Source: Candidatus Limnocylindrales bacterium
Lineage (GTDB): Bacteria > Chloroflexota > Limnocylindria > Limnocylindrales > CSP1-4
Direction: 5' to 3'
DNA length: 61,180 nucleotides
NCBI GenBank assembly: GCA_036505555.1
Contig: DASXTH010000072.1
Location: 1 to 61,180, forward strand
In this document: piece by piece, positions 1 through 61,180 of the stretch
How the letters are laid out: the number at the start of each line of letters is the position of its first letter
How positions within the stretch are numbered: position 1 is the first letter of the stretch
Program-made: the position numbers and the translations under genes
Notes under the pieces: generated by a model
Databases searched by the model: none
Told to the model about the DNA's origin: nothing
What the model saw: only the letters and a program-made list of their open reading frames with translations

Positions 1-471
1 CGACTCGCCGCCGGCGACGAGCCTGCGGATCGCGAGCGGGCGCTGGCGGTGTACGCGGGCGACCTGCTCGAGAGCCTCGGCCATGAGTGCTTCGCCGCCG
101 ATCGGGAGCGGCTGTCGGACCAGTACGAGGACCTGCTGGCGATCGTCGCTCAGCATCGCCTCGATCGCGGCGACACCGCCGGCGCCCGGCAGGCTGCTAC
201 GGATCTCCTCATCCGCGATCCGCTCCGCGAGGAAGCCCATGGCGTGCTGATCGCGGCCTACGGCCGGACGGGCTCGCGCTCGCAGGTCGTCCGCCAGTAC
301 CGACGCGTCTGCGCGATCCTCAGCGCCGAGCTCGCCGTCGCGCCGCTGCCGGAGACCGAGGCGGCGTATCGGATGGCCCTGGCCGTCTCCGCGTCGCGCT
401 CGCGCGACCGGGCCGCGGAGGTCCGCTACGAGGTCGGTCCGTTCTCGCCCGTCCTCGTCACGAGCGCCTGA
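1..471 (+). CDS. 3' part of a SARP/AfsR-type regulator (BTAD domain); the 5' end lies outside the window
   Basis: Frame 1 is open from base 1, and listed ORF 49..471 is its tail. The helical-repeat sequence LIRDPLREEAHGVLIAAYGRTGSRSQVVRQYRRVCAILSAELAVAPLPETEAAY fits the bacterial transcriptional activator domain pattern. GC3 is high. Confidence 0.6.
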   Translation, partial: RLAAGDEPADRERALAVYAGDLLESLGHECFAADRERLSDQYEDLLAIVAQHRLDRGDTAGARQAATDLLIRDPLREEAHGVLIAAYGRTGSRSQVVRQYRRVCAILSAELAVAPLPETEAAYRMALAVSASRSRDRAAEVRYEVGPFSPVLVTSA

Positions 472-557
472 GCCACAGCCGTCCGCCGCGACCACCACCG
501 AACTGACGGTCGCCGAACCGCCGGATCTCCGTCTCCTCCGGAGCCGGCCGCGAATCG

Positions 558-588
558 AAACGGCCCCGGCAGGATGCCGGGGCCGTTT
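558..588. terminator. GC-rich hairpin between convergent genes (putative bidirectional terminator)
   Basis: AAACGGCCCCGGC (558-570) pairs perfectly with GCCGGGGCCGTTT (576-588) across a 5-nt loop. Flanking A and T runs are present. It sits between the + gene ending at 471 and the - gene ending at 609. Confidence 0.55.
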
Positions 589-608
589 CGTGCGATGGAC
601 GGATCGGG

Positions 609-2858
609 TCAGGGCGCGACCTGCACCCAGTAGGCCACCTGGTACTCGTCACCGCCACCCGACAGCTGGATCCAGCCCTGGGCTACCGTGCCGTTGGCGA
701 GGCCGGCGTTGACGGTGATCGTCAGCGTGGCGCTGCCGTTGGCCGGAACCGTGATCGACGACGGGGTCGTGATCCGGCTGTCCGCGCCACCGATCGCCCC
801 GCCGTTGTACGCGGTGAGGGCGCCGCCGGCCGGGGTGAATTTCAGCTCGCTGATCGCGAACGTCCGGTCCGCCCCGGTCAGGTTCGTGACCCGGACCGCG
901 AGCGAGGTCGCGCTGACCTTGCTTGCGCTGATCCGGCCGAAGCTCGCGCTCGTCGGCCAGAACGTCACGTCGGTCGCGCTCGCCTCGGTGAGGTCTTCGC
1001 GGCCGGCGCCCTGCGCCTGCGGCCCGACGGTCGTCGACGCATCGAACGCGTTGCGGACCACGAGGTCCGAGGTGTTGACCAGGGCCGACTTGACCTGCGC
1101 CGGCGTCCACGTCGGATGCAACCCGCGAAGGACCGCGGCCGAACCGGTGACGTGCGGTGACGACATCGACGTCCCGTTGTAGAACGCCCAGTCGCCGTCG
1201 TTGCCGCACGCGCCGTCGGTGTCGCACGCCTCGGAGCTGAGGACGTTGACGCCGACCGAGGTCAGGTCGGGCTTGATCGCGTAGTTGACGTTCGTCGGGC
1301 CCTGGCTGCTGAAGCCGGCGAGGATGTCGCCGTTCGTCGTGAGGAACTCCGAGAACGAAGCCGCCACGTTGACCGAGGTCGCGCCCGCGGTGCGGAGTGC
1401 GGCGCCGTCGGTGTTCGAGATCATCACGGCCGGGATGTCGTCGTCGAAGCCTTCCGTCGTCGCCATCGCGGTCGGATCGCCCGCGACGTTGTTGATGACG
1501 ATCACGCCGGCCGCACCGGCGGCCTTCGCGTTCGCGACCTTCTGGCTGAACGTGCAGGCTCCACGGTTGATCAGCGCGACCTTGCCGCTTGCGCCCGCGG
1601 CCACCGACGCGCAGCCGTTGTTGCCGGTGTCGAAGAGGTTGAAGCTCCCAGCCGGCATCGAGTCGAAGTCGCCGACGGCGGCACGGGCGGACCCGCCCGT
1701 GTACGTCAGCGGCTGGCCGACGAAGTGGACGTTCGAGCTGGCGCCGACGGTGATGATGTCGCGGGCGCGGCCCGGCGATCCGATCGTGAAGGGCCCGGGG
1801 CCCTCGTTGCCGGCTGACGTCACGACGACGACACCCGCGGCGACCGCGGTATCGAGGCCCTTCGCGAGCAGGTCGTTGTTGCCGTGGTAGGCGCCGCCGA
1901 GCGACAGGTTCAGGACGTCCATCCCGTCGATCACGGCGGACTCGACCGCGTTGAGGATGTCCTCGCTGCGGGCGCTCTCGACCGTGCCCGGGAAGACGTT
2001 GTAGTTGGCGAGCCAGGCGCCGGGCGCGATGCCCGACATGTCGTCGATGGCGACGCCCTCGACGATCGCGGTCTTACCGGTCACGCCTGCGACGGTGCCC
2101 GCGACGTGCGTCCCGTGGCTGCCGACGTCCGCCACGGGCAGCGCGTCGTAGTCGGTCTGGTTGTTCTTGTTGTAGAAGACCTTCGCGACGATGACCTTCG
2201 GGCTGACGTTGGCGCACGCGCCGCCGGCCGTGTCAGCCGCGTCGCATTTCGGGAAGCCCGCCGGATAGCTGAAGCCGGCCGGGTCGAAGAACGGGTGGCG
2301 GTAGTCGACGCCCGAGTCGATGATCCCGACCTTGACGCCGCGACCCGCGTCGGCGCGGCCACCGGCGGCGGCCCAAGCACCGGCCGCGTTGATCAGCTTG
2401 TAGCTCTCGCTCATGTCGGGGCGGTAGAGGACGTTGTACTCGACCGCGACGACATCCGCGTTGTTGCGGAGCTTGCCGATCGCGGCACCGTTCAGCTTCA
2501 CCGCGACGGCGTTGAGCGTGACGAAGTACTGGGACGTGATTTTCGCGCTCGGGACGTTCGTCTGGAGCCACTTGGCGAAGGCGGAGTGCTCGGCCTTCAG
2601 GTAGCCGACGTACTTCTTCGCGGCCGCGCTGTTCGGGTTGAGCTTGCCGTTCGACGTACGGGTCTTCGCGTAGCCGGCGAGATGGCCGTCGTAGGTGGCG
2701 ACCGGCTGCTGCTTCAGCAGGACGACCGCCGAGGTCTTGTCGAAGACCGCCGATGACGCCGTCGCGTCACGGCTGGCCGGCGGCCCGGCGGCCACGGCAC
2801 CGGTCGCGGACAACGCAAGGGCAAGCGTCGCCGCGAGCGCGGCAAAGCGTCGATGCAT
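609..2858 (-). CDS. Secreted subtilisin-like serine protease (S8) with propeptide, inserted PA domain and C-terminal Ig/Fn3-like domain
   Basis: Internal ATG of ORF 609..3155 at residue 100, preceded by GGAGG. Signal peptide MHRRFAALAATLALALSATGAVAA. Catalytic motifs are GIIDSGVDYRHP (Asp), GSHGTHVAGTVAG (His) and NGTSMSSPHVTGSAAVL (Ser). Confidence 0.9.
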   Translation of the reverse strand: MHRRFAALAATLALALSATGAVAAGPPASRDATASSAVFDKTSAVVLLKQQPVATYDGHLAGYAKTRTSNGKLNPNSAAAKKYVGYLKAEHSAFAKWLQTNVPSAKITSQYFVTLNAVAVKLNGAAIGKLRNNADVVAVEYNVLYRPDMSESYKLINAAGAWAAAGGRADAGRGVKVGIIDSGVDYRHPFFDPAGFSYPAGFPKCDAADTAGGACANVSPKVIVAKVFYNKNNQTDYDALPVADVGSHGTHVAGTVAGVTGKTAIVEGVAIDDMSGIAPGAWLANYNVFPGTVESARSEDILNAVESAVIDGMDVLNLSLGGAYHGNNDLLAKGLDTAVAAGVVVVTSAGNEGPGPFTIGSPGRARDIITVGASSNVHFVGQPLTYTGGSARAAVGDFDSMPAGSFNLFDTGNNGCASVAAGASGKVALINRGACTFSQKVANAKAAGAAGVIVINNVAGDPTAMATTEGFDDDIPAVMISNTDGAALRTAGATSVNVAASFSEFLTTNGDILAGFSSQGPTNVNYAIKPDLTSVGVNVLSSEACDTDGACGNDGDWAFYNGTSMSSPHVTGSAAVLRGLHPTWTPAQVKSALVNTSDLVVRNAFDASTTVGPQAQGAGREDLTEASATDVTFWPTSASFGRISASKVSATSLAVRVTNLTGADRTFAISELKFTPAGGALTAYNGGAIGGADSRITTPSSITVPANGSATLTITVNAGLANGTVAQGWIQLSGGGDEYQVAYWVQVAP

Positions 2859-3082
2859 GGATGCCTCCAAAACGGATATGGAATCCACCGCGGCCGTCTC
2901 CCGAACGACCGTCCCCCGGAGTCCGGTAAGGGTACCAACGATCCCCGCCGATGGTCCTGGGCGGCGCTGCAAACCGGTGCCCGCGGTCACCGGATGGCAG
3001 CGATCCAGACCACCATCTGGCCCGGCGCGGAAGCGCCCCGCCGGCGGGGCCGGCGGGGCGCTCCACGAGTGGTCGGAGGAAG

Positions 3083-6000
3083 CTACGGAGCGGTCACCTC
3101 GAGCGTGATCGCCTCGTGGTCCTGGTTCGATCCCGCGGTGCCGAGGAGGCTCCAATCGGTGAGCAGCAGGAGGCCGCTCTCCGAGGTGTCCTCGGTCCCG
3201 TTGTCGGTGGCCGCGACCGTGTCAACCGCGCCGGCGGCGATCGACGTCGCGAACGGCCACGGCGAAGCGCCAAACCCTGTTGTGTAGCGGTCGTCGCCCG
3301 GAACGATCGTGAGCCCTCCGACGGCGTCCGAGACCAGCCCGCTGTTGTACCAGTCGACCGCGAACACCGAGACGCCCATCGGCTGCCCGACCTCGTCAGC
3401 GGTGTCGATCCCGATCTGCTCACCGCAGATCGTGAGCGTCGTATTGCCGCTATTCGTGCTGTGCCCGGTGAAGAAGAACGCGGCGGCGTCACCGGTCGCG
3501 AGATCGATGGCGTAGGTCACGTTTCGTCCATCGCCCACGGTGAAGAGGCCGCTGAGATCGAGGTTGATCACGGCGAAGTCGGCGTTCCCGTCACCGGTGG
3601 TATCGAGGTCGAACTCGAATGTGGCCGGCGCCACCGAGTGGACCTGGCGGTCCCACGTGTTGACGGCGAACTGCAGCGCGAGCGGCGAGTCGCAGCCGAG
3701 GACCGCGCCGACGACCGAGCGGAAGCCGACGTAGTGGAGGTCGACATCGGCGATGTTGTCGCCGAGCCCGGTCGCCGGGTCGTCGGGGCTCGTCGCGATG
3801 AGCGAGAAGCTCCCGACCTGGGCCACACCCACGCCGCTGTTCGTCAGCGTGGTCGAGGCGCCGGACGCGACCGTCGACGCGGCCGCGTCCACGTTGCCCG
3901 CCTTCCGGGGCAGCGTCTGCCACGGGAGGTGGAGCGGACCGGCGTCATCCGCAGTCGTGCTCGTGTCGTTGAGCCAGAGGTAGCCGTCGTACTCGAGCGT
4001 CTGGAGGACGCTCCCGCTGGCTCCGGTCGAGCCCGAGTTCAGCGTCCACGCCCGGAGGGCGGCGCCGCTGATCGTGGCCGTCACGTCGAACGCCGCCTCG
4101 CTGTGGGCAGCGATCGTGACGCTCGCAGGAGCGCCCACCGACACCGCGCCGTTCGTCGCGTCGTTTGCGAACCGGAACGTCGAGGTGATCGCGTACGTCA
4201 CGGCCGAGCCGGAGTAGTTCTTCACCCGGATCGTCTTCGTCGACGATGCGGAGGACCCGCTGACGTCGTGGAAGCCGAACGACACCGCGGCCGATTCCGT
4301 CCCGTCGACCCAGGCGGCCGCCGGCGAGCCGAGGGCCCGGTCGACCCTGACCTCGCCGCCACCGATCCGGGTGATCGGGGCCTTGTCGCCACCGAACACC
4401 GCCGGTCGGTTCATGATGTCGGTCTCGGCCGTGTTGATGAGCACGGCCTTGATCTCGAGCGGCCCGCGCGTCGGGTAGGCGTCGCGCAGGAGCGCCGCGG
4501 AGCCCGTGACCATCGGCGCCGCGCCGGAGGTGCCGCCAAACGGCGACGTCCCGGTTCCGGTGCCGACCTCGGCCGACACCGACGCGCCGGGCGCGCCGAT
4601 CTCCGGCTTGATCAGGTTGTTCAGGTTGTCCGGGCCACGCGACGACGAGCCGACCATGTGGCCGACGAGCGGGATCCCGTTCGTCGGGTCAAAGGTCGCC
4701 CGGGCGGCGGCGTTCTTCATGAGGGTTGCGGTCGACTGGCTGACCATATAGCCGGGGATCGCGTGGCAGGCGTCGCTCGGGCACAGACCGAGCGTGCCGT
4801 CGAACGGGTCGTCGGTGGTGACCAGGCCGATGAGCCCGATCTTGCCGCCGGCCAGGGCGATGTTCGCGATCTTGGCGCTGAAGTTGCAGGTGCCGCGATC
4901 GACGAGGACGACCTTGCCCGTCAGGGACCCGGCGGCGAACGGATCGCAGCCGAGCTTGTTGCCGCCGGCGCCGTCGCCGAACTGGATCGGGACACCGGTG
5001 AGGGTGAAGTCGAGCGGATGCGACCAGGACTGGAAGACGGCCTCGCGCGGGGCGGCCGCGCCGGTCGTGGAAACGAAGATCGCAAAACCGGTCGAGGACG
5101 GCGTCGCGGTCTGGGCGACCGACAGCGCGCCCGGCGCGGAGGCCGGCGTACCGGCCTTGTACGGCTTGTCGCCGCCGTTGCCGGCCGACGCCACGACGAG
5201 GGTCCCGGCCGCTGTGGCCGTTTCGACGGCCTGCGACAGGTCGTCGTCGCCGGACTGCCCGTAGTCGGACCCGAGCGACATGTTCAAGACGTCGACGCGG
5301 TCGCTGACGCTGCCGTCGCCGTTCGGGTCGAGGGCGAAGTCCATGCCCTCGATCAGCGCGACACCGCTGCACGACGTCGTGACGGACGAGCAGACCTTGA
5401 CGGCGTAGAGCTTCGCGCCGGGTGCGACCCCGATCGCCCCGCCGATGATGTCGGCGACGTGCGTGCCGTGGCCGCCACCGCAGCCGATGAACGACGGGCT
5501 GCAATCGATCGGGTCGGGATCGCGAGCGAGCGGCGGGCTGCCGGCGGCGCCGGTCCACGCCTCGCCGACGAAGTCGTAGCCGCCGACGACCTTGGCCGTC
5601 GGGAAGAGCTTCTTGCCTTTGTACGACTCGGTGATGATCGTGTTCTTCGTGTCCTTGGTCTTCACGCCATAGGCGTTCTTGTAGCCGGTGATGTCCCCGG
5701 GCCCGCCGAACGCGGCGTGCGTGTAGTCGACCCCGGTGTCGAGGATGGCGACGCGGATCCCGGTGCCGTCGAAGCCCGCGGCATGGACCGCGGTCCCGCC
5801 GATGTACGGGACGGTCTCGGACAGGTCCAGCTGGTAGTTGCGGACCGGGTTGATCGCGAGGACGCGCTGGTCCGCGGCCAGCTTGGCGAGCTGCGTCCGA
5901 TCGACCGTGACGATGATCGCGTTGATCGCGCGCTGGGCGGATGCGTCGAGCGTCGCCTTCGCGTCGAGCTGCTTGATCCGGGCGACGACAGCGGCCTGCT

Positions 6001-6277
6001 GAACCTTGACCGCGGCAAACTGGCGCTTCTGCGCTGCGCCGCTCTGGGCAGCAACCCGCCCGACGGGCTTGGCCGAGAGGCGGACGACGACCTGGATCCG
6101 CCCGGTCCGGGCGACGAGCGACTGGTCGAGCTTGGCGAGGACAGCCTTGTCGGTGACCCGAATCGGCGTCGAGAGCCGATTGTCCTTGAGTGGGTCCGCC
6201 GCGATCGTCGCCGACGGCAGGGCGCCGCCGAGCAGCAACGCCGTCGCACCGACGGCGGTGAGCAGCCTCCGATTCAT
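3083..6277 (-). CDS. Secreted subtilisin-like serine protease (S8) with PA domain and long C-terminal beta-rich extension
   Basis: Internal ATG of ORF 3083..6514 at residue 80, preceded by GGGAGG. Signal peptide MNRRLLTAVGATALLLGGALPSATIAA. Catalytic motifs are VAILDTGVDYTHAAF (Asp), GGHGTHVADIIGG (His) and GGTSGAAPMVTGSAALL (Ser). Confidence 0.9.
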   Translation of the reverse strand: MNRRLLTAVGATALLLGGALPSATIAADPLKDNRLSTPIRVTDKAVLAKLDQSLVARTGRIQVVVRLSAKPVGRVAAQSGAAQKRQFAAVKVQQAAVVARIKQLDAKATLDASAQRAINAIIVTVDRTQLAKLAADQRVLAINPVRNYQLDLSETVPYIGGTAVHAAGFDGTGIRVAILDTGVDYTHAAFGGPGDITGYKNAYGVKTKDTKNTIITESYKGKKLFPTAKVVGGYDFVGEAWTGAAGSPPLARDPDPIDCSPSFIGCGGGHGTHVADIIGGAIGVAPGAKLYAVKVCSSVTTSCSGVALIEGMDFALDPNGDGSVSDRVDVLNMSLGSDYGQSGDDDLSQAVETATAAGTLVVASAGNGGDKPYKAGTPASAPGALSVAQTATPSSTGFAIFVSTTGAAAPREAVFQSWSHPLDFTLTGVPIQFGDGAGGNKLGCDPFAAGSLTGKVVLVDRGTCNFSAKIANIALAGGKIGLIGLVTTDDPFDGTLGLCPSDACHAIPGYMVSQSTATLMKNAAARATFDPTNGIPLVGHMVGSSSRGPDNLNNLIKPEIGAPGASVSAEVGTGTGTSPFGGTSGAAPMVTGSAALLRDAYPTRGPLEIKAVLINTAETDIMNRPAVFGGDKAPITRIGGGEVRVDRALGSPAAAWVDGTESAAVSFGFHDVSGSSASSTKTIRVKNYSGSAVTYAITSTFRFANDATNGAVSVGAPASVTIAAHSEAAFDVTATISGAALRAWTLNSGSTGASGSVLQTLEYDGYLWLNDTSTTADDAGPLHLPWQTLPRKAGNVDAAASTVASGASTTLTNSGVGVAQVGSFSLIATSPDDPATGLGDNIADVDLHYVGFRSVVGAVLGCDSPLALQFAVNTWDRQVHSVAPATFEFDLDTTGDGNADFAVINLDLSGLFTVGDGRNVTYAIDLATGDAAAFFFTGHSTNSGNTTLTICGEQIGIDTADEVGQPMGVSVFAVDWYNSGLVSDAVGGLTIVPGDDRYTTGFGASPWPFATSIAAGAVDTVAATDNGTEDTSESGLLLLTDWSLLGTAGSNQDHEAITLEVTAP

Positions 6278-6537
6278 GAGCCTCCCTTCAGGCAATGCCT
6301 GAACTCCTCCACGCACGGATCGAGTGGACAGCATGCCCAAGCGGCTCCCGACCGCGGGTCTGGGCGGTGTCCGAAACCCCGTGATGACACCGATGCCGGC
6401 CCTCCCGGGGCCGGCGCGTCCGTTGGTGGACGATACGGCGGTCGTTTGCGCGTGGTCAATCGAGGGTGGTCGGGTGGGTTCATCTGACAGATGTTTGGCG
6501 GTGCGGCAACGCAACGGGGCCGCGGCGCCCCGGACAT

Positions 6538-6569
6538 GACGAAGCCCGGTCTCGCGACCGGGCTTCGTC
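6538..6569 (-). terminator. Perfect 14-bp stem hairpin downstream of the S1 protease gene
   Basis: GACGAAGCCCGGTC (6538-6551) pairs with GACCGGGCTTCGTC (6556-6569) across a 4-nt loop. It lies 20 nt past the stop at 6590 on the minus strand. There is no U-tract, as is common in high-GC genomes. Confidence 0.6.
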
Positions 6570-6589
6570 GTCCACTCGGATGGGGTCGG

Positions 6590-7531
6590 TCAGTTGACCG
6601 TGATCTCGCTCCAGAGCTGATCGCCCACGACCTCGTGGATCCAGTCGAGGACTGCGCCGCGGTCCGTCCGGTAGTAGTAACCGACGCCGCGGCAGCCGGC
6701 ATTGAGGATTCCCCACGAGGACACCGCAACGACCTGGTTGCTCGTCGCCGGCCAGAAGACCGGACCGCCCGAGTCACCGTTGCATGTCCCGCCCCGGTCG
6801 TTGCCATTGCCTTCGGCGACGAGCGTGTAGCCGCCGCTGTTCGCGCTGGAGAGATTGGTGAAGATCAGGTCCGCCTGGAGGCGAACACGGAATGACACGG
6901 TGTTGTTCTGGCCGACTCCTGGGCCACCACCGGGCGGGGTGATCTGGCGGTAGCTCAGGCCGTAACCCGAGACGCGCATCGTCACGTCCTGCGTGCCGCG
7001 GGCCGTCGCGAGCTGGTCGATGGTGTTCGCACCGGCGAGCTCGGCGTACTCGGGCTCGGCGATCGCCTGGTCGAAGATGACGATCCCGATGTCGTGGATG
7101 TCCGGGAAGCCGGCGAAGTTGTCGAACCCGTAGTTGAAGAGCGTGCTCGTCTCGGCGCACCAGACGCCGAGACCGTTGCCGAGCGTCCCGCTGCAGGACG
7201 TCGGGTAGCCGGTTCGCGGGTCGTTGACCGGACCGAGCTGCGATCCCACATCCTGGAGGAACCAGGCGCGGGCATGGGCGGCGAGGGTCCCGGCCGGGGT
7301 GGCGGGCAGGCCGTCGTCGGTGCAATGGCCGGCCATCAAGGCGACGGTCGGCGAGAGAAGCTCCGCCGTGCAGCGATGCAGGAACACCCAGTTCGCGTCG
7401 TAGAAGGCGATCAGCCCCACGAACAGATGCTCGTCGTCCGGCCGATAGTTCTTGGTGATCGCGGCCGCGGGCGCGGCAGCGGTGAGCACCAGCCCGAAGG
7501 CGGCCGCGAGTGCGAGAAAACCTCGGCGCAT
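6590..7531 (-). CDS. Secreted trypsin-like serine protease (S1)
   Basis: Internal ATG at residue 14 of ORF 6590..7570. Signal peptide MRRGFLALAAAFGLVLTAAAPAAA. His motif MAGHCTDDG, Asp in HDIGIVIFD, Ser motif CNGDSGGPVF. Confidence 0.85.
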   Translation of the reverse strand: MRRGFLALAAAFGLVLTAAAPAAAITKNYRPDDEHLFVGLIAFYDANWVFLHRCTAELLSPTVALMAGHCTDDGLPATPAGTLAAHARAWFLQDVGSQLGPVNDPRTGYPTSCSGTLGNGLGVWCAETSTLFNYGFDNFAGFPDIHDIGIVIFDQAIAEPEYAELAGANTIDQLATARGTQDVTMRVSGYGLSYRQITPPGGGPGVGQNNTVSFRVRLQADLIFTNLSSANSGGYTLVAEGNGNDRGGTCNGDSGGPVFWPATSNQVVAVSSWGILNAGCRGVGYYYRTDRGAVLDWIHEVVGDQLWSEITVN

Positions 7532-7705
7532 ATGCAGATCTCCCGTCGTGACGACGGGACCGCGCCGCATCTCGCGATCCGAGCCGTTTCCTCCACGAGC
7601 GCCGCATCTCGCCCGGTCTCAACCGCGTCAGGGTAACGCGGCCGGCGGCCGACGTGCCAGACGCGACCGCGACCCGCCGGTGCGCGCCGGCACCGTCCGG
7701 GCGAG

Positions 7706-8677
<972 letters not shown>

Positions 8678-8710
8678 TCATTCTAGGACGCGGGTGGGCT
8701 CGGGCCGGCG

Positions 8711-8757
8711 CCCGTCCACCCCGGGCTCGATCCCGTCCACCCGGGCTCGATCCCGCC
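8711..8757. repeat. Imperfect tandem duplication (21 nt + 20 nt + partial third unit) in the mdh upstream region
   Basis: CCCGTCCACCCCGGGCTCGAT (8711-8731) is followed by CCCGTCCACCCGGGCTCGAT (8732-8751) and then CCCGCC. The repeat is intergenic, about 80-125 nt upstream of the mdh start. Confidence 0.7.
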
Positions 8758-8945
8758 GTACCGCCTTCTACCAACGGGGGTGGTACGCGGTGCCTCCCGA
8801 TGCCCCGTTTCGCGCCGTTCACCAATCGGGGTAGTGGATGGCGCCAAAATCGGTCGGAATCGACCCCGATTCGGTCGGTCCCGGCCGGGTCCGGCTGCCA
8901 CATACCACCGCGGTTGCTATCTGGCGCCTCGCCGCGGGCCGAGCG

Positions 8946-10598
<1,653 letters not shown>

Positions 10599-10771
10599 CG
10601 GCTCGGACTCCTGCGCGCGGGCGATCGCTCCCGATCGACCGGCCGCGCGTAGCTCGCGGGCCCTCGGCGCCGATGGCGCCTTGACGAGCGAGGAAGTCGG
10701 CTTCCGCAGTCGCTGTTGGCCGGCATCGTACCGCAACCCGACCGCAACTTGTCCGCAACCCGATCGTCCTG

Positions 10772-11866
10772 CTACGTGTCAGCCGAGTGGAAGCTCTCGA
10801 TCGACAGATTCCGTCGGGCGGTCGCGATCCGGATGATCGTGCCGGCTCCCCAGTCCCCGACGAGGAGCGCGCGGGAACCGTCGACGGTCACCGCCACGGG
10901 ACTCGTGAAGCCACTGAGAAACGGCTCGGCGGATACGGTCGTCGCCGCGTCGCGCGAGGCGCGCAGGACGCCGCCCTTCGCCCACTCTGCGACGACCGCG
11001 GCAGTGCCGACCGACGCGCCGAACTGACCCGTGACGATCGCCACGCCGCTGGCGGCGGCGTGGGTGTCGAGCATCGCGAGGGGCGTTGGGACGGTGGAAC
11101 AGGCGCCGGCGCCGGGGCCGGTGCAGGCCGGAAAGCCCCAGTCCTGACCCTCGACGACGACGCCCAGGATGTCGCCCGGCGTTGCGTCGCCGAGGTCGTC
11201 GCGCTGGTTCATGGAGACGACGAGACGGGTGGTGCCCGGGACGAACGCGAGACCGATCGGAGCGCGGATCCCGCTCGCGACGACCCTCTGATCGGTTCCG
11301 TCAACGCGGAACGACACCACCGAGCCGGACTCGGCGAGCGTCGTTCCACAGGCATTGCACGGTGCCGAGATCCCCACGTACAGCCGCCCGTCGGGGCCGA
11401 GAGCTAGGCCGTTGACCTCGCCGACCCCGGCCGGGAACGTCACGATCGTCGCCACCGACGCGAACGCCGCGCCATCGAACCCGCGGTAGACGGTCACCCG
11501 TTCCTTTGAGGCGACGTACAAGGCATCGTCGATCCAGAGCAGGCCGAGGACGGTATGGAGGCCGCGGACGACCGTCCTCGGCACGGAGCCTGCGGTCGCC
11601 ACGACCGAGATCGTGTCGGTCCCGGCGTCATCGAAGGCGGCGGTCCCGGCCCAGATCCGCCCTTCGTCGTCGACCGCGAGCGCGGCCACGTTCGGGAGGC
11701 CCGCTGCGACGACGGTCGCCGCCAGGCCGGCGGGACCCTGGATCCCGGCCCCGATGTCGACGAGCGCGTCCGTGGCGGCAGCGGAGCGTGCGGCTGACGG
11801 GGTCGCGCTCGACGGCGCGGCGCAGCCGACCAGAACGAGGCCGAGCAGGACCGCGACGAGACGCAT
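10772..11866 (-). CDS. Lipoprotein, beta-propeller of the soluble glucose/sorbosone dehydrogenase (GSDH)-like type
   Basis: Internal ATG of ORF 10772..12712. Lipobox signal MRLVAVLLGLVLVGC. Motifs GPDGRLYVGISAP and EGQDWGFPAC resemble the GSDH propeller pattern (DG.LYv, G.NyGWP). The family call is from memory only. Confidence 0.6.
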   Translation of the reverse strand: MRLVAVLLGLVLVGCAAPSSATPSAARSAAATDALVDIGAGIQGPAGLAATVVAAGLPNVAALAVDDEGRIWAGTAAFDDAGTDTISVVATAGSVPRTVVRGLHTVLGLLWIDDALYVASKERVTVYRGFDGAAFASVATIVTFPAGVGEVNGLALGPDGRLYVGISAPCNACGTTLAESGSVVSFRVDGTDQRVVASGIRAPIGLAFVPGTTRLVVSMNQRDDLGDATPGDILGVVVEGQDWGFPACTGPGAGACSTVPTPLAMLDTHAAASGVAIVTGQFGASVGTAAVVAEWAKGGVLRASRDAATTVSAEPFLSGFTSPVAVTVDGSRALLVGDWGAGTIIRIATARRNLSIESFHSADT

Positions 11867-11919
11867 GCCCGGAGCGTGCCGGGCGAGACCTGTCCGTTCG
11901 GTGACGACGCCCAGCCGGA

Positions 11920-21341: not shown

Positions 21342-24082
21342 CGTCGTCTCCCGAGGACGATTCCGGTCGGCGCACCGTTGATCGTCACCAGCTGTGCGGG
21401 CAGGAGCCCCGCCGGCCCGCGCCGGCCCGGCATCGAGCGAAGGATCGGCGCGTCCGGCCTGGTCTCGCCGGTGAACCAGATCCCATCGGAATCGAGATCC
21501 ACCGCCAGCACGCCCGGGACCGCCTGGATCGCCGCGCCGACCTCGCTGACCGAGACACGCTGGGCGAGCCCGCGGCGAGCGAACGAGAACGTGTCGAGCA
21601 GCCTCGAGCGGACGTCGGCGAGGACCCGCGTCTCGTCGTAGCCATCGACGACGAAGACCCCGGCCTCGAGGTCGAACGTGCGGAGCTCGCACGGGATGAT
21701 CCGCACCGGCAGGTGACCGTCGCTCTTGGCGCGGATCTCCGCGGCCAGGTTGCGGATCGTCGGGATCGGCGCGGCCGCGGCGCCGTCGACGCCGGCGATG
21801 GTCAGGAGGATGACTCGGCGTCGCCCCTCCCAGACCCAGCGAGCCTCGCTCTTGGCGATGCCGGCGAAGGATCGGGCCAGGTTCGCGCAATCGTCGAGGG
21901 TGACGACCCGATCGAAGGTCTGGACCGTCCGGGGGGCGTTCGTGCGGGCCGCATCGCGGGTCTCTGGGTCGGCGCCACCGGACGTCGGAAGCGGGTTCGA
22001 TACGCTTCTCGCCCCGAGCGGGCGCGTCATCAGCAGCGACAGCTGGCCCGCCGCAACGTTTCCGACGGCCCCGATCCCGACGCGGTAGGTGGCCCGGACG
22101 TTCTCGACCCCGGACGGCAGCCGCGCCCCGAGCCGGCCGTCCCCGAAGGCGATCGTGGCGCTGCCATCGTCGGCGATCCGGGTCACGTAGCGCCGATCGC
22201 GGGGCCCGAGCTCGTCCAGCCCGGGTGCCGGCTCCCAGGTCACGCTGTCGACCTCGAGCTCGAGCGTACTTGCCGCGCCGCCCGTGGTCGGTGCCGGGAC
22301 GAACGTCAGCGGCTTCTGCTTGAGCGTGAAGGCCTGGAAGGGACGGGAGCCGTCGCCGCTGCCGAGGACCTCGTCCTTCGTGTCGCCGTGGGTCGACATG
22401 GCGACATTCGCGAGCACCACGGTTGCCGCCCGGTCGAACGCGATCGACAGCGGCTCGGCAAACTGGATCGTTGCTCGACCGGGCTGGTCCGGCACTGGGC
22501 TGATCAGCTCGACGACCCTCGCCTCGGCGACGACCTCTGCGTCGGTTGGCGCGGCGATCGGGAGGACGTCCGGATCCCCAACCGGGCTGGACATGGTGCC
22601 GGTGGCGCCGCCAGCCGTTCGGACCGGCCACGTCCGGATCGACCCGGCGATCGTGGCCGGCCCGGTGACGACCACCACGTCGCGCGGGGCAAGACGCACG
22701 GGGCCCGCGGCCGTGACCACCGACGGCCGGGAGCCCTCCACGACCTCCAGGCGAGCGCGCGGTCCGCGAACGATCACGCTCCGGCCGACGGCAAACCCGT
22801 CGAGCGGATCCTCGACCTCGACCGTTCGCCCATCGACCGGATCGAACCGCGGAACGGCCGCGAGGCCCAGCTCTTCGCTGTCGATGTACACGACCGTGTC
22901 GCGGACGTGGGCGTTGAAGATCTCGTTCAGCTTCTCGCCCTCGAGGACGATCCGGGTCGTCTTCGCACTGAGCGTGAACCCGGTCCGGGCGTCGTCGGCG
23001 ATCGCCGCCGCGCCGAGCCTCGGGGCAGGCCGGTACAGCTCGGCGTAGCCCGGCCGCTGCAGGACGATCCAGCCGCCGGGTTGGACGCGCGGATAGATGG
23101 CGTCGAGGAAGATCGTCCGATCCGGGTCCGGCTGGTCGGCGGCGATGGCGTCGAGCTTCAGGTTCGGCCAGTCGCCACCCCGCGTCCCGGCGCGAGCGAC
23201 CCGCTCCCGGATGGCGAGTTGCAGGGTCGCCCAGTCGGGCGCGGCGGCGCCGAACAGGGCCGCCCGCTGGCGGAACGCGTAACAGCGGACCTCCTCGGTG
23301 GCGGGCTTGACCCAGCGGCCCGGACCGCGATACCCGAGCCCGCGCTGCCATGCGACGCGGGTGACCCCGCGAGATGCGTCCGGCTCGACGGTCGTCAACT
23401 GGCGCATGTCCCAGGCCTCGCTCGCCGCGCTGTGGACGCGCTCCCGCCCAACGAACAGGATCGCGTCGCCGGGGCGAAGGTTCGTCGCGATGCCCTCGAG
23501 CCACGCCTCCGTGTCCCGATCCTTGGGAGTCCGCCGGTCCGCCGACTGGACCCGGATCTTGTTCCAGGCGGGCCGCGCCTCGATCGTCTCGTCGGTCTGG
23601 AAGGTCTGCGGCAGCTCGTCCTGGCCCGGCACGCTCTGGACCTTGACGCCCTTCTCGATCGAGACGCGAGCGGGAGCTCCCGGTGCGGTCTCCACCTCGA
23701 ACGCCAGGGGGCCGCTCGAGGCCACGCCGGGCCGCGGTTGGTAGCCGACCGTCGCGGCGAGCTCGTACACCGATCGTCGCTCGGTTGCCGTCCGGAGGAA
23801 GCCTTCGTTGGCGATCCGTTCTTCGTAGAAGGTCAGGACGTCGAGCACGGTCGACCAGGCGTCCACGAGCGCGACCGACGGGTCGTCGTCGCTGCGGGCG
23901 GTCAGCGTCCGGAGCTCCGGCTGTGACGCGAACCGGGCGAGCATGGCTGCGCGGAAGCGCCCGTGCGTCCCGACGCGATAGGCGAGCGCAGACAGGCCGG
24001 GTGGGTTGTCGATCGGAGCCACGGCGCCGCCCGGCGCGCTGCAGCAGCCGCACTCCGGCAGGAGCGCCTCGAGGGTCGTCAT
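21338..24082 (-). CDS. Baseplate J (gp6/gpJ)-like protein, paralog 2
   Basis: ATG at residue 171 of ORF 21338..24592, with an ATGA overlap with the upstream gene. DDPSVALVDAWSTVLDVLTFYEERIANEGFLRTATERRSVYELAATVGYQPRPG fits the baseplate-J N-terminal pattern. Confidence 0.8.
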   Translation of the reverse strand: MTTLEALLPECGCCSAPGGAVAPIDNPPGLSALAYRVGTHGRFRAAMLARFASQPELRTLTARSDDDPSVALVDAWSTVLDVLTFYEERIANEGFLRTATERRSVYELAATVGYQPRPGVASSGPLAFEVETAPGAPARVSIEKGVKVQSVPGQDELPQTFQTDETIEARPAWNKIRVQSADRRTPKDRDTEAWLEGIATNLRPGDAILFVGRERVHSAASEAWDMRQLTTVEPDASRGVTRVAWQRGLGYRGPGRWVKPATEEVRCYAFRQRAALFGAAAPDWATLQLAIRERVARAGTRGGDWPNLKLDAIAADQPDPDRTIFLDAIYPRVQPGGWIVLQRPGYAELYRPAPRLGAAAIADDARTGFTLSAKTTRIVLEGEKLNEIFNAHVRDTVVYIDSEELGLAAVPRFDPVDGRTVEVEDPLDGFAVGRSVIVRGPRARLEVVEGSRPSVVTAAGPVRLAPRDVVVVTGPATIAGSIRTWPVRTAGGATGTMSSPVGDPDVLPIAAPTDAEVVAEARVVELISPVPDQPGRATIQFAEPLSIAFDRAATVVLANVAMSTHGDTKDEVLGSGDGSRPFQAFTLKQKPLTFVPAPTTGGAASTLELEVDSVTWEPAPGLDELGPRDRRYVTRIADDGSATIAFGDGRLGARLPSGVENVRATYRVGIGAVGNVAAGQLSLLMTRPLGARSVSNPLPTSGGADPETRDAARTNAPRTVQTFDRVVTLDDCANLARSFAGIAKSEARWVWEGRRRVILLTIAGVDGAAAAPIPTIRNLAAEIRAKSDGHLPVRIIPCELRTFDLEAGVFVVDGYDETRVLADVRSRLLDTFSFARRGLAQRVSVSEVGAAIQAVPGVLAVDLDSDGIWFTGETRPDAPILRSMPGRRGPAGLLPAQLVTINGAPTGIVLGRRR

Positions 24083-26502
24083 CGCCCGCCCCTCAGCGTG
24101 ATCGTCAGCTGCCCGTTCTCCGCGAAGTTCCGGTCGTTGTCGAGGCGGACGATCTCGAGGGGTCCGGTCCGGATCACGCCGTCCGCGAGCTCGCGATTCG
24201 GGGGGCGGCCGAGTCGCTGGAAGCGCGTCGCGTCGACCCACGAGATCCCGTCGATCCCCATCACCGTTCGATAGAGCTGGCTCAGGAAGACCGGCTGGCC
24301 GAACGTCCAGCGATCCGGATGGAAGAAGCCTCGCGCACCGGACGCGGACTGGCGACTCGACAGGGCGTCGAGGACCGCGCGCTTCACGATCGGAGCGAGG
24401 TGGTCCGACTCGACGCACACCTCCAGGGCGATGTCGAGCGGGACGTCGACCGGCCGCCCGACGTCGAGGTCGACACCGGCCATTCGGTGCAGATCGAGCC
24501 AGTCGATCAGACCGGCCCGGAAGGGCTCGTCGATCGTCTCGCCGCCGGGCCGATCGACGGTCACGACCGCGGTGTACCAGCTCCCCGTCCAACGGATCCG
24601 GCCGGCTGCGCGGCCCACGTCGGGACGGCGCATCGCGATCGTGGCGTAGTCCGCCTCGGTCACCGCGCGTTCCTGGCGGAGGAACGCCCGCGGGGCGAGG
24701 AGGCGCGCTCGCTCAGCTGGTTCGGGGTTCGTCCCGCCGACGGCCGGCAGGGGGTTGGTGACAGCGGTGACGCCGTCATCGTCGACGAAGATCCGGGTCA
24801 GGCTCCCGGCTCCCACGTTCCCGACCGCGCCGTTCCCCACGCGACCGAATGCCACGAACGCGCTCCCCGCGCTCGGCTGCCGGCCGAGGGCGCCGTCACC
24901 GAACCGGAGTTGGGCGACTCCGTCGGTCTCCATCTCGGCGACGAACTCGGGGGCGAACCGATCGCTGGCGAGCAGGTCGCGCTGGGGCGTCCACGTCGCA
25001 TCGTCGCCGCGGAGCGTCAGGACAGGCAGCGCTTGCGCCGGATCCTGGATGAGCATTCGTGCGGCGGGGAGCGCGCCGTCGATCGGCGCGGCACTCGTCA
25101 ATGGCACTCGCGTCACGAGCGGCCGGTACGGCCGGTCCTCGGGCACCGTGTCCGGGTCGAGCCGAAGGCCGGCGGTCGTCGAGGTCGCGGGGGGCAGGGT
25201 CAGCCCGTGGTCGGCGAGGACGATGTTGCCGCGGGCGATCGACAGGTCCTCGAGCGGGGTCGTGCCGTCGTCGGCCAAGGCGGACACGCAGAGGGGAAAC
25301 GCAAGCGCGTCGCGGCGGTCCCACTCGATCTCGACGATGGCGATTCCCGCGATCGGATCGGTCAGCAGCTCGGTGCCGCCCGGCCGACGATCGGTGACCG
25401 ACGTCAGCCGGACGACCTGGCGGTGGGTCGGGTCCGCGTCGGCGGACTCGCCGGTCGAACCGCGCAGCTCCTCGAACAGGAGGTAGTCGCCGGCAGCCAG
25501 CGCAAGCGGCGGGTCGTTCACGAGGGTTGCCCGCGTGGCTCCCGCCGGCAGACAGCAGCCCACCTCGGACCAGGTATGGATCCGGATCTCGTTGTGGGCG
25601 GACCGGACCTGGAGGTCGTCCGCCGTCTCGAACACGATCGGTTCCTCCGCCGCAACGATCGCGGTGAGGTCGGCGGCGGCAAATCGCCCCTCATCGCCGT
25701 TCGGTGATCGGGGCAGGACCGGCCGTCCCTTGGAGAGCACGAGATCCGTCGCGGCCGTGATGTGGATCCAGGTTCGGGCGTTGCAGCCGTCGTGCATCCG
25801 GTAGTCGAGCAGACGGGCATGCCGCCGAACCGAGGCGCGGCGGCGCGCCGTCCCGAGGTACGCCTCGGTCGCGACCGCGTCCTGGAAATAGCTCAGGCGG
25901 TCGCCGACGTACGCCAGAAGCTCCACGAGGGTGATCTCGAGGTCGGCGGCATTCCGCTCCCGCCAGTCGGGCATGAGCACGGACAGCCGATCGAGCATCA
26001 GCCGCCGGAAGCTGGCGTAGTCCTTGGCCAGATAGTCGATCGCCGGCTCCTCGACGAGCTCGGTCGGGCAGTCCCGGTCGTCGCGGCAGTCGAAGCCGGT
26101 CGGGCAGTCGACCTTGAACGTGAACCGGACCGAGGCCAGCGGCACGTCGAACCCGTCGGGGGGCAGGGCTCCGTCTCGTCGATGGAGCCGCAGGCGGTAC
26201 TCGGAGTAGTCGCCCGGCCGATCCACGGTGACCGTCAGCTCCGGCCCCGTCGACATCACGGCGACGACCCGGATGTCGGGGAACCGGACCCCGCCGTCGA
26301 TGGTGATCTCGGCCGCGGTCAGGGCGGGCGCGGGAGGCGGCGGAACGGCTCCGCTGCCAGTCCCGGGCAGGTCGTGGAGGAACCGGACTCGGAGGGTCGT
26401 CTCGTCCGGATCGACCGTCAGATAGTCGATCCCGTTGACGGTCGTCGAGTTCAGGACGAGCTGCCGCCGCCGATCCGACCCGCAGCGGTACTGGCTGGCC
26501 AT
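24079..26502 (-). CDS. Baseplate J (gp6/gpJ)-like protein, paralog 1
   Basis: 807 aa, starting 1 nt after the gp25-like stop. YLAKDYASFRRLMLDRLSVLMPDW...LVELLAYVGDRLSYFQDAVATEAYLGTARRRASV fits the baseplate-J pattern. Confidence 0.8.
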   Translation of the reverse strand: MASQYRCGSDRRRQLVLNSTTVNGIDYLTVDPDETTLRVRFLHDLPGTGSGAVPPPPAPALTAAEITIDGGVRFPDIRVVAVMSTGPELTVTVDRPGDYSEYRLRLHRRDGALPPDGFDVPLASVRFTFKVDCPTGFDCRDDRDCPTELVEEPAIDYLAKDYASFRRLMLDRLSVLMPDWRERNAADLEITLVELLAYVGDRLSYFQDAVATEAYLGTARRRASVRRHARLLDYRMHDGCNARTWIHITAATDLVLSKGRPVLPRSPNGDEGRFAAADLTAIVAAEEPIVFETADDLQVRSAHNEIRIHTWSEVGCCLPAGATRATLVNDPPLALAAGDYLLFEELRGSTGESADADPTHRQVVRLTSVTDRRPGGTELLTDPIAGIAIVEIEWDRRDALAFPLCVSALADDGTTPLEDLSIARGNIVLADHGLTLPPATSTTAGLRLDPDTVPEDRPYRPLVTRVPLTSAAPIDGALPAARMLIQDPAQALPVLTLRGDDATWTPQRDLLASDRFAPEFVAEMETDGVAQLRFGDGALGRQPSAGSAFVAFGRVGNGAVGNVGAGSLTRIFVDDDGVTAVTNPLPAVGGTNPEPAERARLLAPRAFLRQERAVTEADYATIAMRRPDVGRAAGRIRWTGSWYTAVVTVDRPGGETIDEPFRAGLIDWLDLHRMAGVDLDVGRPVDVPLDIALEVCVESDHLAPIVKRAVLDALSSRQSASGARGFFHPDRWTFGQPVFLSQLYRTVMGIDGISWVDATRFQRLGRPPNRELADGVIRTGPLEIVRLDNDRNFAENGQLTITLRGGR

Positions 26503-26503
26503 G

Positions 26504-26863
26504 TCAGCCGGCCTTCCGGAACTCGTCGACCCGCATCTCCTGGGTCCGACGAACCAGGTAGCGGACGACGACCCGCAGCTCGGCGTCGACGTCCTCGACC
26601 TGGACGTCCATCACCTGGATCAGGTCGCCGAGCCACTGCTGGAGGTTGCCCTGGACGGTGAGCTGGGTCGCCGCCGCGAGCGCGTCGTTGTTCGGCGCGA
26701 ACACCAGGCGGAGGAGGCCGCTTCCGAATGTCGGCCGGTTGACGCGCTCGCCGGGTGCCGTGAACAGGACCTGCTCGATCAGGTCGCGGATGTGATCAGC
26801 GTCGGACGTCGTCGCGGTCCGTCCGCGCCCATCGACGCGCAGGGGGAAGTCGACGTTCGTCAT
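26504..26863 (-). CDS. Baseplate wedge protein, GPW/gp25 family
   Basis: Internal ATG of ORF 26504..27052, with an ATGA overlap with the PAAR-like gene. DHIRDLIEQVLFTAPGERVNRPTFGSGL is the classic gp25 motif. Confidence 0.85.
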   Translation of the reverse strand: MTNVDFPLRVDGRGRTATTSDADHIRDLIEQVLFTAPGERVNRPTFGSGLLRLVFAPNNDALAAATQLTVQGNLQQWLGDLIQVMDVQVEDVDAELRVVVRYLVRRTQEMRVDEFRKAG

Positions 26864-27180
26864 GTCGCCGACACCCGCAGCTGGGTCACCAGGACCTGAA
26901 GAGGTGTGCCTGTGGGAACACAGATCGACGTCCCGCTCTGGACGACGACCGGTACGCCGCCGGCGAGCACCCGGGTCGCACCGACGACGAACTGGGCCGT
27001 CGCGCACGGCGGAGCGCTGGTCCCGGTCAAGGCGCAGCCGGCGATGACCCACGGCGACGTGAGCGTCACGACCGGCTGGCCGCCGAGGAGGACTCGCGGG
27101 TTGGGAGTCGTCGGCGTCGCCTGGCCGGCGTGAGCGCAGATGACGGTCGCCCCGAGCTGGACCGCGAAACCGGCCATCAC
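26860..27180 (-). CDS. PAAR-like spike-tip protein (DUF4280-type)
   Basis: 106 aa. Its pattern of conserved Cys and Gly residues (VICAHAGQ, RVLLGGQPV, AGC...PC, RVLAGGVPV, SICVP) is typical of PAAR-like cones. The start overlaps the gpV stop. Confidence 0.6.
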   Translation of the reverse strand: MMAGFAVQLGATVICAHAGQATPTTPNPRVLLGGQPVVTLTSPWVIAGCALTGTSAPPCATAQFVVGATRVLAGGVPVVVQSGTSICVPTGTPLQVLVTQLRVSAT

Positions 27181-27686
27181 ATCACGTCCAGGGCGCCGCT
27201 GTTGATGGAGACGCGGGGACCCTGAAGCTCGATCGTGCCGCCAAACCCGTTATCGATCTTCACGCCGATCGGGCTGAGGACCAGCTTCTGGCCGCTCGAC
27301 GTCTCCAGGGTGATGCCGCCGATCCCCGGTGTGTCGTCGAGGGTGATGCTCTGGCCGCCCCCGGTGACGATCATCAGCTTCTTGTATGGCGGGGCGATCA
27401 GGAGCGGCGGCATCTCCGCGACGGAGCCCCACCAACAGCCCGTCCAGATCGGGTAATCCGGGTTGCCATGCTCGAACTCGATCCAGATCCCGGCCCCCAC
27501 CGTCGGCAGGGCGAAGAACCCGGTCGAGCTGCCGCCGAACGGTGCGCACGGGAGCGCCCAGCCGCTCTCGTCGTCTCCAAGGACATCCTTGACCTTTGCC
27601 TTGACCCGGCCGGTCATCAGCGGGTCCTGGATGTCCGTGACGATCCCGCGGTACTTCCCGAAGAACGTCCCGCCGCCGGTGCTCAC
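27177..27686 (-). CDS. Baseplate spike, gpV / gp5 OB-fold family
   Basis: GTG start in a GTGA overlap with the gpD-like stop. GKYRGIVTDIQDPLMTGRVKAKV...SGWALPCAPFGG...PTVGAGIWIEFEHGNPDYPIWTG matches the Phage_base_V pattern. Confidence 0.8.
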   Translation of the reverse strand: MSTGGGTFFGKYRGIVTDIQDPLMTGRVKAKVKDVLGDDESGWALPCAPFGGSSTGFFALPTVGAGIWIEFEHGNPDYPIWTGCWWGSVAEMPPLLIAPPYKKLMIVTGGGQSITLDDTPGIGGITLETSSGQKLVLSPIGVKIDNGFGGTIELQGPRVSINSGALDVM

Positions 27687-28768
27687 GTCGGCACCATCGG
27701 GAGGAGCGAGCCCGTTCCGTCACGGGCGAGGCGGAAGCTCTGGGTGTACGAGCCCTTCGTGATCTCGTGGGTGACGCTCTTCACGTAGAAGACGCCGTCG
27801 TACGAGAAGCCGCTGCCGCGGACGCCCACCAGGCGGCGGGCACGAAGGACGGATCCGTAGCGGACCGTCTCGAGCTGGCCCTGGCCACTCACGGCCTCCG
27901 CTGCCTCCGTCGCCGCGGACGCCGACGAGAGGGCGGCCTGGGCCGGGTCCTCGTTGGCGCTCTCCCGGAGGAGAACCTTGCGTTGCGGGGTCGCCGGGAA
28001 CAGGGCGAGCGGCGGGACCCGGAGCGGGGGGAGCGCCGGGATCGGCACGACCATCTTCGTGATCGGCTCGACGAAGCCGCCGCTCGCCGACACCGGGGCC
28101 AGGGCGTCGTTCGAGAACGAGAGCTCCGTGACGTTCGTCGACGCACCCATGTTCATCGACAACGCCGGCTGGGGTAGACCTGCTCGGACGACCGGCCCCC
28201 AGTAGGCCTTGTTGACGCCGAACGTGATGGGCTCGATGTAGAAGACGTAGCCGTTGTCGCCGGCGAGCCGGCGGATGCAGGCGAGGTCCGTCTCGCGCTG
28301 CCGTGGGATCCGCTGGAGCTCGATCGGGACGCTGGTGGTCGGGCTGACCGCCGGCAGGAGGCCGTATTTCCCGTAGCCCGCAAGAAGGATGCCCACGATG
28401 ACGAAGTCCGGCTGGTTCTTCTTCGGGTCGTTCTTCTCCTCGAGGTCGAGCATCACGCTCAGATTCGTCCCGGTCACGGTGAGCGTCGATCGACCCGGCT
28501 CGTTGCTCGGCGTGATCGTGTGCTGGGTGATGATCCCGTCGATCAGGACCTCGGGAACGATGCCGAGGACGACGGCGATCCACACGCGGGTCATCGGGGC
28601 GAGGGAGCCGTCCAGGAGATCCCAGTCGGCGACGCCATCGTGGCCGAGCGCGAAGGTCAACTGGAACCCGTCGCCGCTGTCCTCGTCGTTCGTGACCTGG
28701 ACCCGCGTGAGCGCGGCGATCACGCCGGGCTTTGGTGGCGTCGGGATCGTGCTCCCGGTCCAGAGCAT
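27683..28768 (-). CDS. Baseplate hub, late control gene D (gpD)/VgrG-core-like protein
   Basis: Start is the ATG at residue 42 of ORF 27683..28891. An alternative GTG at 28798 is possible. The size, its position before gpV, and the N-terminus VQVTNDEDSGDGFQLTFAL fit gpD-like hubs. Confidence 0.7.
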   Translation of the reverse strand: MLWTGSTIPTPPKPGVIAALTRVQVTNDEDSGDGFQLTFALGHDGVADWDLLDGSLAPMTRVWIAVVLGIVPEVLIDGIITQHTITPSNEPGRSTLTVTGTNLSVMLDLEEKNDPKKNQPDFVIVGILLAGYGKYGLLPAVSPTTSVPIELQRIPRQRETDLACIRRLAGDNGYVFYIEPITFGVNKAYWGPVVRAGLPQPALSMNMGASTNVTELSFSNDALAPVSASGGFVEPITKMVVPIPALPPLRVPPLALFPATPQRKVLLRESANEDPAQAALSSASAATEAAEAVSGQGQLETVRYGSVLRARRLVGVRGSGFSYDGVFYVKSVTHEITKGSYTQSFRLARDGTGSLLPMVPT

Positions 28769-28809
28769 CAGCCGGATCCCCGCCTCGCTCGTGAACACCC
28801 GATGCCTGC

Positions 28810-29109
28810 CTACGGCCTGGGCATGACGACGTCCACGATCCGACCCGGACGCTCGAGCTCCTCGGGACGGAGGACATCGTTGCCATCGCACAGCCGCCAG
28901 AACGCGAGTGGATCCCCGGCGAAGCGGGCGGCCAGGAGGTCGAGGCGGTCGGCGTCGGTCATGACGTGCTCGGTGACGACGGTCAGCGAGTCCGGCCGGG
29001 GAAGAAATCGGCGCCGCTTGAAGCGCACGGTGCGAAGGCTCCCGTCGGGCTGCGCGACCTCCATCGCGGCGTCGTCGATGCTGGCGTAGCGGCTCTGGGT
29101 CTCGAACAT
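28810..29109 (-). CDS. LysM-like / gpX-like small baseplate protein
   Basis: 99 aa, with the ATG 2 nt after the upstream stop. HVMTDADRLDLLAARFAGDPLAFWRLCDGND resembles the tail protein X / LysM motif (h.v..GDrLD.lA.r.yGd....W.ia..N). Confidence 0.6.
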   Translation of the reverse strand: MFETQSRYASIDDAAMEVAQPDGSLRTVRFKRRRFLPRPDSLTVVTEHVMTDADRLDLLAARFAGDPLAFWRLCDGNDVLRPEELERPGRIVDVVMPRP

Positions 29110-29111
29110 CG

Positions 29112-29792
29112 CTACCCGCCGATGCTCATGCTCGCCGAGAACGAGGCCGAGCCGGAGAGGGCGCCACCGACCGCGGTCGCACCCGAGATCGTGGCCATGA
29201 CCTCCTTGATGACCTGGTGAGCGAGGAACAGCCCGCCCCCGATGCTCAGGAGTCCGAGGTCGTCGTAGGTCAGGACACGGAGGGACAGGTTGACCTTCGC
29301 CCGGATCGGGTTCAGCGCCGGATCGAAGGCCTCTTCGGTGATCGATAGCTGGGTCAGACGGACGGGGACCACGCGCTTCAGGCCCCAGACGAACAGGGTC
29401 AACGGCGCTTCAGGCGGGATGACCTCGATGATCCCGAGCGCGGCGAGCACCTCGTTGGCGATCACGAGCGCCGACTTCGGGTAGAGGAGCATCTCGAGCG
29501 ACGCGAGCGACGGAGCGACCCCGAACTGTCCCGTGATCGCGTCGCCGCGCTCCATCTGATCGGCGGCGTCGACCTCGACTTCGAGCGCGATCGTCTCCTC
29601 CGGCGGGCCTTTCAGCCGGAGCGCCTCCGACTGCGACCCGTCGCCTCCGCCGCCGCCGGCCGCCCGCGCCTGGACGGTCCGGGTCAGGGTGTCGGGGTTG
29701 TACTGGAAGATGACGACGCTGGCGAGCGGGTTCGCCGGATCAAGCCCGATGATCGCGCCCTTCAACAGCCGCGGCGAACCGGGAAACGTCAT
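29112..29792 (-). CDS. CIS tube-initiator-like protein (Afp7 N-terminal-domain type)
   Basis: 226 aa. VVIFQYNPDTLTR, APLTLFVWG and LNPIRAKVNLSLRVL match the pattern I recall for the contractile-injection-system tube/initiator family. Confidence 0.6.
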   Translation of the reverse strand: MTFPGSPRLLKGAIIGLDPANPLASVVIFQYNPDTLTRTVQARAAGGGGGDGSQSEALRLKGPPEETIALEVEVDAADQMERGDAITGQFGVAPSLASLEMLLYPKSALVIANEVLAALGIIEVIPPEAPLTLFVWGLKRVVPVRLTQLSITEEAFDPALNPIRAKVNLSLRVLTYDDLGLLSIGGGLFLAHQVIKEVMATISGATAVGGALSGSASFSASMSIGG

Positions 29793-29866
29793 GGGCGGAC
29801 CGTATGGGCGAGGCCGTCACCGACCCGTCACGCGCCCGTCACGGCGACGACGCGTCGTTGTCCTGC

Positions 29867-30193
29867 TCAGCCGGCCTGCGCGTCGATCGTCACTTCGAAC
29901 CGGTCGCCGACGGCGTCGCGCTCCCACGATCGGCGGTTGACGAACGTCAGCGCCGTCTCTCCGGGTCCGATCACCGCGATCCGGAAGCGCCGCGAGCCCG
30001 CTGCGCCGAGGCGCTCATGGTCCGGCCCAACGAACGTGCGGTCCCGCAGAGCCACGATCGAGTCGTCGAACGCCTCAAGGGCCCATCGGTAGCCCGAGGT
30101 CGGCGTCTCGTCGAGTGCGACGACGAGCTCGTCCCCGACGGTCACCGTCTGCAATGTGCCTGCCTCGGCCAGGCCGATCTCGATCTCCGCCAT
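29867..30193 (-). CDS. Chagasin-family (I42) cysteine-peptidase inhibitor, no signal peptide
   Basis: 108 aa. The three chagasin loop motifs are present: ETPTSGYRW (NPTTGYxW), LGAAGSRRFRI (GxGG) and NRRSWERD (RPW). Confidence 0.75.
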   Translation of the reverse strand: MAEIEIGLAEAGTLQTVTVGDELVVALDETPTSGYRWALEAFDDSIVALRDRTFVGPDHERLGAAGSRRFRIAVIGPGETALTFVNRRSWERDAVGDRFEVTIDAQAG

Positions 30194-30221
30194 CCCGTCC
30201 GGCCCTCGCTGCCTGTCGGGC

Positions 30222-31049
30222 TCAGTGTGGCAGCTCCGCGGCGCAGCATGCCTCGCCGGCGTTCGCCAGGAGGCTGGCGAAGTCGGAGCGCTTCATCCGG
30301 AAGCGGCCGTTCTGGCCCCAGCTGCCACCCCACGAGTTCTGGAAGACGTAGGTGTCGTCGGCGTCGACCTTCTCGAGCATGAGGTAGCAGTGGCCGCCGG
30401 CGACGCTGCCGGTCGGCTTCACGAGCCCGTTCGCGTCCGGATCGAACATGTCGTCCGTCCAGGCTGTCCCGACGACGACCGGCCCATGGTTGTTGATCCA
30501 GTCGTCGATCTCGTTCGTGTTCTGCGCGAACGCGAAGGCGGCGAGGCGGCCACGGTTACGGAGCGCGAGGGCGCCGGACCGGACATACGAACCGTTCTCC
30601 GCCAAGGGCTCCCCGTCGATCACCTTGCACTCGTAGTAGAGCGCGTGACCATCCGCGTTCTGGTAGTTGCCCTCGACCGGCATGGCGTCGACCCAGCCGG
30701 CCCAGCCGAAGCCAACGCAGTGGCCGGTCTGGCCCTGATCGAGCTGGATCTTCAACTCCCAGCCCGGCGTGGTGTCACCGGGCGGCATCGGCTGCGGCTT
30801 CCGCTTCTGCCGCTTCAGCCAGCGCCAGAAGACGAGGTAGTTGGGCCAGGTCGAGAAGTAGGGCGTCTGGTCGAGGACCTGCTCCACGGTCATCTGCAGC
30901 GTCGCCTCGCCCGGCTCGGCGAGCTCCATCAGCTTCGCGATCGACCAGTCGCGCGGGTCCGGCTTGTAGATCCGGCCGAGCAGGTGGCGGCCGAGCGTCA
31001 GCGCGGCGCTCCGCGGTGGCGGATCGATGGCGAGCTCACGGGGTTCCAT
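30222..31049 (-). CDS. Papain-like cysteine protease (C1 family), no signal peptide
   Basis: ATG with GAGGA upstream. Catalytic layout: DQGQTGHCVGFGW (Gln and Cys111), AGGHCYLMLE (His220), FQNSWGGSWGQNGRFRM (Asn238-Ser-Trp). Confidence 0.8.
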   Translation of the reverse strand: MEPRELAIDPPPRSAALTLGRHLLGRIYKPDPRDWSIAKLMELAEPGEATLQMTVEQVLDQTPYFSTWPNYLVFWRWLKRQKRKPQPMPPGDTTPGWELKIQLDQGQTGHCVGFGWAGWVDAMPVEGNYQNADGHALYYECKVIDGEPLAENGSYVRSGALALRNRGRLAAFAFAQNTNEIDDWINNHGPVVVGTAWTDDMFDPDANGLVKPTGSVAGGHCYLMLEKVDADDTYVFQNSWGGSWGQNGRFRMKRSDFASLLANAGEACCAAELPH

Positions 31050-31154
31050 CGCAGGGTCCTCAGCGGCTGGCGCGACGGACCGTCGCGGCCCAGGTCAGGT
31101 GAGGCTAGAGGCCGGTCGTCACGTCCGCGTCACGACGGCGTCACCCGCAAGCGT

Positions 31155-32972
31155 TCAGAATCGCAGGCTGCCGACGCCAAGGACGGTGACTCGGCTGGCG
31201 TCCGTGCCGATGAGCGCCCTCCCTTCGACACCGAGCTCGAGCCGCTCCCATCGATACCCGGCTCCGACGGATCCAGAGAGTCCTCCCACGACCTCTGCCC
31301 CGGTGCCTGGCCCTCGGTCGGGCGCCGGTAGGGCGATGCCTACGAAGCCACCGGCTCGGACGTCCCCATAGAACCCGCGCAATGGTTGCTGGATGCGAAC
31401 GCCGATCTCACCCAGCGCAGCCGCCACGTGGCCGGCGGATGGTCCCCCTCCCGGCAGATACAGGAGGTGAGCTCCGAGGCCAGGGTTGATGACGACCATT
31501 TGGTCCGAGCGGAGCGCGATTCGAAGACCCAGGCCAATGGCCGCCCGCGTCGTGGCGGGCTCGAACGACGCTCCGCCGCGAAGTTCGAGACCGAGCCGAC
31601 TTCCGGACCTGGACTCGCCCGACTGCGCGGCGGTTGGGTCCACGACGGACGGCCCCGGCGGGAATGTCGCGCCCCGGACGGCCGCACAATCGAGTGTCCG
31701 GTTTTCTACCTGACCCTGTGCGGCATCGATCCCGAGCCCGAGCGCGGCATTGACGCGGGTGGCGAGGCCCGAGTGCGGTCCGCGGAGCCCGAGCCAGACC
31801 CATCGCTTGAACACCTGCCGGTGAATTGGGTGTGTCGCGATCACCGCACGGTGGTAGGCGGCGATCCGCGTAACACTTCGCTCCCTCACGGGATCGCTGA
31901 CCGTGGATCGCTCGAAATAGTCGTTCAAGGGGCCGAACTGGGACATGTGGTCGATGTAACACGCGTTGGTTCGGACCAGAACCGTGTACAGGCGATGGAA
32001 CTCGCGGACGAAGCTGCTGGTCCATGCGTCGACCTCAGACTCATCGCCTCGGAGACTGCTTCCGGTCTCGTACTGACGAACGTGGTCGACCTCATGATTG
32101 ACGGTGACCCGAGTCGCAAAGAAGTTGTCGGGTTCGAGTGCCGGCGGTCCCAGAACGACGTAGTTCTGGCTCCCATGGCGGAGGGTGTAGCCGGCATCGC
32201 GCGAAAGGGAACGGTGGTCCGATCCGGCGGCTCTCTTGGTGCCGAGTCCGTCGTCGTAGTTGATGACGTGCGAACTCACATCGAAGGCAACGAGGTGGGC
32301 GGCATCCGGATAGCGGTCGCCCTCGCTGGCGGTGGTGCGATCGACCACCCGCCATCCAATGGCCTCGTGCACGAGGGCTGCTCGATCCGCGGAGGTTGTT
32401 GCCGCCCCGACCCGAGCGGCCCAGTCGGCAGGGGCGCCGGTTGCTGCTGGTCCGACCCGTGAGTCGCGCTGGATCACCGGTGCGCGGTCACCGCTGTCGT
32501 CCGTCTGACCTTCTCGGGCCAGCCGCTCGGCCTCGTCGTCGGGAGGCCCGATGACATGCGACCATTGCCGTGCGCGCGCTTGTTGAGTGACGTGCGCAAG
32601 CTCGTGGCGGAGCAGGTCGCGTCCAGACCCGGCGTCGGCGTCGAACTGCGAGCGACCGAACACCACGTGATTCCCGACCGTGAAAGCCCGAGCCCCAAGT
32701 GATTCCGCGGCATTCGCCGCGGTCGAGTCAATATGAATTCGAACGCTTGCGAACTCGTGCCCGGCGGGCACGGGAGCCATCCCGCGGATCGAGCCAGGCA
32801 GGGGCATGCCAGGCTGGTCGAGCACTGACCTCACGGCCGGGTGAGTGCGCCGCGCCGCTGTCAGGCGATCGCCTGGGCTGAATCCGCCCGACTCCGCCGC
32901 GCGGGCAAGACTGCTCATCGGCGCTGACCCGTCGCCGCGATTCGCGCCGCCGACTGCGCGATAGCTCCACAT
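31155..32972 (-). CDS. DUF4157-type zincin protein with a second HExxH region and a C-terminal amphipathic beta-barrel-like domain
   Basis: FASVRIHIDSTAANAAESLGARAFTVGNHVVFG...LLRHELAHVTQQ matches the DUF4157 signature. A second motif NHEVDHVRQ lies at aa 292-300. The last ~150 aa form alternating hydrophobic strands ending in LRF. The start is ambiguous: ATG 32972 or ATG 32918. Confidence 0.75.
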   Translation of the reverse strand: MWSYRAVGGANRGDGSAPMSSLARAAESGGFSPGDRLTAARRTHPAVRSVLDQPGMPLPGSIRGMAPVPAGHEFASVRIHIDSTAANAAESLGARAFTVGNHVVFGRSQFDADAGSGRDLLRHELAHVTQQARARQWSHVIGPPDDEAERLAREGQTDDSGDRAPVIQRDSRVGPAATGAPADWAARVGAATTSADRAALVHEAIGWRVVDRTTASEGDRYPDAAHLVAFDVSSHVINYDDGLGTKRAAGSDHRSLSRDAGYTLRHGSQNYVVLGPPALEPDNFFATRVTVNHEVDHVRQYETGSSLRGDESEVDAWTSSFVREFHRLYTVLVRTNACYIDHMSQFGPLNDYFERSTVSDPVRERSVTRIAAYHRAVIATHPIHRQVFKRWVWLGLRGPHSGLATRVNAALGLGIDAAQGQVENRTLDCAAVRGATFPPGPSVVDPTAAQSGESRSGSRLGLELRGGASFEPATTRAAIGLGLRIALRSDQMVVINPGLGAHLLYLPGGGPSAGHVAAALGEIGVRIQQPLRGFYGDVRAGGFVGIALPAPDRGPGTGAEVVGGLSGSVGAGYRWERLELGVEGRALIGTDASRVTVLGVGSLRF

Positions 32973-32993
32973 ACGGGCGAGCGATCATCAGCC

Positions 32994-35078
32994 TCAGGCA
33001 TTGGCGTAGATGGTCGTGCACTGAGCATCCGTCAATGGCACGACCGCGCGGCCCGAGAAGGGGCTCATCAGGTTAGCCGCCGGGTGCGCGCCCGAGTTCA
33101 GCAAGGTGTGGCCGATCTCGTGGGCGAGGTCCTCGCGCGTGGTGACGTTGCGAAGGACGACCATCCCACGCAATGGCGCTGCTGGTCCAGTCGCGCAGAA
33201 GGCCGGAACCGAATAACCCCCCGCACCCGATCCGCTGAACGTCGCGGGATAGAAGGCCCGAATTGGGGCGGTCAGCCCGAACGTGGCCGTCGCTCCGTTG
33301 AAGAGCGCACGCTCCTCGGCCGTCGCCGCACCACAGCTGGGCGACGTAGCCAAGTCCGTGTTGCCACCGAGCCATGTCGTCGTCTGGGCGTTTGTCGCCG
33401 TGGCGTTCACACCGTGCCGAATTCCGACGTCGCACTGTTCGAGAATCGAGCTCGCGACCGCAACGTCGGCCGATGGCGTATGGGTGGATCCATCCAGTTT
33501 CACGGTATCAACCGTGACCGTCTTCCGGGGTTGGGCCCTGGCCGCGGCGGGGGGCACCAGGGCGACGGTGGCGGCGACAAGGCCGAGCATCAGATTCGCC
33601 CGCTGGAGGCTCGCAGTCTGGGCGGCCGATGGCGTGGCGGGCGCTGAACCCAGCGCCGTCCGCACAACGGCCAGGATGGCCGCGCCATCGCGCTGGACCG
33701 CGAGAAGCGTGATGTCGCGGTTCACCAAATTGTCCATGAACGCGAGCGCAACATCGAAGCCGTCCGGTCCGAGCTGCTGGAAGGCTGTCCGGACGAAGGG
33801 CAACTCGGCGACCGTATTGGTCAAGGCGCGAGCGGCCAGGTGGATCCCCCGAGCAAGCGCTGTCGGTTCGCGAACGAGGAACGCAGCTACGTCGGCTGCG
33901 AGGGTAGGAGGAGCCGCGCCGGTCGCGCTGGCACGCGTATCGAGGAGGGGGGCGAAGGCCGGATCGAATGCCGCGGCAAGGGCCTGGATTTGCTGGGGAT
34001 TCAGGGTCGCGATGCCGGTCAACTCCTCGATCTCGGCTGGTAGTGGGAAGCGCAATCCGGCCCGCCAGCGCGACATGTCTGGCAATCCCAGGTAGAACTG
34101 GTTGTAGACCATGAGAGCTTGGGCAAGCTCCAGCTCCGAGATGACCGCGAGCGGCTGCGGCACGCCGCCCGTCGGCGTGAACGGAGTGGCCGTCGTCCAG
34201 AGGGGAAGGAGTACTTGTGCGAGCATCCGAGGCGTCAGGTTCGCTCCGATGATCACGTCGAGGCGGCTCGAGCCGGTCGAGATCAGGCCGCCCTGGACGG
34301 TCACGGGGCCGACGCGAGTGTCGGTGACGTTGGTCGGAACGAACTGGATCCCCGTACGCGGCGTAGTGCCGAGCAGGCGGACGTAGCCTACGGCGGCCGG
34401 ATCGGCCCGCGCGACGAGCGTGCGCCCCGAAGCCCACGAATCGAACCGGGTATCGATCGGACCGGCTCGGTTCGATCGGGTGGCCTCGTTGCTGACTTCC
34501 TTGGCCTCGCGTTCGGCCGGACTGCTGGGATCGTCCAGCTCGGGCTCCGCCTCGGACGCGATGCGTCCACCTTGTTGGACGACATGCGTGAGCTCGTGGG
34601 CGATGAGCCGTCGGCCTCGTTCGGACGTTGGCTGGAACGCGCCCGCTCCGAAGACCACATCCCGGCCGCTCGTGTAGGCGATGGCGTGGATCGACGCAGC
34701 CGAGTGGGCCGCGGACGGCCCTTCGTGGATCCGAACCGCCGCGAAATCGTGTCCGAGCGCGCGCTCCATCGACGCTCGGATCCGCGGTTCGAGCGGGCGA
34801 CCATTTGAGTTGATCCCCTCCCGGACCGCTTGACCGAGGTGCGCGGGGGGCAGAGTCCCGGAGACGGGGCTGCGCTGAACACGGTCGGCGTTGTCGTGAT
34901 CGCAGGTTCCCGATGGGCAACGAATGGCGCCACAACCCTGCACGAGTGGACGAACCGCTCGAGCGGCCGGCCGGATCGTGATCGGTGGAACGGATCCAAG
35001 AGCACGCGACTCGGCGCGCGCGGGCCGGGAGTAGATCATGGGACCGCCGGCCTTGACGTCGGCAAACGTCTGGGTCAT
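32994..35078 (-). CDS. DUF4157-type zincin protein with a large uncharacterised middle region and a C-terminal second zincin motif
   Basis: DFAAVRIHEGPSAAHSAASIHAIAYTSGRDVVFG...RLIAHELTHVVQQ matches the DUF4157 signature. The C-terminus carries LAHEIGHTLLNSGAH...NLM. Start chosen at ATG 35078; ATG 35039 is also possible. Confidence 0.7.
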   Translation of the reverse strand: MTQTFADVKAGGPMIYSRPARAESRALGSVPPITIRPAARAVRPLVQGCGAIRCPSGTCDHDNADRVQRSPVSGTLPPAHLGQAVREGINSNGRPLEPRIRASMERALGHDFAAVRIHEGPSAAHSAASIHAIAYTSGRDVVFGAGAFQPTSERGRRLIAHELTHVVQQGGRIASEAEPELDDPSSPAEREAKEVSNEATRSNRAGPIDTRFDSWASGRTLVARADPAAVGYVRLLGTTPRTGIQFVPTNVTDTRVGPVTVQGGLISTGSSRLDVIIGANLTPRMLAQVLLPLWTTATPFTPTGGVPQPLAVISELELAQALMVYNQFYLGLPDMSRWRAGLRFPLPAEIEELTGIATLNPQQIQALAAAFDPAFAPLLDTRASATGAAPPTLAADVAAFLVREPTALARGIHLAARALTNTVAELPFVRTAFQQLGPDGFDVALAFMDNLVNRDITLLAVQRDGAAILAVVRTALGSAPATPSAAQTASLQRANLMLGLVAATVALVPPAAARAQPRKTVTVDTVKLDGSTHTPSADVAVASSILEQCDVGIRHGVNATATNAQTTTWLGGNTDLATSPSCGAATAEERALFNGATATFGLTAPIRAFYPATFSGSGAGGYSVPAFCATGPAAPLRGMVVLRNVTTREDLAHEIGHTLLNSGAHPAANLMSPFSGRAVVPLTDAQCTTIYANA

Positions 35079-35178
35079 CGGTCGCCCGTCGGCTTCCGAG
35101 CCGCCCAGGGGACGGCGTTCAGCTGGTACGCATCCCGTCGCGTGAACGGCTGGCTGGCGGCGCGGCACCGCCGCCGTT

Positions 35179-35198
35179 CGCATCTCTCCGCAGATGCG
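35179..35198. other. 7-bp palindromic hairpin in the 300-nt non-coding gap inside the cargo island
   Basis: CGCATCT (35179-35185) pairs with AGATGCG (35192-35198) across a 6-nt loop. It lies about 100 nt upstream of the 35078 start. Function is unknown. Confidence 0.3.
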
Positions 35199-35378
35199 GC
35201 CTCAACGGGAACGCTCAGCGAACGTGCGCGGAGGCTCGACGCAGGGGCGGGCGTGCGACCTTGAGCCGTTGTCCGCTGGATCGGCGTCATGCATGTCGTC
35301 ATCACTCGTCCCCGAGCCCGCGGCCGCGCAGTGCGGTGGCAACGGCCCTGCCGATCTCCGCGCCGAGCACCGACGTGC

Positions 35379-37844
35379 CTAGAGGTCCGGAAGGACATCG
35401 GTCAGGATGGCCTCGACCTGGCGGACGATGGCCTGTCGTTCCAGGTCCACTCGCTCACGATCGAGCCGCGTCTGCTGCGCGAGAATCGCAGCGGCAGGTG
35501 ACTGGTTCGGATTCGGTAGGCGGCGCGCGAGGAAGGGAACGTGGAGATGGCCGAAGTGAATCTTGGATCCCGCTTGGGTAGCCAGCAGTCCGACCCGATA
35601 GAAGATCTCGTTCGAGAGGTAGCTTCCTCCTGAACCCGCCACGGACGTCGAGCCCGGCGTGGGCCCCTTGAGCGAAGGGGTCACCTTCGACGACCCCGGA
35701 ACTCGCTCCATGATCTCCAGTTCGCCCCGCGTTGGAGCGGGCTTCTGCGGCCTCAACGTGCGGCGAGCCGACGGGGGGAGGGTCCCGCGGATGAACTCAG
35801 GTCCGGCTGGAAGGCCCGGGGCCGCTCCGGCCGTCGCGGGGGTCACGCCCGGGTTGTCTGGCGTCCCAGCGCCGCGGGTCCGGCCGGCCCACTCCTCGAC
35901 CTCGTAGGCAGGTCCGGCGTTCATGCTGATCGTCATGATCATGTCGGCGTGGCCCGGGCCTGACAGATACGCCGCGAACAGTTGCTCCACGATCCGCTCG
36001 TCGAAGGCCCGGAAGCTCACCGGAAAGACGACGCTTTCGACCGACCCCTTGATCGATCCGCTCGTCAGCTGACGACCATCCAGCGCGAGCGCCGCCGCAG
36101 CGGACGGATTGGTGGCCTCGGACAACCCGTAGTCACGCCGCTCGAAGCCGAACGGATCGAAGCCGCTGATGACAATCCGTTTCGTGCTGTTCGGGCCCGC
36201 GAATCGAGCCGCCAACATGCCGCGGGACGCTCGCTCGAGGAGCTGGTTCAGGTCGTCGCGCCGGGCTGCCGTCAGTCCGAATCGCGGCTGCCATTGGTCG
36301 AGGGTCCGGCGGAGCTGGACGCGAGCCCAGTAGAGAGGGCGGTCGTCAGTGCTGCCCGCGCGCGCGGCGGCGGTCGCCTGCGTCCACAGGCCGCGTCCGA
36401 CCGTCTCGACGGCCGTTCGCGCCGCTGCGAGGGACCGCGCCCGGTCGAGCGCGTTCGCGAGCCGCGGGATCGTCGATTCCAGGCCGGAGCGCGCGAGATA
36501 GGTCGAGCTCATGGATGGGACGTTGGCGGCGGCGGGACGCGACGGCTGCGATCGCGCTGCTTCCCGGCCGGGCGGCACGCCAGCGAAGCCGCATCGCGGG
36601 ATCGGCAGGATCGTCCCGCTTCGACCGGCGGCCAGCTCCTGTGGGGTAAGCCTCCGGCCATACGCCTGGCGGAACGCCTCGAGTTCCTCGGCACGCGCTC
36701 GAACGCGCGCCGGATCGGGGCGCTCACCGTCGAGAGGCGCATACGTCGCCGTGACGTAGTCGCTCTGCCACTCGCGGGTGAGATCCGGATCGTTGCAGTC
36801 GGGTCGAGCGAACCCGCGGACCTCGACGTGGGTCTGTCCTCGGGGCCTGGCGCCACAGAAGATTCGCCGTGCCGTCTCCCTCGGCAGGCGGACGCAGCCA
36901 TGGGACAGCGGAGCGCCGGTCACGGTGGTGTGTTGGTGAAGGGCCATCCCTCGGAACCCCAGGAATGTGTTCCAGAACTCCCACGTGTTGTGCGTACGCT
37001 CCGTATCAGTGATCGTGTAGGTGGAGCCGATCGCCGTCGCATTGCTTCCATCGCGCCGCGATTCGGCGACGGAGGCGGTCGTGCCCGGCGGCCCGCCGCC
37101 TACGACGCAGCAGTGCCCCTTGCCCGTCGAAGCGACCGACGACGAGACCGTCCTGTCGCTCCAGTGGAGCGTCACGGATTGCGGTCTTTCCTGATCGACG
37201 ACGATCTTCCTCAGCCACGGATCGCGGTCGGCTGCCGCGCAATCCGGTGAGTTCGCGGCCTCCCAAGTTCGCCGGAGGCGTCCGGCCGGTTCGGCCGACA
37301 CCGCGGTCAGAGACCCTTGGGCGACCCGCTCCGCTTCGAGCTCGTCATTGTCCTCAGGGCGGCTCATCGACAGTGCTCCGCCGGCTGGGGCGTGGCCGGC
37401 CTGCTGGACGACGTGGGCCAACTCATGCGCAAGAAGGCGTTGGCCATCGGGCGTGCCAGGCTGGAATCGTCCCCAGCTGAAGACGACGTGCGAACCAACG
37501 GTGTAGGCCCGGGCGGCCACGTCCCTCGCCGATGCCGCAGCCCCGGCGTCCGTATGGATCCGGACGTGATCGAACCGATGACCGATGCGCGCCTCCATTT
37601 GAGACCGGATCCCGCGATCGAGCCTGTTTCCCGGCGTAGCCAGCGTCGCACCGACGGAGGGCGGGATCGTCGCCGGACCCAGTCCGGTTCGAAACCGGTC
37701 GAGACGCCCATCCGGCTGGCCGCAGCCGCCGGCCGGACACGGATGATCCCCGCAGCGCTGGAGACGACGACCGGAGATGAGCCGCACGGGGCTCGTGCGA
37801 ATGCCCGCCGTGGAGATGCGCGGGGCGCATGCGGCCGAGGTCAT
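35379..37844 (-). CDS. Three-module protein: DUF4157 zincin + YkuD-type L,D-transpeptidase-like domain + pyroglutamyl-peptidase (C15)-like domain
   Basis: ATG at residue 26 of ORF 35379..37919, in an ATGA overlap with the upstream gene. HRFDHVRIHTDAGAAASARDVAARAYTVGSHVVF...LLAHELAHVVQQ matches the DUF4157 signature. ALHQHTTVTGAPLSHGCVRLP matches the YkuD signature. KRIVISGFDPFG...NPS...YEVEEWA...GGSYLSNEIFY...GHLHVP fits a C15-like layout. Confidence 0.75.
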   Translation of the reverse strand: MTSAACAPRISTAGIRTSPVRLISGRRLQRCGDHPCPAGGCGQPDGRLDRFRTGLGPATIPPSVGATLATPGNRLDRGIRSQMEARIGHRFDHVRIHTDAGAAASARDVAARAYTVGSHVVFSWGRFQPGTPDGQRLLAHELAHVVQQAGHAPAGGALSMSRPEDNDELEAERVAQGSLTAVSAEPAGRLRRTWEAANSPDCAAADRDPWLRKIVVDQERPQSVTLHWSDRTVSSSVASTGKGHCCVVGGGPPGTTASVAESRRDGSNATAIGSTYTITDTERTHNTWEFWNTFLGFRGMALHQHTTVTGAPLSHGCVRLPRETARRIFCGARPRGQTHVEVRGFARPDCNDPDLTREWQSDYVTATYAPLDGERPDPARVRARAEELEAFRQAYGRRLTPQELAAGRSGTILPIPRCGFAGVPPGREAARSQPSRPAAANVPSMSSTYLARSGLESTIPRLANALDRARSLAAARTAVETVGRGLWTQATAAARAGSTDDRPLYWARVQLRRTLDQWQPRFGLTAARRDDLNQLLERASRGMLAARFAGPNSTKRIVISGFDPFGFERRDYGLSEATNPSAAAALALDGRQLTSGSIKGSVESVVFPVSFRAFDERIVEQLFAAYLSGPGHADMIMTISMNAGPAYEVEEWAGRTRGAGTPDNPGVTPATAGAAPGLPAGPEFIRGTLPPSARRTLRPQKPAPTRGELEIMERVPGSSKVTPSLKGPTPGSTSVAGSGGSYLSNEIFYRVGLLATQAGSKIHFGHLHVPFLARRLPNPNQSPAAAILAQQTRLDRERVDLERQAIVRQVEAILTDVLPDL

Positions 37845-38650
37845 GACGAAGCCGCGCATTCGATGAAGTGCGCCCACGCGTCGACGTTCTTCGACTGATC
37901 CCCGCGGAGGTTGTCGCACGGGTCGTGACAGTCCACGCGCGGGGTGCAGTAGTTCTCATCGCCGGTGACGGAGGAGTCGATGCCAGCGGCATGGCCGGCC
38001 TCGTGGATGAGCGTTCGCCGCATCTGGCCCGCCGAGGTTGCGAAGATCCGCGGGCACAGCACCATCGTCGAGAGATCGTCCGTGACGCGCGCCGCGACCT
38101 CCGGATCACGGCATGGCGCATCGCCACACCCGGCAACTTCGATCGGAACGGAGTCGAGTTTCTGTCGGATGGAGGCGACGCGCGAAGATGCACGCCCGGC
38201 ATCGATGTTCGTGTGAAAGACCCGGGTCGCGACGGTGTCCAGATAGCGATCACCGCGGCCCAGGGCCTGGTACGCCCGCGACGTCGTACTCCGAGCTGCC
38301 CATCGGACAGCGTTCATCCGCTGCGACTCCTGCGGCGTGAACGGCCTGCGGGTCGGAGACGAATCGACGTCCTGGCCCACGCACAGCAGCTCGCGGAGCG
38401 CCTGTCGGGTCGGATCCGTCGGAGGTGGCTCCTCATCGGGGCCGCCCTCCGCCAGCCTCGCGCGGAGGGGCGACGCGATCGAGAAGTGCCGCAGGACGTG
38501 GTTCGCCCCGCGGCACGGTCGATGGATGCCCTCCGCCGTCTCAGCCGGGGCCGGAACCGCCAGCAAGGCCAGTCGTCCGCCCCGCGCCGGCCCTAGCGCC
38601 CGTGGCAGACGTGGTGCCCTGGTCATCGGCGCCATGCAGGCCGTCATCAC
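37841..38650 (-). CDS. Aspzincin (M35-like) metallopeptidase-domain protein
   Basis: RRTLIHEAGHAAGIDSSVTGDENYC aligns with HExxH followed by the aspzincin GTxDxxYG motif at its T, D and Y positions. The start is GTG 38650 (GTGA overlap) or ATG 38647. Confidence 0.6.
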   Translation of the reverse strand: MMTACMAPMTRAPRLPRALGPARGGRLALLAVPAPAETAEGIHRPCRGANHVLRHFSIASPLRARLAEGGPDEEPPPTDPTRQALRELLCVGQDVDSSPTRRPFTPQESQRMNAVRWAARSTTSRAYQALGRGDRYLDTVATRVFHTNIDAGRASSRVASIRQKLDSVPIEVAGCGDAPCRDPEVAARVTDDLSTMVLCPRIFATSAGQMRRTLIHEAGHAAGIDSSVTGDENYCTPRVDCHDPCDNLRGDQSKNVDAWAHFIECAASS

Positions 38651-38967
38651 AGGAGGCCCTCGGCGGCGCGCCGCACCGCAGCGTCGACGGCGCCGGCGAT
38701 CCCGGTGCCGACCATCGAGGAATGTTGGGCGCCAGAACCGAGGTCCAGGCGCGTGCGGACAGCGTCCAGCGCCACACCGGCTGGCGGGGCGGCGTTGCCA
38801 AACGTCGCGAGCCTCGCTCGCAGCTCCGTCTCCACGGCCCGACCGACGACGTGGCCGTCGACCGTACCCAGGCCGTTGAGGACCAGCCGGTCGATCTCGA
38901 CCGATACGACCGTGGGGTGACGCCCGGGGACACCACGGCGCCTATCGCGACGGCCGATCAGGCCCAC
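38647..38967 (-). CDS. Small conserved-looking hypothetical protein (106 aa) linking the ATPase gene to the cargo genes
   Basis: GTG start with GGAGG 6 nt upstream, overlapping the ATPase 3' end by 10 nt. Its stop overlaps the next start. The frame is GC3-rich and carries no known motif. Confidence 0.5.
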   Translation of the reverse strand: MGLIGRRDRRRGVPGRHPTVVSVEIDRLVLNGLGTVDGHVVGRAVETELRARLATFGNAAPPAGVALDAVRTRLDLGSGAQHSSMVGTGIAGAVDAAVRRAAEGLL

Positions 38968-40949
38968 CCCGCCACCTCCGTCTCGGTCAGCGTCCGCTCC
39001 AGCTTCGCGTACTCCGTTCGGGTCGCGCGGAGCAGATGGGCCATGCCGATCGGCCGGCCGGCCTCGGCGGCCAGGAACGCGGCGTTCACCGCGATGTTCC
39101 GGATGTTGCCGCCGGCGACGTTGAGCCGCGCGAGTCGTGCCGCTTCCACGCCGTCCGTGGGCGCAGCCGGCGGGAACGCTCGCCGCCAGATCTCCGCCCG
39201 CGCCGCCTCGTCCGGGAACGGGAAGTGAACCGTGAAGCGGATCCGCCGGAGGAACGCCGGGTCGATGCTCTCCTTCAGGTTCGTCGTGAGGATCGCGAGG
39301 CCACGGTAGGCCTCCATGCGCTGCAGCAGGTAGCCGACTTCAATGTTCGCGTAGCGGTCGTGGCTGTCCTTGACCTCGCTGCGCCTGCCGAAGAGCGCGT
39401 CGGCCTCGTCGAAGAGCAGGATCGCCCCGCCGTCCTCCGCGGCGTCGAAGACCCGGCGCAGGTTCTTCTCGGTCTCGCCGATGTACTTGCTGACCACCTG
39501 ACTCAGGTCGATCCGGTACAGGTCGAGGCGGAGCTCGGTCGCGAGGACCTCGGCCGCGAGCGTCTTGCCGGTCCCGCTCGCGCCGACGAACAGCGCGGCG
39601 ATCCCGAGACCCCTGGCGCTCGTCGCGCCAAACCCCCAGCGGTCGTACACGAGCGTCCGGTGACGGACCTGGAGGGCCAGCTCGCGGAGGGTCTCGAGAT
39701 GGCCGACGGGCAGGACCAAATCCGACCAGCCCGCTCGAGCGTCCACACGCTGGGCCAGATCGTCCATGCGCGGCCGCGCCTGGCCACGGCACGCGTCCCA
39801 CAGCGCGCGGCCCAGGGCCGTCGGATCGGCGCCGCCCACCTCCCCCGCGGCCGCGACCTCGGCCAAGGCTTCGACGCTCGCCTCCCGGATCCCGCGGATC
39901 CCGAGGTCGAACTGCGAGGCGAGGCGATCGCCCTGGCCGTCGAGCCGATCGGGGCCGACCAGCGACTGCCACACCTCGAGCTGCTCGCCGCTGGTCGGCT
40001 TTGCCACGTCAAGCGCGAGCATCGGGCGTGCGCGCGTCGGTCGGCGATCGCGGATCAGGAGGATCAGGGCCGACGACAGTCCCTCGACGACTTGGGAGAT
40101 GGCGGCATCGCGAGCCGAGTCGTGACCCTCGACGCCGTCGCAGTCCAGGATGAGGGCGGTTCCAGCGAGCGCAGCCTCCCGTTCGCAGAGGCGGACGAGG
40201 GCGTCCAGCTCGCGGGGTTCGACGGGCAGGGACTCGGCCCGGACGATGGCCAGGCGCATCCCGAGCAGGATCGCGGCGACCTCCGCGACGAGGCGCTTGC
40301 TCGAGCCGTCCGGTCCGCACAGCTCGATGACCGGCGGCGGTTCTCCGGGCGGCCGATCCGTCCAGGCATGGACGATGCGGTGGGCGAGCTGCTCGTGGGA
40401 GGGCACGACGTCGAGCTCGGACGCACGTTGGGACAGCGGCTCGAGGTACCCGGCCAGGCGGTCGTCGACCGCGTCGATCCCGACGAGGTGATGGAGCACG
40501 CGCTCGTCGATCCGCAGCGCGCTTGTCGCGAGCGGCCCGGCCGCGGGCTCGACGAGCCGCCAGCGGCGCAGCGGCGCATTCGGCGCGAGCGCGCTCCAGT
40601 GGGCATCGGGCAGCGCCGCCAGGGCGAGGCTGAAGGTCGCGTGGGCCCGGCCCGGATCGCCCTGGGCCCGAGCGCACAACTCGCCAACGGACGCGTCGAG
40701 CTCGACACCGGCGCACAGAACCAGCACGTCGCGCTCGAAGGCCGACAGACCGAAGGCCGCGACGACCTGGTCGAGCGCGGCGGGGCGATCGGAGAGCGCC
40801 GGGTCCGCCGCCACATCGGTTCGCGGGACGTCCGGCCCTGCCGAACCCCCGGACGCGTGGCGCTCAACCGCCGACCGGACCCCGCCGAGGGCCGCCTCGA
40901 GGCGCGCCTTGTTGGCCGCCGTCCACGCGTCGGCCTCGACGCCGATCAT
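38958..40949 (-). CDS. AAA+ ATPase of the eCIS Afp15 type
   Basis: 663 aa with a long N-terminal region and a single C-terminal AAA module. Walker A is GASGTGKTLAAEVLA and Walker B is ILLFDEADALFG. The SRH-like region is ILTTNLKESIDPAFLRRIRF. ATGA overlap with the DUF4255 gene. Confidence 0.9.
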   Translation of the reverse strand: MIGVEADAWTAANKARLEAALGGVRSAVERHASGGSAGPDVPRTDVAADPALSDRPAALDQVVAAFGLSAFERDVLVLCAGVELDASVGELCARAQGDPGRAHATFSLALAALPDAHWSALAPNAPLRRWRLVEPAAGPLATSALRIDERVLHHLVGIDAVDDRLAGYLEPLSQRASELDVVPSHEQLAHRIVHAWTDRPPGEPPPVIELCGPDGSSKRLVAEVAAILLGMRLAIVRAESLPVEPRELDALVRLCEREAALAGTALILDCDGVEGHDSARDAAISQVVEGLSSALILLIRDRRPTRARPMLALDVAKPTSGEQLEVWQSLVGPDRLDGQGDRLASQFDLGIRGIREASVEALAEVAAAGEVGGADPTALGRALWDACRGQARPRMDDLAQRVDARAGWSDLVLPVGHLETLRELALQVRHRTLVYDRWGFGATSARGLGIAALFVGASGTGKTLAAEVLATELRLDLYRIDLSQVVSKYIGETEKNLRRVFDAAEDGGAILLFDEADALFGRRSEVKDSHDRYANIEVGYLLQRMEAYRGLAILTTNLKESIDPAFLRRIRFTVHFPFPDEAARAEIWRRAFPPAAPTDGVEAARLARLNVAGGNIRNIAVNAAFLAAEAGRPIGMAHLLRATRTEYAKLERTLTETEVAGWA

Positions 40950-42175
40950 GGGACAGTGACAAGCGGATCCGTGATCACACCCGCTCCGTTCCGCACGAGG
41001 ACGCTGTCGGCTTGGTCGACGACCACCTGAACGGCGTGGCTCCCGGCCGCAACCCCGGCCATCGGGAACGACAGGCTCGTCGTGTCGCCGGATCGAGGCG
41101 GCCCGCTGATCACGTGTCGCCGCTGACCGGTCGCGGGGTCGAGGAGCAGGACATCGACGCGTTGGGACGCCGAGACCGTGACATCCGTCGTCGCGGTGAG
41201 GACCGGTCCGGCCGCCACCGCGACTGCGGCGATCGTCGGATGGAGAGCGAAGGTCGCGACGTTCGACTCGACTCCGTCGTGCTCGATGGGAGGAATGCCC
41301 AACAACGTCCGATGGACGACCTGGACGGTGGCCATCCCCGCCCGAAGCTCGGCAATCGGGACGGTCCCAAGGTCGAAGGGGATCCGGGCGTTCGTCCCGG
41401 CGGCGATCGGTCGATCGGACCCCGCGAGCCGGACGCGGGTCACGTCGCCGACCAATTCGCTCCCGAGGATGTCGATCGTGGTCGTTGCCGTGATCGGGGC
41501 CCTCGGATCGGGCGATGCCACGACCGCGGCGATGAGCGGGCGGCCCAGCCGCACCACGTGGACGTCGCGCTCGAGGACGGGCAACGGCGTCACCGTCGCC
41601 ACGTCCGGCTCGACGAGGACGACCGACGCCTGGTAGGCGACGGACAGCGCGTATGGGGTCTGGAAGAACACCGACCAGAGCTTGGACAGCTCCTCGAGGT
41701 TCATCGGCAGCGGGACGAACTTCACCCGCTCAACCTGATCGCCGAGGTCGGTTGCGGCCAGCGACGGGTGGACAGGCGGGCTGGCCGTCGCGGCGGTCTT
41801 GACGGCGGCGATCAGCTGGGGCGTCAGGAACGGCTGGGCGTGGAGCGTCCGGACCACGCTGCCGAGAAGCCGCTGCGGTTCGAGCTCCTCGTCGGCGCCA
41901 CTGAACGTGAACAGGTAATGCAGATCCAGCGCCGCCACCGGCCGCTGGAGGAGATCGCCTCCCGACGATCGGGTCGGGAGATCGGCGTTCCGCAGTGCCA
42001 CGTTCGGAACGACCTGATAGAGGTAGACGTTCACCGTCGGGGAGGACGTCCCGTTCGTCGAGGTCTCGGGTCGGTCGGTCGTCACGGTGGCGCCCGGGAC
42101 ATCGGCCCCGGCGGTCGCCTGAAGCAATCGATGGAGCGCGGCGGTGACCGTTGCCACGGCGAGGAAATTGCTCAT
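40946..42175 (-). CDS. DUF4255 (Pvc16/Afp16-like) tail terminator/cap protein with C-terminal Ig-like extension
   Basis: MSNFLAVATVTAALHRLLQ...VNVYLYQVVPNVALRNADLP is the characteristic DUF4255 N-terminus. ATGA overlap with the upstream gene. Confidence 0.8.
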   Translation of the reverse strand: MSNFLAVATVTAALHRLLQATAGADVPGATVTTDRPETSTNGTSSPTVNVYLYQVVPNVALRNADLPTRSSGGDLLQRPVAALDLHYLFTFSGADEELEPQRLLGSVVRTLHAQPFLTPQLIAAVKTAATASPPVHPSLAATDLGDQVERVKFVPLPMNLEELSKLWSVFFQTPYALSVAYQASVVLVEPDVATVTPLPVLERDVHVVRLGRPLIAAVVASPDPRAPITATTTIDILGSELVGDVTRVRLAGSDRPIAAGTNARIPFDLGTVPIAELRAGMATVQVVHRTLLGIPPIEHDGVESNVATFALHPTIAAVAVAAGPVLTATTDVTVSASQRVDVLLLDPATGQRRHVISGPPRSGDTTSLSFPMAGVAAGSHAVQVVVDQADSVLVRNGAGVITDPLVTVP

Positions 42176-43308
42176 CGCCCGGTTCCGTTCCGGGCGCGGA
42201 GATAGTCGTCGAGCGACGGGGCGGTCGATCGCCGGGTGGCTTCCGATCGCGGCCGGGGTGCCGGAGCGGTCATCGCGCGAACCTCGATCCGTCCGATCGA
42301 GACGCGCACGATCGGCCCCGCTCGCGTCGATTCGGTCGGGCGCCAGCCCTCGTCATCGAGGATGGCCCGGGTCGGGGTGACGCTGGAGAGCTGGTGCCGG
42401 ACCGTGGCGACGCCGATCCGTGACGGAATCTCGTCGGGCTCGTCGCGGGCGGGTTCCGATGGGGGGCCCTCCTCGACGGAGGGAGTCCTCCGCCTGGGCG
42501 GTGGGACGCGCGCGGAACGGGCGGCGGGCGGAGGCACGTCGGCGCGGGGCGTCTGCGGGACGGAGACGGCGGCCGCGCCGGACGTGGCGGCGGCGTTGGC
42601 TGCGATGGCGGTCGGGCCGACCGGAGCGGACGGGCCCGAGATCGGTGGAGACGGCTCGGCAGCCGGCAGCGTTCGGGCCGCGCGTTCGATCGAGGGCCTG
42701 CCGGGCGGATCCGGGAGGACGCGGCGTCGACCCACCGGGCCAGCAGGCCGAGCCGGCCTCGGCGGAGGCGCGTTGACGAAGGCGCTCGGGAGCACATCCG
42801 CGCGGGGGGAGGGCGTCGGTGCGCGGGCGGCGCTTCGTTCCGCGCTCCTCCCGGCCGCAGGCGCCGGCCCGGCGCGCGGGGCGACCTCGGTGGCGGCGGC
42901 CGGCGCCTCGATCCGCCGTGGCGGCGACGGACCGCGCGATCGGGTCGTGCGGGACCGCGCGATCGGGTCGGCAGGTTCAATGACGATTCCGGCCGGTGTC
43001 GGCTCTTGCCGACGCTCGATCGATGCGTCGAGGGCCGCTGGCCGGACCGGCGCCGCCAGCCGATCGGCGATTCGATCCCGCGTCGCCGAGCGAATCATTG
43101 GCACGACGCGAGGTGGCCCTTCTGGGGCCTCGGGCATCGGCGTGCGGTGCGTCACATCGGCAACGGGCGCGGCCCGGTCCGCTGACGCGTCTGACGCGAA
43201 GGCGTCCGGACGGTGCCGAGCCGGCTCGTACCGGCCGAGGGTCCGCGGCCGGAGCATCCCGCCGGGATCGAGTGCGTGATCGATCAGACGGGACAACACG
43301 CTATTCAT
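42172..43308 (-). CDS. Pro/Ala/Arg-rich low-complexity protein in the tape-measure (Afp14) position
   Basis: ATG at residue 17 of ORF 42172..43356, with GAGG upstream. The protein is largely low complexity. The ordered C-terminus is GPIVRVSIGRIEVRA...SLDDYLRAR. Assignment is positional only. Confidence 0.55.
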   Translation of the reverse strand: MNSVLSRLIDHALDPGGMLRPRTLGRYEPARHRPDAFASDASADRAAPVADVTHRTPMPEAPEGPPRVVPMIRSATRDRIADRLAAPVRPAALDASIERRQEPTPAGIVIEPADPIARSRTTRSRGPSPPRRIEAPAAATEVAPRAGPAPAAGRSAERSAARAPTPSPRADVLPSAFVNAPPPRPARPAGPVGRRRVLPDPPGRPSIERAARTLPAAEPSPPISGPSAPVGPTAIAANAAATSGAAAVSVPQTPRADVPPPAARSARVPPPRRRTPSVEEGPPSEPARDEPDEIPSRIGVATVRHQLSSVTPTRAILDDEGWRPTESTRAGPIVRVSIGRIEVRAMTAPAPRPRSEATRRSTAPSLDDYLRARNGTGR

Positions 43309-43316
43309 CTGCGACC

Positions 43317-44051
43317 TCACTCGGCCGCGAGCTCGACGTAGAGCTGGCGACGCCACGGGCTCAGCTCCAGGACGTCCGACTCACGCCAGCCGTAGGCCGC
43401 AGCCAGGCCCGCGACGTCGGCGGCAATCCGCCGGGCGGCTGCCGAAACCTCGGTCCACAGGAAGGCTGGCACGTCGACCCACGTCTCCCACGCGTGCTCG
43501 CAGGCCGGGCACGCGACGCTCAGGCTGAGGTCGAGTCCCGGGTCGGCGAGCGCGATGGCCCGTTCCACGGCGGCCTCCAGATCCGGACCGATCGTGGCCG
43601 CCGCGGCGTCGACGAGCAACCGGTTGATGAGCGTCCTGCGGGCGGCCTCCGCTGCCGCGCCGGTCGAGGCCGCAGCCACCTCGAGCGCGGCCACGAGGTC
43701 ATCCGTCGTCGGCAGCCTGACCCGGACGGTCCGCCTCCCGGCGGTGACCTCGATCGGGGCGACTGCGGCGTCATCCCCGGGATCGACCTGTAGTCGAGCC
43801 GCATCGAGCTCCAGCTCGAGGGCGTCGCCGCAGCTCGGACACGAGGTGACGGCGACGAGCCTTCGGCCGAACGTCGTGGCCCGCAGCTCGAGGAGGCTGG
43901 CATCGCGACGGCCGATCGGGACCGTGCCGAGGCTCGCGTCCGGCAGGTCGGGCCGGGCGTAGGCGAGGAGCAGCAGGGCGCGCTCGCGGGCATCGACCGA
44001 CGCCCCGTGCTCCCAGATGTCGAGGAGATCCGCCGAGGTCAGCGCCTCCAT
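43317..44051 (-). CDS. Conserved hypothetical with two CxxC pairs, in the Afp6 / tail-assembly-chaperone position
   Basis: ATG at residue 31 of ORF 43317..44141, 5 nt after the tube stop. The CxxC pairs are CPSC (aa 81-84) and CPAC (aa 190-193). I recall similar proteins next to tube genes in high-GC eCIS loci. Confidence 0.6.
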   Translation of the reverse strand: MEALTSADLLDIWEHGASVDARERALLLLAYARPDLPDASLGTVPIGRRDASLLELRATTFGRRLVAVTSCPSCGDALELELDAARLQVDPGDDAAVAPIEVTAGRRTVRVRLPTTDDLVAALEVAAASTGAAAEAARRTLINRLLVDAAAATIGPDLEAAVERAIALADPGLDLSLSVACPACEHAWETWVDVPAFLWTEVSAAARRIAADVAGLAAAYGWRESDVLELSPWRRQLYVELAAE

Positions 44052-44055
44052 GGCG

Positions 44056-44574
44056 CTAGGCGAACTGCGTTTCCAGCGGCTCGTCGACGCCCTCGTCGCG
44101 CTCGAAGCCCTCGTTCTCGAGCTTGATGTGCTGGATCGCAACGGCGTTCGCGTTCGCGTCGAGATCCGGCAACGCCTGGTACTCGGAGACCCAGCACCGG
44201 AAGACGTTGTACGCGATCACCTGTTGACCGGCCTCGTTGTAGACCTCGATCCTGATGTCCTTGCGGAAATCCAGGAGCGAGACCTCGCTGCCCAGGCCCG
44301 CCTGGAAGTTCCAGACCTTCCGCGCCCACGCCTCGAAGTCGAGGTCGTGGGTCACGCCACGCTCGAGGGTGATTGCCTCGTACTCGGTTCGGCCCGGGCT
44401 CTTCCGGCTGGTGCTCGGGTCGCCGCCCTCGCGATGCTTGACGACCTCGGTCGTCCGTTTCAGGCCTCCCACCTTGCTGACGCCGGCGACGGGCTTGCCG
44501 TCCCACCAGACTCGGAACTTGAAATTCTTGTACGGGTCGAAACGGGTCAGGGCATTGACCGTGAACTGCGCCAT
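44056..44574 (-). CDS. Contractile tail tube protein (T4 gp19-like / Afp1-type)
   Basis: 172 aa. FDPYKNFKFRVWWDGKPVAGVSKVGGLKRTTEVVKHREGGDPSTSRKSPGRTEYEAITLERGV matches the gp19 tube family pattern. Confidence 0.9.
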   Translation of the reverse strand: MAQFTVNALTRFDPYKNFKFRVWWDGKPVAGVSKVGGLKRTTEVVKHREGGDPSTSRKSPGRTEYEAITLERGVTHDLDFEAWARKVWNFQAGLGSEVSLLDFRKDIRIEVYNEAGQQVIAYNVFRCWVSEYQALPDLDANANAVAIQHIKLENEGFERDEGVDEPLETQFA

Positions 44575-44593
44575 CGCTGCACCATCCGTCCTG

Positions 44594-46513
44594 CTACGTC
44601 TCGATCTTTCCGGCGATCTGCTGGATCTGGATGATCACGAACTCGGCCGGCTTCAGCGGCGCGAAGCCCACGAGGATGTTCACGACCCCCAGGTTGCGGT
44701 CGGTCTGTGTGGTCGTGTCGCCGTCGCACTTGACGAAGTACGCCTCCTTCGGGGTCGTGCCGGCGAACGCGCCCTGCCGGAAGAGGCTGTGCATGAAGCT
44801 GCCGACGTTCAGCCGGAGCCGCGCCCAGAGCGGCTCGTCGTTCGGCTCGAAGACCGCCCACTTCGTCCCGCGGAACAGGCTCTCCTCGATGAAGAGGGCA
44901 GTTCGCCGGATCGGGATGTACTTCCACTCGGATGCGAGCCGGTCGGCACCATCCAGCGTTCGGGCTCCCCAGCAGACCGTCCCGTACACCGGGAACGTCC
45001 GGAGGTTGTTGATCCCGAGCGGATTGAGCGTCCCGTTCTGATCGTCGGTGAGCGTCGTCTCGAGGGAGCGGACGCCGCGAAGGACGGCTTCGGTGCCGGC
45101 GGGCGCCTTCCAGACTCCGCGCTCGGCGTCCGTGCGGGCGTAGAGCCCGGCGACCGTCCCGCTCGATGGCACGAGCCGGTCGCGGAACCCGTTGACCGGG
45201 TCGGGGATGTTCGGCCGCGGGAAGTAGAGGGCGGCGTTCTTGTGGCGGAAGCCGGCGTTCCCGTCGAGCCAGTCCTTGATCTCCTGGACCGTGTCCCGGG
45301 TTGCGGCCTGCTGCGGAACGTCGAGGATGAAGAAGGCTCGACGCGACTCGCAGTACGTCTCTGCCAGGGGGATGAACGCAGCCGCCTCGTTGTCGACGAG
45401 GTTCATCGTGTCCGGCACGCACAGGATGTTGAAGATGTCGACGGTGTCGAGCGCGTAGATCCCGGTTCGCCCGACCGCGTCGCCGAGGAGCGCCGCGCCA
45501 TTTGGCGCGCCACCGTCATTGCCCTGCCGCTGACCGGCCGGAGGACCCGGCGGGACCGCCTGGGCCGCGGAAGCCGTCCCGCCGAGCGAATACGCCTGAA
45601 CGTTGACGACGTCGAGCTTGATGTCGGGGGCGAGGGTCCCACCGAACGTGATGAGGTCGCTGCCGTTGGCGCCACCGGTGACTCTCAGGTTCCGCGTGGT
45701 CGCGGTGCTCGGCTCGGCCGTCACGCGGACGTTGCGGAGGGACGAATCCACGCTCTGGATCAAGGCCTGGAGGAGCGAGGCCAGCCTCGATGCGGTCTCG
45801 TGGCGGGTCGCCCCGAGGGTGAACGTGCCGCCGACGTTCGTCCCGTTGACCACGACCTGCAGCGTCTTGGTGGCCGCCAGCCCGTTTGCGGCCGCGTCGG
45901 TGAGCGCGGTTGACGTCATCGTCCCGGTCTCAGCGACCCGGGCAGTGGGCGATGTCGCCAGGTTCGTCAGCCTGATCAGCGACGAGGAGGAATTGACGAC
46001 GGCCGGCGCGAAGTTCGGGGCCGAGGAGACGAGCCCGAGATTGCGGTAGCTCTCCGACGCGACGGTTCGGCCGCTCGCGTCGACCTCGCGGGCCGTGAGG
46101 TTGAACTGACCGGCCATGGAGGTCTCGTGATCGACATCGATCTGGACACGGTTGCCCCAGACGCCTTCGCTCGCCGCCTCGGCCAGGAGGGCGGCATTGC
46201 CCGCGGTCACGGCGTCGAGCATCGCGATCGCGGCCGCCGCCGGGGTCCCCGAGGCGACCCGCACGACCCAGGCCTCCCGACCGCCGTTCAGGAAGAACTG
46301 GCGGATCGCGTAGCCGACCTCGCTCGACGTGACGAGCGGGCCGAAATTCCGATCGAGGTCGGCGAGGCTGAAGACCTGGATCGGCGTGTTGAGCTTGCCC
46401 TTGGTGAACGAGCCGAGGAACGCCGTGACGGACGTCGAGACCCCGATGATCGTCCGGACTCCGCTCGGCAGCTCCTCGATGTAGACGCCGGGATACGTCG
46501 GTGCAATGGGCAT
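44594..46513 (-). CDS. Contractile tail sheath protein
   Basis: ATG at residue 24 of ORF 44594..46582, with AGGAGG upstream. The N-terminus MPIAPTYPGVYIEELPSG is the canonical sheath start. The C-terminal region NNLRTFPVYGTVCWGARTL is typical. Confidence 0.9.
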   Translation of the reverse strand: MPIAPTYPGVYIEELPSGVRTIIGVSTSVTAFLGSFTKGKLNTPIQVFSLADLDRNFGPLVTSSEVGYAIRQFFLNGGREAWVVRVASGTPAAAAIAMLDAVTAGNAALLAEAASEGVWGNRVQIDVDHETSMAGQFNLTAREVDASGRTVASESYRNLGLVSSAPNFAPAVVNSSSSLIRLTNLATSPTARVAETGTMTSTALTDAAANGLAATKTLQVVVNGTNVGGTFTLGATRHETASRLASLLQALIQSVDSSLRNVRVTAEPSTATTRNLRVTGGANGSDLITFGGTLAPDIKLDVVNVQAYSLGGTASAAQAVPPGPPAGQRQGNDGGAPNGAALLGDAVGRTGIYALDTVDIFNILCVPDTMNLVDNEAAAFIPLAETYCESRRAFFILDVPQQAATRDTVQEIKDWLDGNAGFRHKNAALYFPRPNIPDPVNGFRDRLVPSSGTVAGLYARTDAERGVWKAPAGTEAVLRGVRSLETTLTDDQNGTLNPLGINNLRTFPVYGTVCWGARTLDGADRLASEWKYIPIRRTALFIEESLFRGTKWAVFEPNDEPLWARLRLNVGSFMHSLFRQGAFAGTTPKEAYFVKCDGDTTTQTDRNLGVVNILVGFAPLKPAEFVIIQIQQIAGKIET

Positions 46514-46627
46514 GCCGTCCTCCTGACGGCGCCCGCTCTGGCACCGTCTGCTTCGGCGGAAGGGTGGTCGACGATCCGTCACTGGACCATCACCGGCATG
46601 TCACCGCGATGCGCGTGCGGCCGCCCG

Positions 46628-46655
46628 GGGCCCGTCCCGCTCCGGGCCCGTCCCG
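46628..46655 (-). promoter_or_regulatory. Direct 12-nt repeat GGGCCCGTCCCG x2 (16-nt period) between the regulator and sheath genes; candidate operator
   Basis: Exact copies lie at 46628-46639 and 46644-46655. They sit immediately after the SARP gene stop and 115-142 nt upstream of the sheath ATG. The functional assignment is speculative. Confidence 0.3.
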
Positions 46656-46656
46656 A

Positions 46657-47346
46657 TCAGGCCGACGACGCAACCCCCACGAGCGGGGTCACCAGGGCGG
46701 TCACGGCCGGCGATGGACCCAGCCGGAGCTCGTCGCGCATCAACCGGACGTAGGCCTCGTACTGGCGAATCGCCTCGGCTCGGTTGCCCTCGCGGAGATG
46801 GGCGTTGATCAGGGCGACGTGGCCGCTCTCGTGGAGCGGCTCTTCGGTGATCGCCGCCAAGCCCGCTTCGATCGCACGCCCAAATTCGCCGGCGAGCGTC
46901 AGCATGACGCAGGCTCGTTCGAGGGCGTGCAGCCGGAGCTGGCGGAGACGCTCCCGTTCGATGAGGACCCAGTCGTCGTACCAGTCGGGGAGGAGGTCCC
47001 CGGCGACCGTGAGCTCGTCGATCCGCTCCGTGGCCACATCCCCGTCGCCCGCCATCAGCTGGTGGGACCAGACCGTGAACTCGATGACGTCGACCGCAAC
47101 ATCCTCGCCGAGCGTCAGGTAGTCCCCACTCGTCTCGACGACCCGGACGCCGGCCTGGCGCAGGCGCCAGAGGGCCGAGCGGAGATTGCCCATCGCCCGA
47201 TCCTGCGTTGCATCGAGCCACAGCATCTCGGCGACGTATGGCCGGAGGGATGGTCGATTTCGAAGCGCGACGAATGCGGCCACCCGTTGTGCGCTGAGCG
47301 GGATCCTGATCGGGACCCGCTCACAGGACAGGGAGAAGCCCTGCAT
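46657..47346 (-). CDS. SARP-family transcriptional regulator (OmpR-type winged helix + BTAD)
   Basis: ATG at residue 50 of ORF 46657..47493. The wHTH region is RVAAFVALRNRPSLRPYVAEMLWLD...NLRSALWRLRQAG. The BTAD region is GDLLPDWYDDWVLIERERLRQLRLHALE...GNRAEAIRQYEAYVRLMRDELRLGP. Confidence 0.8.
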   Translation of the reverse strand: MQGFSLSCERVPIRIPLSAQRVAAFVALRNRPSLRPYVAEMLWLDATQDRAMGNLRSALWRLRQAGVRVVETSGDYLTLGEDVAVDVIEFTVWSHQLMAGDGDVATERIDELTVAGDLLPDWYDDWVLIERERLRQLRLHALERACVMLTLAGEFGRAIEAGLAAITEEPLHESGHVALINAHLREGNRAEAIRQYEAYVRLMRDELRLGPSPAVTALVTPLVGVASSA

Positions 47347-47612
47347 GAGACACAGCCGGACGCGGGCGTCGGGGCGCGTCGCGCCCACGACTCGGGCGCC
47401 GGCCGGATGGCCGGTGTCCCCATTGCGGCGCTGGACTTCCGGTCGCGCGCTGCCCGGGAGTCGAACGGCATTCGCCGCCGTGTCGACGCCCATTGGTCAG
47501 CCCGTCGACGGCAGCCGTCGGTCGTGAAGCGTCCCGTCGACCATCGTGCCCCCAGACCTGGTGGATCGCCCGATCATCGCACAGCGCCGTCTCGCCAGCG
47601 TCGCGCGAGTCG

Positions 47613-49028
47613 CTAACTAGTTGTCCGGTGGGCGAGATACTCGAGGAGGTCGAGCTTCGTGACGACGCCGGCCGGCTGTTCGCCGCGGATCGCGACGAGC
47701 GCAGGCGCGCCGCCGCTGAGGAGCGCAAACGCCTCGTCGAGGGTCGCCGACGCGTCGACGAGCGGCAATGCCCGCTCCATGACCTCTCCCACGGTCCGCT
47801 CGACGATCGACGGATCCCGATACGCCCGGTCGAGCAGCGCCTTCTCCGAGATCGACCCGACGATGCCCGCGACGGCGTTGCCCGCGGTGTCCTCCGAGAC
47901 CGGCATCTGCGAGATCCCGTACTCCTGGAGCGTGGCGATCGCCTCGCCGACGCGTTGCGTCGTCCGCGCCACGACGACGGCCGGACGCTCGGAGCCGTGG
48001 CGATGGCCCGAGAGGAGATCGGCGATCCGGGCGACAGCTCCGGTCGTCGGGAGCAGCCCGTTCACCCGCATCCACTCGTCGTTGTAGACCTTGGACAGAT
48101 AGCTCCGGCCGCTGTCGGGGAGGAGGACGACCATCACCTTGCCCGCGCCCTCGCCCGCGTCGACCAGCTCGCGGGCGATCTCGAGCGCGGCGACGAGCGC
48201 CGTCCCGCACGAGCCGCCCGCGAGGATCCCCTCCTCTCGGGTGAGCCGCCGCGCGGCGAGGAACGCGTCGCGATCGCTCACCCGGACCCAGCGATCGACG
48301 ACAGCCGGGTCGTAGGTGCCCGGGACGAAGTCCTCCCCGACGCCCTCGGTGAGGTACGGCCGGGCGGTGTCGCCCGACAGCACGGACCCCTCCGGGTCGG
48401 CGCCGACGATCACGACATCCGGCTTCTGCGCTCGCAGGTAGTGGCCGGCCCCGGAGATCGTGCCGCCGGTCCCGACGCTCGCGACGAAGTGGGTGAGTCG
48501 GCCCTCGGTCTGCTCCCAGATCTCGGGGCCCGTCGTCCGTTCATGGGCGGTCGGGTTCTCGAGGTTCCAGTACTGGTCGGGCTTGAACGCGCCGGGGATG
48601 TCGCGGGCGAGCCGGGCCGCGACCGAGTAGTACGACTCGGGTGACGCAGGATCGACGTTCGTCGGGCAGAGGACGACCTCGGCGCCGTACGCCCGGAGAA
48701 GCGACTGCTTCTCGGTCGACTGCTTGTCGGCCATGACGAAGATGCAACGGTAGCCCTTGAGCGCGGCCGCGATCGCGAGACCGTGCCCAGTGTTGCCCGA
48801 CGTCGGCTCGATGATCGTGCCACCCGGCTTCAGCAGTCCCGCCTGCTCGGCAGCCTCGATCATCGGCAGGCCGATCCGATCCTTGACCGAGCCGCCCGGG
48901 TTGAGCATCTCGAGCTTTGCGAGGATGAGCGGCTGCCGATCCAGAGGTCCCAGATCGCGTGTGACCCGGCTCAGCCGGACGAGCGGTGTCCGGCCGACCA
49001 GGTCGAGGATGGTCTCGGCGTACTGCAT
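47613..49028 (-). CDS. cbs: Cystathionine beta-synthase (PLP cysteine-synthase fold + tandem CBS domains)
   Basis: ATG at residue 54 of ORF 47613..49187. Motifs are LDLVGRTPLVRL, NPGGSVKDR (PLP Lys) and GTGGTISG. The C-terminal CBS pair includes MERALPLVDASATLDEAF. Confidence 0.9.
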   Translation of the reverse strand: MQYAETILDLVGRTPLVRLSRVTRDLGPLDRQPLILAKLEMLNPGGSVKDRIGLPMIEAAEQAGLLKPGGTIIEPTSGNTGHGLAIAAALKGYRCIFVMADKQSTEKQSLLRAYGAEVVLCPTNVDPASPESYYSVAARLARDIPGAFKPDQYWNLENPTAHERTTGPEIWEQTEGRLTHFVASVGTGGTISGAGHYLRAQKPDVVIVGADPEGSVLSGDTARPYLTEGVGEDFVPGTYDPAVVDRWVRVSDRDAFLAARRLTREEGILAGGSCGTALVAALEIARELVDAGEGAGKVMVVLLPDSGRSYLSKVYNDEWMRVNGLLPTTGAVARIADLLSGHRHGSERPAVVVARTTQRVGEAIATLQEYGISQMPVSEDTAGNAVAGIVGSISEKALLDRAYRDPSIVERTVGEVMERALPLVDASATLDEAFALLSGGAPALVAIRGEQPAGVVTKLDLLEYLAHRTTS

Positions 49029-49062
49029 GGGAAGGAGGATAGCCCGGCCTCGGGGCCGTGGA

Positions 49063-50736
49063 TCAGGAGCCGGCGAGGTCGGCGGCGAGCCGCTCGTCGG
49101 CCAGACCGGTGGCGATTGCCCGGCTCCGCACCTGCCCGCCGAGGGCCTCCAGGAACGGCGCCCGGTCGATCCCGAGTAGGACGGCATCCTCGAGGGCGGT
49201 GACCGTCGCCGTCCGGGGGACGTCGCGCAAGAGGGCGATCTCGCCGAAGGCGTCGCCCGGCCCGAGCGTCCGCATCGGCCGGCCCGCGACGGTCACCATG
49301 AGCGCTCCCGTGGCGACGACGTAGAAGCGCTCGCCCGTCTCACCCTCGCGGACCACGACCGTTGCGGCCTCGACGGTCGTCCGGGCGAGACCGGCGGCGA
49401 GCCGCTCGAGGACCGGGCCCGACAACGGCGACAGCATCGGGATCGCCCGGAGGAGGCGCAACTCGACCACACGATCCGCGTCGAGCCGATCGCCGCGGAT
49501 GATCGTCCAGCCGACCAGGGCCAGGACGATCGGCAGGGACAGCCCGGCGACCGCGAAGACCGCGCGGTTCCCGACCAGGCCGATGACGATCGGAACGGCG
49601 AGCCCGCCGACCGCGCTCGCACCCATCATCAGCCCCTGGAGGAGGCCGAAGACGCGACTCATCACATCGTCGCCCGCGAGACGATGGATCAGCGTCTGGG
49701 CGCCGACGTACGTGAGCCCGAGGCCGATCCCGGCCAGGACGAGGAGCCCGGCCGCGAGGGCGGGGCCAGATGCGACGGCGATGGTCGCGATCGAGACGCC
49801 ATAGAGGATCGCGCTCGCCGCGAGGACGGCCCCCAGCCGCTCGCGCCCGACGAGGCCGAGCCCCGCGACGGAACCCACGATCGCCCCGAACCCGCCGACC
49901 GCCCCGACGAACCCGACACCCTCGCCGCTGAGACCAAGCAGATCGATCGCCAGGACCGCGTAGAGCACATCCATCACACCGACGAGGAGGGTGGCCCACG
50001 TCGCGATCAGGACGACGGACCGCAGCCGCGCGTCCGCGAGGACCGCGTGGATCCCGCCGGCGAGCTCCGCGAGCGCGGAGCGCAGGCGTTCGGGTCGGGG
50101 CGTCGCTGGCTCGGCGGTCGCACGCCCTGTGAGCGGGAGGGCGCGGCGCCGACGGACCGCGCTGACCACGGCCAGGCAGCCGAGGAGGTCGGCTGTGGCG
50201 GCAACGGCGAAGACCACGGCGGGGCCGCCGAGCCCGATGAGCAACCCCGCGCCGAGCGGCCCGATCAGGGTCCCCGCGCTCTCGACCATCCCGGACACGA
50301 CGTTCGCGGCGGTCAGGTCGTCGGGCGAGTCGACCACCTCGGGCATGAGCGCCGAGTGAAGCGGCCGCGACAGCGAGACCAGCGTCGCGCTGACAATCGC
50401 CAGGGGGTAGACGACGACCGGCGCCGCTCCGCCGGCGAGCGCGACCGCGGTCGCGGCCATGACCGCCGACTGGGCGGCATACGTGACGAGGAGCACGCGA
50501 TCGCGCGGGAATCGATCGCCGAGGGCGGAGACGGCCGGCGCCAGGACGACCGATGGCGCGAGCTCGATGAACACGACGATGCCGGCCTCTGCGGCACCGC
50601 CACGACCGTAGGCATAGACGATGATCGCAACCCACGTCGACCACTCGCCGAAGGCGAACGCGAGGTAGGCGAGCTCGAGGCGGCGAAGGACCGTGCTCCG
50701 GACGACCGCGGCGAGGACGCCGAAGCGACCGGTCAC
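49063..50736 (-). CDS. MFS transporter fused to a C-terminal cyclic-nucleotide-binding domain
   Basis: GTG start in a GTGA overlap with the upstream acyltransferase stop. About 12 hydrophobic helices are followed by LSGPVLERLA...REGETGERFYVVATGAL...LGPGDAFGEIALLRDVPRTATV, the cNMP-binding signature. Confidence 0.75.
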   Translation of the reverse strand: MTGRFGVLAAVVRSTVLRRLELAYLAFAFGEWSTWVAIIVYAYGRGGAAEAGIVVFIELAPSVVLAPAVSALGDRFPRDRVLLVTYAAQSAVMAATAVALAGGAAPVVVYPLAIVSATLVSLSRPLHSALMPEVVDSPDDLTAANVVSGMVESAGTLIGPLGAGLLIGLGGPAVVFAVAATADLLGCLAVVSAVRRRRALPLTGRATAEPATPRPERLRSALAELAGGIHAVLADARLRSVVLIATWATLLVGVMDVLYAVLAIDLLGLSGEGVGFVGAVGGFGAIVGSVAGLGLVGRERLGAVLAASAILYGVSIATIAVASGPALAAGLLVLAGIGLGLTYVGAQTLIHRLAGDDVMSRVFGLLQGLMMGASAVGGLAVPIVIGLVGNRAVFAVAGLSLPIVLALVGWTIIRGDRLDADRVVELRLLRAIPMLSPLSGPVLERLAAGLARTTVEAATVVVREGETGERFYVVATGALMVTVAGRPMRTLGPGDAFGEIALLRDVPRTATVTALEDAVLLGIDRAPFLEALGGQVRSRAIATGLADERLAADLAGS

Positions 50737-51671
50737 GACGGGGTCGCGGACAGTGGCGGCGTGGCCGGGTCGGGCTCGTCGGCGGGTTCGCCCCGGTCGA
50801 GGCGGCCACGCCGGAGGAGCAGCCACGTGAGTCGGTTCCTGAGCCGCCGTGGGTGGTCGGGCGGATCGATCGTGGCCGGCCAGATCTCCGCAACGACCGG
50901 CCCCAGCACGCCTTCGAGGGCCGCGCTCAGCCGCCGAGCCAGGTCGAGCTCCGCGCGCGTGCCGGCCGCGGGCACGACGCCGTCCCAACCGGGGCCGAGC
51001 AGCCCGGCCACGGTCGTCGGCGGCAGGACGCGCGAGGCCATCCGCCGCCCGATGTACAGCTCGTCGGTGCCGGCCATCGCGAGCGGGACGATCGGCGCGC
51101 CGGTCCGGAGGGCGATCACCGCCCACCCGACCCGGAACGGGCCGATCCGGCCGACGGGCCCGCTCACCGTCCCTTCCGGCATCTGGGCGAACACGCCGCC
51201 ATTGGCGACGACCGCGCGGGCCGACGCGACGTGCTGGTCGGCGCCGATCCCGCCGCGCCACACGGGCAGGAGGCCCCCGAGGCGATGGATGAGCGCCTCG
51301 CGCCAGCGCGATGTGAACGTCGACGGCGCGCTCCCGAGGAACCACGCCCGCGGCTCGACGGGCAAGGCGTGGACGACGAGGAACGGGTCCATCCAGCCGC
51401 GATGCGCCGCCCCGACAAGCAGGTAGCCGCCCGTCGGCAGGTGCTCCTTGCCCGACGCCGCGATCCGGAACCGGAAGGTCCCGAACAGCACGAAGCGGGC
51501 GAACAGGCGAACGACTCGATACAGGAGTGACGCCCGGCTCTCGGGCGTCCGGCCGAGCCAGGCCAGGCCTTCGACGGCTCCGCCACGAGCGTCCGCGAGC
51601 GCCTGCGGCGCGACTCGGCCCGGAGGCGGCCGACGGCGACGCCCGGTCCCTGGCTCCGCCGCTCCGGTCAC
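50733..51671 (-). CDS. Lysophospholipid/1-acylglycerol-3-phosphate acyltransferase family (PlsC-like)
   Basis: HX4D motif in VGAAHRGWMDPF, followed by FAQMPEGT (the EGT motif). GTG start 1 nt after the lgt stop. The exact start is uncertain. Confidence 0.7.
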   Translation of the reverse strand: MTGAAEPGTGRRRRPPPGRVAPQALADARGGAVEGLAWLGRTPESRASLLYRVVRLFARFVLFGTFRFRIAASGKEHLPTGGYLLVGAAHRGWMDPFLVVHALPVEPRAWFLGSAPSTFTSRWREALIHRLGGLLPVWRGGIGADQHVASARAVVANGGVFAQMPEGTVSGPVGRIGPFRVGWAVIALRTGAPIVPLAMAGTDELYIGRRMASRVLPPTTVAGLLGPGWDGVVPAAGTRAELDLARRLSAALEGVLGPVVAEIWPATIDPPDHPRRLRNRLTWLLLRRGRLDRGEPADEPDPATPPLSATPS

Positions 51672-51672
51672 G

Positions 51673-52788
51673 TCAGTCGGGCGCGGCCGGTCGATCCGGC
51701 CGTGGCGGGTCGGTGTCGGGCTCGCTCAGGTGGTCGGCGGCGGCTTCGTCGGCGGCCCCTTCGACGGCGTCGCCGCCGAGGTCTTCGGCGTGATCGTGGT
51801 CTTGCTCGTCGCCGAGGTCGTCGTCGAGGTCGTCGTCGAGGTCGTCATCGAGGTCGTCCTGCTCGTCATCGTCCCAGAACGCGTCCTCGGCATCCTCGCG
51901 CGACGGCGCGGCGGCGGGATCCGGCAGGAGTTCGGCGGCGGTGACACCCGGATGGCCCCGCCCGTGCCGATAGAGCAACCCCACGACGCCGATGGAGATG
52001 AACGCCGCGGTGACGATCTGGGCGGTCGGGACGCCGAAGAACGTCCAGTTCCCACTCCGGAGACCCTCGAGCGCAAAGCGGGTGAGCCCGTACCAGATGA
52101 AGAAGATCAGGAGGAGATCGCCCGGGACCAGACGAGAGCTCCGTCGTCGTCCGAGCCAGATGAGGAACAGCGCGCCGACGATCCCCGAGACCGATTCGTA
52201 GAGGAAGAGCGGATGGAAGTGGGTCGTCGCCACCGGGTACTGGACGACGTCGAGGTAGGGCGCGACCCGGTGCGCCTCGTCGATCCGGATCCCCCACGGC
52301 AGGCCGGTCGGCGGTCCGAAGAGCTCCTGGTTGAAGAAGTTGCCCCAGCGGCCGATGGCCTGCATGACGAACAGCCCCGGCGCCACCACGTCCGCCCATC
52401 GCCAGAACGGCTGACGGGACCAGCGTACGTACGCCCAACCCGCGATCGAGCCGGCGATGATCCCGCCCGGGACGCCGAGCCCGGTGAACCCGGAGAAGGC
52501 ATACGACCCGTCCGGCTTGACCGTCAGCGGCAGGAACGCGGTCAACGGATTGTTCACGTAGAGCTGCCACTGGTCGATGACGTGGTACAGCCGCCCGCCG
52601 ATCAAGGCGGCGACCGCGATGACGATCATCCCGGACCCGACCCGCTCCCAATCGAGACCACGGAACCGGGCCTCGCGAACGACGACCCAATAGACCGCCG
52701 CCAGTCCGACGGCGTAGGCGATCCCGTACCAGTAGATGGGGAAGCCGAGGATGCGGACGAACACCGGATCAGGAGTGAAGTCGATCAT
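51673..52788 (-). CDS. lgt: Prolipoprotein diacylglyceryl transferase with acidic repetitive C-terminal tail
   Basis: FPIYWYGIAYAVG, GGRLYHV and GRWGNFFNQELFG are Lgt signature motifs. Start chosen at ATG 52788; the ORF's TTG at 52836 is also possible. The tail is DDDEQDDLDDDLDDDLDDDLGDEQDHDH. Confidence 0.85.
   Translation of the reverse strand: MIDFTPDPVFVRILGFPIYWYGIAYAVGLAAVYWVVVREARFRGLDWERVGSGMIVIAVAALIGGRLYHVIDQWQLYVNNPLTAFLPLTVKPDGSYAFSGFTGLGVPGGIIAGSIAGWAYVRWSRQPFWRWADVVAPGLFVMQAIGRWGNFFNQELFGPPTGLPWGIRIDEAHRVAPYLDVVQYPVATTHFHPLFLYESVSGIVGALFLIWLGRRRSSRLVPGDLLLIFFIWYGLTRFALEGLRSGNWTFFGVPTAQIVTAAFISIGVVGLLYRHGRGHPGVTAAELLPDPAAAPSREDAEDAFWDDDEQDDLDDDLDDDLDDDLGDEQDHDHAEDLGGDAVEGAADEAAADHLSEPDTDPPRPDRPAAPD
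51814..51858 (-). repeat. About four tandem 12-nt units (GAGGTCGTCGTC on the + strand) encoding the (DDLD)n tail of Lgt
   Basis: Units lie at 51814-25, 51826-37, 51838-49 (1 mismatch) and 51850-58 (partial). The repeat is in-frame coding sequence. Confidence 0.7.
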
Positions 52789-52871
52789 CTGCGGAGTGTA
52801 TGGACTGGCCGGCCCGTCGGGCGCGGTCCGGCGCAACGCACGGGGCCCGCGTTGGCGGGTACTCTCGGGAC

Positions 52872-53282
52872 GTGAACACCGAATTCAACTGGTGGATGCT
52901 GATCGTCGGTCTCGTCGTCGGCGCCGGCATCGTCTGGCTGGTGGTGGCTGACTCGCGACGCCGGGAGGTCGATGTCGGTGAAGCCGAGCGCGAGGGCGAG
53001 GCCCGTTGGATCGCCGAAGCGATGCGCGACGCCGGTCGCGGTGTCGGCGACCAGGACGTCCTCGACATCCTGCGACTCCACGAGGCCTATCTCGCGGCCT
53101 CGCCGCCCGACGACGTGTGGGACGAGGCCGGGGCCAGGGACGCCGCGCCGCTCGATCCCGAGGCCCGCTGGGTGGCGGTTCCGGCAGCACCCGTGACCGC
53201 CGGGCCCGTTGCCGACGAGCGGCGGCCGATGGCCCATCCGATCCGGCCGGAACGGCCCGACCAGGAGGGCGGACCCGCCTGA
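52872..53282 (+). CDS. Hypothetical single-pass membrane protein
   Basis: Internal GTG of ORF 52800..53282. The N-terminal TM helix is FNWWMLIVGLVVGAGIVWLVV, followed by a charged soluble tail. The frame is GC3-rich. Confidence 0.45.
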   Translation: MNTEFNWWMLIVGLVVGAGIVWLVVADSRRREVDVGEAEREGEARWIAEAMRDAGRGVGDQDVLDILRLHEAYLAASPPDDVWDEAGARDAAPLDPEARWVAVPAAPVTAGPVADERRPMAHPIRPERPDQEGGPA

Positions 53283-53309
53283 CGGGCGCGCCCGCGACCA
53301 ACCTGGGGG

Positions 53310-54176
53310 TCAGCCGGCGCTGAGGAGGACCTGCGGACCCTGCACGTCCGGATGGGCGAGGTCGACGAGGGAGACCCCGAAGGTCGAGCCCGGGCCCAGG
53401 CCAGCGATCTCGGGCACCTTGCCGACCCAGTAGGCAAGATCGCCGCCGAAGAACATCTTGCCAACGGGGCTGTGCTTGCCATCGACCTCCACCCAGCAGC
53501 GGTATTCGTGACCTGCCGGCGCCGGGGCGAGCCGGTCGGCCACGACCACGAGCTCCGTCGAGCCGGGTGAGTACACGAGGTTCCCCGCGGCCGCCGACCC
53601 ATCGGCGCTCGCCAGGCTCACCCGCCGGACATCTGGCTGGGCGTCGATCCGCAGCGTCCAGCGGGCCACGTCCCCGAGCGCGTCGATCTCGGCACTCAGC
53701 ACACCGACGGACGTCGCGTGGCCGGCGTTCAGGACAAGCGCCGTGCCGCTGACCGCCACGATCAGCGCGGCGGCGAGTCCGGCGAGGACGGGCAAGCGCC
53801 CGAAGCGCGGCCCGGCGCCGCGAGGACCGCCGAAGCTTGCCGGCGCGGCCGGGGACGACGGCGTCGGCGCGGGCGACACCGTCGACGGCACCGCACCGAC
53901 CGCCTCACCGCGCGGGCGGCCAAGTGCCGCCACGTATGCGAGCGTTCGTTCCTTCAGCTCGGGCGGCGGCGCGGAACGAACCGCCGGCGAGATCAGGCCG
54001 ACCGAGCGGCGAAGCCGGTCCAGCTCGGCGGTGCAATCGGGGCAGCCCGCGAGATGGCCGGCCACGATCGACGCGCTCTGCGTGTCGCCCGCCATCAGCC
54101 GCTCGAGGCCGCCCGGCTCGATCGCCGCGTCCTCGAGGATCTCGCGTACCTCGCTGTGGTCCATCGCTCCCATCAT
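53310..54176 (-). CDS. Anti-sigma factor (zf-HC2 N-terminus, TM helix, RskA-like C-terminal domain)
   Basis: HLAGCPDCTAEL is a zinc-finger anti-sigma motif. The central TM helix is LPVLAGLAAALIVAV. ATGA overlap with the sigma gene. Confidence 0.75.
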   Translation of the reverse strand: MMGAMDHSEVREILEDAAIEPGGLERLMAGDTQSASIVAGHLAGCPDCTAELDRLRRSVGLISPAVRSAPPPELKERTLAYVAALGRPRGEAVGAVPSTVSPAPTPSSPAAPASFGGPRGAGPRFGRLPVLAGLAAALIVAVSGTALVLNAGHATSVGVLSAEIDALGDVARWTLRIDAQPDVRRVSLASADGSAAAGNLVYSPGSTELVVVADRLAPAPAGHEYRCWVEVDGKHSPVGKMFFGGDLAYWVGKVPEIAGLGPGSTFGVSLVDLAHPDVQGPQVLLSAG

Positions 54177-54853
54177 CGTTCGATTCGTTCGTGGATCGGG
54201 ATCGGGATTGGCGTCGGCGCCAGCCCCGGCTCCAGCTCTTCGGCCAGGGCCCCGCGGAGTCGCAGGAGGGCGCGCCGCGTCCGGGTCTTCACCGTGCCGA
54301 GCGGCCAGCCGAGCCGCTCCGCGATCTCGGTCTGTGTCAGCTCCTCACGGTAGGCGAGGACGATCGCCGTCCGCTCGGCGTCCGGCAAATCGGCCAGCGC
54401 GTCCCGGATCACCTGGCGCAGCTCGGACGTCGCAAGCTCCCCTTCCGGCCCCAGCCCGACCCCGGCGCCACCGATCACGGCGCCGCTCCCGACCAGCCGA
54501 TCGAGGGCCGCCCCGGCCTCTTCGTCCTCGCCGGCCGCCGACGAGAGCGGGATGAGGTTCGGGCGACGGCCGGAGGCCCGCAACCGATCGACGGTCCGGT
54601 TCCGGGCGATCGTGTGGAGCCAGGCCGCGAGGGACCCGACCTTCGGGTCGAACAGCTCCGCTCGGTTCCACAACGTGAGGAATGTCTCCTGGACCACCTC
54701 TTCGGCAACCTGCCGATCGGACGTGAGCCGGCGTGCCGCCGCGAAGACCGCGTCGACGTACCGGTCGTAGAGCGCGCCCAAGGCCGATTGCGACCCCGCC
54801 GCGACCTCGCGGACGAGCACCGCATCGTCGGCCGGTGGGCGATCCCCAGCCAC
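54173..54853 (-). CDS. ECF-type RNA polymerase sigma factor
   Basis: Region 2 is YDRYVDAVFAAARRLTSDRQVAEEVVQETFLTLW. Region 4 is ERTAIVLAYREELTQTEIAERLGWPLGTVKTRTRRAL. Confidence 0.85.
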   Translation of the reverse strand: MAGDRPPADDAVLVREVAAGSQSALGALYDRYVDAVFAAARRLTSDRQVAEEVVQETFLTLWNRAELFDPKVGSLAAWLHTIARNRTVDRLRASGRRPNLIPLSSAAGEDEEAGAALDRLVGSGAVIGGAGVGLGPEGELATSELRQVIRDALADLPDAERTAIVLAYREELTQTEIAERLGWPLGTVKTRTRRALLRLRGALAEELEPGLAPTPIPIPIHERIER

Positions 54854-54855
54854 TT

Positions 54856-55347
54856 CTACGCTCCCACCGCGTCGTCGGTTTCAGCCGGCATCCGGAGTGG
54901 CCGGTGTTCGAAGCCGCTCGAGAACACGACGTCGGTCTCCGTCTGGAAGACGTTCGACGTGGACTGGACCTGGCGCAGGACGCGCTCGAGGTCGCGGGTG
55001 TCGCGGGCGCGAACCTTGATCAGGTAATCCGCCTCGCCGCTGATGTGATGGCACTCCTCGATCTCCGGGATCGCGGCGAACGCCGCGGTCAGATCGTTTG
55101 CCATCGTTCCCGGCGCCTGGGTGACCCAGCTGAACGCGAGGACGTCATAGCCGACCGCGCGCGGATCGACGAGCGCGGCGTAGCCGCGGATGACCCCGCG
55201 GGCTTCGAGCTTCTTGACCCGCTCGTGGGCGGACGGCCCGCTCATCCCGACGTCGGCGCCGAGGTCGGCGTAGGCCCGACGGCCGTCCCGCTGGAGGACC
55301 CCGAGAATCCGCGCGTCGTTCGTACTGATCCGTTCAGGTGACGGCAT
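54856..55347 (-). CDS. Lrp/AsnC-family transcriptional regulator
   Basis: DARILGVLQRDGRRAYADLGADVGMSGPSAHERVKKLEARGVI is the HTH_AsnC pattern, and the C-terminal RAM domain is present. Confidence 0.85.
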   Translation of the reverse strand: MPSPERISTNDARILGVLQRDGRRAYADLGADVGMSGPSAHERVKKLEARGVIRGYAALVDPRAVGYDVLAFSWVTQAPGTMANDLTAAFAAIPEIEECHHISGEADYLIKVRARDTRDLERVLRQVQSTSNVFQTETDVVFSSGFEHRPLRMPAETDDAVGA

Positions 55348-55361
55348 CTAGTCCCTATTCA

Positions 55362-55398
55362 TTAGGTTGATCACGTTGTCAGATCAACATCTGTTAGG
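55362..55398. promoter_or_regulatory. AT-rich divergent control region with the palindrome TTGATC-N9-GATCAA and a repeated TTAGGT
   Basis: TTGATC lies at 55367-55372 and GATCAA at 55382-55387. TTAGGT lies at 55362-55367 and 55393-55398. This is the lowest-GC stretch I noticed in the window, directly upstream of the Lrp gene, and is a plausible Lrp/AsnC operator or promoter. Confidence 0.35.
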
Positions 55399-55498
55399 TA
55401 TTATGGCGTGGAAGACATCTTGATCGTCGGTCCGTCGCACATCAGCGACGGGAGCTGGTGCGTACCGGCTCCGCGGCGATCACGCAGCGGAGGTTCCC

Positions 55499-55630
55499 AT
55501 GTTCGCCATCGGATTCGGGTTCCTGGTGCTGTTCTCCGTGATCAGCGTCCTGCTCGGCAACGAGGATCCCCGTCAGAAGACGGATCCTCGCGACAATCTG
55601 GCTCTCTGGGCTCGATTCGTCGCTCGCTGA
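55499..55630 (+). CDS. Small hydrophobic protein (43 aa), not present in the supplied ORF track (its shortest entry is 60 aa)
   Basis: ATG preceded by GGAGG (spacer 6 nt). Translation is MFAIGFGFLVLFSVISVLLGNEDPRQKTDPRDNLALWARFVAR, one TM helix plus a basic tail. A hairpin follows 26 nt downstream. Confidence 0.4.
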   Translation: MFAIGFGFLVLFSVISVLLGNEDPRQKTDPRDNLALWARFVAR

Positions 55631-55655
55631 GCGCGGTCTCGAACACCACCCCTAC

Positions 55656-55680
55656 GAGGTTCCGGCCTGCCCGGGACCTC
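55656..55680 (+). terminator. Hairpin after the small ORF, between convergent genes
   Basis: GAGGTTCCGG (55656-65) pairs with CCGGGACCTC (55671-80) with one G-U pair, across a 5-nt loop. It is followed by GTTTCG. Confidence 0.45.
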
Positions 55681-55737
55681 GTTTCGATTCCGGATCGGAT
55701 TCTGCGCCGCCGTCATCAGACCACGAACTGAGGATTC

Positions 55738-56049
55738 TCACCACGCGCCAGCGCGCCGATGCGCGACCTCCCCGAGGCGGTCCGCCGGCAGATGCGCCTC
55801 CAGACACGTGACCCCGGTCGAGCCGACGACGGCGTCGTGACGGGTTCCTGCCGGAAGCTCGAGCCGGTCCCCGGCCTCCAGATCGACGACCTCGCCGATG
55901 TCCGGCAGCCCGAACGAGATCGATCCGGCGGCGACGACGATCACCTTGTCGTAGCCGTGCTCGTGCGCCCCGTAGCGGTCACCTGGGCCGTTCGACCACG
56001 GCGCCGGAGCGAGGCCCTCCGCCTGCAGCCGGCGCGCCGAATCGTCCAT
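55738..56049 (-). CDS. Cupin-domain protein
   Basis: ATG at residue 40 of ORF 55738..56166. YGAHEHGYDKVIVVAAGSI...LEAGDRLELPAGTRHDAVV has the two-motif cupin layout. Confidence 0.65.
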   Translation of the reverse strand: MDDSARRLQAEGLAPAPWSNGPGDRYGAHEHGYDKVIVVAAGSISFGLPDIGEVVDLEAGDRLELPAGTRHDAVVGSTGVTCLEAHLPADRLGEVAHRRAGAW

Positions 56050-56062
56050 CGGGCGGTCCGCG

Positions 56063-57199
56063 TCAGCCGGCGACCGACACGCCAATCGCCGTCCCGACGG
56101 CGTAGGTGACGACCGCCGCCGCGGTCCCGATGAGGACCTGCCGGGCGCCCGAGAACAGCACCCCACGGCCCGTGAGCAGGCTCACCCCCGCGCCGACCCC
56201 GAACAGCGCCACCAGGCTCAGCCCGATCGCGGTGACGAACGCAACGACCCCGCCGCCGACGATGTACGGCAGCACGGGGACGAACGCGCCGAGCGCGAAC
56301 GCGACGAACGACCCGAAAGCCGCCCCGAACGGCGAGCCGAGCTCGTCCGGGTCGAGCCCGAGCTCCTCGCGGATCAGCTGCTCGAGCGCCCGCTCCGGGT
56401 CCTCGAACAGGCGATGAGCGATCGCCCTGGCCTCGTCCTCCTGGAAGCCCTTGGCCCGGTAGAGCGCGGCCATCTCGGCCTCCTCCTCTTCGGGCATCGC
56501 CTCGAGCTCGGCCCGCTCGAGGGCGATCTGGCGCTCGAAGAGCTCGCGCTGGCTCTGCATCGAGATGTACTCGCCGGCGGCCATGCTGAATGCCCCGGCA
56601 AGGAGCCCGGCCACGCCGGCAAGGAGGATGAAGTGGCTCTGCGCTCCGGTGGGGCCGGACGCACCGGCGACACCCATCACGAGCGCGAGGTTGGAGACGA
56701 GCCCGTCGCTCACGCCGAAGATGACCGCGCGCAGGGTCCCGGACCGGCCGGAGCGATGCCAACGCTCGCGGCCCGCGATGTCCCGGTCCGGGTGGTACTC
56801 GGGGTCCTTCAGCCGGCGCCAGATCTCGGCGTGCTCGCGCTCGTCGGCGGCGATCGCCTCGATCTCGGGGCTGGCGGTCTGGCCCTCGTAGAGCTCCTCC
56901 TCGTCGCCCTCGAGGGCCGTCACGAGATCGCTCACGGCCTTCGTCCCGAAGACCCGCGCCAGCAGGAGGATCGCCGCAACGCGCAGGCGCGGGTGGCTGG
57001 GAGGCGGCGGGACGTCCACGCCGGCCTCGCGAAGCTTCCCGGCCCACACGTCCGCGTGGCGGCGCTCGTTGGCGGCGATCCGGTGGAAGGCGGCAGCACG
57101 CTGCGGATCCTTCTCGATCACGGCGAGCCGGTCGTACAAGAGGATCGCGTCGCGTTCGAGACGCAGGTTGGCAAGGCTCTGGGCCGGATCGATGGGCAT
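56063..57199 (-). CDS. VIT1/CCC1-family iron/manganese transporter with N-terminal ferritin-like domain
   Basis: Internal ATG of ORF 56063..57919. The ferritin-like motifs are ERRHADVW and DEREHAEIW. The membrane part LRAVIFGVSDGLVSNLALVMGVAG is typical of VIT1. Confidence 0.85.
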   Translation of the reverse strand: MPIDPAQSLANLRLERDAILLYDRLAVIEKDPQRAAAFHRIAANERRHADVWAGKLREAGVDVPPPPSHPRLRVAAILLLARVFGTKAVSDLVTALEGDEEELYEGQTASPEIEAIAADEREHAEIWRRLKDPEYHPDRDIAGRERWHRSGRSGTLRAVIFGVSDGLVSNLALVMGVAGASGPTGAQSHFILLAGVAGLLAGAFSMAAGEYISMQSQRELFERQIALERAELEAMPEEEEAEMAALYRAKGFQEDEARAIAHRLFEDPERALEQLIREELGLDPDELGSPFGAAFGSFVAFALGAFVPVLPYIVGGGVVAFVTAIGLSLVALFGVGAGVSLLTGRGVLFSGARQVLIGTAAAVVTYAVGTAIGVSVAG

Positions 57200-57233
57200 C
57201 AGGCCAATGCTACCCGGCAGTAGACTCGGCTCG

Positions 57234-58241
57234 ATGACGGCCCGGGACGCACCGCTCCGGTACCTCACCGCCGCCGACGTCGCGGTCGCGATGCCTCCCC
57301 TGCCCGAGCGGCTCCGCCTCGCCGAGCGCACGATGGTCGCCCTCGTCGACGACGCCGAGCTGCCGCCGAAGATCGGCGTCCACCCGCGACCCGACGGCTC
57401 CTTCGCGCACGCGATGCCGGCCCACCTGCGCGGCGCCGAGCCGACGGGCGCGGACGATCTGCTCGGGGTCAAGTGGATCGCAGGGTTTCCGACGAACCGG
57501 TCCGGCGCCCTGCCCGCGATCCACGGCCTGATCCTGCTCACCGACCCAGGCACCGGCGTTCCCGTTGCGATCCTCGATGCGGGGCCGATCACCGCCGAGC
57601 GGACCGCGGCGATCAGTGGCGTCGCGATCGCCCGGTTCGCGCCCGACGTCTTCGGTCGTGATCCGCGCGTCGCGCTGCTCGGGGCCGGCGTCCAGGGGCG
57701 GAGCCACGTCCCGGTCATCGGGAACGTCCTGCCGGGCGCGGATCTCCTGATCTTCGATCGCCACCCGGATCGGGCGGCCGGGCTGGCGGGGATCGCGGAA
57801 CGGACGCCCGGAATCCGGTCCGCGCGTTCCGCGGGGACGGCGCGGGACGCGACGCGATCGGCGGACGTCGTCGTCACGGCCGCGTCCTTCGCGCCTGCCG
57901 ACCAGCGGCAGACCCTCACCGATGACTGGCTGACCCCCGACGCCCTCGTCGTCGCCGTCGACTACGCGACCTACGTCGCCGCGTCCGTGGCGCGCGAGGC
58001 CGGCCTCTTCCTCGTCGACCATCGCGAGCAGTTCCTCGCCAACCGCGACGCCGGGAACTTCGACGGCTATCCCGATCCCGGCGGCACGCTCGGCGAGGCG
58101 ATCATCGCCGGCGCGCCCCGTCTCCCGCGCGGCCGGGCGCTCGTCACCCATCTCGGCGTGGGGCTGGCGGATCTGGTGTTCGGCGACGCGATCCTGCGCC
58201 GGGCGGTCGCTCGCGGGCTCGGGACGACGCTCCCACGCTGA
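57234..58241 (+). CDS. Ornithine cyclodeaminase / mu-crystallin family protein
   Basis: ATG at residue 56 of ORF 57069..58241. The Rossmann motif is LLGAGVQGRSHV, and the family-typical N-terminus is LRYLTAADVAVAMP. Confidence 0.8.
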   Translation: MTARDAPLRYLTAADVAVAMPPLPERLRLAERTMVALVDDAELPPKIGVHPRPDGSFAHAMPAHLRGAEPTGADDLLGVKWIAGFPTNRSGALPAIHGLILLTDPGTGVPVAILDAGPITAERTAAISGVAIARFAPDVFGRDPRVALLGAGVQGRSHVPVIGNVLPGADLLIFDRHPDRAAGLAGIAERTPGIRSARSAGTARDATRSADVVVTAASFAPADQRQTLTDDWLTPDALVVAVDYATYVAASVAREAGLFLVDHREQFLANRDAGNFDGYPDPGGTLGEAIIAGAPRLPRGRALVTHLGVGLADLVFGDAILRRAVARGLGTTLPR

Positions 58242-58389
58242 GCGTGCGTCCGGGCGGCGACCGACCGCGATCGCGTCCTCGTCTGTCCCGTGCGAGACGG
58301 ACGAGACGCGGAGGGCGCGAACGGGCACACTGCCGAGGCATCGCCCCGGCCCGAGGCACTCCCCGGCCGGGCCTGGAGGAGGGTCAGGC

Positions 58390-61041
58390 GTGCAGCGTCT
58401 GTTCTCGATCGTCCGGCGACTCGCGTGGATCGCCGTCATCCTCGTCGTGATCGTCGTCGCCCTAGCCGGGAGTTTCCTGACGATCCTGACGATCCGCGGC
58501 TTCCCGACGACGCACGGCACCCTCGCGATCGAAGGCCTCCAGGACTCGGTCCGGGTGACCCGCGACGCCGCGGGAATCGCCTGGATCGAGGCCGACAATG
58601 CCCACGATCTCTTCCTCGCCCAGGGCTACGTCCACGCCCAGGACCGGATGTGGCAGATGGAAGTCTGGCGCCACATCTCGTCCGGTCGGTTGTCGGAGCT
58701 GTTCGGATCGAGCACGGTCGGCGAGGACCGCTTCATCCGGACGCTCGGCTGGCAGCAGGCGGCCGAGCGAGACCTGAACGCCCTCCCGGACGATGCCAGG
58801 GCCATCCTCGCGGCGTACGCGACTGGGGTGAACGACTGGATCGACGACCACCAGGGATCGCTGTCACTGCCGTTCGTCGTGACCGGGCTCAAGACCGGAA
58901 CCGGCGGGATCGGCGGCTACCGCCTGGAGCGCTGGACGGCGGTCGACACGCTGGCCTGGCAGAAGGTCCAGGCGTGGCAGCTCGGCGGGAACTTCGACAC
59001 CGAGATCTTCCGGATGCTCGCGGACGCCAAGCTGGGCGACCCGGCCCGGACCGACGAGCTCTTCCCGGCGTACGGCCCGACGATGCCCGTGATCACCCCG
59101 AGCGGGCTGAAGGGATCAGGCGGGGCGGGCTCGACGAAGAGCCCGCCGACGACGGCGAGCACTGGGTCGCCAGGTTCCACCCGGATCACCGCGACCGCGA
59201 TCGGGGACCCCGAGGCGTGGCGGTCGGTCGCGGCGGTCGGCGATCGCGTGCTCGCGATCGCCGGGCTCGACGCCGCCGACGGGATCGCCGGCGACCACCA
59301 GGTCGGCTCGAACAACTGGGTCGTGGGCCCGTCGAAGACGACGACGAAGACGGCGCTGCTGGCGAACGACCCGCATCTCGGCATCGGGATGCCGTCGGTC
59401 TGGTACATGAACGGACTCCGCTGCCGGATGATCAGCAAGGCGTGCCCGTTCGACGTCGCGGGCGTGACGTTCCCGGGCGTCCCCGGGGTCGTCCTCGGCC
59501 ACAACGCGAAGATCGCCTGGGGGGCGACAAACGTCGATCCGGACGTCCAGGACCTGTTCTCGATCGCGCCTGACCCGGCGAACCCCGCGAACTACCTCGT
59601 CGGCGGCGAGTCGGTCCCGTACGACGTCCGGCATGAGCTCATCCATGTCGCCGGCGGGGCGGACGTCACGCTCGATGTGCGGACGACCCGCGACGGCCCG
59701 ATCGTCAACGACGTCGACTCGCGGCTGAAGGACGCGCCACCGCTCGCGCTGCGCTGGACCGCGACCGACGCCGTCGACGGCACGCTGGAGGCGATCCTGC
59801 GGGTCAACACGGCCGCGAACTTCGCCCAGTTCCACGCGGCATTCGAGACGTACGGCGCCCCGTCCCAGAATTTCGTGTACGCCGATGCCGACGGGCACAT
59901 CGGGTATGTCCTGCCGGGCCGGATCCCGATCCGGGCGGACCCAGACGACCGCGGCGCGCGGATCCGGCCGGGCGACGGGAGTCACGACTGGACGGGGACG
60001 ATCCCGTTCGAAGACCTGCCGTGGCAGCTCGACCCGGCGGGCGGGATGATCGTCACCGCGAACAACGCCCCGGTCGATGCGTCCTACCCGCACTTCATCG
60101 CGCAGGAATGGGATCCGGGGTATCGGGCCGAGCGGATCACGACCCTCCTCGACGACGCCGCCGGGTCCGGCGGCGTCACGCGGGCCGAGATGGAGGCGAT
60201 CCAGCTCGACACCCATCTCATCCGCGCCGAATCGATCGGGCCGATCGCGGCGGCGACCGGGACCGCCACGCCCGACGGCGCCCTCGTTGCGGACGCGATC
60301 GGCAAGTGGTCCAGCTTCACCTGCCCGATCGACGGGCCGGCGAGCGCCGGATGCGGAGCCTACCTCGCGTTCGAGTACCGACTCGTGCGCGATCTGTTCG
60401 ACGACGAGCTGGGTCCGCTGGCGCGGGAGTACGTCGGCGGTTCGGCGTCGCTCCAGGCGATGATCGCGGCCCTCGGCGAGGCCGATTCGCCGTGGTGGGA
60501 CGACGTCACCACGAGCGGCTTCCGCGAGTCGCGCAGCGACCTGATCGGCCGGGCGCTCGACGAGGCGGGCAGGGAGCTCCGGGCAGCCTATGGCGATCCG
60601 CCGAACTGGACGTGGGGAAAGATGCACGCGGCGCGGTTCGCCGAGGCGACGCTGGGGTCGTCGGGGATCGGGCCGCTCGAGTGGTACTTCGACAAGGGGC
60701 CGTTCCCGGCTCCCGGCGCGGCCGGGGCGATCGACAACACGTACTACCGACCCTCACGCGCCTACCCGGATCCCGACGATCCCGCCTACGAGCCGGTAGG
60801 GATCGACCAGGTCTTTGGGGTCACGAACCTGCCGTCGTACCGCCTGACGATCGACATGGCCGATCCGGACGGCGCGACGATCGTCCAGACGACCGGCCAA
60901 AGCGGCAACCCATTCGATCGCCACTACGGCGACCTGATCGAGGACTGGCTGACCGGGAAGAGCGTGGCGCTGCCGTTCAGCCACGTGGCGGTCAGCCAGG
61001 CGACGATCGAGACGTTGCAGCTGGTTCCGCGATCGCGCTAG
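58390..61041 (+). CDS. Penicillin acylase family Ntn-hydrolase (S45), membrane-anchored or secreted
   Basis: GTG start. The N-terminal TM/signal is LAWIAVILVVIVVALAG. DRMWQMEVWRHISSGRLSELFG and the Ntn nucleophile context GSNNWVV are family signatures. Confidence 0.9.
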   Translation: MQRLFSIVRRLAWIAVILVVIVVALAGSFLTILTIRGFPTTHGTLAIEGLQDSVRVTRDAAGIAWIEADNAHDLFLAQGYVHAQDRMWQMEVWRHISSGRLSELFGSSTVGEDRFIRTLGWQQAAERDLNALPDDARAILAAYATGVNDWIDDHQGSLSLPFVVTGLKTGTGGIGGYRLERWTAVDTLAWQKVQAWQLGGNFDTEIFRMLADAKLGDPARTDELFPAYGPTMPVITPSGLKGSGGAGSTKSPPTTASTGSPGSTRITATAIGDPEAWRSVAAVGDRVLAIAGLDAADGIAGDHQVGSNNWVVGPSKTTTKTALLANDPHLGIGMPSVWYMNGLRCRMISKACPFDVAGVTFPGVPGVVLGHNAKIAWGATNVDPDVQDLFSIAPDPANPANYLVGGESVPYDVRHELIHVAGGADVTLDVRTTRDGPIVNDVDSRLKDAPPLALRWTATDAVDGTLEAILRVNTAANFAQFHAAFETYGAPSQNFVYADADGHIGYVLPGRIPIRADPDDRGARIRPGDGSHDWTGTIPFEDLPWQLDPAGGMIVTANNAPVDASYPHFIAQEWDPGYRAERITTLLDDAAGSGGVTRAEMEAIQLDTHLIRAESIGPIAAATGTATPDGALVADAIGKWSSFTCPIDGPASAGCGAYLAFEYRLVRDLFDDELGPLAREYVGGSASLQAMIAALGEADSPWWDDVTTSGFRESRSDLIGRALDEAGRELRAAYGDPPNWTWGKMHAARFAEATLGSSGIGPLEWYFDKGPFPAPGAAGAIDNTYYRPSRAYPDPDDPAYEPVGIDQVFGVTNLPSYRLTIDMADPDGATIVQTTGQSGNPFDRHYGDLIEDWLTGKSVALPFSHVAVSQATIETLQLVPRSR

Positions 61042-61068
61042 CCACACCAGGGTGGGGCCTGGCGGAAC

Positions 61069-61180
61069 CTACTCCTCGCTGATCGGCAGCGGACCGTCGG
61101 GCACCTCGATGATCACGCGGCCGTCCTCGATGACGACCGGGTAGATCTCGAGCGGGAGCTCGGCCGGCGGGTCGATCGGC
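61069..61180 (-). CDS. 3' end of an unidentified gene (last 36 codons only)
   Basis: The frame is open from the window edge to TAG at 61069-61071 and encodes ...LEIYPVVIEDGRVIIEVPDGPLPISEE. GC3 is high. The fragment is too short to name. Confidence 0.3.
   Translation of the reverse strand, partial: PIDPPAELPLEIYPVVIEDGRVIIEVPDGPLPISEE

Follow-up and report, generated by a model that had tools for sequence, protein, structure and literature searches.

Our analysis of the window, a stretch of 61,180 nucleotides from a Candidatus Limnocylindrales MAG (Chloroflexota), indicates that the six genes at 29867-38650 probably constitute an eCIS payload cassette, lodged in the standard effector slot of its lineage. 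An earlier note on this DNA had described seven ORFs at 29867-38967, all on one strand and lying between the tail/ATPase module and the baseplate module; our ORF and Pfam scans bear out this arrangement and place the seven consecutively on the minus strand. The features on which the argument draws are the following:

38958-40949, minus strand: AAA+ ATPase of the Afp15/Pvc15/Cis15 type (Pfam AAA 94.7 bits, WHD 70.5 bits).
38647-38967, minus strand: conserved small ORF of 106 aa, with homologues directly after the ATPase in related loci.
37841-38650, minus strand: aspzincin-like metallopeptidase of 269 aa, candidate effector, with HEAGH at residue 216 and then TGDENY.
35379-37844, minus strand: predicted DUF4157 effector of 821 aa (846 aa from the GTG at 37919; eCIS_core 103.4 bits).
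37392-37622, minus strand: eCIS_core of the 846-aa form (aa 100-176; Pfam).
36858-37208, minus strand: YkuD of the 846-aa form (aa 238-354; Pfam).
35484-36188, minus strand: Peptidase_C15-like domain of the 846-aa form (about aa 578-812; Pfam).
32994-35183, minus strand: predicted DUF4157 effector of 729 aa, D729 (eCIS_core 107.5 bits).
34566-34796, minus strand: eCIS_core of D729 (aa 130-206; Pfam).
32997-33539, minus strand: metzincin-like C-terminal domain of D729 (about aa 549-729; HEIGH-x7-H and a conserved Met).
31155-32972, minus strand: predicted DUF4157 effector of 605 aa, D605 (eCIS_core 89.8 bits).
32571-32804, minus strand: eCIS_core of D605 (aa 57-134; Pfam).
31656-32435, minus strand: unclassified HExxH domain of D605 (aa 180-439; HEVDH at 293).
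31158-31598, minus strand: predicted 8-stranded β-barrel of D605 (aa 459-605; AF2/Foldseek).
30222-31049, minus strand: papain-family (C1) cysteine peptidase of 275 aa, candidate effector or processing protease (Peptidase_C1).
29867-30193, minus strand: chagasin-family (I42) inhibitor of 108 aa (Inhibitor_I42 70.2 bits, cut-off 27.2).
29112-29792, minus strand: second tube-family gene (tube initiator, Afp5/Pvc5/SlpT2 type; CIS_tube 31.4 bits).

The slot has two conserved boundaries, the AAA+ ATPase gene upstream and the tube-initiator (CIS_tube) gene downstream, and beyond the latter come a gpD-like ORF, VgrG, a PAAR-like ORF, gp25 and baseplate J. Sheath, tube, cap (Pvc16/DUF4255), ATPase, VgrG-like spike, PAAR-like protein, gp25 and baseplate J thus lie clustered, which identifies the system as an eCIS of the Afp/PVC-like kind, and the cluster matches Phage_sheath_1/1C, Phage_T4_gp19, Pvc16_N, AAA and WHD, CIS_tube, Phage_base_V, GPW_gp25 and Baseplate_J in Pfam. 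The gpD-like and PAAR-like ORFs have no Pfam match and were assigned by their position and by tblastn to the syntenic genes of related loci (37-59% identity for the gpD-like ORF). A separate Pro-rich protein with a conserved C-terminus (42172-43356) adjoins the cap gene. Along the cassette, genes overlap at their start and stop codons, as where the ATG of the 821-aa ORF overlaps the stop codon of the preceding gene (ATGA), and we found no internal terminators along the operon beyond chance expectation. The window contains no 3' toxin cluster, the operon being followed by housekeeping genes. Elsewhere, the contig encodes two S8/PA subtilases and one trypsin-like protease.

The note had counted all seven ORFs as cargo, a count that fails for the 106-aa ORF. 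This small protein has no match in Pfam or NCBIfam, but phmmer and jackhmmer searches recover homologues beginning at or overlapping the stop codon of the ATPase in 59 of 80 related loci, drawn from many phyla, and present even where the whole ATPase-to-tube gap is about 300 bp. An equivalent small ORF was called 3' of the ATPase in L086, L090 and L140; the sequence comparison, made for L086, gives 43% identity over the first ~50 aa. The ORF belongs to the conserved core of the eCIS lineage and is neither cargo nor a gene of the island.

Related loci keep the order of ATPase, small ORF, variable segment, tube initiator and baseplate genes. Among 51 of them, from many phyla, the gap between ATPase and tube initiator varies from 239 to 9,424 bp and the number of same-strand DUF4157 genes per slot from 0 to 5, with 13 slots devoid of any; in a Streptomyces locus (L076), a 2,197-aa Tme-like DUF4157 ORF occupies the same slot. 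In the close relative L086, the flanks are 85% and 91.5% identical in DNA (the ATPases share 90% protein identity and the tube-initiator genes 98% identity) and the content of the slot is different: DNA homology stops at ~38936, at the end of the ATPase, and resumes at ~29844, at the start of the tube gene. The only elements common to both slots are the C1-chagasin pair and the D605 module, which L086 encodes without DUF4157 (56% identity). Divergence is mosaic: dS is 0.16-0.62 in the flanks and C1 and reaches 1.1-1.7 in the D605 module and the gene for chagasin. Judging from these sequences, the cassette seems to evolve by module swapping. Comparing gene order had been proposed as a check of whether the island varies between conserved flanks, and both the 51 related loci and the differing cassette of L086 favour the cargo reading.

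The three large proteins share a domain order of N-terminal region, eCIS_core (PF13699, cut-off 22 bits) and variable C-terminal domain, and their eCIS_core motifs are HELAH (846/821-aa), HELTH (D729) and HELAH (D605). Disorder-promoting residues make up 60-67% of their first 70 aa, as judged from composition only. Pfam now lists PF13699 (DUF4157) as "eCIS core domain". The statement in the earlier note that DUF4157 is enriched near eCIS loci was correct and even understated: DUF4157 is a core domain marking toxins of these systems (Geller et al., 2021; PMC8213781), as also reported in PMC11297309, and the AlgoCIS proteins Cgo1 and Cgo2 are proven lumen cargo (PMC8894135).

What follows the core domain differs from protein to protein. 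In the 846-aa form, the YkuD match (PF03734) is marginal (23.5-25.2 bits, cut-off 23.4), its SHGCVRL fits the YkuD motif (S/T)HGC(I/V)R, and the combination of eCIS_core and YkuD is also present in Kribbella. Its Peptidase_C15 match lies over the cut-off (32-36.3 bits, cut-off 22.7); in the alignment with pyroglutamyl peptidase, Glu and His are kept and FVCN becomes YLSN(E), leaving the Glu-Cys-His triad of pyroglutamyl peptidase I incomplete, with Ser in place of Cys. D729 has at least 200 homologues with 48-66% identity over a 525-aa C-terminal part, and 116 of 120 among the matches listed carry PF13699. Invariant residues of the family include H484, E485 and H488; the zinc motif of D729 is HEIGHTLLNSGAH, in which the third His lies two residues beyond the canonical HExxHxxGxxH position, and the Met six residues after this His is nearly invariant. 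In the AF2 model (pLDDT 86.7), the C-terminal domain matches fragilysin, ADAM-8 and archaemetzincin (Foldseek E 2e-4 to 7e-3, probability 1.0); the middle domain is conserved. In Kribbella, a D729 homologue has the slot to itself, with 51% identity against 43-66% for the structural proteins of that locus, and another is found within a Mucilaginibacter cluster of different gene order. With its 48-66% identity, the D729 family is conserved across phyla to the same degree as the structural genes, which is unusual in a toxin that swaps fast.

The D605 module belongs to a family of only 23 members, with H114, E115, H118, E134 and D136 invariant, and in an Armatimonadetes MAG the slot is filled by a D605 homologue alone. 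Its AF2 model has a pLDDT of 83.5, and of just 52-83 per 10-residue block in the barrel, which is modelled as eight strands of 9-17 residues with the C-terminal end ...SLRF. Foldseek matches the barrel, with a probability of 1.0, to OmpA, OprF, Ail, NspA and OmpX; in comparison with OprF and OmpA the TM-score on target reaches 0.75 (4rlc). The barrel model is of moderate confidence.

Six HExxH motifs had been reported in five cassette proteins. Their number is right, all six are at the expected places and some 0.09 would be expected by chance in 2,938 island residues, but they are spread over four proteins, D729 and D605 having two each. None occurs in the 15 flanking proteins of the eCIS operon. 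As for the 269-aa protein, its designation as aspzincin-like falls short of the Pfam cut-off for the protein itself (Aspzincin_M35, PF14521, 22.9 bits, cut-off 30). For the family, an exhaustive search gave 145 relatives, and 41 of the 51 that were scanned match Aspzincin_M35 (E below 1e-3), 17 of the 51 bearing an N-terminal eCIS_core fused to the aspzincin module. After HEAGH comes VTGDENYC, that is T-x-D-x-x-Y, where the reference motif is of the GTxDxxYG type. The protein has no sequence match in the PDB, and homologues with 59-61% identity are held by the slots of L093 and L096.

The claim that no Sec or Tat signal is recognisable agrees with our own search: in a crude hydropathy scan no N-terminus was hydrophobic in the manner of a signal peptide (KD of at most 1.65 in any 11-residue stretch), and the cassette proteins contain no twin-arginine motif. 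The highest KD values, in the chagasin and the 106-aa ORF, correspond to charged strand-like segments and not to signal-peptide h-regions. Slot proteins show no TM-like segments, except for a marginal stretch in D729, and no nuclease or tape-measure matches in Pfam. Third-position G+C is lower in the three DUF4157 genes (0.74-0.78) than in the genes for C1 and chagasin and in most of the flanking genes (0.87-0.93), a difference that accords with cassette exchange.

The 275-aa protein is assigned to the papain family by a Peptidase_C1 score of 32.6 bits (cut-off 20.7) and a Cys/His/Asn triad, in the motifs GHCVGFGW, GGHCY and NSWGGSWG; the cathepsin-B alignment spans the His and Asn region and not the N-terminal half, and the catalytic Cys in GHCVGFGW is read from sequence alone. 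It has 424 homologues at E ≤ 0.001, the best 120 of which share 48-93% identity, and the family extends to Micromonospora and Plantactinospora; the C1 of L086 is 94% identical. The adjacent protein keeps the I42 loop motifs PTSGYRW, GAAG and RSWE in both the window and L086. In metagenome loci whose C1 homologue has 66% identity or more and whose sequence continues for at least ~150 bp downstream, a chagasin gene lies about 5-60 bp after C1, with L110 and L111 as exceptions, and the adjacency is conserved in 18 loci having sequence downstream of C1. The inhibitor is just 35-54% identical across C1-linked metagenome loci, and its dS is 1.12 versus 0.27 for C1. Presumably, the chagasin serves the neighbouring C1 as cognate inhibitor or immunity protein. 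Within the closest clade, where C1 identity is 83% or more, most of the pairs lie in eCIS slots beside DUF4157 genes (window, L086, L092, L093, L096 and L104). However, the pair is not exclusive to eCIS loci, as no eCIS genes lie within 10 kb of it in L091 (where it adjoins an IS110 transposase and a PIN/PhdYeFM pair), L110, L111, L114 and L130. Therefore, its presence here may be incidental, or it may have another role.

It is indeed conceivable, if doubtful, that C1 and chagasin are not payload at all. They would then be a self-contained mobile module that landed in a permissive slot, or one acting in the producer, where the inhibitor-gated protease would trim the N-terminal loading region of DUF4157 proteins or promote lysis and particle release. 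The five loci away from eCIS genes fit such a scenario, as do the absence of a DUF4157 domain from C1, the high conservation of its family (66-94% identity, including Micromonospora and Plantactinospora) and its host-like third-position G+C of 0.93. Yet the pairs of the closest clade concentrate in slots beside DUF4157 genes, the pair was kept in L086 despite the differing content and order of the other slot genes, and adjacency to DUF4157 genes itself predicts eCIS toxins (PMC11297309).

We find it very improbable that the DUF4157 proteins are structural or assembly components (tape-measure-like or spike-associated scaffolds) instead of delivered toxins. It is true that the slot is the tape-measure position of phage tail operons, that Tme has tape-measure proteins among its relatives and binds both the spike and the tube initiator (PMC11126660), that D729 diverges about as fast as the structural genes of the Kribbella locus, and that Pfam itself speaks of an eCIS core. 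However, the slot is DUF4157-free in 13 of the 51 related loci and the copy number goes from 0 to 5, the enzymatic domains at the C-termini are unrelated to one another, AlgoCIS particles that lack Cgo1 and Cgo2 still assemble, with inner tubes that are mostly empty (PMC8894135), and the Pro-rich protein at 42172-43356 is a better tape-measure candidate. Hardly credible, in our opinion, is a set of ordinary secreted or cell-wall-remodelling host peptidases functionally unconnected with the injection system. The normal role of YkuD enzymes is cell-wall housekeeping, and the contig does carry the subtilases and the trypsin-like gene; but PF13699 shows high specificity for eCIS loci (odds ratio 2,614; PMC8213781), no signal peptides were apparent in the crude hydropathy scan, the start and stop codons overlap with no terminators found, and phyla far apart have these modules in the corresponding slot.

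For a payload cassette, which is the reading that we favour, we infer loading, delivery, targets and enzymatic activity as follows. The cassette genes would be co-transcribed with the particle genes, and the AAA+ ATPase may recognise the DUF4157 proteins via their N-terminal region, by analogy with the AlgoCIS, PVC and Streptomyces systems; loading requires a disordered N-terminal domain and depends on the ATPase (bioRxiv 10.64898/2026.05.27.728243). The destination of the proteins would be the tube lumen or the tube-initiator/spike complex, and contraction would expel them. Tme, encoded in the same slot in Streptomyces davawensis, co-purifies with spike and tube initiator (PMC11126660), and Sle2, which also has DUF4157, binds to the tube initiator (PMC13277306). 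Streptomyces relatives of this CIS lineage are partly intracellular (PMC11126660). Once delivered, the YkuD domain of the 821-aa protein could attack or remodel peptidoglycan, its C15-fold domain possibly carrying a Ser nucleophile, and the 729-aa protein would deliver a fragilysin/ADAM-like metzincin domain. The 605-aa protein would be an unclassified zincin tethered to an OmpA-like β-barrel, from which anchoring in the target membrane could follow. The aspzincin-like protein may represent an effector module used without a DUF4157 domain of its own, and C1 and a cytoplasmic chagasin a protease-inhibitor pair, akin to effector and immunity protein, recruited into the slot.

We think it unlikely that the zincin-barrel and the inhibitor-held papain protease are two new kinds of eCIS effector. 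In the literature that could be searched, neither a C1-chagasin pair nor an OmpA-like barrel effector was found. If the reading is true, the DUF4157-zincin-barrel protein would insert in the outer membrane of a diderm target, possibly via the victim's BAM machinery, and the barrel, with its BAM-type C-terminal signal ...LRF, would anchor the protease or perforate the membrane. The chagasin would hold the papain-family protease inactive in the producer, as a protease-inhibitor form of effector-immunity, with a far quicker exchange of alleles for the inhibitor than for the protease (dS 1.1 vs 0.27).

The current picture of eCIS biology is unchanged by this locus, and all our functional statements are predictions. 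Its two slot boundaries are sharp enough for automated payload mining, and the cassette offers predicted candidates of the YkuD/C15-like, fragilysin-like, zincin-barrel, aspzincin and C1 types. The occurrence in nature of the same modules with and without DUF4157 bears on what this domain does, and natural cassette boundaries suggest insertion sites for foreign cargo genes.

Among the closest known systems is the Tme cluster of S. davawensis, with the same order of sheath, tube, ..., cap, ATPase, DUF4157 effector, tube initiator and baseplate (PMC11126660), the effector being directly upstream of the baseplate genes. The window has this Tme-type synteny, with DUF4157 genes downstream of the ATPase and upstream of tube initiator and baseplate, so that the mid-operon placement, once held to be unusual and undescribed, is the normal effector position of the synteny group and was published for Tme. 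In contrast, a single giant ORF fills the slot there and six genes fill it here, the transmembrane helices, tape-measure-like length and endonuclease domain of Tme are missing (the largest slot ORF has 821-846 aa), and the window ATPase is just ~50% identical to those of Streptomyces. With AlgoCIS, the cassette shares the layout of an N-terminus (here disorder-prone by composition), DUF4157 and a variable C-terminal domain, a C-terminal domain predicted to be a metalloprotease (as in Cgo1), and several cargo genes side by side within the cluster. AlgoCIS differs in eCIS lineage and gene order, its C-terminal domains are unrelated, and loading was demonstrated there and is predicted here. The eCIS-associated toxins, or EATs (Geller et al., 2021; Danov et al., 2024), likewise have DUF4157 at the N-terminus or in a neighbouring gene, and include peptidase-type toxins among their known classes and toxin-immunity pairs beside eCIS operons (PMC8213781, PMC11297309); they lie mainly at the 3' end of operons, whereas here the position is internal and nothing toxin-like follows the operon.

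Beyond these systems, the C-terminal domain of D729 finds its best structural matches in fragilysin (the metzincin M10C toxin of Bacteroides fragilis) and in ADAM catalytic domains; it has the HExxH, the third His and the conserved Met, but with a third-His spacing of 7 residues where the canonical one is 5, modest TM-scores and 10-20% identity. Salmonella Tlde1 is a T6SS antibacterial effector with an L,D-transpeptidase fold. It uses a YkuD-fold domain as an injected effector targeting peptidoglycan, but is delivered by a T6SS and has no DUF4157 domain. Against this background, the locus is an ordinary if rich case of a design already known, and two of its payload types are unusual.

The eCIS operon of the window, a complete 61,180-bp MAG contig of Candidatus Limnocylindrales bacterium (Chloroflexota; G+C about 70%) with exact protein matches in NCBI accessions HEY3163388-HEY3163400, lies on the minus strand, and a slot between its AAA+ ATPase and tube-initiator genes is conserved in position and variable in content.

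Genes of the eCIS operon (positions, strand, product)
46657-47493, -, BTAD regulator
44594-46582, -, sheath
44056-44574, -, gp19-type tube
43317-44141, -, T4_baseplate-like protein
42172-43356, -, Pro-rich protein
40946-42175, -, Pvc16 cap
38958-40949, -, AAA+ ATPase
29867-38967, -, seven ORFs flagged earlier
29112-29792, -, CIS_tube gene (tube initiator)
28810-29109, -, 99-aa ORF
27683-28891, -, gpD-like protein
27177-27686, -, VgrG
26860-27180, -, PAAR-like protein
26504-27052, -, gp25
24079-26502 and 21338-24592, -, two baseplate-J-like proteins
about 19017-21400, -, fibre-region protein
14677-19005, -, DUF6519 protein

The ORF of 99-100 aa between the tube-initiator and gpD-like genes (28810-29109, -) has no family assignment and is kept in four related loci (L086, L087, L090 and L140). 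We ruled out a further toxin cluster 3' of the operon from the gene content there: the downstream genes encode UbiA, a PLP enzyme, PEPCK and malate dehydrogenase, so the operon has no 3' toxin cluster. About 7 kb past its end, and separated from it by housekeeping genes, lie genes for two large PA-domain S8 subtilases (848 and 1,143 aa) and for a trypsin-like protein (609-7570, -).

The earlier note had read the seven ORFs as an island of peptidase-like cargo, and this observation is largely right, with four corrections needed. The presence, strand and order of the ORFs hold, and Pfam finds PF13699 (the former DUF4157, currently named "eCIS core domain", here eCIS_core) in the three proteins of 846 (or 821), 729 and 605 aa for which it had been proposed, as well as Peptidase_C1 (275 aa, hereafter C1) and Inhibitor_I42 (108 aa, hereafter chagasin) in the suspected protease and inhibitor. 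All six HExxH motifs are present, against 0.09 expected by chance and none in 15 flanking eCIS-operon proteins, and they sit in four proteins rather than five. The aspzincin-like assignment falls below the Pfam cut-off for the protein's own sequence and stands for the family as a whole, 41 of 51 relatives having a match. As the note had said of export signals, a crude scan saw a signal-peptide-like hydrophobic stretch at none of the N-termini.

The 106-aa ORF, in contrast, had been counted as cargo and is rejected as such. We searched the ORFs that start at the stop codon of the ATPase gene in 80 related loci with phmmer and then jackhmmer, and found homologues directly after the ATPase in 59 loci, from many phyla, including loci where only 240-430 bp separate the ATPase from the tube initiator and there is room for nothing else. 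This leaves six genes, 29867-38650, as the cassette proper. Neither Pfam nor NCBIfam has a family for this small gene, which spans about 60-170 aa and usually overlaps the ATPase stop codon (38647-38967, -, in the window; L001-L080 in the related set); from its distribution, it appears to be a core gene of this eCIS lineage that still lacks a name.

The 80 loci came from an ATPase search (many bacterial and two archaeal lineages, 40-58% identity); a GTDB scan found no close relative of the window (best ATPase identity 58%), close relatives coming from metagenome contigs only. In 51 of the 80, the retrieved sequence takes in the tube-initiator gene as well as the ATPase. The distance between them ranges from 239 to 9,424 bp (median 4.8 kb), the window's 9,166 bp being near the top, and the slot holds between zero and five eCIS_core genes, always on the operon strand, with at least one in 38 loci. 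Apart from one weak aspzincin match, the C-terminal domains of the window proteins, C1 and chagasin were not found in these 51 slots; L058, a locus outside the 51 with no tube-initiator gene captured, gave a weak match (30% identity) to the zincin region of the 605-aa protein (D605). Across the 51 loci and in L086, a close metagenome relative, the flanks are kept and the content varies. This comparison of flanks against content, which the earlier note had proposed, supports the reading of the cassette as cargo. In two loci (L001 and L009) an additional, incomplete copy of the tube-initiator gene lies inside the slot, between DUF4157 genes, which suggests that cassette exchange can proceed via recombination at that gene.

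L086 offers the closest view of this exchange. Its DNA is 85% identical to the window up to about 38936, at the end of the ATPase gene, and 91.5% identical from about 29844 on, at the start of the tube gene; between these points, its slot holds a different set.

Slot genes of L086, in order
Gene 1: 119-aa homologue of the small post-ATPase ORF
Gene 2: 431-aa protein equivalent to residues 179-605 of D605, without eCIS_core, 56% identity
Genes 3 and 4 (L086 10001-11222): C1 (94% identity), then chagasin (46% identity)
Gene 5, last: 1,013-aa eCIS_core protein, unrelated to the window proteins

Modules are shuffled with and without DUF4157. Between the two loci, C1 and the flanking genes have dS values of 0.16-0.62, chagasin has 1.12 and the D605 module common to both has 1.71; these unequal values indicate that the cassette is a mosaic put together by recombination. 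The third-position G+C of the three DUF4157 genes (0.74-0.78, versus about 0.9 in neighbours) points the same way. As for marks of a mobile element, counts of flanking repeats, internal promoters and terminators were not above chance, and no repeats or terminators bound the cassette; a 71-nt direct repeat of 73% identity (35087 and 38282) was judged a chance occurrence in DNA of 70% G+C.

The DUF4157 proteins carry diverse C-terminal domains. The C-terminal 525 aa of the 729-aa protein (D729) have at least 200 relatives at 48-66% identity, and 116 of the 120 listed have an N-terminal PF13699. In its AF2 model (pLDDT 86.7), the last ~180 residues match fragilysin, ADAM-8 and archaemetzincin by Foldseek, with an invariant HExxH zinc motif whose third His comes seven residues later, and a conserved Met; the middle domain has no Foldseek match. 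In Kribbella kalugense a D729 homologue is the sole slot gene, and in Mucilaginibacter one adjoins CIS_TMP and ATPase genes in a cluster of different gene order. The 846-aa protein contains a YkuD domain with its SHGCVRL motif intact, and its C-terminus (35484-36188, -) has a pyroglutamyl-peptidase (C15) fold with Ser in place of the catalytic Cys, Glu and His being kept. On L087, a contig 99.8% identical, a precomputed Pfam table places PF27118 (PA0049_N), a family absent from the Pfam copy we searched, in a shorter call of the identical gene. A Cys motif, (L/V)Q(R/G)CG-x3-CP-x-G-x-C, precedes eCIS_core in the 821-aa (~37700-37760, -), 729-aa (~34870-34930, -) and L086 1,013-aa proteins and not in the 605-aa one; a QR-x-C-x-C pattern also occurs in the D729 family consensus. 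The Cys motif may serve the loading region as a small metal-binding element.

D605 belongs to a rare module family of 23 proteins, one of which is the sole slot gene in an Armatimonadetes MAG. Its AF2 model (pLDDT 83.5) has a confident α/β HExxH domain, zincin-like and without a PDB match by Foldseek, followed by eight long β-strands ending in ...LRF that match the OmpA, OprF, Ail, NspA and OmpX barrels. Residues 459-605 (31158-31598, -) are thus predicted to form an OmpA/OmpX-like 8-stranded barrel in a signal-less, DUF4157-bearing protein; 15 of 22 aligned family sequences, the window's included, have it and seven do not. Chloroflexota are usually regarded as a phylum without an outer membrane. 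Searched alone, the C-terminal segments of D729 and D605 hit nothing in Pfam at E up to 1, and NCBIfam added no domain annotation to Pfam's. Public gene calls for D605 (31155-32972, -) give 397 aa (NCBI) or 541 aa (JGI) instead of 605, and those for D729 (32994-35183, -) 591 aa (JGI, Logan) instead of 729; these shorter starts cut into or remove eCIS_core, so automated annotation would miss the DUF4157 link.

The aspzincin-like protein had no match in a PDB sequence search. In 17 of 51 relatives its module is joined to eCIS_core in one protein, and in L093 and L096 the module is followed by a DUF4157 gene. C1 and chagasin genes are ~5-60 bp apart in metagenome loci with C1 at 66% identity or more whose sequence continues for ~150 bp or longer downstream, L110 and L111 being exceptions. 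The pair is found inside eCIS slots (window, L086, L092, L093, L096, L104) and also without eCIS genes nearby (L091, L110, L111, L114, L130). Across linked loci, C1 is 66-94% identical and chagasin only 35-54%. Between the window (chagasin 29867-30193, C1 30222-31049, -) and L086, C1 has a dS of 0.27 at 94% identity, versus 1.12 for chagasin at 46% (dN/dS 0.37), whose three inhibitory loop motifs are kept; turnover of the allele, through exchange or divergence, appears to be far faster for chagasin than for C1. L092 (ENA contig_54991, 1-20828) is a decayed copy of the same operon: frameshifts break up its genes for sheath, tube, cap, ATPase, tube initiator, gpD, VgrG and baseplate, and C1 (87% identical) and chagasin are still intact.

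DUF4157 is a marker of eCIS toxins (PMC8213781, PMC11297309). [quoted passage not shown] In the window, the cassette genes would be co-expressed with the particle genes, the three DUF4157 proteins loaded in an ATPase-dependent manner, the aspzincin-like and C1 proteins possibly loaded in trans, and the payload delivered to a target, while chagasin would protect the producer from C1. In the YkuD domain and the OmpA-like barrel there is a hint of bacterial, possibly diderm, targets. Eukaryotic targets would fit the fragilysin/ADAM-like and papain-like domains as well.

Potential for real novelty lies only in the C1-chagasin pair and the β-barrel effector, both of which rest on prediction. Our literature search found no paper tying chagasin to contractile injection systems or immunity proteins and no description of a β-barrel eCIS effector, in each case weak evidence of absence only. 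The mid-operon placement, which the earlier note had thought unusual, is the effector position of a cluster type common to several phyla (PMC11126660). Streptomyces DUF4157 proteins associate with the tube initiator and spike (PMC11126660, PMC13277306), and in the Streptomyces loci of our comparison set a 2,197-aa DUF4157 ORF occupies the same position as the cassette of the window, which, in place of a single giant effector, carries six genes rich in peptidases.

Follow-up and report, generated by a model that had tools for sequence, protein, structure and literature searches.

A xylellain-type C1A protease gene coupled to a chagasin-family inhibitor gene in the variable slot of a Chloroflexota eCIS locus: a candidate payload with its antidote

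Introduction

Chagasin-type protease inhibitors (ICPs) regulate endogenous C1 proteases, as T. cruzi chagasin does with cruzipain; structures have been determined for complexes with cathepsin L, papain and falcipain (PDB 2NQD, 3E1Z, 2OUL), and the family is marked by an Ig-like fold and a three-loop signature. Family members in Pseudomonas (P. aeruginosa ICP, 2WGN; the Cip1/Cpi1 lipoproteins) carry Sec/lipoprotein signals and target host proteases at the cell surface, and the genomes encoding them lack a C1 protease (bioRxiv 10.64898/2026.06.02.729523). Among the proteases, xylellain of Xylella fastidiosa (3OIS) is a short single-domain C1A enzyme in which an N-terminal extension takes the place of the I29 propeptide. 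That region reportedly lies over the active site, and we know of no pairing of xylellain with a chagasin gene. Short xylellain-type C1A peptidases borne by phages have been reported as well (PMC10380794).

Toxins of eCIS, the eCIS-associated toxins (EATs), are recognized by adjacency to DUF4157 genes and by a position at the 3' end of the locus (PMC11297309, PMC8213781), and the eCIS packaging signal is N-terminal, hydrophilic and disordered (PMC11297309). Proteases account for ~2% of predicted EATs (PMC11297309). Adjacent immunity is exemplified by the RES-like EAT5 and its Xre-like antitoxin (Geller et al. 2021, PMC8213781); most eCIS toxins have no recognizable immunity gene, and the tolerance of the producer is unexplained (PMC8213781). 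Finally, SARP regulons are known from Streptomyces antibiotic clusters, whose promoters include the ActII-ORF4, DnrI and PimR sites, the classical site comprising three heptamers at an 11-bp period (PMC10972967).

Here we describe a protease/inhibitor cassette in an eCIS locus on a Candidatus Limnocylindrales MAG contig, within a 61,180-nt stretch of DNA that was analyzed as a whole and is referred to below as the window. The inhibitor shares the Pfam family, the three-loop signature and, as modeled, the Ig-like fold of chagasin, and is leaderless like the protozoan chagasins; it belongs to the same family as the Pseudomonas proteins but, unlike them, has no leader and adjoins the gene of a cognate protease. 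Since its own organism encodes a C1 protease alongside it, regulation of an endogenous enzyme would be its expected job. What sets it apart from the described chagasins and ICPs is the coupling to its protease in a bacterial operon, the eCIS locus and the SARP-type putative operator. The protease resembles xylellain in its short single-domain C1A architecture and N-terminal extension, yet the two are only about 14% identical and the N-terminal region of the window protein is longer (about 100 residues, four helices in its model). As in EATs with adjacent immunity, an enzyme gene and a small downstream candidate neutralizer stand in an eCIS operon near DUF4157; unlike EATs, the protease has no DUF4157 domain and its N-terminal packaging signal is only putative, and unlike EAT immunity proteins, the neutralizer would have a classical active-site protease inhibitor fold, from a family residing mostly outside eCIS. 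The SARP-type sites, in turn, have the triple-heptamer architecture of the antibiotic cluster promoters, whereas they are predicted to act on a Chloroflexota eCIS, namely on its sheath, baseplate and protease-cassette units.

Results

The eCIS locus extends over ~33 kb (14677-47493). It comprises sheath, gp19 tube, Pvc16, AAA, three eCIS_core (DUF4157), CIS_tube, VgrG-like, gp25, Baseplate_J and DUF6519 genes, all on the minus strand like the features described below, which upholds the assignment to an injection system made in an initial sequence-only reading of the DNA. A variable slot is bounded upstream by an Afp15-like AAA+ ATPase gene (38958-40949) and downstream by a second tube-family gene (CIS_tube, 29112-29792), which also served as the anchor for collecting 80 related loci; in 27 related loci, the AAA-to-tube interval measures 0.2-9.5 kb and contains 0-6 DUF4157 genes. 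In the window this slot is filled by three DUF4157 genes, the presumed payload (31155-32972, 32994-35183 and 35379-37919, the last with additional YkuD and Peptidase_C15-like domains), and, adjoining them, by the protease gene (30222-31049) and, 28 nt downstream (gap 30194-30221), the inhibitor gene (29867-30193). The pair sits inside the operon and directly downstream of the DUF4157 gene at 31155-32972, and it is likewise found within two genes of DUF4157 in L001, L022, L041-43 and L129, so that its location is that expected of an eCIS-associated toxin (operon membership with DUF4157 within two genes). Scans of positions 29000-32000 yielded no sigma-70 promoter-like site and a single intragenic terminator-like match at background level, with none between cassette and operon, and a repeat search for insertion scars flanking the cassette returned only short matches typical of GC-rich DNA. 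The GC3 of the cassette (0.93 and 0.87) is like that of the structural genes and unlike that of the DUF4157 genes.

The 275-aa protease displays the full C1 layout that the sequence-only reading had described, namely Gln105 within QGQTGHC, six residues ahead of Cys111 (codon TGC, nt 30717-30719; compare Q19/C25 of papain), and His220 together with Asn238-Ser-Trp in the C-terminal half. Q105, C111, H220, N238, S239 and W240 are invariant across 61 homologues. Pfam Peptidase_C1 (PF00112) matches residues 176-256 only (E = 1.1e-7, 32.6 bits versus a cut-off of 20.7), the Cys region being covered by a PHROG 16701 match (E = 3.6e-30, residues 101-270), and the C-terminal catalytic region aligns with the GGH...NSW segment of cathepsin B. 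Xylellain 3OIS is the top match of the family profile (E = 5.7e-9), with the Cys stretch aligned to its DQGRIGSC motif, and the catalytic layout points to a xylellain-type member of peptidase family C1A. Furthermore, the AF2 model (pLDDT 90.8, pTM 0.85) predicts a two-lobed papain fold: a Foldseek search of the PDB gave 262 matches at E<=1e-3, all 50 listed being papain-family, with 3OIS xylellain the best (E = 4e-10, TM 0.60 over the whole length), and rhodesain superposes with an rmsd of 3.2 over 214 columns. A bleomycin-hydrolase/PepC-type (C1B) identity had been considered because the protease is cytoplasmic and its C-terminus is conserved, and was rejected upon finding no C1B Pfam match and structural matches that were all C1A.

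Pfam detected no I29 propeptide in the protease, as first read, but a conserved ~100-residue N-terminal region had gone undescribed, which is confidently folded into four helices in the AF2 model and is of the same type in eCIS and non-eCIS copies. Its first 35 residues are hydrophilic (Kyte-Doolittle sum -25.9), like those of the neighboring DUF4157 proteins, and aromatic residues are absent from the first 8; residues 11-30 are predicted to be ordered (pLDDT about 97). A search with the N-terminal 100 residues against 1.84 billion cluster representatives gave 23 matches, mostly known C1-family members or short fragments, with three longer multi-stretch matches (P0139, P0142, P0145); the notion that the region is a packaging module common to other effectors was discarded, as, those three aside, it was found only in this protease family.

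The 108-aa inhibitor matches Pfam Inhibitor_I42 (PF09394; MEROPS I42) over the entire profile (positions 1-91 of 91, E = 1.8e-19, 70.2 bits versus a cut-off of 27.2), and its sequence matches in the PDB include P. aeruginosa ICP and T. cruzi chagasin (E from 2e-8 to 1.5e-7), with P. aeruginosa ICP 2wgn_B the best (E = 2.2e-8). The three loops reported at first reading are all present as PTSGYRW (L2, TPTSGYRW), GAAGS (L4) and RRSWE (L6, RRSW); measured against the canonical chagasin loops (L2 NPTTG-aromatic-x-W, L4 GxGG, L6 RPW), L4 and L6 are slight variants, with GAAGS in place of GxGG and RSW in place of RPW. Over 33 partner inhibitors, the loops follow a consensus at >=80% (ETP[TS]SG[YF]RW, GGxGxR and RxW) while the remainder has diverged. 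The AF2 model (pLDDT 90.3) has eight strands and TM values of 0.81-0.87 to EhICP2 (3M86) and chagasin (2H7W, 2NNR, 2NQD), and the protein is accordingly modeled as an Ig-like eight-strand beta-sandwich. The absence of signal peptides from both proteins also stands, since neither has a hydrophobic h-region: within the first 75 residues the maximum Kyte-Doolittle 15-mer is 0.5 in the protease and 1.1 in the inhibitor, where it corresponds to a beta-strand of the domain.

Upstream of the cassette we identified a triple direct repeat, GTGACG-N5-GTGACG-N5-GTGACG, with an 11-nt period (31117-31144), which has no mismatches (0.01 matches expected in the window), ends 68 nt upstream of the protease ATG and is followed 9-10 nt downstream by a TANNNT-like TAGCCT; it may constitute a SARP operator/promoter of the cassette. 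Taken as direct GTGACG(G) heptamers, the three units are separated by spacers of 4 nt. Only three instances of the triple GTGACG are present in the window, preceding the protease, tube and sheath genes. The second is a triple GTGACGG repeat (29815-29842) ahead of the second tube gene (ATG 29792), where a baseplate-module transcription unit would start right after the cassette, and the third is a degenerate copy with 2 mismatches (46577-46604) in the regulator-sheath intergenic region. These sites recur in relatives: upstream of the protease gene in L001, L022, L041-43, L023 and L029; upstream of tube226 homologues in L001, L022, L041-43, L049, L074, L080, L085, L086, L088 and L100; and upstream of the sheath gene in L001, L041-43 and L132. 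The eCIS locus is headed by a gene for a BTAD/SARP-type transcriptional activator (46657-47493; Pfam BTAD 9.8e-18; AfsR SARP 8hvr_I, E = 2.7e-4, residues 68-267), a candidate binder of the repeats, and BTAD has been described among the 'shell' domains of eCIS (PMC8213781). Protease genes in L023, L027, L029, L035, L128 and L132 have a homologue of this regulator nearby, with 44-50% identity, and outside eCIS, too, the repeat precedes protease genes that have a SARP regulator in the vicinity (L023 and L029, which have no structural genes). Repeat architecture and nearby regulator fit the definition of a SARP (BTAD) regulon with a putative operator, and the cassette, sheath and baseplate modules are probably co-regulated by the BTAD protein.

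Chagasin adjoins the protease in 24 of 34 species-level genomes, with the gene order inverted but the linkage kept in L029; in L134, chagasin also adjoins a second C1 gene. Among the eCIS relatives, identity is 84-93% for the protease and 43-68% for the inhibitor. Comparative sequence data support the view that protease and inhibitor are truly linked in evolution. In 9-10 genomes, a catalytically intact protease has no chagasin within 10 kb, which argues against an obligately self-toxic enzyme. Most family members reside outside eCIS, in about 30 Micromonosporaceae and other Actinomycetota genomes with no eCIS gene within 10 kb, and the eCIS copies of the pair amount to 2 of 37 species-level loci plus three further metagenomic places, against about 30 outside; the family is hence not preferentially associated with eCIS loci. 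Non-eCIS copies in Plantactinospora occupy syntenic, housekeeping-like neighborhoods with adjoining metabolic genes, and a search for a wider conserved neighborhood of the pair in Micromonosporaceae showed only genus-level synteny with ordinary genes. In L044, the neighbors of an 82%-identical pair are an IS110 transposase and a PIN/Phd toxin-antitoxin pair, and in L128 a 78%-identical pair is surrounded by ordinary genes. We regard the cassette as a mobile accessory unit. The sequence-only reading had taken the juxtaposition of a chagasin and a C1 protease, both leaderless, inside an injection-system locus as a hint of self-protection during particle loading; in this family, such leaderless pairs proved to be the normal state and not peculiar to the eCIS copy. 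The reading had further held that frequent occurrence outside injection systems with export signals would speak against its proposal, and the pair is indeed common outside eCIS, whereas the export signals are absent.

Within eCIS, the protease occurs at three separate positions. The pair is in mid-slot in the window, L001, L022 and L041-43; at the 3' end, after DUF6519 and beside a DUF4157/PG_binding gene, in L129/130; and at the 5' end, in L132, a 441-aa homologue without chagasin is placed between the regulator and sheath genes, which is not a typical cargo position. Recurrence of the pair in other eCIS loci had been proposed as a check, and none of the 80 related loci carries it (among them 42 with >=1.3 kb upstream of the tube gene), the eCIS copies being a minority spread over these three positions. 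PADLOC and NCBIfam scans with both proteins gave no match to a catalogued defence system or curated equivalog, and neither Peptidase_C1 nor Inhibitor_I42 appears in the accessible portions of the supplements of two eCIS toxin surveys. A literature search found no paper connecting chagasin with contractile injection, in agreement with the initial expectation that the association is unreported.

Discussion

We consider a payload with its antidote to be the leading reading of the cassette, at a probability of roughly 0.45. By analogy with the solved chagasin-protease complexes, the three loops of the inhibitor would most likely plug the active-site cleft of the protease, and inhibition of the neighboring enzyme, which we regard as highly probable, would keep it silent in the producer cytoplasm. 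In the Limnocylindrales lineage, the cassette would have been placed in the variable payload slot among DUF4157 genes and be driven by its own SARP-type promoter, through an operator common with the sheath and baseplate modules; given such a common operator, it should be produced together with the particle. Its role would then most likely be that of an eCIS-associated toxin with antidote, in which a protease loaded or released without the inhibitor cleaves target proteins, possibly cell-wall peptides. Loading of the protease as eCIS cargo, taken by itself, is possible at slightly under even odds. The effector/immunity pair first proposed accordingly survives in part: the linkage in 24 of 34 genomes, the payload slot and the common operator speak for it, while specificity to injection systems does not hold, and since the same pair lives mostly outside such systems, an injected toxin with antidote is plausible and unproven. 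Further points that count against a cargo role are the absence of the pair from the 80 related loci, the proteases that lack a chagasin neighbor, a predicted ordered N-terminus of one type in eCIS and non-eCIS copies, the placement of the L132 homologue, and phage relatives that lie in lysis cassettes or beside terminase. On a broader and more tentative view, a chagasin-fold antidote may accompany a xylellain-type protease that serves as eCIS payload or release factor, the two forming a portable SARP-controlled unit that moves among eCIS loci, phages and chromosomal sites.

An alternative, which appears rather unlikely, is that the cassette is a particle-linked accessory that is not injected, comprising a regulated intracellular protease and a safety-catch inhibitor expressed with the eCIS for producer lysis and particle release, for processing of DUF4157 proteins or particle components, or for programmed cell death. 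Such a role would suit the nearest viral relatives of the protease (PHROG 16701), which belong to actinophage lysis cassettes, with Arthrobacter phage Mufasa8 gp26 directly after a holin and Gordonia phage Aleemily gp29 flanked by lysin A genes and a holin, other phage copies being found beside terminase and portal genes. It would also be in line with a published model of lysis-based eCIS release (PMC8213781), with the L132 homologue between the SARP and sheath genes, with a cassette that has its own SARP operator and elsewhere keeps operator and SARP gene without structural genes, and with a protease N-terminus that is predicted to be folded, unlike the disordered eCIS signal. However, in the window and its closest relatives the pair occupies positions usual for toxins, either in the company of DUF4157 genes or at the 3' end, and a cytoplasmic inhibitor would be needless for a wall-acting lysin; no holin or endolysin partner is seen beside the cassette in the window, and the 80 related eCIS loci do without the pair, which is therefore dispensable for assembly or release in this lineage.

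The prevalence of the pair outside eCIS raises the further possibility, which we deem improbable, of an autonomous housekeeping or stress protease-inhibitor module of soil Actinomycetota and Chloroflexota that rides in the eCIS as a passenger with no role in injection. The syntenic Plantactinospora copies beside metabolic genes, the L044 and L128 neighborhoods and the lack of PADLOC/NCBIfam matches would all agree with a passenger, as would a cassette GC3 that follows the structural rather than the DUF4157 genes. Against it stand the three independent eCIS positions, the eCIS operator immediately preceding the protease gene in every mid-slot copy and the recurrence of eCIS-type SARP genes beside non-eCIS copies; moreover, with eCIS occupying <1% of a genome, three independent insertions in about 50 contexts would be unlikely by chance, as a rough estimate rather than a formal test.

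If the payload and antidote reading is correct, a payload-slot protease held in check by a ready-made active-site inhibitor would offer a simple and testable example of self-protection, and the inhibitor would be the first classical active-site protease inhibitor to serve as eCIS immunity. Engineered injection systems would also gain a further compact protease/inhibitor pair. The triple repeats would likewise be the first defined SARP operator set of an eCIS regulon, and the common operator would offer a handle on the joint switch-on of eCIS and accessory genes in poorly studied soil Chloroflexota and Actinomycetota. As the cassette is mainly a feature of Actinomycetota outside eCIS, the broader question may concern its basic biology, namely cytoplasmic proteolysis under regulation and with a possible link to lysis.

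A leaderless C1A protease and its adjoining chagasin

The window (70% GC) carries a single eCIS locus on the minus strand, at about 14677-47493, which opens with a BTAD regulator gene (46657..47493), the sheath, the gp19 tube, two unknown genes, Pvc16 and an AAA ATPase, continues through two small genes, three DUF4157 (eCIS_core) genes, the protease and the chagasin, and closes with CIS_tube (29112..29792), two unknown genes, a VgrG-like gene, gp25, Baseplate_J, a 1678-aa ORF and DUF6519. The sequence-only reading had placed a 275-aa protease and a 108-aa inhibitor, 28 nt apart, in an injection-system locus, and we recovered exactly these reading frames (30222..31049 and 29867..30193, both on the minus strand) behind the DUF4157 genes. 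Outside the eCIS locus, consecutive genes at 609-7570 on the minus strand encode two large PA-domain S8 subtilases, of 848 and 1143 aa, along with a trypsin-like protein.

The protease is a xylellain-type C1A enzyme with the C1 catalytic layout described earlier, and its Gln105 (in QGQTGHC), Cys111 (TGC at 30717-30719), His220 and Asn238-Ser-Trp show no variation across 61 homologues; the protease family has 424 detectable relatives. The Pfam Peptidase_C1 match (E 1.1e-7) is confined to the C-terminal half; the cysteine region is covered by PHROG 16701 (residues 101-270, E 3.6e-30) and was also recovered by comparing the 61-sequence profile with xylellain. A confident AF2 model built from the same alignment (pLDDT 90.8) has xylellain, 3OIS, as its closest PDB structure, matched along its full length (E 4e-10, TM 0.60), and all 50 of the 50 PDB matches listed are papain-family enzymes. 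The reported absence of an I29 propeptide stands; what had been overlooked is a conserved, confidently modelled N-terminal region of about 100 residues, with the motif LLGR-x4-PD-x-RDW and four helices followed by a low-confidence linker. The C-terminal GEACCAAELPH (30222-30260) is near-invariant in the family, C268 and E272 being invariant.

The 108-aa protein is unambiguously a chagasin: it matches the full Pfam I42 profile (E 1.8e-19), has P. aeruginosa ICP and T. cruzi chagasin among its PDB matches, and yields an eight-stranded AF2 model (pLDDT 90.3) that superposes on chagasin and EhICP2 structures with TM 0.81-0.87. NCBI names the identical sequence 'protease inhibitor I42 family protein'. 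Neither this protein nor the protease has a hydrophobic N-terminal segment, in agreement with the claimed lack of signal peptides.

When one genome per species was scanned, 37 loci were obtained, and a chagasin HMM placed an inhibitor gene next to the protease gene in 24 of the 34 that could be evaluated. The linkage is retained in one locus with reversed gene order (L029), and in another the chagasin lies downstream of a second C1 gene (L134). Called inhibitor genes span 106-121 aa and are therefore leaderless throughout. The contrast drawn with the exported chagasins of Pseudomonas was right; in this protease family, however, a leaderless inhibitor linked to a protease is the norm rather than an adaptation specific to eCIS. 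In the two loci L001 and L022, the inhibitor is 43-45% identical to that of the window, the protease 84% and the structural genes 70-89%; the inhibitor thus diverges much faster than the protease, and its three inhibitory loops, noted earlier, are kept at 80% or more across partners (ETP[TS]SG[YF]RW, GGxGxR, RxW). Linkage together with a fast-evolving inhibitor that conserves its loops is the pattern typical of a cognate protease-inhibitor pair, and from solved complexes of the chagasin family we infer that the inhibitor would inhibit the protease.

Distribution of the cassette

Within the eCIS locus, the pair occupies the slot between the AAA ATPase and the second tube gene, as it does in L001, L022 and L041-43. 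In a second set of 80 related eCIS loci, anchored on the downstream tube gene (54-81% identical), 42 reach at least 1.3 kb upstream of that gene, and the AAA-to-tube interval ranges from 0.2 to 9.5 kb with 0-6 DUF4157 genes, which identifies the slot as a variable payload region. Third-position GC is 0.74-0.78 in the DUF4157 genes (31155-37919), 0.93 in the protease, 0.87 in the chagasin, 0.90-0.91 in the second tube and AAA genes and 0.81 in gp25; the lower values of the DUF4157 genes relative to the cassette, tube and AAA genes suggest that they are the more recently exchanged portion of the slot. The 846-aa DUF4157 protein (35379-37919, minus strand) also contains a YkuD domain, of the L,D-transpeptidase fold, and a segment resembling Peptidase_C15; DUF4157 is combined with PG_binding_1 in L129 and with YkuD in L132, and this eCIS lineage seems to have payloads directed at the cell wall.

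In the proposed check of other eCIS loci, besides the slot copies, a 76%-identical pair lies at the operon 3' end of L129/130, between DUF6519 and a DUF4157/PG_binding gene; neither protease nor chagasin occurs in any of the 80 related loci. A 51%-identical, 441-aa protease variant lies between the SARP and sheath genes of another eCIS locus (L132, 8001-9326), where no chagasin accompanies it; this variant has an extra C-terminal domain of about 165 aa, and two tiny ORFs and an operator precede its gene. The family thus occupies three separate positions in eCIS loci, which by a rough inference exceeds the expectation from chance placement. In the species-level set of 37, eCIS genes lie within 10 kb of the protease in L001 and L022 alone. 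Copies in Micromonospora, Plantactinospora and other Actinomycetota all lie in ordinary neighbourhoods, syntenic within each genus, and 9-10 of these copies keep the catalytic residues but lack a chagasin; elsewhere, an 82%-identical pair (L044) has an IS110 transposase and a PIN/Phd pair as neighbours. The cassette is therefore only partly an eCIS feature. The eCIS genes of L022, recorded as a Verrucomicrobiia MAG, are 72-89% identical to those of the window and of the Chloroflexia MAG L001, a likeness that suggests misbinning, a taxonomy error or a recent transfer.

A shared putative operator

A triple GTGACG direct repeat with exact 11-nt spacing lies in the intergenic region upstream of the protease gene (31117-31144) and again, after the cassette, upstream of the second tube gene (29815-29842), and a two-mismatch copy separates the BTAD and sheath genes (46577-46604), all on the minus strand. 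These are the only three sites in 61 kb, where shuffles predict 0.01 matches. The repeat is kept 5' of the protease gene in L001, L022 and L041-43, 5' of tube homologues in seven further loci, and in L132 both 5' of the sheath gene and 5' of the small gene ahead of the protease. In most of the copies inspected by eye, the third repeat is followed 9-10 nt later by a TANNNT-like hexamer; L023 and the sheath site showed no clear example. The first in-frame start of the sheath ORF (44594-46582), GTG at 46582, coincides with the GTG in the third repeat of the operator, so the true start is probably further downstream.

Classical SARP binding sites consist of three heptamers at an 11-bp period (PMC10972967), BTAD is a recognised regulator domain associated with eCIS (PMC8213781), and the BTAD protein of the window aligns weakly to the SARP region of AfsR; this regulator is the candidate binder of the triple repeat. 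Given the shared operator, its SARP-like layout and the BTAD gene, the cassette most likely belongs to the eCIS regulon as a separate transcription unit. Five loci (L023, L027, L029, L035, L128) carry BTAD genes 44-50% identical to that of the window a few kb from the protease and no eCIS structural gene within 10 kb; in L023 and L029 (48-50%) the repeat also lies 5' of the protease gene. Eight protease-only Micromonospora loci (L013, L018, L025, L026, L030, L031, L032, L038) instead have a different conserved palindrome, GCCGGCAGTCGnCAAACGGACTGTGCCGG, some 90-60 nt ahead of the protease gene; in L038 a histidine kinase and a GerE response regulator lie directly upstream. Both features suggest a different control circuit.

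Possible roles of the pair

Xylellain-type C1A genes in tailed phages have been noted in a review (PMC10380794), and 34 phage records encode proteins 28-44% identical to the protease. The homologue comes after a holin in Arthrobacter phage Mufasa8 (L045), lies between the lysin A genes and a holin in Gordonia phage Aleemily (L046), and adjoins terminase and portal genes in Streptomyces phage Wakanda (L047) and a metagenomic phage contig (L133); all four are without a chagasin. These relatives point to phage-derived elements as a natural setting of the family, and the protease may serve in lysis or release. Such a non-injected accessory role, which could also be DUF4157 protein processing or a cell-death step, is the main rival to delivery of the protease, though a rather unlikely one. 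Against delivery, eCIS loci hold only a minority of the copies, genomes tolerate the protease with no inhibitor beside it, and the N-terminus is predicted to be folded, is family-specific and is identical in non-eCIS copies. That the cassette is a pure passenger is the least likely explanation, and an improbable one, because it carries the operator.

Xylellain-type C1A proteases, chagasin/I42 inhibitors, eCIS toxin-immunity pairs, DUF4157-marked payload regions and BTAD regulators of eCIS are each already known. A literature search found no paper joining 'chagasin' with 'contractile injection', and we found no entry for the pair in the portions of eCIS toxin-survey supplements consulted, so that a cassette of chagasin and protease genes placed in the payload slot of an eCIS is apparently undescribed within those sources; a triple-heptamer operator common to cassette and particle modules likewise appears to be undescribed. 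Delivery as an eCIS payload remains the leading, if tentative, reading of the protease (probability roughly 0.45). We propose that the cassette would probably be turned on alongside the particle genes through the common operator, and that protease and inhibitor would very probably be made from one transcript, the inhibitor sitting in the protease active-site cleft in the producer cytoplasm; the protease may then leave as payload while the inhibitor stays behind in the producer.

Follow-up and report, generated by a model that had tools for sequence, protein, structure and literature searches.

A DUF4157 cargo protein of an injection-system locus with a putative zincin domain and a predicted outer-membrane-like beta-barrel at its C-terminus

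The closest described relatives of the protein analysed here are the DUF4157 cargo proteins of eCIS, such as Cgo1 and Cgo2 of AlgoCIS and the EAT toxins (Geller et al. 2021), which have a disordered N-terminus, a DUF4157 HExxH motif and a variable C-terminal effector part. Their genes lie in eCIS operons beside an AAA+ ATPase, with several DUF4157 genes in tandem. In AlgoCIS, the AAA+ protein was proposed to unfold the cargo for loading, which is signalled by the disordered N-terminal domain (bioRxiv 10.64898/2026.05.27.728243). For another CIS, the toxicity of a DUF4157 cargo to E. coli depended on a periplasmic tag (PMC12210884). In the literature searched, mostly titles and abstracts, no membrane beta-barrel is described on a DUF4157 cargo. 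Barrels of this kind are known from OmpX/Ail/Lom, the N-terminal domains of OmpA and OprF, NspA, PagL and OmpW, which have an all-next-neighbour topology, dyad hydrophobicity, a charged interior network, an aromatic rim and a C-terminal Phe. In the type Va autotransporters (NalP, Hbp and EspP), an N-terminal enzyme passenger is followed by a linker and a C-terminal barrel with a terminal aromatic residue. These proteins carry a Sec signal peptide, their barrel is 12-stranded and encloses a helix in its pore, and the passenger is exported across the outer membrane of the producer itself. In Neisseria PorB, chlamydial OmpA and the membrane-localisation domains of injected toxins, a beta-barrel or a dedicated targeting module sets the membrane that is occupied in a foreign cell.

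The window, which is the whole stretch of 61,180 nucleotides that was analysed, contains eCIS genes for sheath, gp19 tube, Pvc16_N, AAA ATPase, spike OB domain, gp25 and baseplate J. An earlier reading of the DNA letters, made without database searches (the sequence-only reading), had described in it a DUF4157 protein with a HELAH motif, fused to a zincin inside an injection-system locus and ending in a segment that looks like a small outer-membrane barrel. The genes just listed confirm this setting, and the features of the protein are given in Table 1. The DUF4157 module was recovered where that reading had placed it, with a Pfam eCIS_core score of 89.8 bits against a cut-off of 22 and with model positions 1-78 of 79 aligned, while its HELAH aligns to the HELxHVxQQ motif of the homologues. 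The window protein has a predicted disordered N-terminus, as in the described DUF4157 cargo, and the same operon setting, but its variable part is itself bipartite, being composed of a zincin-like domain and a barrel. This domain order is common to the 24 homologues in the alignment, among which the linker before the barrel varies in both length and sequence. No helical transmembrane segment was found in the window protein. The closest homologue (P0003) starts, in the alignment, at about residues 14-19 of the window protein, and the true start of the latter may be Met19 rather than Met1. By inference from the described cargo, residues 1-56 are a candidate for the sequence that directs packing into the tube, and the AAA+ ATPase of the locus is likely to be the cargo unfoldase or loader. 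The second of the tandem cargo genes also encodes a YkuD L,D-transpeptidase domain and a C15-like domain.

Table 1 Positions of the cargo gene, its domains and motifs, and neighbouring genes in the window
Feature	Residues	Nucleotides	Strand	Basis or remark
Whole CDS	1-605	31155..32972	(-)	605 aa + stop codon; eCIS cargo/effector protein
N-terminal region	1-56	32805..32972	(-)	Predicted disordered; pLDDT 26-35 for aa 1-30
DUF4157 / eCIS_core domain	57-134	32571..32804	(-)	Pfam PF13699, E = 1.3e-25
HELAH in DUF4157 domain	123-127	32592-32606	(-)	
Middle domain	172-440	31653..32459	(-)	Putative zincin metallopeptidase, undescribed family; pLDDT >90
HEVDH in middle domain	293-297	32082-32096	(-)	
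Invariant E313-x-D315-A-W-T motif, middle domain		32019-32036	(-)	
Linker	441-458	31599..31652	(-)	Pro/Ser/Gly/Ala-rich, flexible; pLDDT ~41, no secondary structure
C-terminal barrel module	459-605 (147 aa)	31158..31598	(-)	AF2 + Foldseek, OMP-like
Barrel strands (predicted)	459-471, 474-486, 495-506, 515-528, 533-548, 560-575, 578-589, 593-604			
Phe605 codon	605	31158-31160	(-)	Last residue of the protein
AAA+ ATPase		38958..40949	(-)	WHD + AAA domains; Pfam
Two tandem DUF4157 cargo genes		32994..37919 (32994-35183 and 35379-37919)	(-)	Pfam, NCBIfam

To describe the C-terminal module, we combined sequence periodicity, structure prediction and fold comparison. The eight stretches of alternating hydrophobic residues listed by the sequence-only reading were all found, between residues 460 and 605 (nt 31158-31595). 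The period-2 hydrophobic moment of the C-terminal 147 residues is 1.19, compared with 0.77 ± 0.11 in composition-preserving shuffles (z = 3.9), and none of the 2000 shuffles reached a value as high as the observed one. With an alignment of 40 sequences, AF2 models the module as eight antiparallel strands of 12-16 residues each, with a pLDDT of 91.7 and a pTM of 0.82. The predicted barrel is closed, in line with the small outer-membrane pattern that had been suspected; the fold is a prediction throughout, and its closure is judged from the eight predicted strands and the full-length fold alignments. When the module-only model is compared with the PDB by Foldseek, each of the best 50 matches is a beta-barrel, either of an outer-membrane protein or designed as a transmembrane one; among them are OmpA (E = 1.9e-6), Ail (E = 4.6e-6) and OmpX (E = 9.6e-6), as well as NspA, OprF, OmpW, PagL and designed barrels. 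The TM-scores against OmpX, Ail, OmpA and OprF are 0.58-0.73 over about 150 aligned columns, the value of 0.73 being that for OprF. The full-length model, compared with the PDB and the BFVD viral library, gives the same outer-membrane barrel outcome. We therefore regard an OMP-like barrel as a well supported prediction for the fold of this module.

The likeness to OMPs could also be an artefact of prediction from an alternating sequence, in which case the module would fold as a soluble up-and-down barrel of eight strands, as in lipocalins or avidin, or would serve in oligomerisation. All of the fold evidence is indeed predicted, the pLDDT of the module was only 50-84 with a shallower alignment, the loops are short on both sides, and known outer-membrane protein families show no homology to it. 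However, a more diverse alignment raised the pLDDT to 91.7, the strands are as long as 12-16 residues, and no soluble fold is found among the best 50 PDB matches of the module-only model, where the sequence-only reading had considered a soluble beta-sandwich as the alternative. The pattern of conservation, with a conserved face of Gly and charged residues and a variable face of aliphatic and aromatic ones, is moreover the reverse of that of a soluble hydrophobic core. Alternate strand positions are hydrophobic yet variable (L/I/V/F/A/W), whereas the 14 near-invariant strand positions are all Gly, Pro or charged, including G467, R526, D537, G564, R574, E579 and G581. Near-invariance is seen at 0 of 43 hydrophobic and at 14 of 65 other strand positions (Fisher p = 7e-4). 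The significance of the face-specific conservation is limited to this distribution of near-invariant positions; the entropy of hydrophobic and other positions, compared over all strand positions, is not significantly different (Mann-Whitney p = 0.11). A variable hydrophobic exterior with an invariant interior of Gly, Arg, Asp and Glu, as placed by the model, is the inside-out conservation typical of membrane barrels, and a soluble barrel is the least probable of the explanations that we considered.

The connections between the strands have 2, 8, 8, 4, 11, 2 and 3 residues, and the module as modelled is a minimal barrel, because its loops are short on both rims. Natural outer-membrane proteins have long external loops and short periplasmic turns (PMC13067283). 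Aromatic residues cluster on the rim that holds both termini, at positions 460, 495, 535, 573, 575 and 605. The last of these is the terminal aromatic residue that had been pointed out from the sequence, and an exact C-terminal F or W is kept in 28 of 40 family members. Among the other 12, nine have an aromatic residue followed by a tail of 1-8 residues and three have none near the end, and a general loss of periodicity and terminal aromatic among homologues, which the sequence-only reading had envisaged, was not seen. The BAM beta-signal was defined as the motif GxxPhixPhi with a terminal aromatic (PMC13067283). When searched as a regular expression, this strict pattern is matched by 0 of 40 members, and for this reason we do not claim a canonical BAM signal. 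Gly is found at -4 and -6 instead of -5 (Gly at -5: 0 of 40), and position -2 is hydrophobic, being aromatic in a minority only.

A profile search of 1.84 billion proteins gave about 50 clusters with the barrel module, which is at the extreme C-terminus in every case. Nearly all full-length members consist of DUF4157, then one of several unrelated middle domains, mostly zincins, and then the barrel, and eCIS_core was detected in 24 of 30 barrel-bearing proteins. The middle domains are of the type present in the window, of the Aspzincin_M35 type (12 of 30), of at least three other HExxH types, or in some cases non-zincin, and one barrel-bearing relative has a Tlde1/YkuD domain. At least six different warheads are followed by the module, and its producers belong to three phyla. 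Conversely, 16 of the 23 homologues of the window's middle domain keep the barrel (17 proteins, counting the window's own), while six are without it. Searches of described families gave little. In Pfam, the window's barrel module had no match at E ≤ 10, and 40 members gave only four isolated single-member matches, the best with E = 0.047; the barrel profile had no match among PDB sequences at E ≤ 10. For the whole protein, neither NCBIfam nor phmmer against the PDB gave a match, and no homology to described OMP families (Pfam MBB clan, PDB chains) was found. Judged by these searches, the barrel module defines a new family, to which about 50 clusters belong and which is without a counterpart in Pfam, NCBIfam or the PDB. 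Among the 50 profile matches, the short ones that could have been standalone secreted barrel relatives look like contig-end fragments of DUF4157 proteins, and one profile match (P0062) is a repeat-protein artefact.

The middle domain carries the second HExxH motif noticed from the sequence, HEVDH, in which H293, E294 and H297 are invariant in 24 homologues and lie on a predicted helix (residues 286-302). The motif had been written as NHEVDHVRQ at nt 32082-32096; the motif itself is present, whereas the coordinates fit HEVDH, and the longer string spans slightly more. Also invariant in the 24 homologues are R299, Q300, E313, D315, W317 and T318, of which E313 and D315, located on the next predicted helix (residues 309-327), are candidate third zinc ligands. 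The domain belongs to no Pfam family, the single weak match being Ependymin (E = 0.24), and its profile has no match among PDB sequences, nor in NCBIfam. With the full-length model, no fold match to the middle domain appears in the best 50 of the PDB or of BFVD, where all top matches are to the barrel. Alignment of the middle domain with the DUF4157 core by hhalign gave P = 4.6e-4 over 39 columns, which include a strand and HExxHVxQ. We do not call the domain an aspzincin, since hhalign against the Aspzincin_M35-type middle domains of other barrel-bearing proteins gave only a non-significant match around HExxH, with a probability of 1.5%. From its motifs, the middle domain is probably a second, larger zincin-like domain and the catalytic warhead of the protein, which would act as a protease. 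It defines a second new family, zincin-like and with no structural relative visible from the full-length model.

In agreement with the sequence-only reading, neither the window protein nor any of 36 full-length family members has a signal peptide or a hydrophobic h-region. Within the first 70 residues, the most hydrophobic stretch of 10 residues has a Kyte-Doolittle mean of 0.53 in the window protein and of at most 1.69 in the 36 members. The malate dehydrogenase encoded in the window is 90-91% identical to Candidatus Limnocylindrales / Chloroflexota sequences, and Chloroflexota show an outer-membrane gene pattern as in monoderms (PMC8871954; bioRxiv 10.1101/2025.08.19.671072). The host lineage is probably monoderm. 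We argue that the barrel is not meant for the outer membrane of the producer, because a signal peptide is absent from all 36 members and the phylum is monoderm-like.

Homologous cargo genes were found inside eCIS loci in the three genomes compared, which were taken from the closer homologue alignment (L001, L002 and L003, in Chloroflexia, Armatimonadota and Acidobacteriota MAGs). In L001 and L002 the gene comes directly after the AAA ATPase gene, which could speak for a module acting in the producer or in the particle, by docking in the tube or cap, by tethering a cytoplasmic CIS to the membrane, or by lysing the producer for particle release. Parts of the literature on the CIS of Streptomyces and Anabaena describe systems that act inside the producer or are membrane-anchored, and some toxins may contribute to producer lysis (Geller et al.). 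Against such a role, the C-terminal domain of AlgoCIS cargo is dispensable for loading (bioRxiv 10.64898/2026.05.27.728243). The module is also rare and optional among otherwise identical cargo, and its predicted lipid-facing surface would have no obvious partner in the hydrophilic lumen of the tube. In addition, we know of no beta-barrel that enters cytoplasmic membranes from inside, and we consider a function in the producer or particle very improbable.

The explanation that we prefer, with a probability of about 0.5, is that the window protein is a modular eCIS effector, whose barrel inserts into a target-cell membrane and keeps the protease tethered to it. The cargo protein would be made in the cytoplasm without an export signal, and the AAA+ ATPase of the locus would keep it unfolded and thread it into the lumen of the tube, where its lipid-facing barrel surface would be protected, much like that of an outer-membrane protein bound to periplasmic chaperones. 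When the system fires, the cargo would be expelled into the envelope of a target bacterium, where the C-terminal module would fold into the membrane, most likely the outer membrane of a diderm target and from the periplasmic side. Insertion might be spontaneous or proceed via the BAM machinery of the target, and the flexible tether of about 18 residues would hold the protease at the periplasmic face. The YkuD-containing sister cargo, the Tlde1/YkuD relative and the periplasm-only toxicity of the other DUF4157 cargo suggest, by analogy, that the target is a bacterial envelope.

A more specific proposal, which we put forward tentatively and hold to be somewhat doubtful, is that the tail tube holds the signal-less barrel in unfolded form and that the BAM, or the mitochondrial SAM, of the victim then installs it from within, leaving the protease permanently on the inner face of the membrane. 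If this is true, effectors would be targeted by a new principle, the hijacking of membrane-protein biogenesis by a toxin, and it would be the first natural case of trans-cellular insertion of an outer-membrane protein by an injection device.

Most characterised eCIS act on eukaryotes (PMC8213781), and bacterial outer-membrane barrels present in the eukaryotic cytosol are imported into mitochondria (PMC12757748, PMC3430219). In an injected protist or other eukaryote, the barrel could thus be read as a mitochondrial precursor and inserted by TOM/SAM, which would place the protease on the mitochondria. The mitochondrial signal tolerates residues past the last hydrophobic position, which fits the nine members with tails of 1-8 residues, but the Gly of the Po-x-G-x-x-Hy-x-Hy signal is also out of register. 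Furthermore, the protein has no eukaryote-specific domain, whereas the sister cargo with its peptidoglycan-directed YkuD domain and the Tlde1 relative point to bacterial envelopes, and we judge a mitochondrial destination to be distinctly improbable.

The sequence-only reading had suggested either a membrane-inserting or pore-forming module or an anchoring device, and we favour an anchor over a pore. The barrel could itself be toxic, either as a pore or other perturbation of the membrane, or as a decoy that clogs the barrel-assembly machine via its C-terminal strand, with the zincins as accessories. Eight-stranded barrels of the OmpA type have small conductances, and BAM is inhibited by beta-signal mimics (PMC13067283). 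The many partners of the module, some of them non-zincin, would also indicate a function that is independent of which middle domain precedes it. However, the lumen of the model is filled with the invariant R526, D537, R574 and E579, together with Q528, which makes it more similar to the closed salt-bridge cores of OmpA and OmpX than to an open channel, and the strict beta-signal is unmatched. The occurrence of the same middle domain without the barrel suggests, in turn, that the warhead in common is the middle domain, to which the barrel is optionally added, and toxicity of the barrel itself appears improbable.

As a membrane anchor of a delivered protease, the barrel module would be the first membrane-targeting domain defined for eCIS effectors. 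It would implicate at least some eCIS in envelope-level warfare against diderm bacteria, and would represent a natural beta-barrel that is made in the cytoplasm and is competent for insertion outside the Sec/SurA/Skp route. If so, engineered eCIS payloads could also be anchored to target membranes with it, as a compact tag of some 150 residues.

The comparison with known barrels shows how the module differs from them. It shares with the small OMP barrels the predicted fold and topology, the dyad hydrophobicity, the charged interior network, the aromatic rim and the C-terminal Phe, but in contrast to them it has no signal peptide, is made in the cytoplasm and is fused C-terminally to enzymes. 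It also differs in its lack of detectable homology, its short loops and the out-of-register Gly of its beta-signal, and it is partly encoded in lineages thought to lack an outer membrane. PorB and chlamydial OmpA are ordinary secreted OMPs that travel via vesicles, whereas in the present case an enzyme that would be injected has a barrel as its dedicated C-terminal domain. The order of enzyme, linker and barrel with a terminal aromatic is that of the type Va autotransporters; in contrast to these, the window protein lacks a signal peptide and has a barrel of eight predicted strands that is not preceded by a helix, and it is presumably delivered into another cell by a contractile tail. Weak fold matches of the module to the barrels of Hbp and AIDA-I were also obtained.

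The 605-aa protein is encoded on the minus strand by an ORF whose coordinates include the stop codon (see the table below). Plus-strand ORFs overlap it, the usual by-product of a local G+C content of 68-70%, and homologues that keep the domain order show the gene to be in the minus-strand frame. Pfam identifies eCIS_core, the current name for DUF4157, with E = 1.3e-25. The second HExxH noticed in the sequence-only reading, besides HELAH, is indeed present as HEVDH, and its H293, E294 and H297 are unchanged across 24 homologues. All eight amphipathic stretches described there were located at aa 460-605, with Phe as terminal residue. For the final 147 residues the period-2 hydrophobic moment amounts to 1.19, whereas 2000 shuffles give 0.77 ± 0.11 and never attain that value; the alternation is therefore not a composition effect.

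AlphaFold2, run on this C-terminal module alone with a 40-sequence alignment, predicts eight strands, each 12-16 residues long, with 2-11 residues in each connection between them (mean pLDDT 91.7, pTM 0.82). In a Foldseek search of the PDB the best 50 matches are all outer-membrane or designed transmembrane beta-barrels, among them OmpA (E = 1.9e-6), Ail (E = 4.6e-6), OmpX (E = 9.6e-6), OprF (TM 0.73), NspA, OmpW, PagL, PagP and designed TMBs. The full-length model yields the same match list, and a fold search of a viral library matched phage-encoded outer-membrane barrels. The predicted structure thus agrees with the OmpA/OmpX-like barrel proposed earlier, and a membrane-barrel fold is highly probable. 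Column statistics show one hydrophobic face per strand, in which L, I, V, F, A and W are freely swapped, while the near-invariant strand positions, 14 in number, are without exception Gly, Pro or charged (including G467, R526, D537, G564, R574, E579 and G581); these comprise 0 of 43 hydrophobic and 14 of 65 other strand positions (Fisher p = 7e-4). The rim carrying both termini is enriched in aromatics (positions 460, 495, 535, 573, 575 and 605). This column pattern is the inside-out signature of membrane barrels; that a soluble barrel has been mis-predicted is the least likely of the alternatives considered here.

The module would work like the OmpX/OmpA-type barrels that it is predicted to resemble, but differs from them in lacking a signal peptide (in none of the 36 full-length members does the N-terminus resemble one, as had been noted for this protein) and in an off-register beta-signal. 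The strict signal of outer-membrane proteins is GxxPhixPhi (PMC13067283), which 0/40 members match because their Gly lies at -4 and -6. The terminal aromatic residue is retained by 28 of the 40; of the remaining 12, nine carry a short tail beyond it and three have no aromatic near the end. Both rims have short loops, unlike those of a textbook outer-membrane protein, and searches of Pfam and of PDB sequences gave no homology to described families of such proteins. On these four grounds (signal peptide, homology, beta-signal and loops) the module lies outside all described outer-membrane protein families. The 605-aa protein shares with autotransporters the layout of enzyme, linker and C-terminal barrel, but not the features that define that family. 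No description of a barrel on a DUF4157 cargo was found in the titles and abstracts of the literature searched.

A profile of the module matched 50 of 1.84 billion representative proteins, 40 with E < 1e-10, and in every one it occupies the extreme C-terminus. Among 30 further representatives, eCIS_core is present in 24 (the remainder being mostly N-terminally truncated fragments), an Aspzincin_M35 middle domain in 12, and Tlde1/YkuD in one; 22 have a further HExxH, which falls into at least five sequence types across them. Six homologues of the 605-aa protein's own middle domain stop just ahead of the module. The strict C-terminal place, the varied middle domains and these module-less homologues show the module to be an independent, mobile and optional domain of eCIS cargo. 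One barrel-bearing relative, P0066 (774 aa), opens with a Tlde1/YkuD-type L,D-transpeptidase domain, continues with DUF4157 and a zincin bearing HEAAH, and closes with the barrel, and so chains three putative enzymatic modules to it.

The proposed injection-system setting was also recovered: the minus strand carries an entire extracellular contractile injection system (eCIS), with structural genes around the barrel gene. The latter is the last of three tandem DUF4157 genes between the AAA+ ATPase and the second tube gene. By every feature that computation can assess the 605-aa protein belongs to the DUF4157 cargo class, and it is very probably eCIS cargo.

Features of the 605-aa protein, of the eCIS locus in the window and of two related loci (L001, Chloroflexia MAG; L003, Acidobacteriota MAG)
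Feature	Position	Strand	Remarks
Sheath	44594-46582	-	
gp19 tube	44056-44574	-	
Pvc16_N	40946-42175	-	
AAA+ ATPase	38958-40949	-	
269-aa ORF	37841-38650	-	weak Aspzincin_M35, E = 1.2e-4 (below Pfam cut-off)
DUF4157 protein, 846 aa	35379-37919	-	YkuD L,D-transpeptidase aa 238-354; pyroglutamyl-peptidase C15-like aa 759-801
DUF4157 protein, 729 aa	32994-35183	-	eCIS_core, weak M78 match (Pfam)
DUF4157 protein, 605 aa	31155-32972	-	barrel protein
 N-terminus			disordered, pLDDT 26-35 (AlphaFold2, full-length alignment)
 DUF4157 module, then linker	eCIS_core aa 57-134		between N-terminus and middle domain (same model)
 HELAH	aa 123-127 (nt 32592-32606)	-	
 Middle domain	aa about 180-440		pLDDT > 90 (same model)
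 HEVDH	aa 293-297 (nt 32082-32096)	-	
 Linker	aa 441-458		low confidence (same model)
 Eight long strands	aa 459-603		same model
C1 cysteine peptidase, papain family	30222-31049	-	within eCIS operon
Chagasin-family (I42) peptidase inhibitor	29867-30193	-	directly after C1 peptidase
Tube-like protein (second tube gene)	29112-29792	-	
Spike OB domain	27177-27686	-	
gp25	26504-27052	-	
Two baseplate-J proteins		-	window eCIS
DUF6519 protein, 1442 aa		-	window eCIS
C1 peptidase, L001	10561-11430		directly after barrel gene
Two DUF4157-aspzincin-barrel genes, L003	8657-10465; about 10466-12283	+	
531-aa protein, L003	within 8657-13883	+	after barrel pair; weak PF00691 match (OmpA-family peptidoglycan-binding), below Pfam cut-off

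The 846-aa sister is a candidate peptidoglycan-directed effector, which argues for bacterial targets. Past eCIS_core and the weak M78 match, Pfam finds nothing in the 729-aa sister, but its translation contains an extra HExxH near the C-terminus, within LAHEIGHTLLNSGAHP, so that all three cargo proteins hold at least two HExxH motifs. The 269-aa ORF has no DUF4157 match and shares ~80 nt with the 846-aa gene at the start annotated for the latter; it is a small zincin gene in its own right, or else the true start of the 846-aa gene is further downstream. Downstream of the trio, the C1 peptidase and the chagasin-family inhibitor resemble a toxin/immunity-type pair. Third-codon-position G+C is 0.74-0.78 in the three DUF4157 genes (31155-37919) and 0.87-0.93 in the flanking eCIS structural, C1 peptidase and chagasin-like genes (29112-31049; 38958-40949); the cargo block looks compositionally foreign, like an exchanged or recently acquired cassette.

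At 90-91% identity, the malate dehydrogenase of the window matches proteins labelled Candidatus Limnocylindrales and Chloroflexota, which makes the producer a member of the Chloroflexota. Chloroflexota show an outer-membrane gene pattern as in monoderms and are increasingly seen as monoderm, which is debated (PMC8871954; bioRxiv 10.1101/2025.08.19.671072). When one genome per species was scanned, the module turned up in three MAGs, from Chloroflexia, Armatimonadota and Acidobacteriota, in each case in an eCIS locus. In the first two, Pvc16_N and the AAA ATPase immediately precede the barrel gene; in the third the tandem pair lies downstream of DUF6519. Given this distribution, the module has producers with and probably also without an outer membrane.

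DUF4157 is a marker of eCIS toxins (PMC8213781). In AlgoCIS the signal for cargo loading is a disordered N-terminal domain, whereas neither DUF4157 nor the C-terminal domain is needed for it; the AAA+ protein has been proposed as the unfoldase that readies cargo for the tube lumen (bioRxiv 10.64898/2026.05.27.728243). A lipid-facing barrel would not fold productively in the cytoplasm and, with no signal peptide, could not reach the producer's envelope. We regard it as unlikely that the module serves the producer or the particle itself. Storage in the tube as an unfolded chain would suit such a domain well. After ejection the module would fold into the recipient membrane, and we favour a function as membrane anchor in the target, with a probability of about 0.45-0.5. 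The preferred site would be the outer membrane of a diderm target, entered from the periplasmic side, since the YkuD sister cargo and the Tlde1-bearing relative point to bacterial envelopes; both termini and the tethered putative zincin would then be periplasmic. One DUF4157 cargo is toxic to E. coli only upon periplasmic targeting (PMC12210884). That the barrel serves as a pore, or jams the BAM machinery, seems unlikely. Mitochondria import bacterial barrels (PMC12757748; PMC3430219), which would open a route into eukaryotic prey; beside the candidate peptidoglycan-directed sister, we consider this quite improbable.

In the predicted structure of the middle domain, two beta-hairpins precede helix 286-302, which bears HEVDH, and helix 309-327, which bears the invariant E313, D315, W317 and T318; this modelled order is as expected for a zincin. 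No significant sequence match was found in Pfam, NCBIfam or PDB, and no fold match among the best 50 in PDB or BFVD. Its core 'GYT..YIVLG..(10)..NHEfDHVRQ' aligns with the DUF4157 core 'AYT.G..IVFG..(10)..AHELxHVxQQ' (hhalign, P = 4.6e-4, 39 columns) over a strand and the HExxHVxQ helix, and the second HExxH may thus be a copy of the zincin core of DUF4157 that arose by internal duplication and has since diverged and grown. Profile comparison with aspzincin-type domains was negative. The barrel module and this zincin-like domain are two domain families not described before. In a protease-rich stretch just beyond the eCIS locus, at 609-7570 on the minus strand, a trypsin-like protein and two large PA-domain S8 subtilases of 848 and 1143 aa adjoin the housekeeping genes for malate dehydrogenase and PEP carboxykinase.

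Follow-up and report, generated by a model that had tools for sequence, protein, structure and literature searches.

[quoted passage not shown] The cargo reading draws on operon context, synteny, a layout like that of Cgo1/Cgo2, published precedents, confirmed folds and conserved catalytic residues. For the window, the 61,180-nucleotide stretch analysed, the finding mainly helps to identify a complete eCIS operon, with a cargo block of five genes, in this Chloroflexota MAG.

Results

A complete eCIS operon includes the gene in its cargo block

The target gene is located inside a complete eCIS operon of a Candidatus Limnocylindrales (Chloroflexota) MAG, the full gene set of which, assigned by Pfam, flanks it on the same strand (Table 1). 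It belongs to the block of cargo genes shortly past the AAA+ loading ATPase, which lies two genes upstream on the same strand and holds the same position relative to the target homologue in Ideonella and many other loci. The Ideonella locus follows the same order, running from sheath, tube, Pvc16 and AAA through a small ORF to the homologue and then to more DUF4157 genes. The small ORFs just 5' of the homologues in Ideonella and Terriglobia showed no relation in BLAST to one another or to the upstream genes of the window, and BLAST of the small upstream ORFs from Ideonella, Terriglobia and the window revealed no conserved immunity or chaperone gene; adjoining the target, no immunity gene is evident. 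The earlier note had described the protein as a putative effector, which fits both its position in the cargo block and its NTD-DUF4157-CTD layout, shared with proven eCIS cargo (PMC8894135).

The start codon of the ORF, an ATG, shares nucleotides with the stop codon of the preceding gene (ATGA), suggesting translational coupling, and the ORF ends with TAG. A longer version starting at a GTG at 37919 (846 aa) would create a 79-nt overlap with the upstream gene and fits the family N-terminus more poorly. In this longer numbering the YkuD cysteine is C342, not C341 as had been noted before, and the positions previously given for HELAH, SHGCVRLP and the serine at the nucleophile position were all reproduced. 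Inspection of the protein sequence revealed no signal peptide or membrane anchor, and Pfam returned no LysM or PG_binding match; the absence of an export signal and of a peptidoglycan-binding domain fits a delivered effector rather than a housekeeping transpeptidase.

Table 1 Features of the target gene and of the surrounding eCIS operon in the window.
Feature	Position (nt)	Strand	Basis or remark
Target gene	35379..37844	minus	821 aa + stop; NTD, DUF4157, YkuD, helical region, C15-like unit; ORF list and domain matches
N-terminal region, aa 1-74	37623..37844	minus	Basic, Gly/Pro/Arg/Ser-rich, Cys-rich LQRC..C....C stretch; candidate loading sequence
DUF4157 / eCIS_core (PVC-metallopeptidase) domain, aa 75-151	37392..37622	minus	Pfam PF13699
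YkuD (L,D-transpeptidase) fold, aa 213-355	36780..37208	minus	Invariant His303 and SHGCVR (Cys317)
All-helical region, aa 356-545	36210..36779	minus	AF2 helices with pLDDT >90, between YkuD and C15-like domains
C15-fold domain, aa 546-821	35382..36209	minus	Glu650, Ser744, His768 at triad positions; insertion aa 655-735
Glu650	35895-35897	minus	Triad position
Ser744	35613-35615	minus	Codon TCG; nucleophile position
His768	35541-35543	minus	Triad position
Upstream eCIS structural genes	40946..46582	minus	Pfam
Sheath	44594-46582	minus	Pfam
Tube	44056-44574	minus	Pfam
Pvc16_N	40946-42175	minus	Pfam
AAA+ ATPase with winged-helix domain, Afp15/Pvc15-like cargo loader	38958..40949	minus	Pfam AAA E 8e-27, WHD E 2e-19
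Cargo block, five genes including target	30222..38650	minus	Pfam
M35-like zincin, cargo block	37841-38650	minus	Pfam
eCIS_core proteins, cargo block	32994-35183 and 31155-32972	minus	Pfam
Papain-like protein, cargo block	30222-31049	minus	Pfam
Downstream eCIS structural genes	14677..29792	minus	Pfam
CIS_tube	29112-29792	minus	Pfam
Spike OB domain	27177-27686	minus	Pfam
gp25	26504-27052	minus	Pfam
Baseplate_J	24079-26502	minus	Pfam
1678-aa protein	19017-24053	minus	Listed with the downstream eCIS structural genes
DUF6519 protein	14677-19005	minus	Pfam

Three folds and a helical region make up the protein

The earlier note had recognised three modules, DUF4157, YkuD and a C15-like domain. Pfam, structure prediction and Foldseek confirm all three folds, DUF4157 with a strong Pfam match and the other two by means of their models, but the count leaves out a fourth element, the helical region of about 190 residues that separates the YkuD and C15-like domains. 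At the N-terminus, the first 74 residues consist to 61% of disorder-promoting residues and have a pI of 11.4, both values describing composition only, and the family consensus for this region reads LQRxCxC...LQR. By analogy with AlgoCIS Cgo1/2, where the NTD is required for loading and DUF4157 is dispensable for it, we regard this stretch as a candidate loading sequence. The following domain matches eCIS_core (formerly DUF4157) with 103.4 bits and an E value of 7.2e-30. Its signature HExxHxxQ...E is intact, reading HELAHVVQQ and then ELEAERVA (HELAH at aa 140-144, nt 37413-37427), and HExxH is present in 90/90 aligned homologues. The roles proposed in the literature for DUF4157 are autoproteolytic release, spike adaptor and refolding.

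The YkuD match in Pfam barely exceeds its threshold (23.5 bits against a cut-off of 23.4). A single-sequence search of PDB sequences with this region produced only chance matches, to uracil-DNA glycosylase at an E value of about 0.5, so that a fold search was needed. The AF2 model of aa 185-545 (pLDDT 94.4) retrieved L,D-transpeptidases as all of its top 23 Foldseek matches in the PDB, each with probability 1.0. The SHGC of the motif SHGCVRLP (aa 314-321, nt 36882-36905) occurs in 92/92 homologues and His303 is invariant in the family. His303 and Ser314 are separated by 10 residues, compared with the canonical H-x(14-17)-[ST]-H-G-C, which places the spacing between that of housekeeping enzymes and that of Tlde1. 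For the helical region, neither the PDB nor the BFVD viral models yielded a structural match and therefore no functional lead was obtained; its second half, from about aa 440-450, is part of the PA0049_N unit, as homology to stand-alone secreted PA0049_N members begins at aa 439-450 in six of the eight proteins tested and at aa 483 in the other two.

A serine occupies the nucleophile position of the C15 fold

The C-terminal domain scores 32.5 bits against Peptidase_C15 in Pfam (cut-off 22.7), and the top 33 Foldseek matches of its AF2 model (aa 546-821, pLDDT 91.4) in the PDB are all pyrrolidone-carboxylate peptidases, with probability 1.0, E values down to 2e-9 and target-normalised TM scores of 0.59-0.74. 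Aligning the domain to solved C15 enzymes places GGSYLSNE on AGTFVCN, GHLHVP on GFIHVP and EVEEW on VERV. Of the C15 Glu-Cys-His triad, the Glu and His positions are thereby occupied by Glu650 and His768, and the Cys position by Ser744. A profile of the whole family searched against PDB sequences gave a weaker match than the single domain (E 0.007) and the same Ser-on-Cys alignment. That the serine sits exactly at the C15 nucleophile position, as first observed in the earlier note, is thus supported both by alignment to real C15 sequences, where the nucleophile column falls on Ser744 and not elsewhere, and by a high-confidence model. Like pyroglutamyl peptidase I (MEROPS C15; PDB 1aug, 4hps, 1a2z), the target has the C15 fold, the pocket motifs GFDPF and NPS and the Glu/His triad positions. 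It differs from that enzyme in having a Ser in place of the Cys nucleophile, in His766 and Glu746 where canonical enzymes have Phe and His, and in a Pro/Gly-rich insertion of about 80 residues and an N-terminal helical extension; it also fails the NCBIfam equivalog cut-offs (TIGR00504, 31.3 bits against 201.75; PRK13197, 34.6 bits against 199).

In the aligned homologues Glu650 is found in 79/83, His768 in 80/83 and Ser744 in 75/83, with Cys in 4 more. Among 286 motif-matched homologues of the PF27118 unit, the nucleophile position is Ser in 281 and Cys in 5; the combination of Ser-Asn-Glu with His-x-His (S/E/H) is present in 277, C/E/H in 3 and C/E/F in 2. The Cys-to-Ser change that had been proposed thus holds for the serine itself but not as a swap in the target protein, Ser being the hallmark of a large family. 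A sequencing error or private mutation was also considered and rejected, since TCG is two changes away from a Cys codon and Ser is the family norm. The choice offered with that proposal, a Ser nucleophile or a catalytically dead domain, can be narrowed, as Glu650, Ser744, Asn745 and His768 are almost invariant at 35-60% identity, which disfavours the dead option. At an active nucleophile site, one would expect Ser and Cys to replace each other while the other triad residues stay unchanged, which is the pattern seen. From the conservation of the Glu/Ser/His triad, the C15-like unit is more likely an active enzyme with a putative Ser nucleophile than a dead one. In the literature on the Bacillus enzyme, Cys-to-Ser substitution inactivates canonical pyroglutamyl peptidase, so that a Ser triad on the C15 scaffold is not guaranteed to work. 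The HxH motif and two Glu residues of the unit could alternatively form a metal site.

The architecture is widespread and its C15-like unit has other partners

About 80 protein clusters, drawn from at least nine phyla, have the full architecture, and in most cases they belong to eCIS loci. In 22 genome loci with the full architecture, eCIS structural genes were present within the fetched flanks of 15 and adjoining DUF4157 genes in 18. A precomputed PF27118 (PA0049_N) match exists for P0001, which is 100% identical to aa 160-821 of the target, and for almost all full-length homologues; the PA0049_N unit itself comprises more than 700 clusters at 50% identity. Module variants include loci with DUF4157-YkuD only, one locus (L033) with these modules split into two genes and one protein (P0425) in which a calpain-like domain replaces YkuD. 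Furthermore, the C15-like unit is also found C-terminal to Peptidase_S8 (subtilase) in proteins of 1,600-2,550 aa and C-terminal to eCIS_core and Peptidase_C2 (calpain-like).

Stand-alone PF27118 proteins from Streptomyces, Saccharopolyspora and others, annotated as 'pyroglutamyl peptidase', are 36-40% identical to the target up to about aa 770-817, from aa 439/450 in six of the eight tested and from aa 483 in two, and share its Ser-Asn-Glu and His-x-His motifs. With a length of about 420 aa they are shorter than the target, contain neither DUF4157 nor YkuD and lie outside eCIS loci, and 60 of 69 have signal-peptide-like N-termini, pointing to an extracytoplasmic substrate. The three stand-alone gene neighbourhoods inspected were uninformative and contained no eCIS locus, and our literature searches found no experimental work on stand-alone PF27118 proteins and no functional study of PA0049.

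Discussion

In order to rationalise the arrangement of modules on the molecular level, we consider a mechanism in which the basic, low-complexity N-terminal 74 residues would act as loading sequence, by analogy with AlgoCIS, and would be recognised by the neighbouring AAA+ ATPase, after which the protein would be taken up in the tube lumen or attached to the spike. The DUF4157 zincin, the signature of which is plainly observed, may serve as an accessory or processing module. The payload would then consist of two hydrolases connected by the helical region. The first, a YkuD-fold thiol enzyme that would use His303 and Cys317, probably acts on the L,D bond in the stem peptides of peptidoglycan. 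Like the T6SS effector Tlde1, it would be a carboxypeptidase, an endopeptidase or an exchange enzyme. The second, the C15-fold hydrolase, would use Ser744, His768 and Glu650 in place of the Cys-His-Glu triad, a reading suggested by conservation, with the family-specific invariant His766 and Glu746 beside this triad. In the least certain step, both enzymes would act on a bacterial cell-wall peptide, cutting different bonds of the same stem peptide.

Several observations count against the cargo or cell-wall reading, namely the lack of an evident immunity gene, the marginal YkuD score, the 10-residue His-Ser spacing, the dispensability of DUF4157 for AlgoCIS loading and the fact that actinobacterial CISs act inside the producer. 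Moreover, eCIS cargo is usually delivered to the target cytoplasm, where mature peptidoglycan is absent, which counts against a cell-wall target.

The peptidoglycan target, which the earlier note had derived from the YkuD domain, is plausible, but the C15-like unit also occurs next to subtilase and calpain-like domains, partners that would suit a protein or peptide substrate just as well; taken by themselves, these pairings suggest proteins or peptides over peptidoglycan. We weighed a payload in which a C15-like exopeptidase or amidase works with the preceding endopeptidase, be it YkuD, subtilase or calpain-like, to attack either proteins of the target cell or peptides with a blocked N-terminus; the target cell may be that of a eukaryote. 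The retained pocket motifs GFDPF and NPS fit this arrangement, as does the delivery of eCIS cargo into the cytoplasm by systems of which many target eukaryotes (PMC8213781, PMC8894135). We nevertheless consider it unlikely, because the unit is mostly paired with YkuD, whose fold has no known role outside peptidoglycan and lipoprotein chemistry, the eCIS toxin EAT6 is toxic to E. coli and not to yeast (PMC8213781), and stand-alone members are secreted by thick-walled bacteria.

The protein could also stay with its producer as a cell-wall enzyme that is not injected and instead remodels or opens the producer's own wall for particle assembly, anchoring or release, as a lysis or release factor would. 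We think this rather improbable, although different phyla share both the architecture and its place directly behind the AAA+ ATPase, as expected of a system component and not of a swappable toxin. The missing immunity gene and the secreted, housekeeping-like stand-alone members of the PA0049_N unit point in the same direction, Streptomyces CISs act within the producer, and eCIS toxins have been suggested to help producer lysis (Geller et al., PMC8213781). The protein, however, has neither a signal peptide nor a membrane anchor with which to reach the producer's wall, its NTD-DUF4157 layout is that of cargo, and the shuffling of modules among loci (DUF4157-YkuD only, the split L033, the calpain-like P0425) is the pattern of polymorphic cargo. 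That the C15-like unit is a pseudo-enzyme, which lost catalysis with the Cys and persists as a binding or folding module, seems very unlikely: the defining nucleophile is absent and the curated pyroglutamyl-peptidase equivalog models are missed widely (31-35 bits against about 200), but Glu650, Ser744, Asn745, Glu746, His766 and His768 are each given as at least 95% conserved at 35-60% identity (Ser744 being present in 281/286 motif-matched and 75/83 aligned sequences), residues of this kind are usually lost in pseudo-enzymes, and a few members have Cys at exactly the Ser744 position.

The earlier note had not seen this combination described, and in this respect it has to be corrected, given the spread of the architecture and the published precedents. 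DUF4157 is a marker of eCIS toxins (Geller et al. 2021, PMC8213781), and in the same study EAT6 of Parafilimonas terrae, which like the target is eCIS-associated and by its published description combines DUF4157 with an L,D-transpeptidase, slowed the growth of E. coli and did not kill yeast. EAT6 comes from another phylum, and one genome-collection scan of ours did not return Parafilimonas. In PVC-metallopeptidase toxins, too, a HExxHxxQ-E zincin at the N-terminus precedes toxin domains that vary, and one sentence of Zhang et al. 2012 (PMC3482391) records that PVC-type toxins include L,D-peptidase and pyroglutamyl-peptidase domains; neither the three-module protein nor the Ser replacement nor the helical region is described in the portion of that article available to us. 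Literature searches for pyroglutamyl peptidase or Peptidase_C15 tied to contractile injection systems or effectors found nothing. The literature thus already contains fusions of DUF4157 to toxins, an eCIS toxin with an L,D-transpeptidase domain, and PVC-type toxins with L,D-peptidase and pyroglutamyl-peptidase domains, and the target is a protein of a known type that carries a putative Ser-variant C15 module.

Two further systems resemble the target. AlgoCIS Cgo1/Cgo2 of Algoriphagus machipongonensis share an N-terminal region predicted to be disordered, DUF4157, a variable C-terminal enzyme part and a location inside an eCIS operon with an AAA+ ATPase (PMC8894135); their C-terminal domains differ, and tube loading is shown for Cgo1/2 and predicted for the target. 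The Tlde1/Tae5 T6SS effectors are also contractile-machine effectors on an L,D-transpeptidase fold with catalytic His and Cys and a His-Cys spacing shorter than in housekeeping enzymes. Tlde1, however, consists of one domain, assigned to Pfam DUF2778, and has a periplasmic immunity partner; in the target the match is to YkuD itself, this fold is joined to further modules, and no immunity gene is evident.

To our knowledge, most DUF4157 cargo is still without an assigned activity. eCIS particles are being engineered for protein delivery, and antibacterial enzymes can be obtained from their natural cargo. The family described here stands out in being widespread, in its high-confidence models and in its two recognisable hydrolase sites, which make it directly testable. 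The PA0049_N unit is labelled 'pyroglutamyl peptidase' in databases though it is without the defining cysteine, and a demonstration of its function would correct a systematic annotation error and provide a rare natural case of nucleophile exchange on a cysteine-peptidase fold. We tentatively hypothesise, as a possibility we hold with some doubt, that the unit is a natural serine-nucleophile enzyme on the C15 scaffold, in which a Ser744-His768-Glu650 triad assisted by His766 and Glu746 would act on a new substrate, for example a peptidoglycan stem-peptide bond adjacent to D-isoglutamate, and would dismantle stem peptides jointly with the YkuD hydrolase in eCIS cargo. If this were the case, the rare C/E/F and C/E/H members would represent living intermediates of the transition from a Cys to a Ser nucleophile.

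Fold and residue assignments in the target protein

The most likely start of the minus-strand target ORF, judged from its sequence, is the ATG at 37844, which overlaps the upstream gene's TGA as ATGA and gives 821 aa before a TAG stop at 35379-35381; 26 residues then precede the LQR motif (family consensus about 21). The motifs of the earlier note lie where it placed them, with HELAH at aa 140-144, SHGCVRLP at aa 314-321 and, within GGSYLSNE, Ser744 at nt 35613-35615, but the YkuD cysteine that it called C341 in its 846-aa numbering is C342.

Pfam searches matched eCIS_core, as DUF4157 is now named, at E 7e-30; Peptidase_C15 scored 32.5 bits (cut-off 22.7) and YkuD 23.5 bits, barely above its cut-off of 23.4 bits. 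Two structures were predicted with about 70 homologues aligned. For aa 546-821 (pLDDT 91.4, pTM 0.90) every one of the best 33 PDB matches is a pyrrolidone-carboxylate peptidase (probability 1.0, lowest E 2e-9), the next below being unrelated nucleoside phosphorylases (E >0.004), and for aa 185-545 (pLDDT 94.4) the best 23 are all L,D-transpeptidases. Neither a missing YkuD or C15 fold nor a nucleophile elsewhere in the C15 alignment, which the earlier note took as speaking against its observation, was found; the folds therefore stand, its observation is confirmed, and we consider its domain interpretation sound. The second half of the latter model (aa 356-545) is helical and found no match among PDB structures or viral models. 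Besides the catalytic Cys317, four further cysteines are family-invariant, C245 and C246 (in GKGHCC), C350 and C418; in a protein made in the cytoplasm these would suggest a metal site rather than disulfides.

A family with serine at the C15 nucleophile position

Using phmmer, GGSYLSNE, GHLHVP and EVEEW of the target align with AGTFVCN, GFIHVP and VERV of solved C15 enzymes, and the family profile gives the same serine-on-cysteine register, bearing out the replacement first noticed by eye. Because both alignments agree, Ser744, His768 and Glu650 take the places of the Cys-His-Glu triad. Scores against the curated pyroglutamyl-peptidase equivalog models fall far short (31-35 bits versus about 200), which makes this a protein of the C15 fold but not, by those models, a pyroglutamyl peptidase I.

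A search with the full-length protein brought up 653 relatives, among them about 80 clusters (90% identity level) that match nearly all of it at 35-60% identity and share the precomputed domains PF13699, PF03734, PF27118 (PA0049_N) and often PF01470. In an alignment of 92 of these relatives, HExxH (90/90), SHGCVR (92/92) and Glu650 (79/83) are conserved, as are Asn745 (78 homologues), His766 (81) and His768 (80), while the nucleophile column holds Ser in 75 and Cys in 4. The C-terminal domain alone retrieved 491 additional proteins, many of about 420 aa from Streptomyces, Saccharopolyspora, Kitasatospora and others, and these stand-alone relatives are labelled 'pyroglutamyl peptidase' by NCBI; among the 120 matches listed plus the target, the column reads Ser 119, Cys 2. 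A signal-peptide-like N-terminus occurs in 60 of 69 full-length stand-alone members. As similarity to the target begins at aa 439-450 in six of the eight compared, the PA0049_N unit reaches into the helical region and takes in its final 100 residues. The unit is also C-terminal in subtilase-containing proteins of 1,600-2,550 aa and one eCIS_core/calpain-like protein (homologues P0449, P0452, P0472, P0425).

Searched exhaustively, 1.84 billion cluster representatives yielded 743 clusters with E ≤ 0.001; at E ≤ 1e-10 the number is 566. Where both motifs were readable, the nucleophile, the residue at +2 and the residue at -2 from the His form the combinations S/E/H (277), C/E/H (3), S/E/G (3), C/E/F (2) and S/A/H (1), whereas the solved C15 enzymes aligned above have Cys, His and Phe. 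Serine is a trait of the family, not private to the target, and the few Cys members look like intermediates between the canonical and family states.

The triad is retained at 95% or above across such divergence, and a single one of its sites alternates between Ser and Cys, which points to an active rather than a decayed site; of the earlier note's two options, a serine nucleophile or a dead domain, the former is favoured, and a pseudo-enzyme is disfavoured on the same evidence. In the Bacillus enzyme, replacing Cys by Ser reportedly abolishes activity; should that hold, it may be the extra His766/Glu746 pair that makes serine workable here. Alternatively, the C15-like site may bind metal.

Genomic context and module shuffling

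By its gene order the 61,180-bp window holds a complete extracellular contractile injection system (eCIS) with a cargo block mid-operon. Its PEP carboxykinase has 100% identity to an NCBI protein of a Candidatus Limnocylindrales MAG, which makes the producer a member of the Chloroflexota.

Predicted eCIS genes, flanking genes and target features in the window
Feature	Coordinates	Strand	Remark
PEP carboxykinase	8946-10736		flanking housekeeping gene
DUF6519 protein	14677-19005	-	
1678-aa protein	19017-24053	-	
Baseplate_J	24079-26502	-	
gp25	26504-27052	-	
Spike OB domain	27177-27686	-	
CIS_tube	29112-29792	-	
Papain-like protein, 275 aa	30222-31049	-	cargo block; Peptidase_C1 32.6 bits
Third eCIS_core protein	31155-32972	-	cargo block; C-terminal half unannotated
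Second eCIS_core protein	32994-35183	-	
Target	35379-37844	-	
Target invariant-Cys stretch	36591-37112	-	aa 245-418
M35-like zincin, 269 aa	37841-38650	-	HEAGH motif
106-aa ORF	38647-38967	-	directly after AAA+ ATPase
AAA+ ATPase	38958-40949	-	winged-helix domain
Pvc16_N protein	40946-42175	-	
gp19-type tube	44056-44574	-	
Sheath	44594-46582	-	
BTAD-domain transcriptional activator	46657-47493	-	adjoins sheath gene
PALP-CBS enzyme	47613-49187		flanking housekeeping gene
Lgt	51673-52836		flanking housekeeping gene

The M35-like zincin, whose stop overlaps the target's ATG, matches Aspzincin_M35 below threshold (22.9 bits, cut-off 30) and may be another cargo protein, because the eCIS-associated toxin EAT4 is a peptidyl-Lys metalloendopeptidase (Geller et al. 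2021, PMC8213781). The BTAD activator agrees with regulators reported for eCIS operons. The small ORF after the ATPase may be a conserved eCIS component; it has no significant BLAST similarity to an Ideonella 113-aa ORF (locus L001, 9663-10004), and by eye the two have an IDR[LV]VL[NQ]G stretch in common. The C-terminal part of the second eCIS_core protein (about 510 aa, ending in HEIGH) is 50-55% identical to a neighbour of the Ideonella homologues, and in Nitrospirota and Longimicrobium loci one to four adjacent genes, four in Longimicrobium L019, repeat its last 180 or so residues (loci noted: L011, L013, L015, L019, L001, L034).

The Ideonella locus runs sheath, tube, Pvc16_N, AAA, 113-aa ORF, homologue, DUF4157-OmpA and DUF4157; a Terriglobia MAG has one further DUF4157 gene on each side of its homologue, with baseplate-type genes, including Tail_P2_I, upstream. 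Scanning one genome per species gave 58 loci, and tblastn comparison with the window's proteins found the DUF4157-YkuD-helical-C15-like order complete in 22, from Pseudomonadota, Actinomycetota, Acidobacteriota, Bacteroidota/Chlorobi, Gemmatimonadota, LCP-89, Verrucomicrobiota and Cyanobacteriota. In 15 of these the fetched flanks contain genes for sheath, Pvc16, AAA or baseplate (several others are short contigs), and additional DUF4157 genes adjoin in 18. DUF4157-YkuD stands alone in ten loci (L011, L013, L015, L019, L021, L022, L024, L025, L027, L035), of which L025 has the helical region and L027 ends at a contig end; in L033, DUF4157-C15-like and DUF4157-YkuD are separate genes. Longer proteins join eCIS_core, a calpain-like domain and the PA0049_N unit, or subtilase and that unit. 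Such shuffling behind a constant N-terminal DUF4157 is the pattern of polymorphic cargo.

Proposed mechanism

We think it quite likely that the target is cargo of the window's eCIS; the mechanism as a whole, from loading to a stem-peptide target, we favour with modest confidence. A basic N-terminal region would direct loading by the AAA+ ATPase, DUF4157 would have an accessory or processing role, and two hydrolases would form the payload. The YkuD site (His303, Cys317) would probably attack L,D bonds of stem peptides. For the C15-like site, itself probably active, a second stem-peptide bond is the most economical guess, given that the unit's main partner is YkuD and that its stand-alone members are exported proteins, although we regard a peptidoglycan substrate for this unit as less likely than not.

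Proteins of this kind, DUF4157 eCIS cargo carrying peptidases as payload, are already known, and the target is probably another. Zhang et al. 2012 (PMC3482391) named DUF4157 PVC-metallopeptidase, proposed autoproteolytic release of C-terminal toxins, and recorded that toxins of the PVC and polymorphic types include L,D-peptidase and pyroglutamyl-peptidase domains. Geller et al. made DUF4157 an eCIS core domain and found that EAT6 (DUF4157 plus L,D-transpeptidase) impairs E. coli, not yeast; Tlde1-type T6SS effectors illustrate that a YkuD-like fold can serve as a peptidoglycan-directed weapon. In AlgoCIS, the lumen of the tube is filled with the DUF4157 cargo proteins Cgo1 and Cgo2 (Xu et al. 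2022, PMC8894135), and their loading needs a disordered NTD, DUF4157 being dispensable (2026 preprint). The spike complex of the Streptomyces CIS is bound by DUF4157 proteins, and that system acts on the development of the organism producing it. One rival reading of the target is a producer-side role in wall remodelling or release; another is a protein or peptide substrate for the payload. No publication on the three-module protein, the Ser replacement or PA0049_N came up in our literature search, and databases label this family pyroglutamyl peptidase though it is without the cysteine; the Ser-variant C15 unit, a large family for which the literature yielded no assay, is the part worth experiment.
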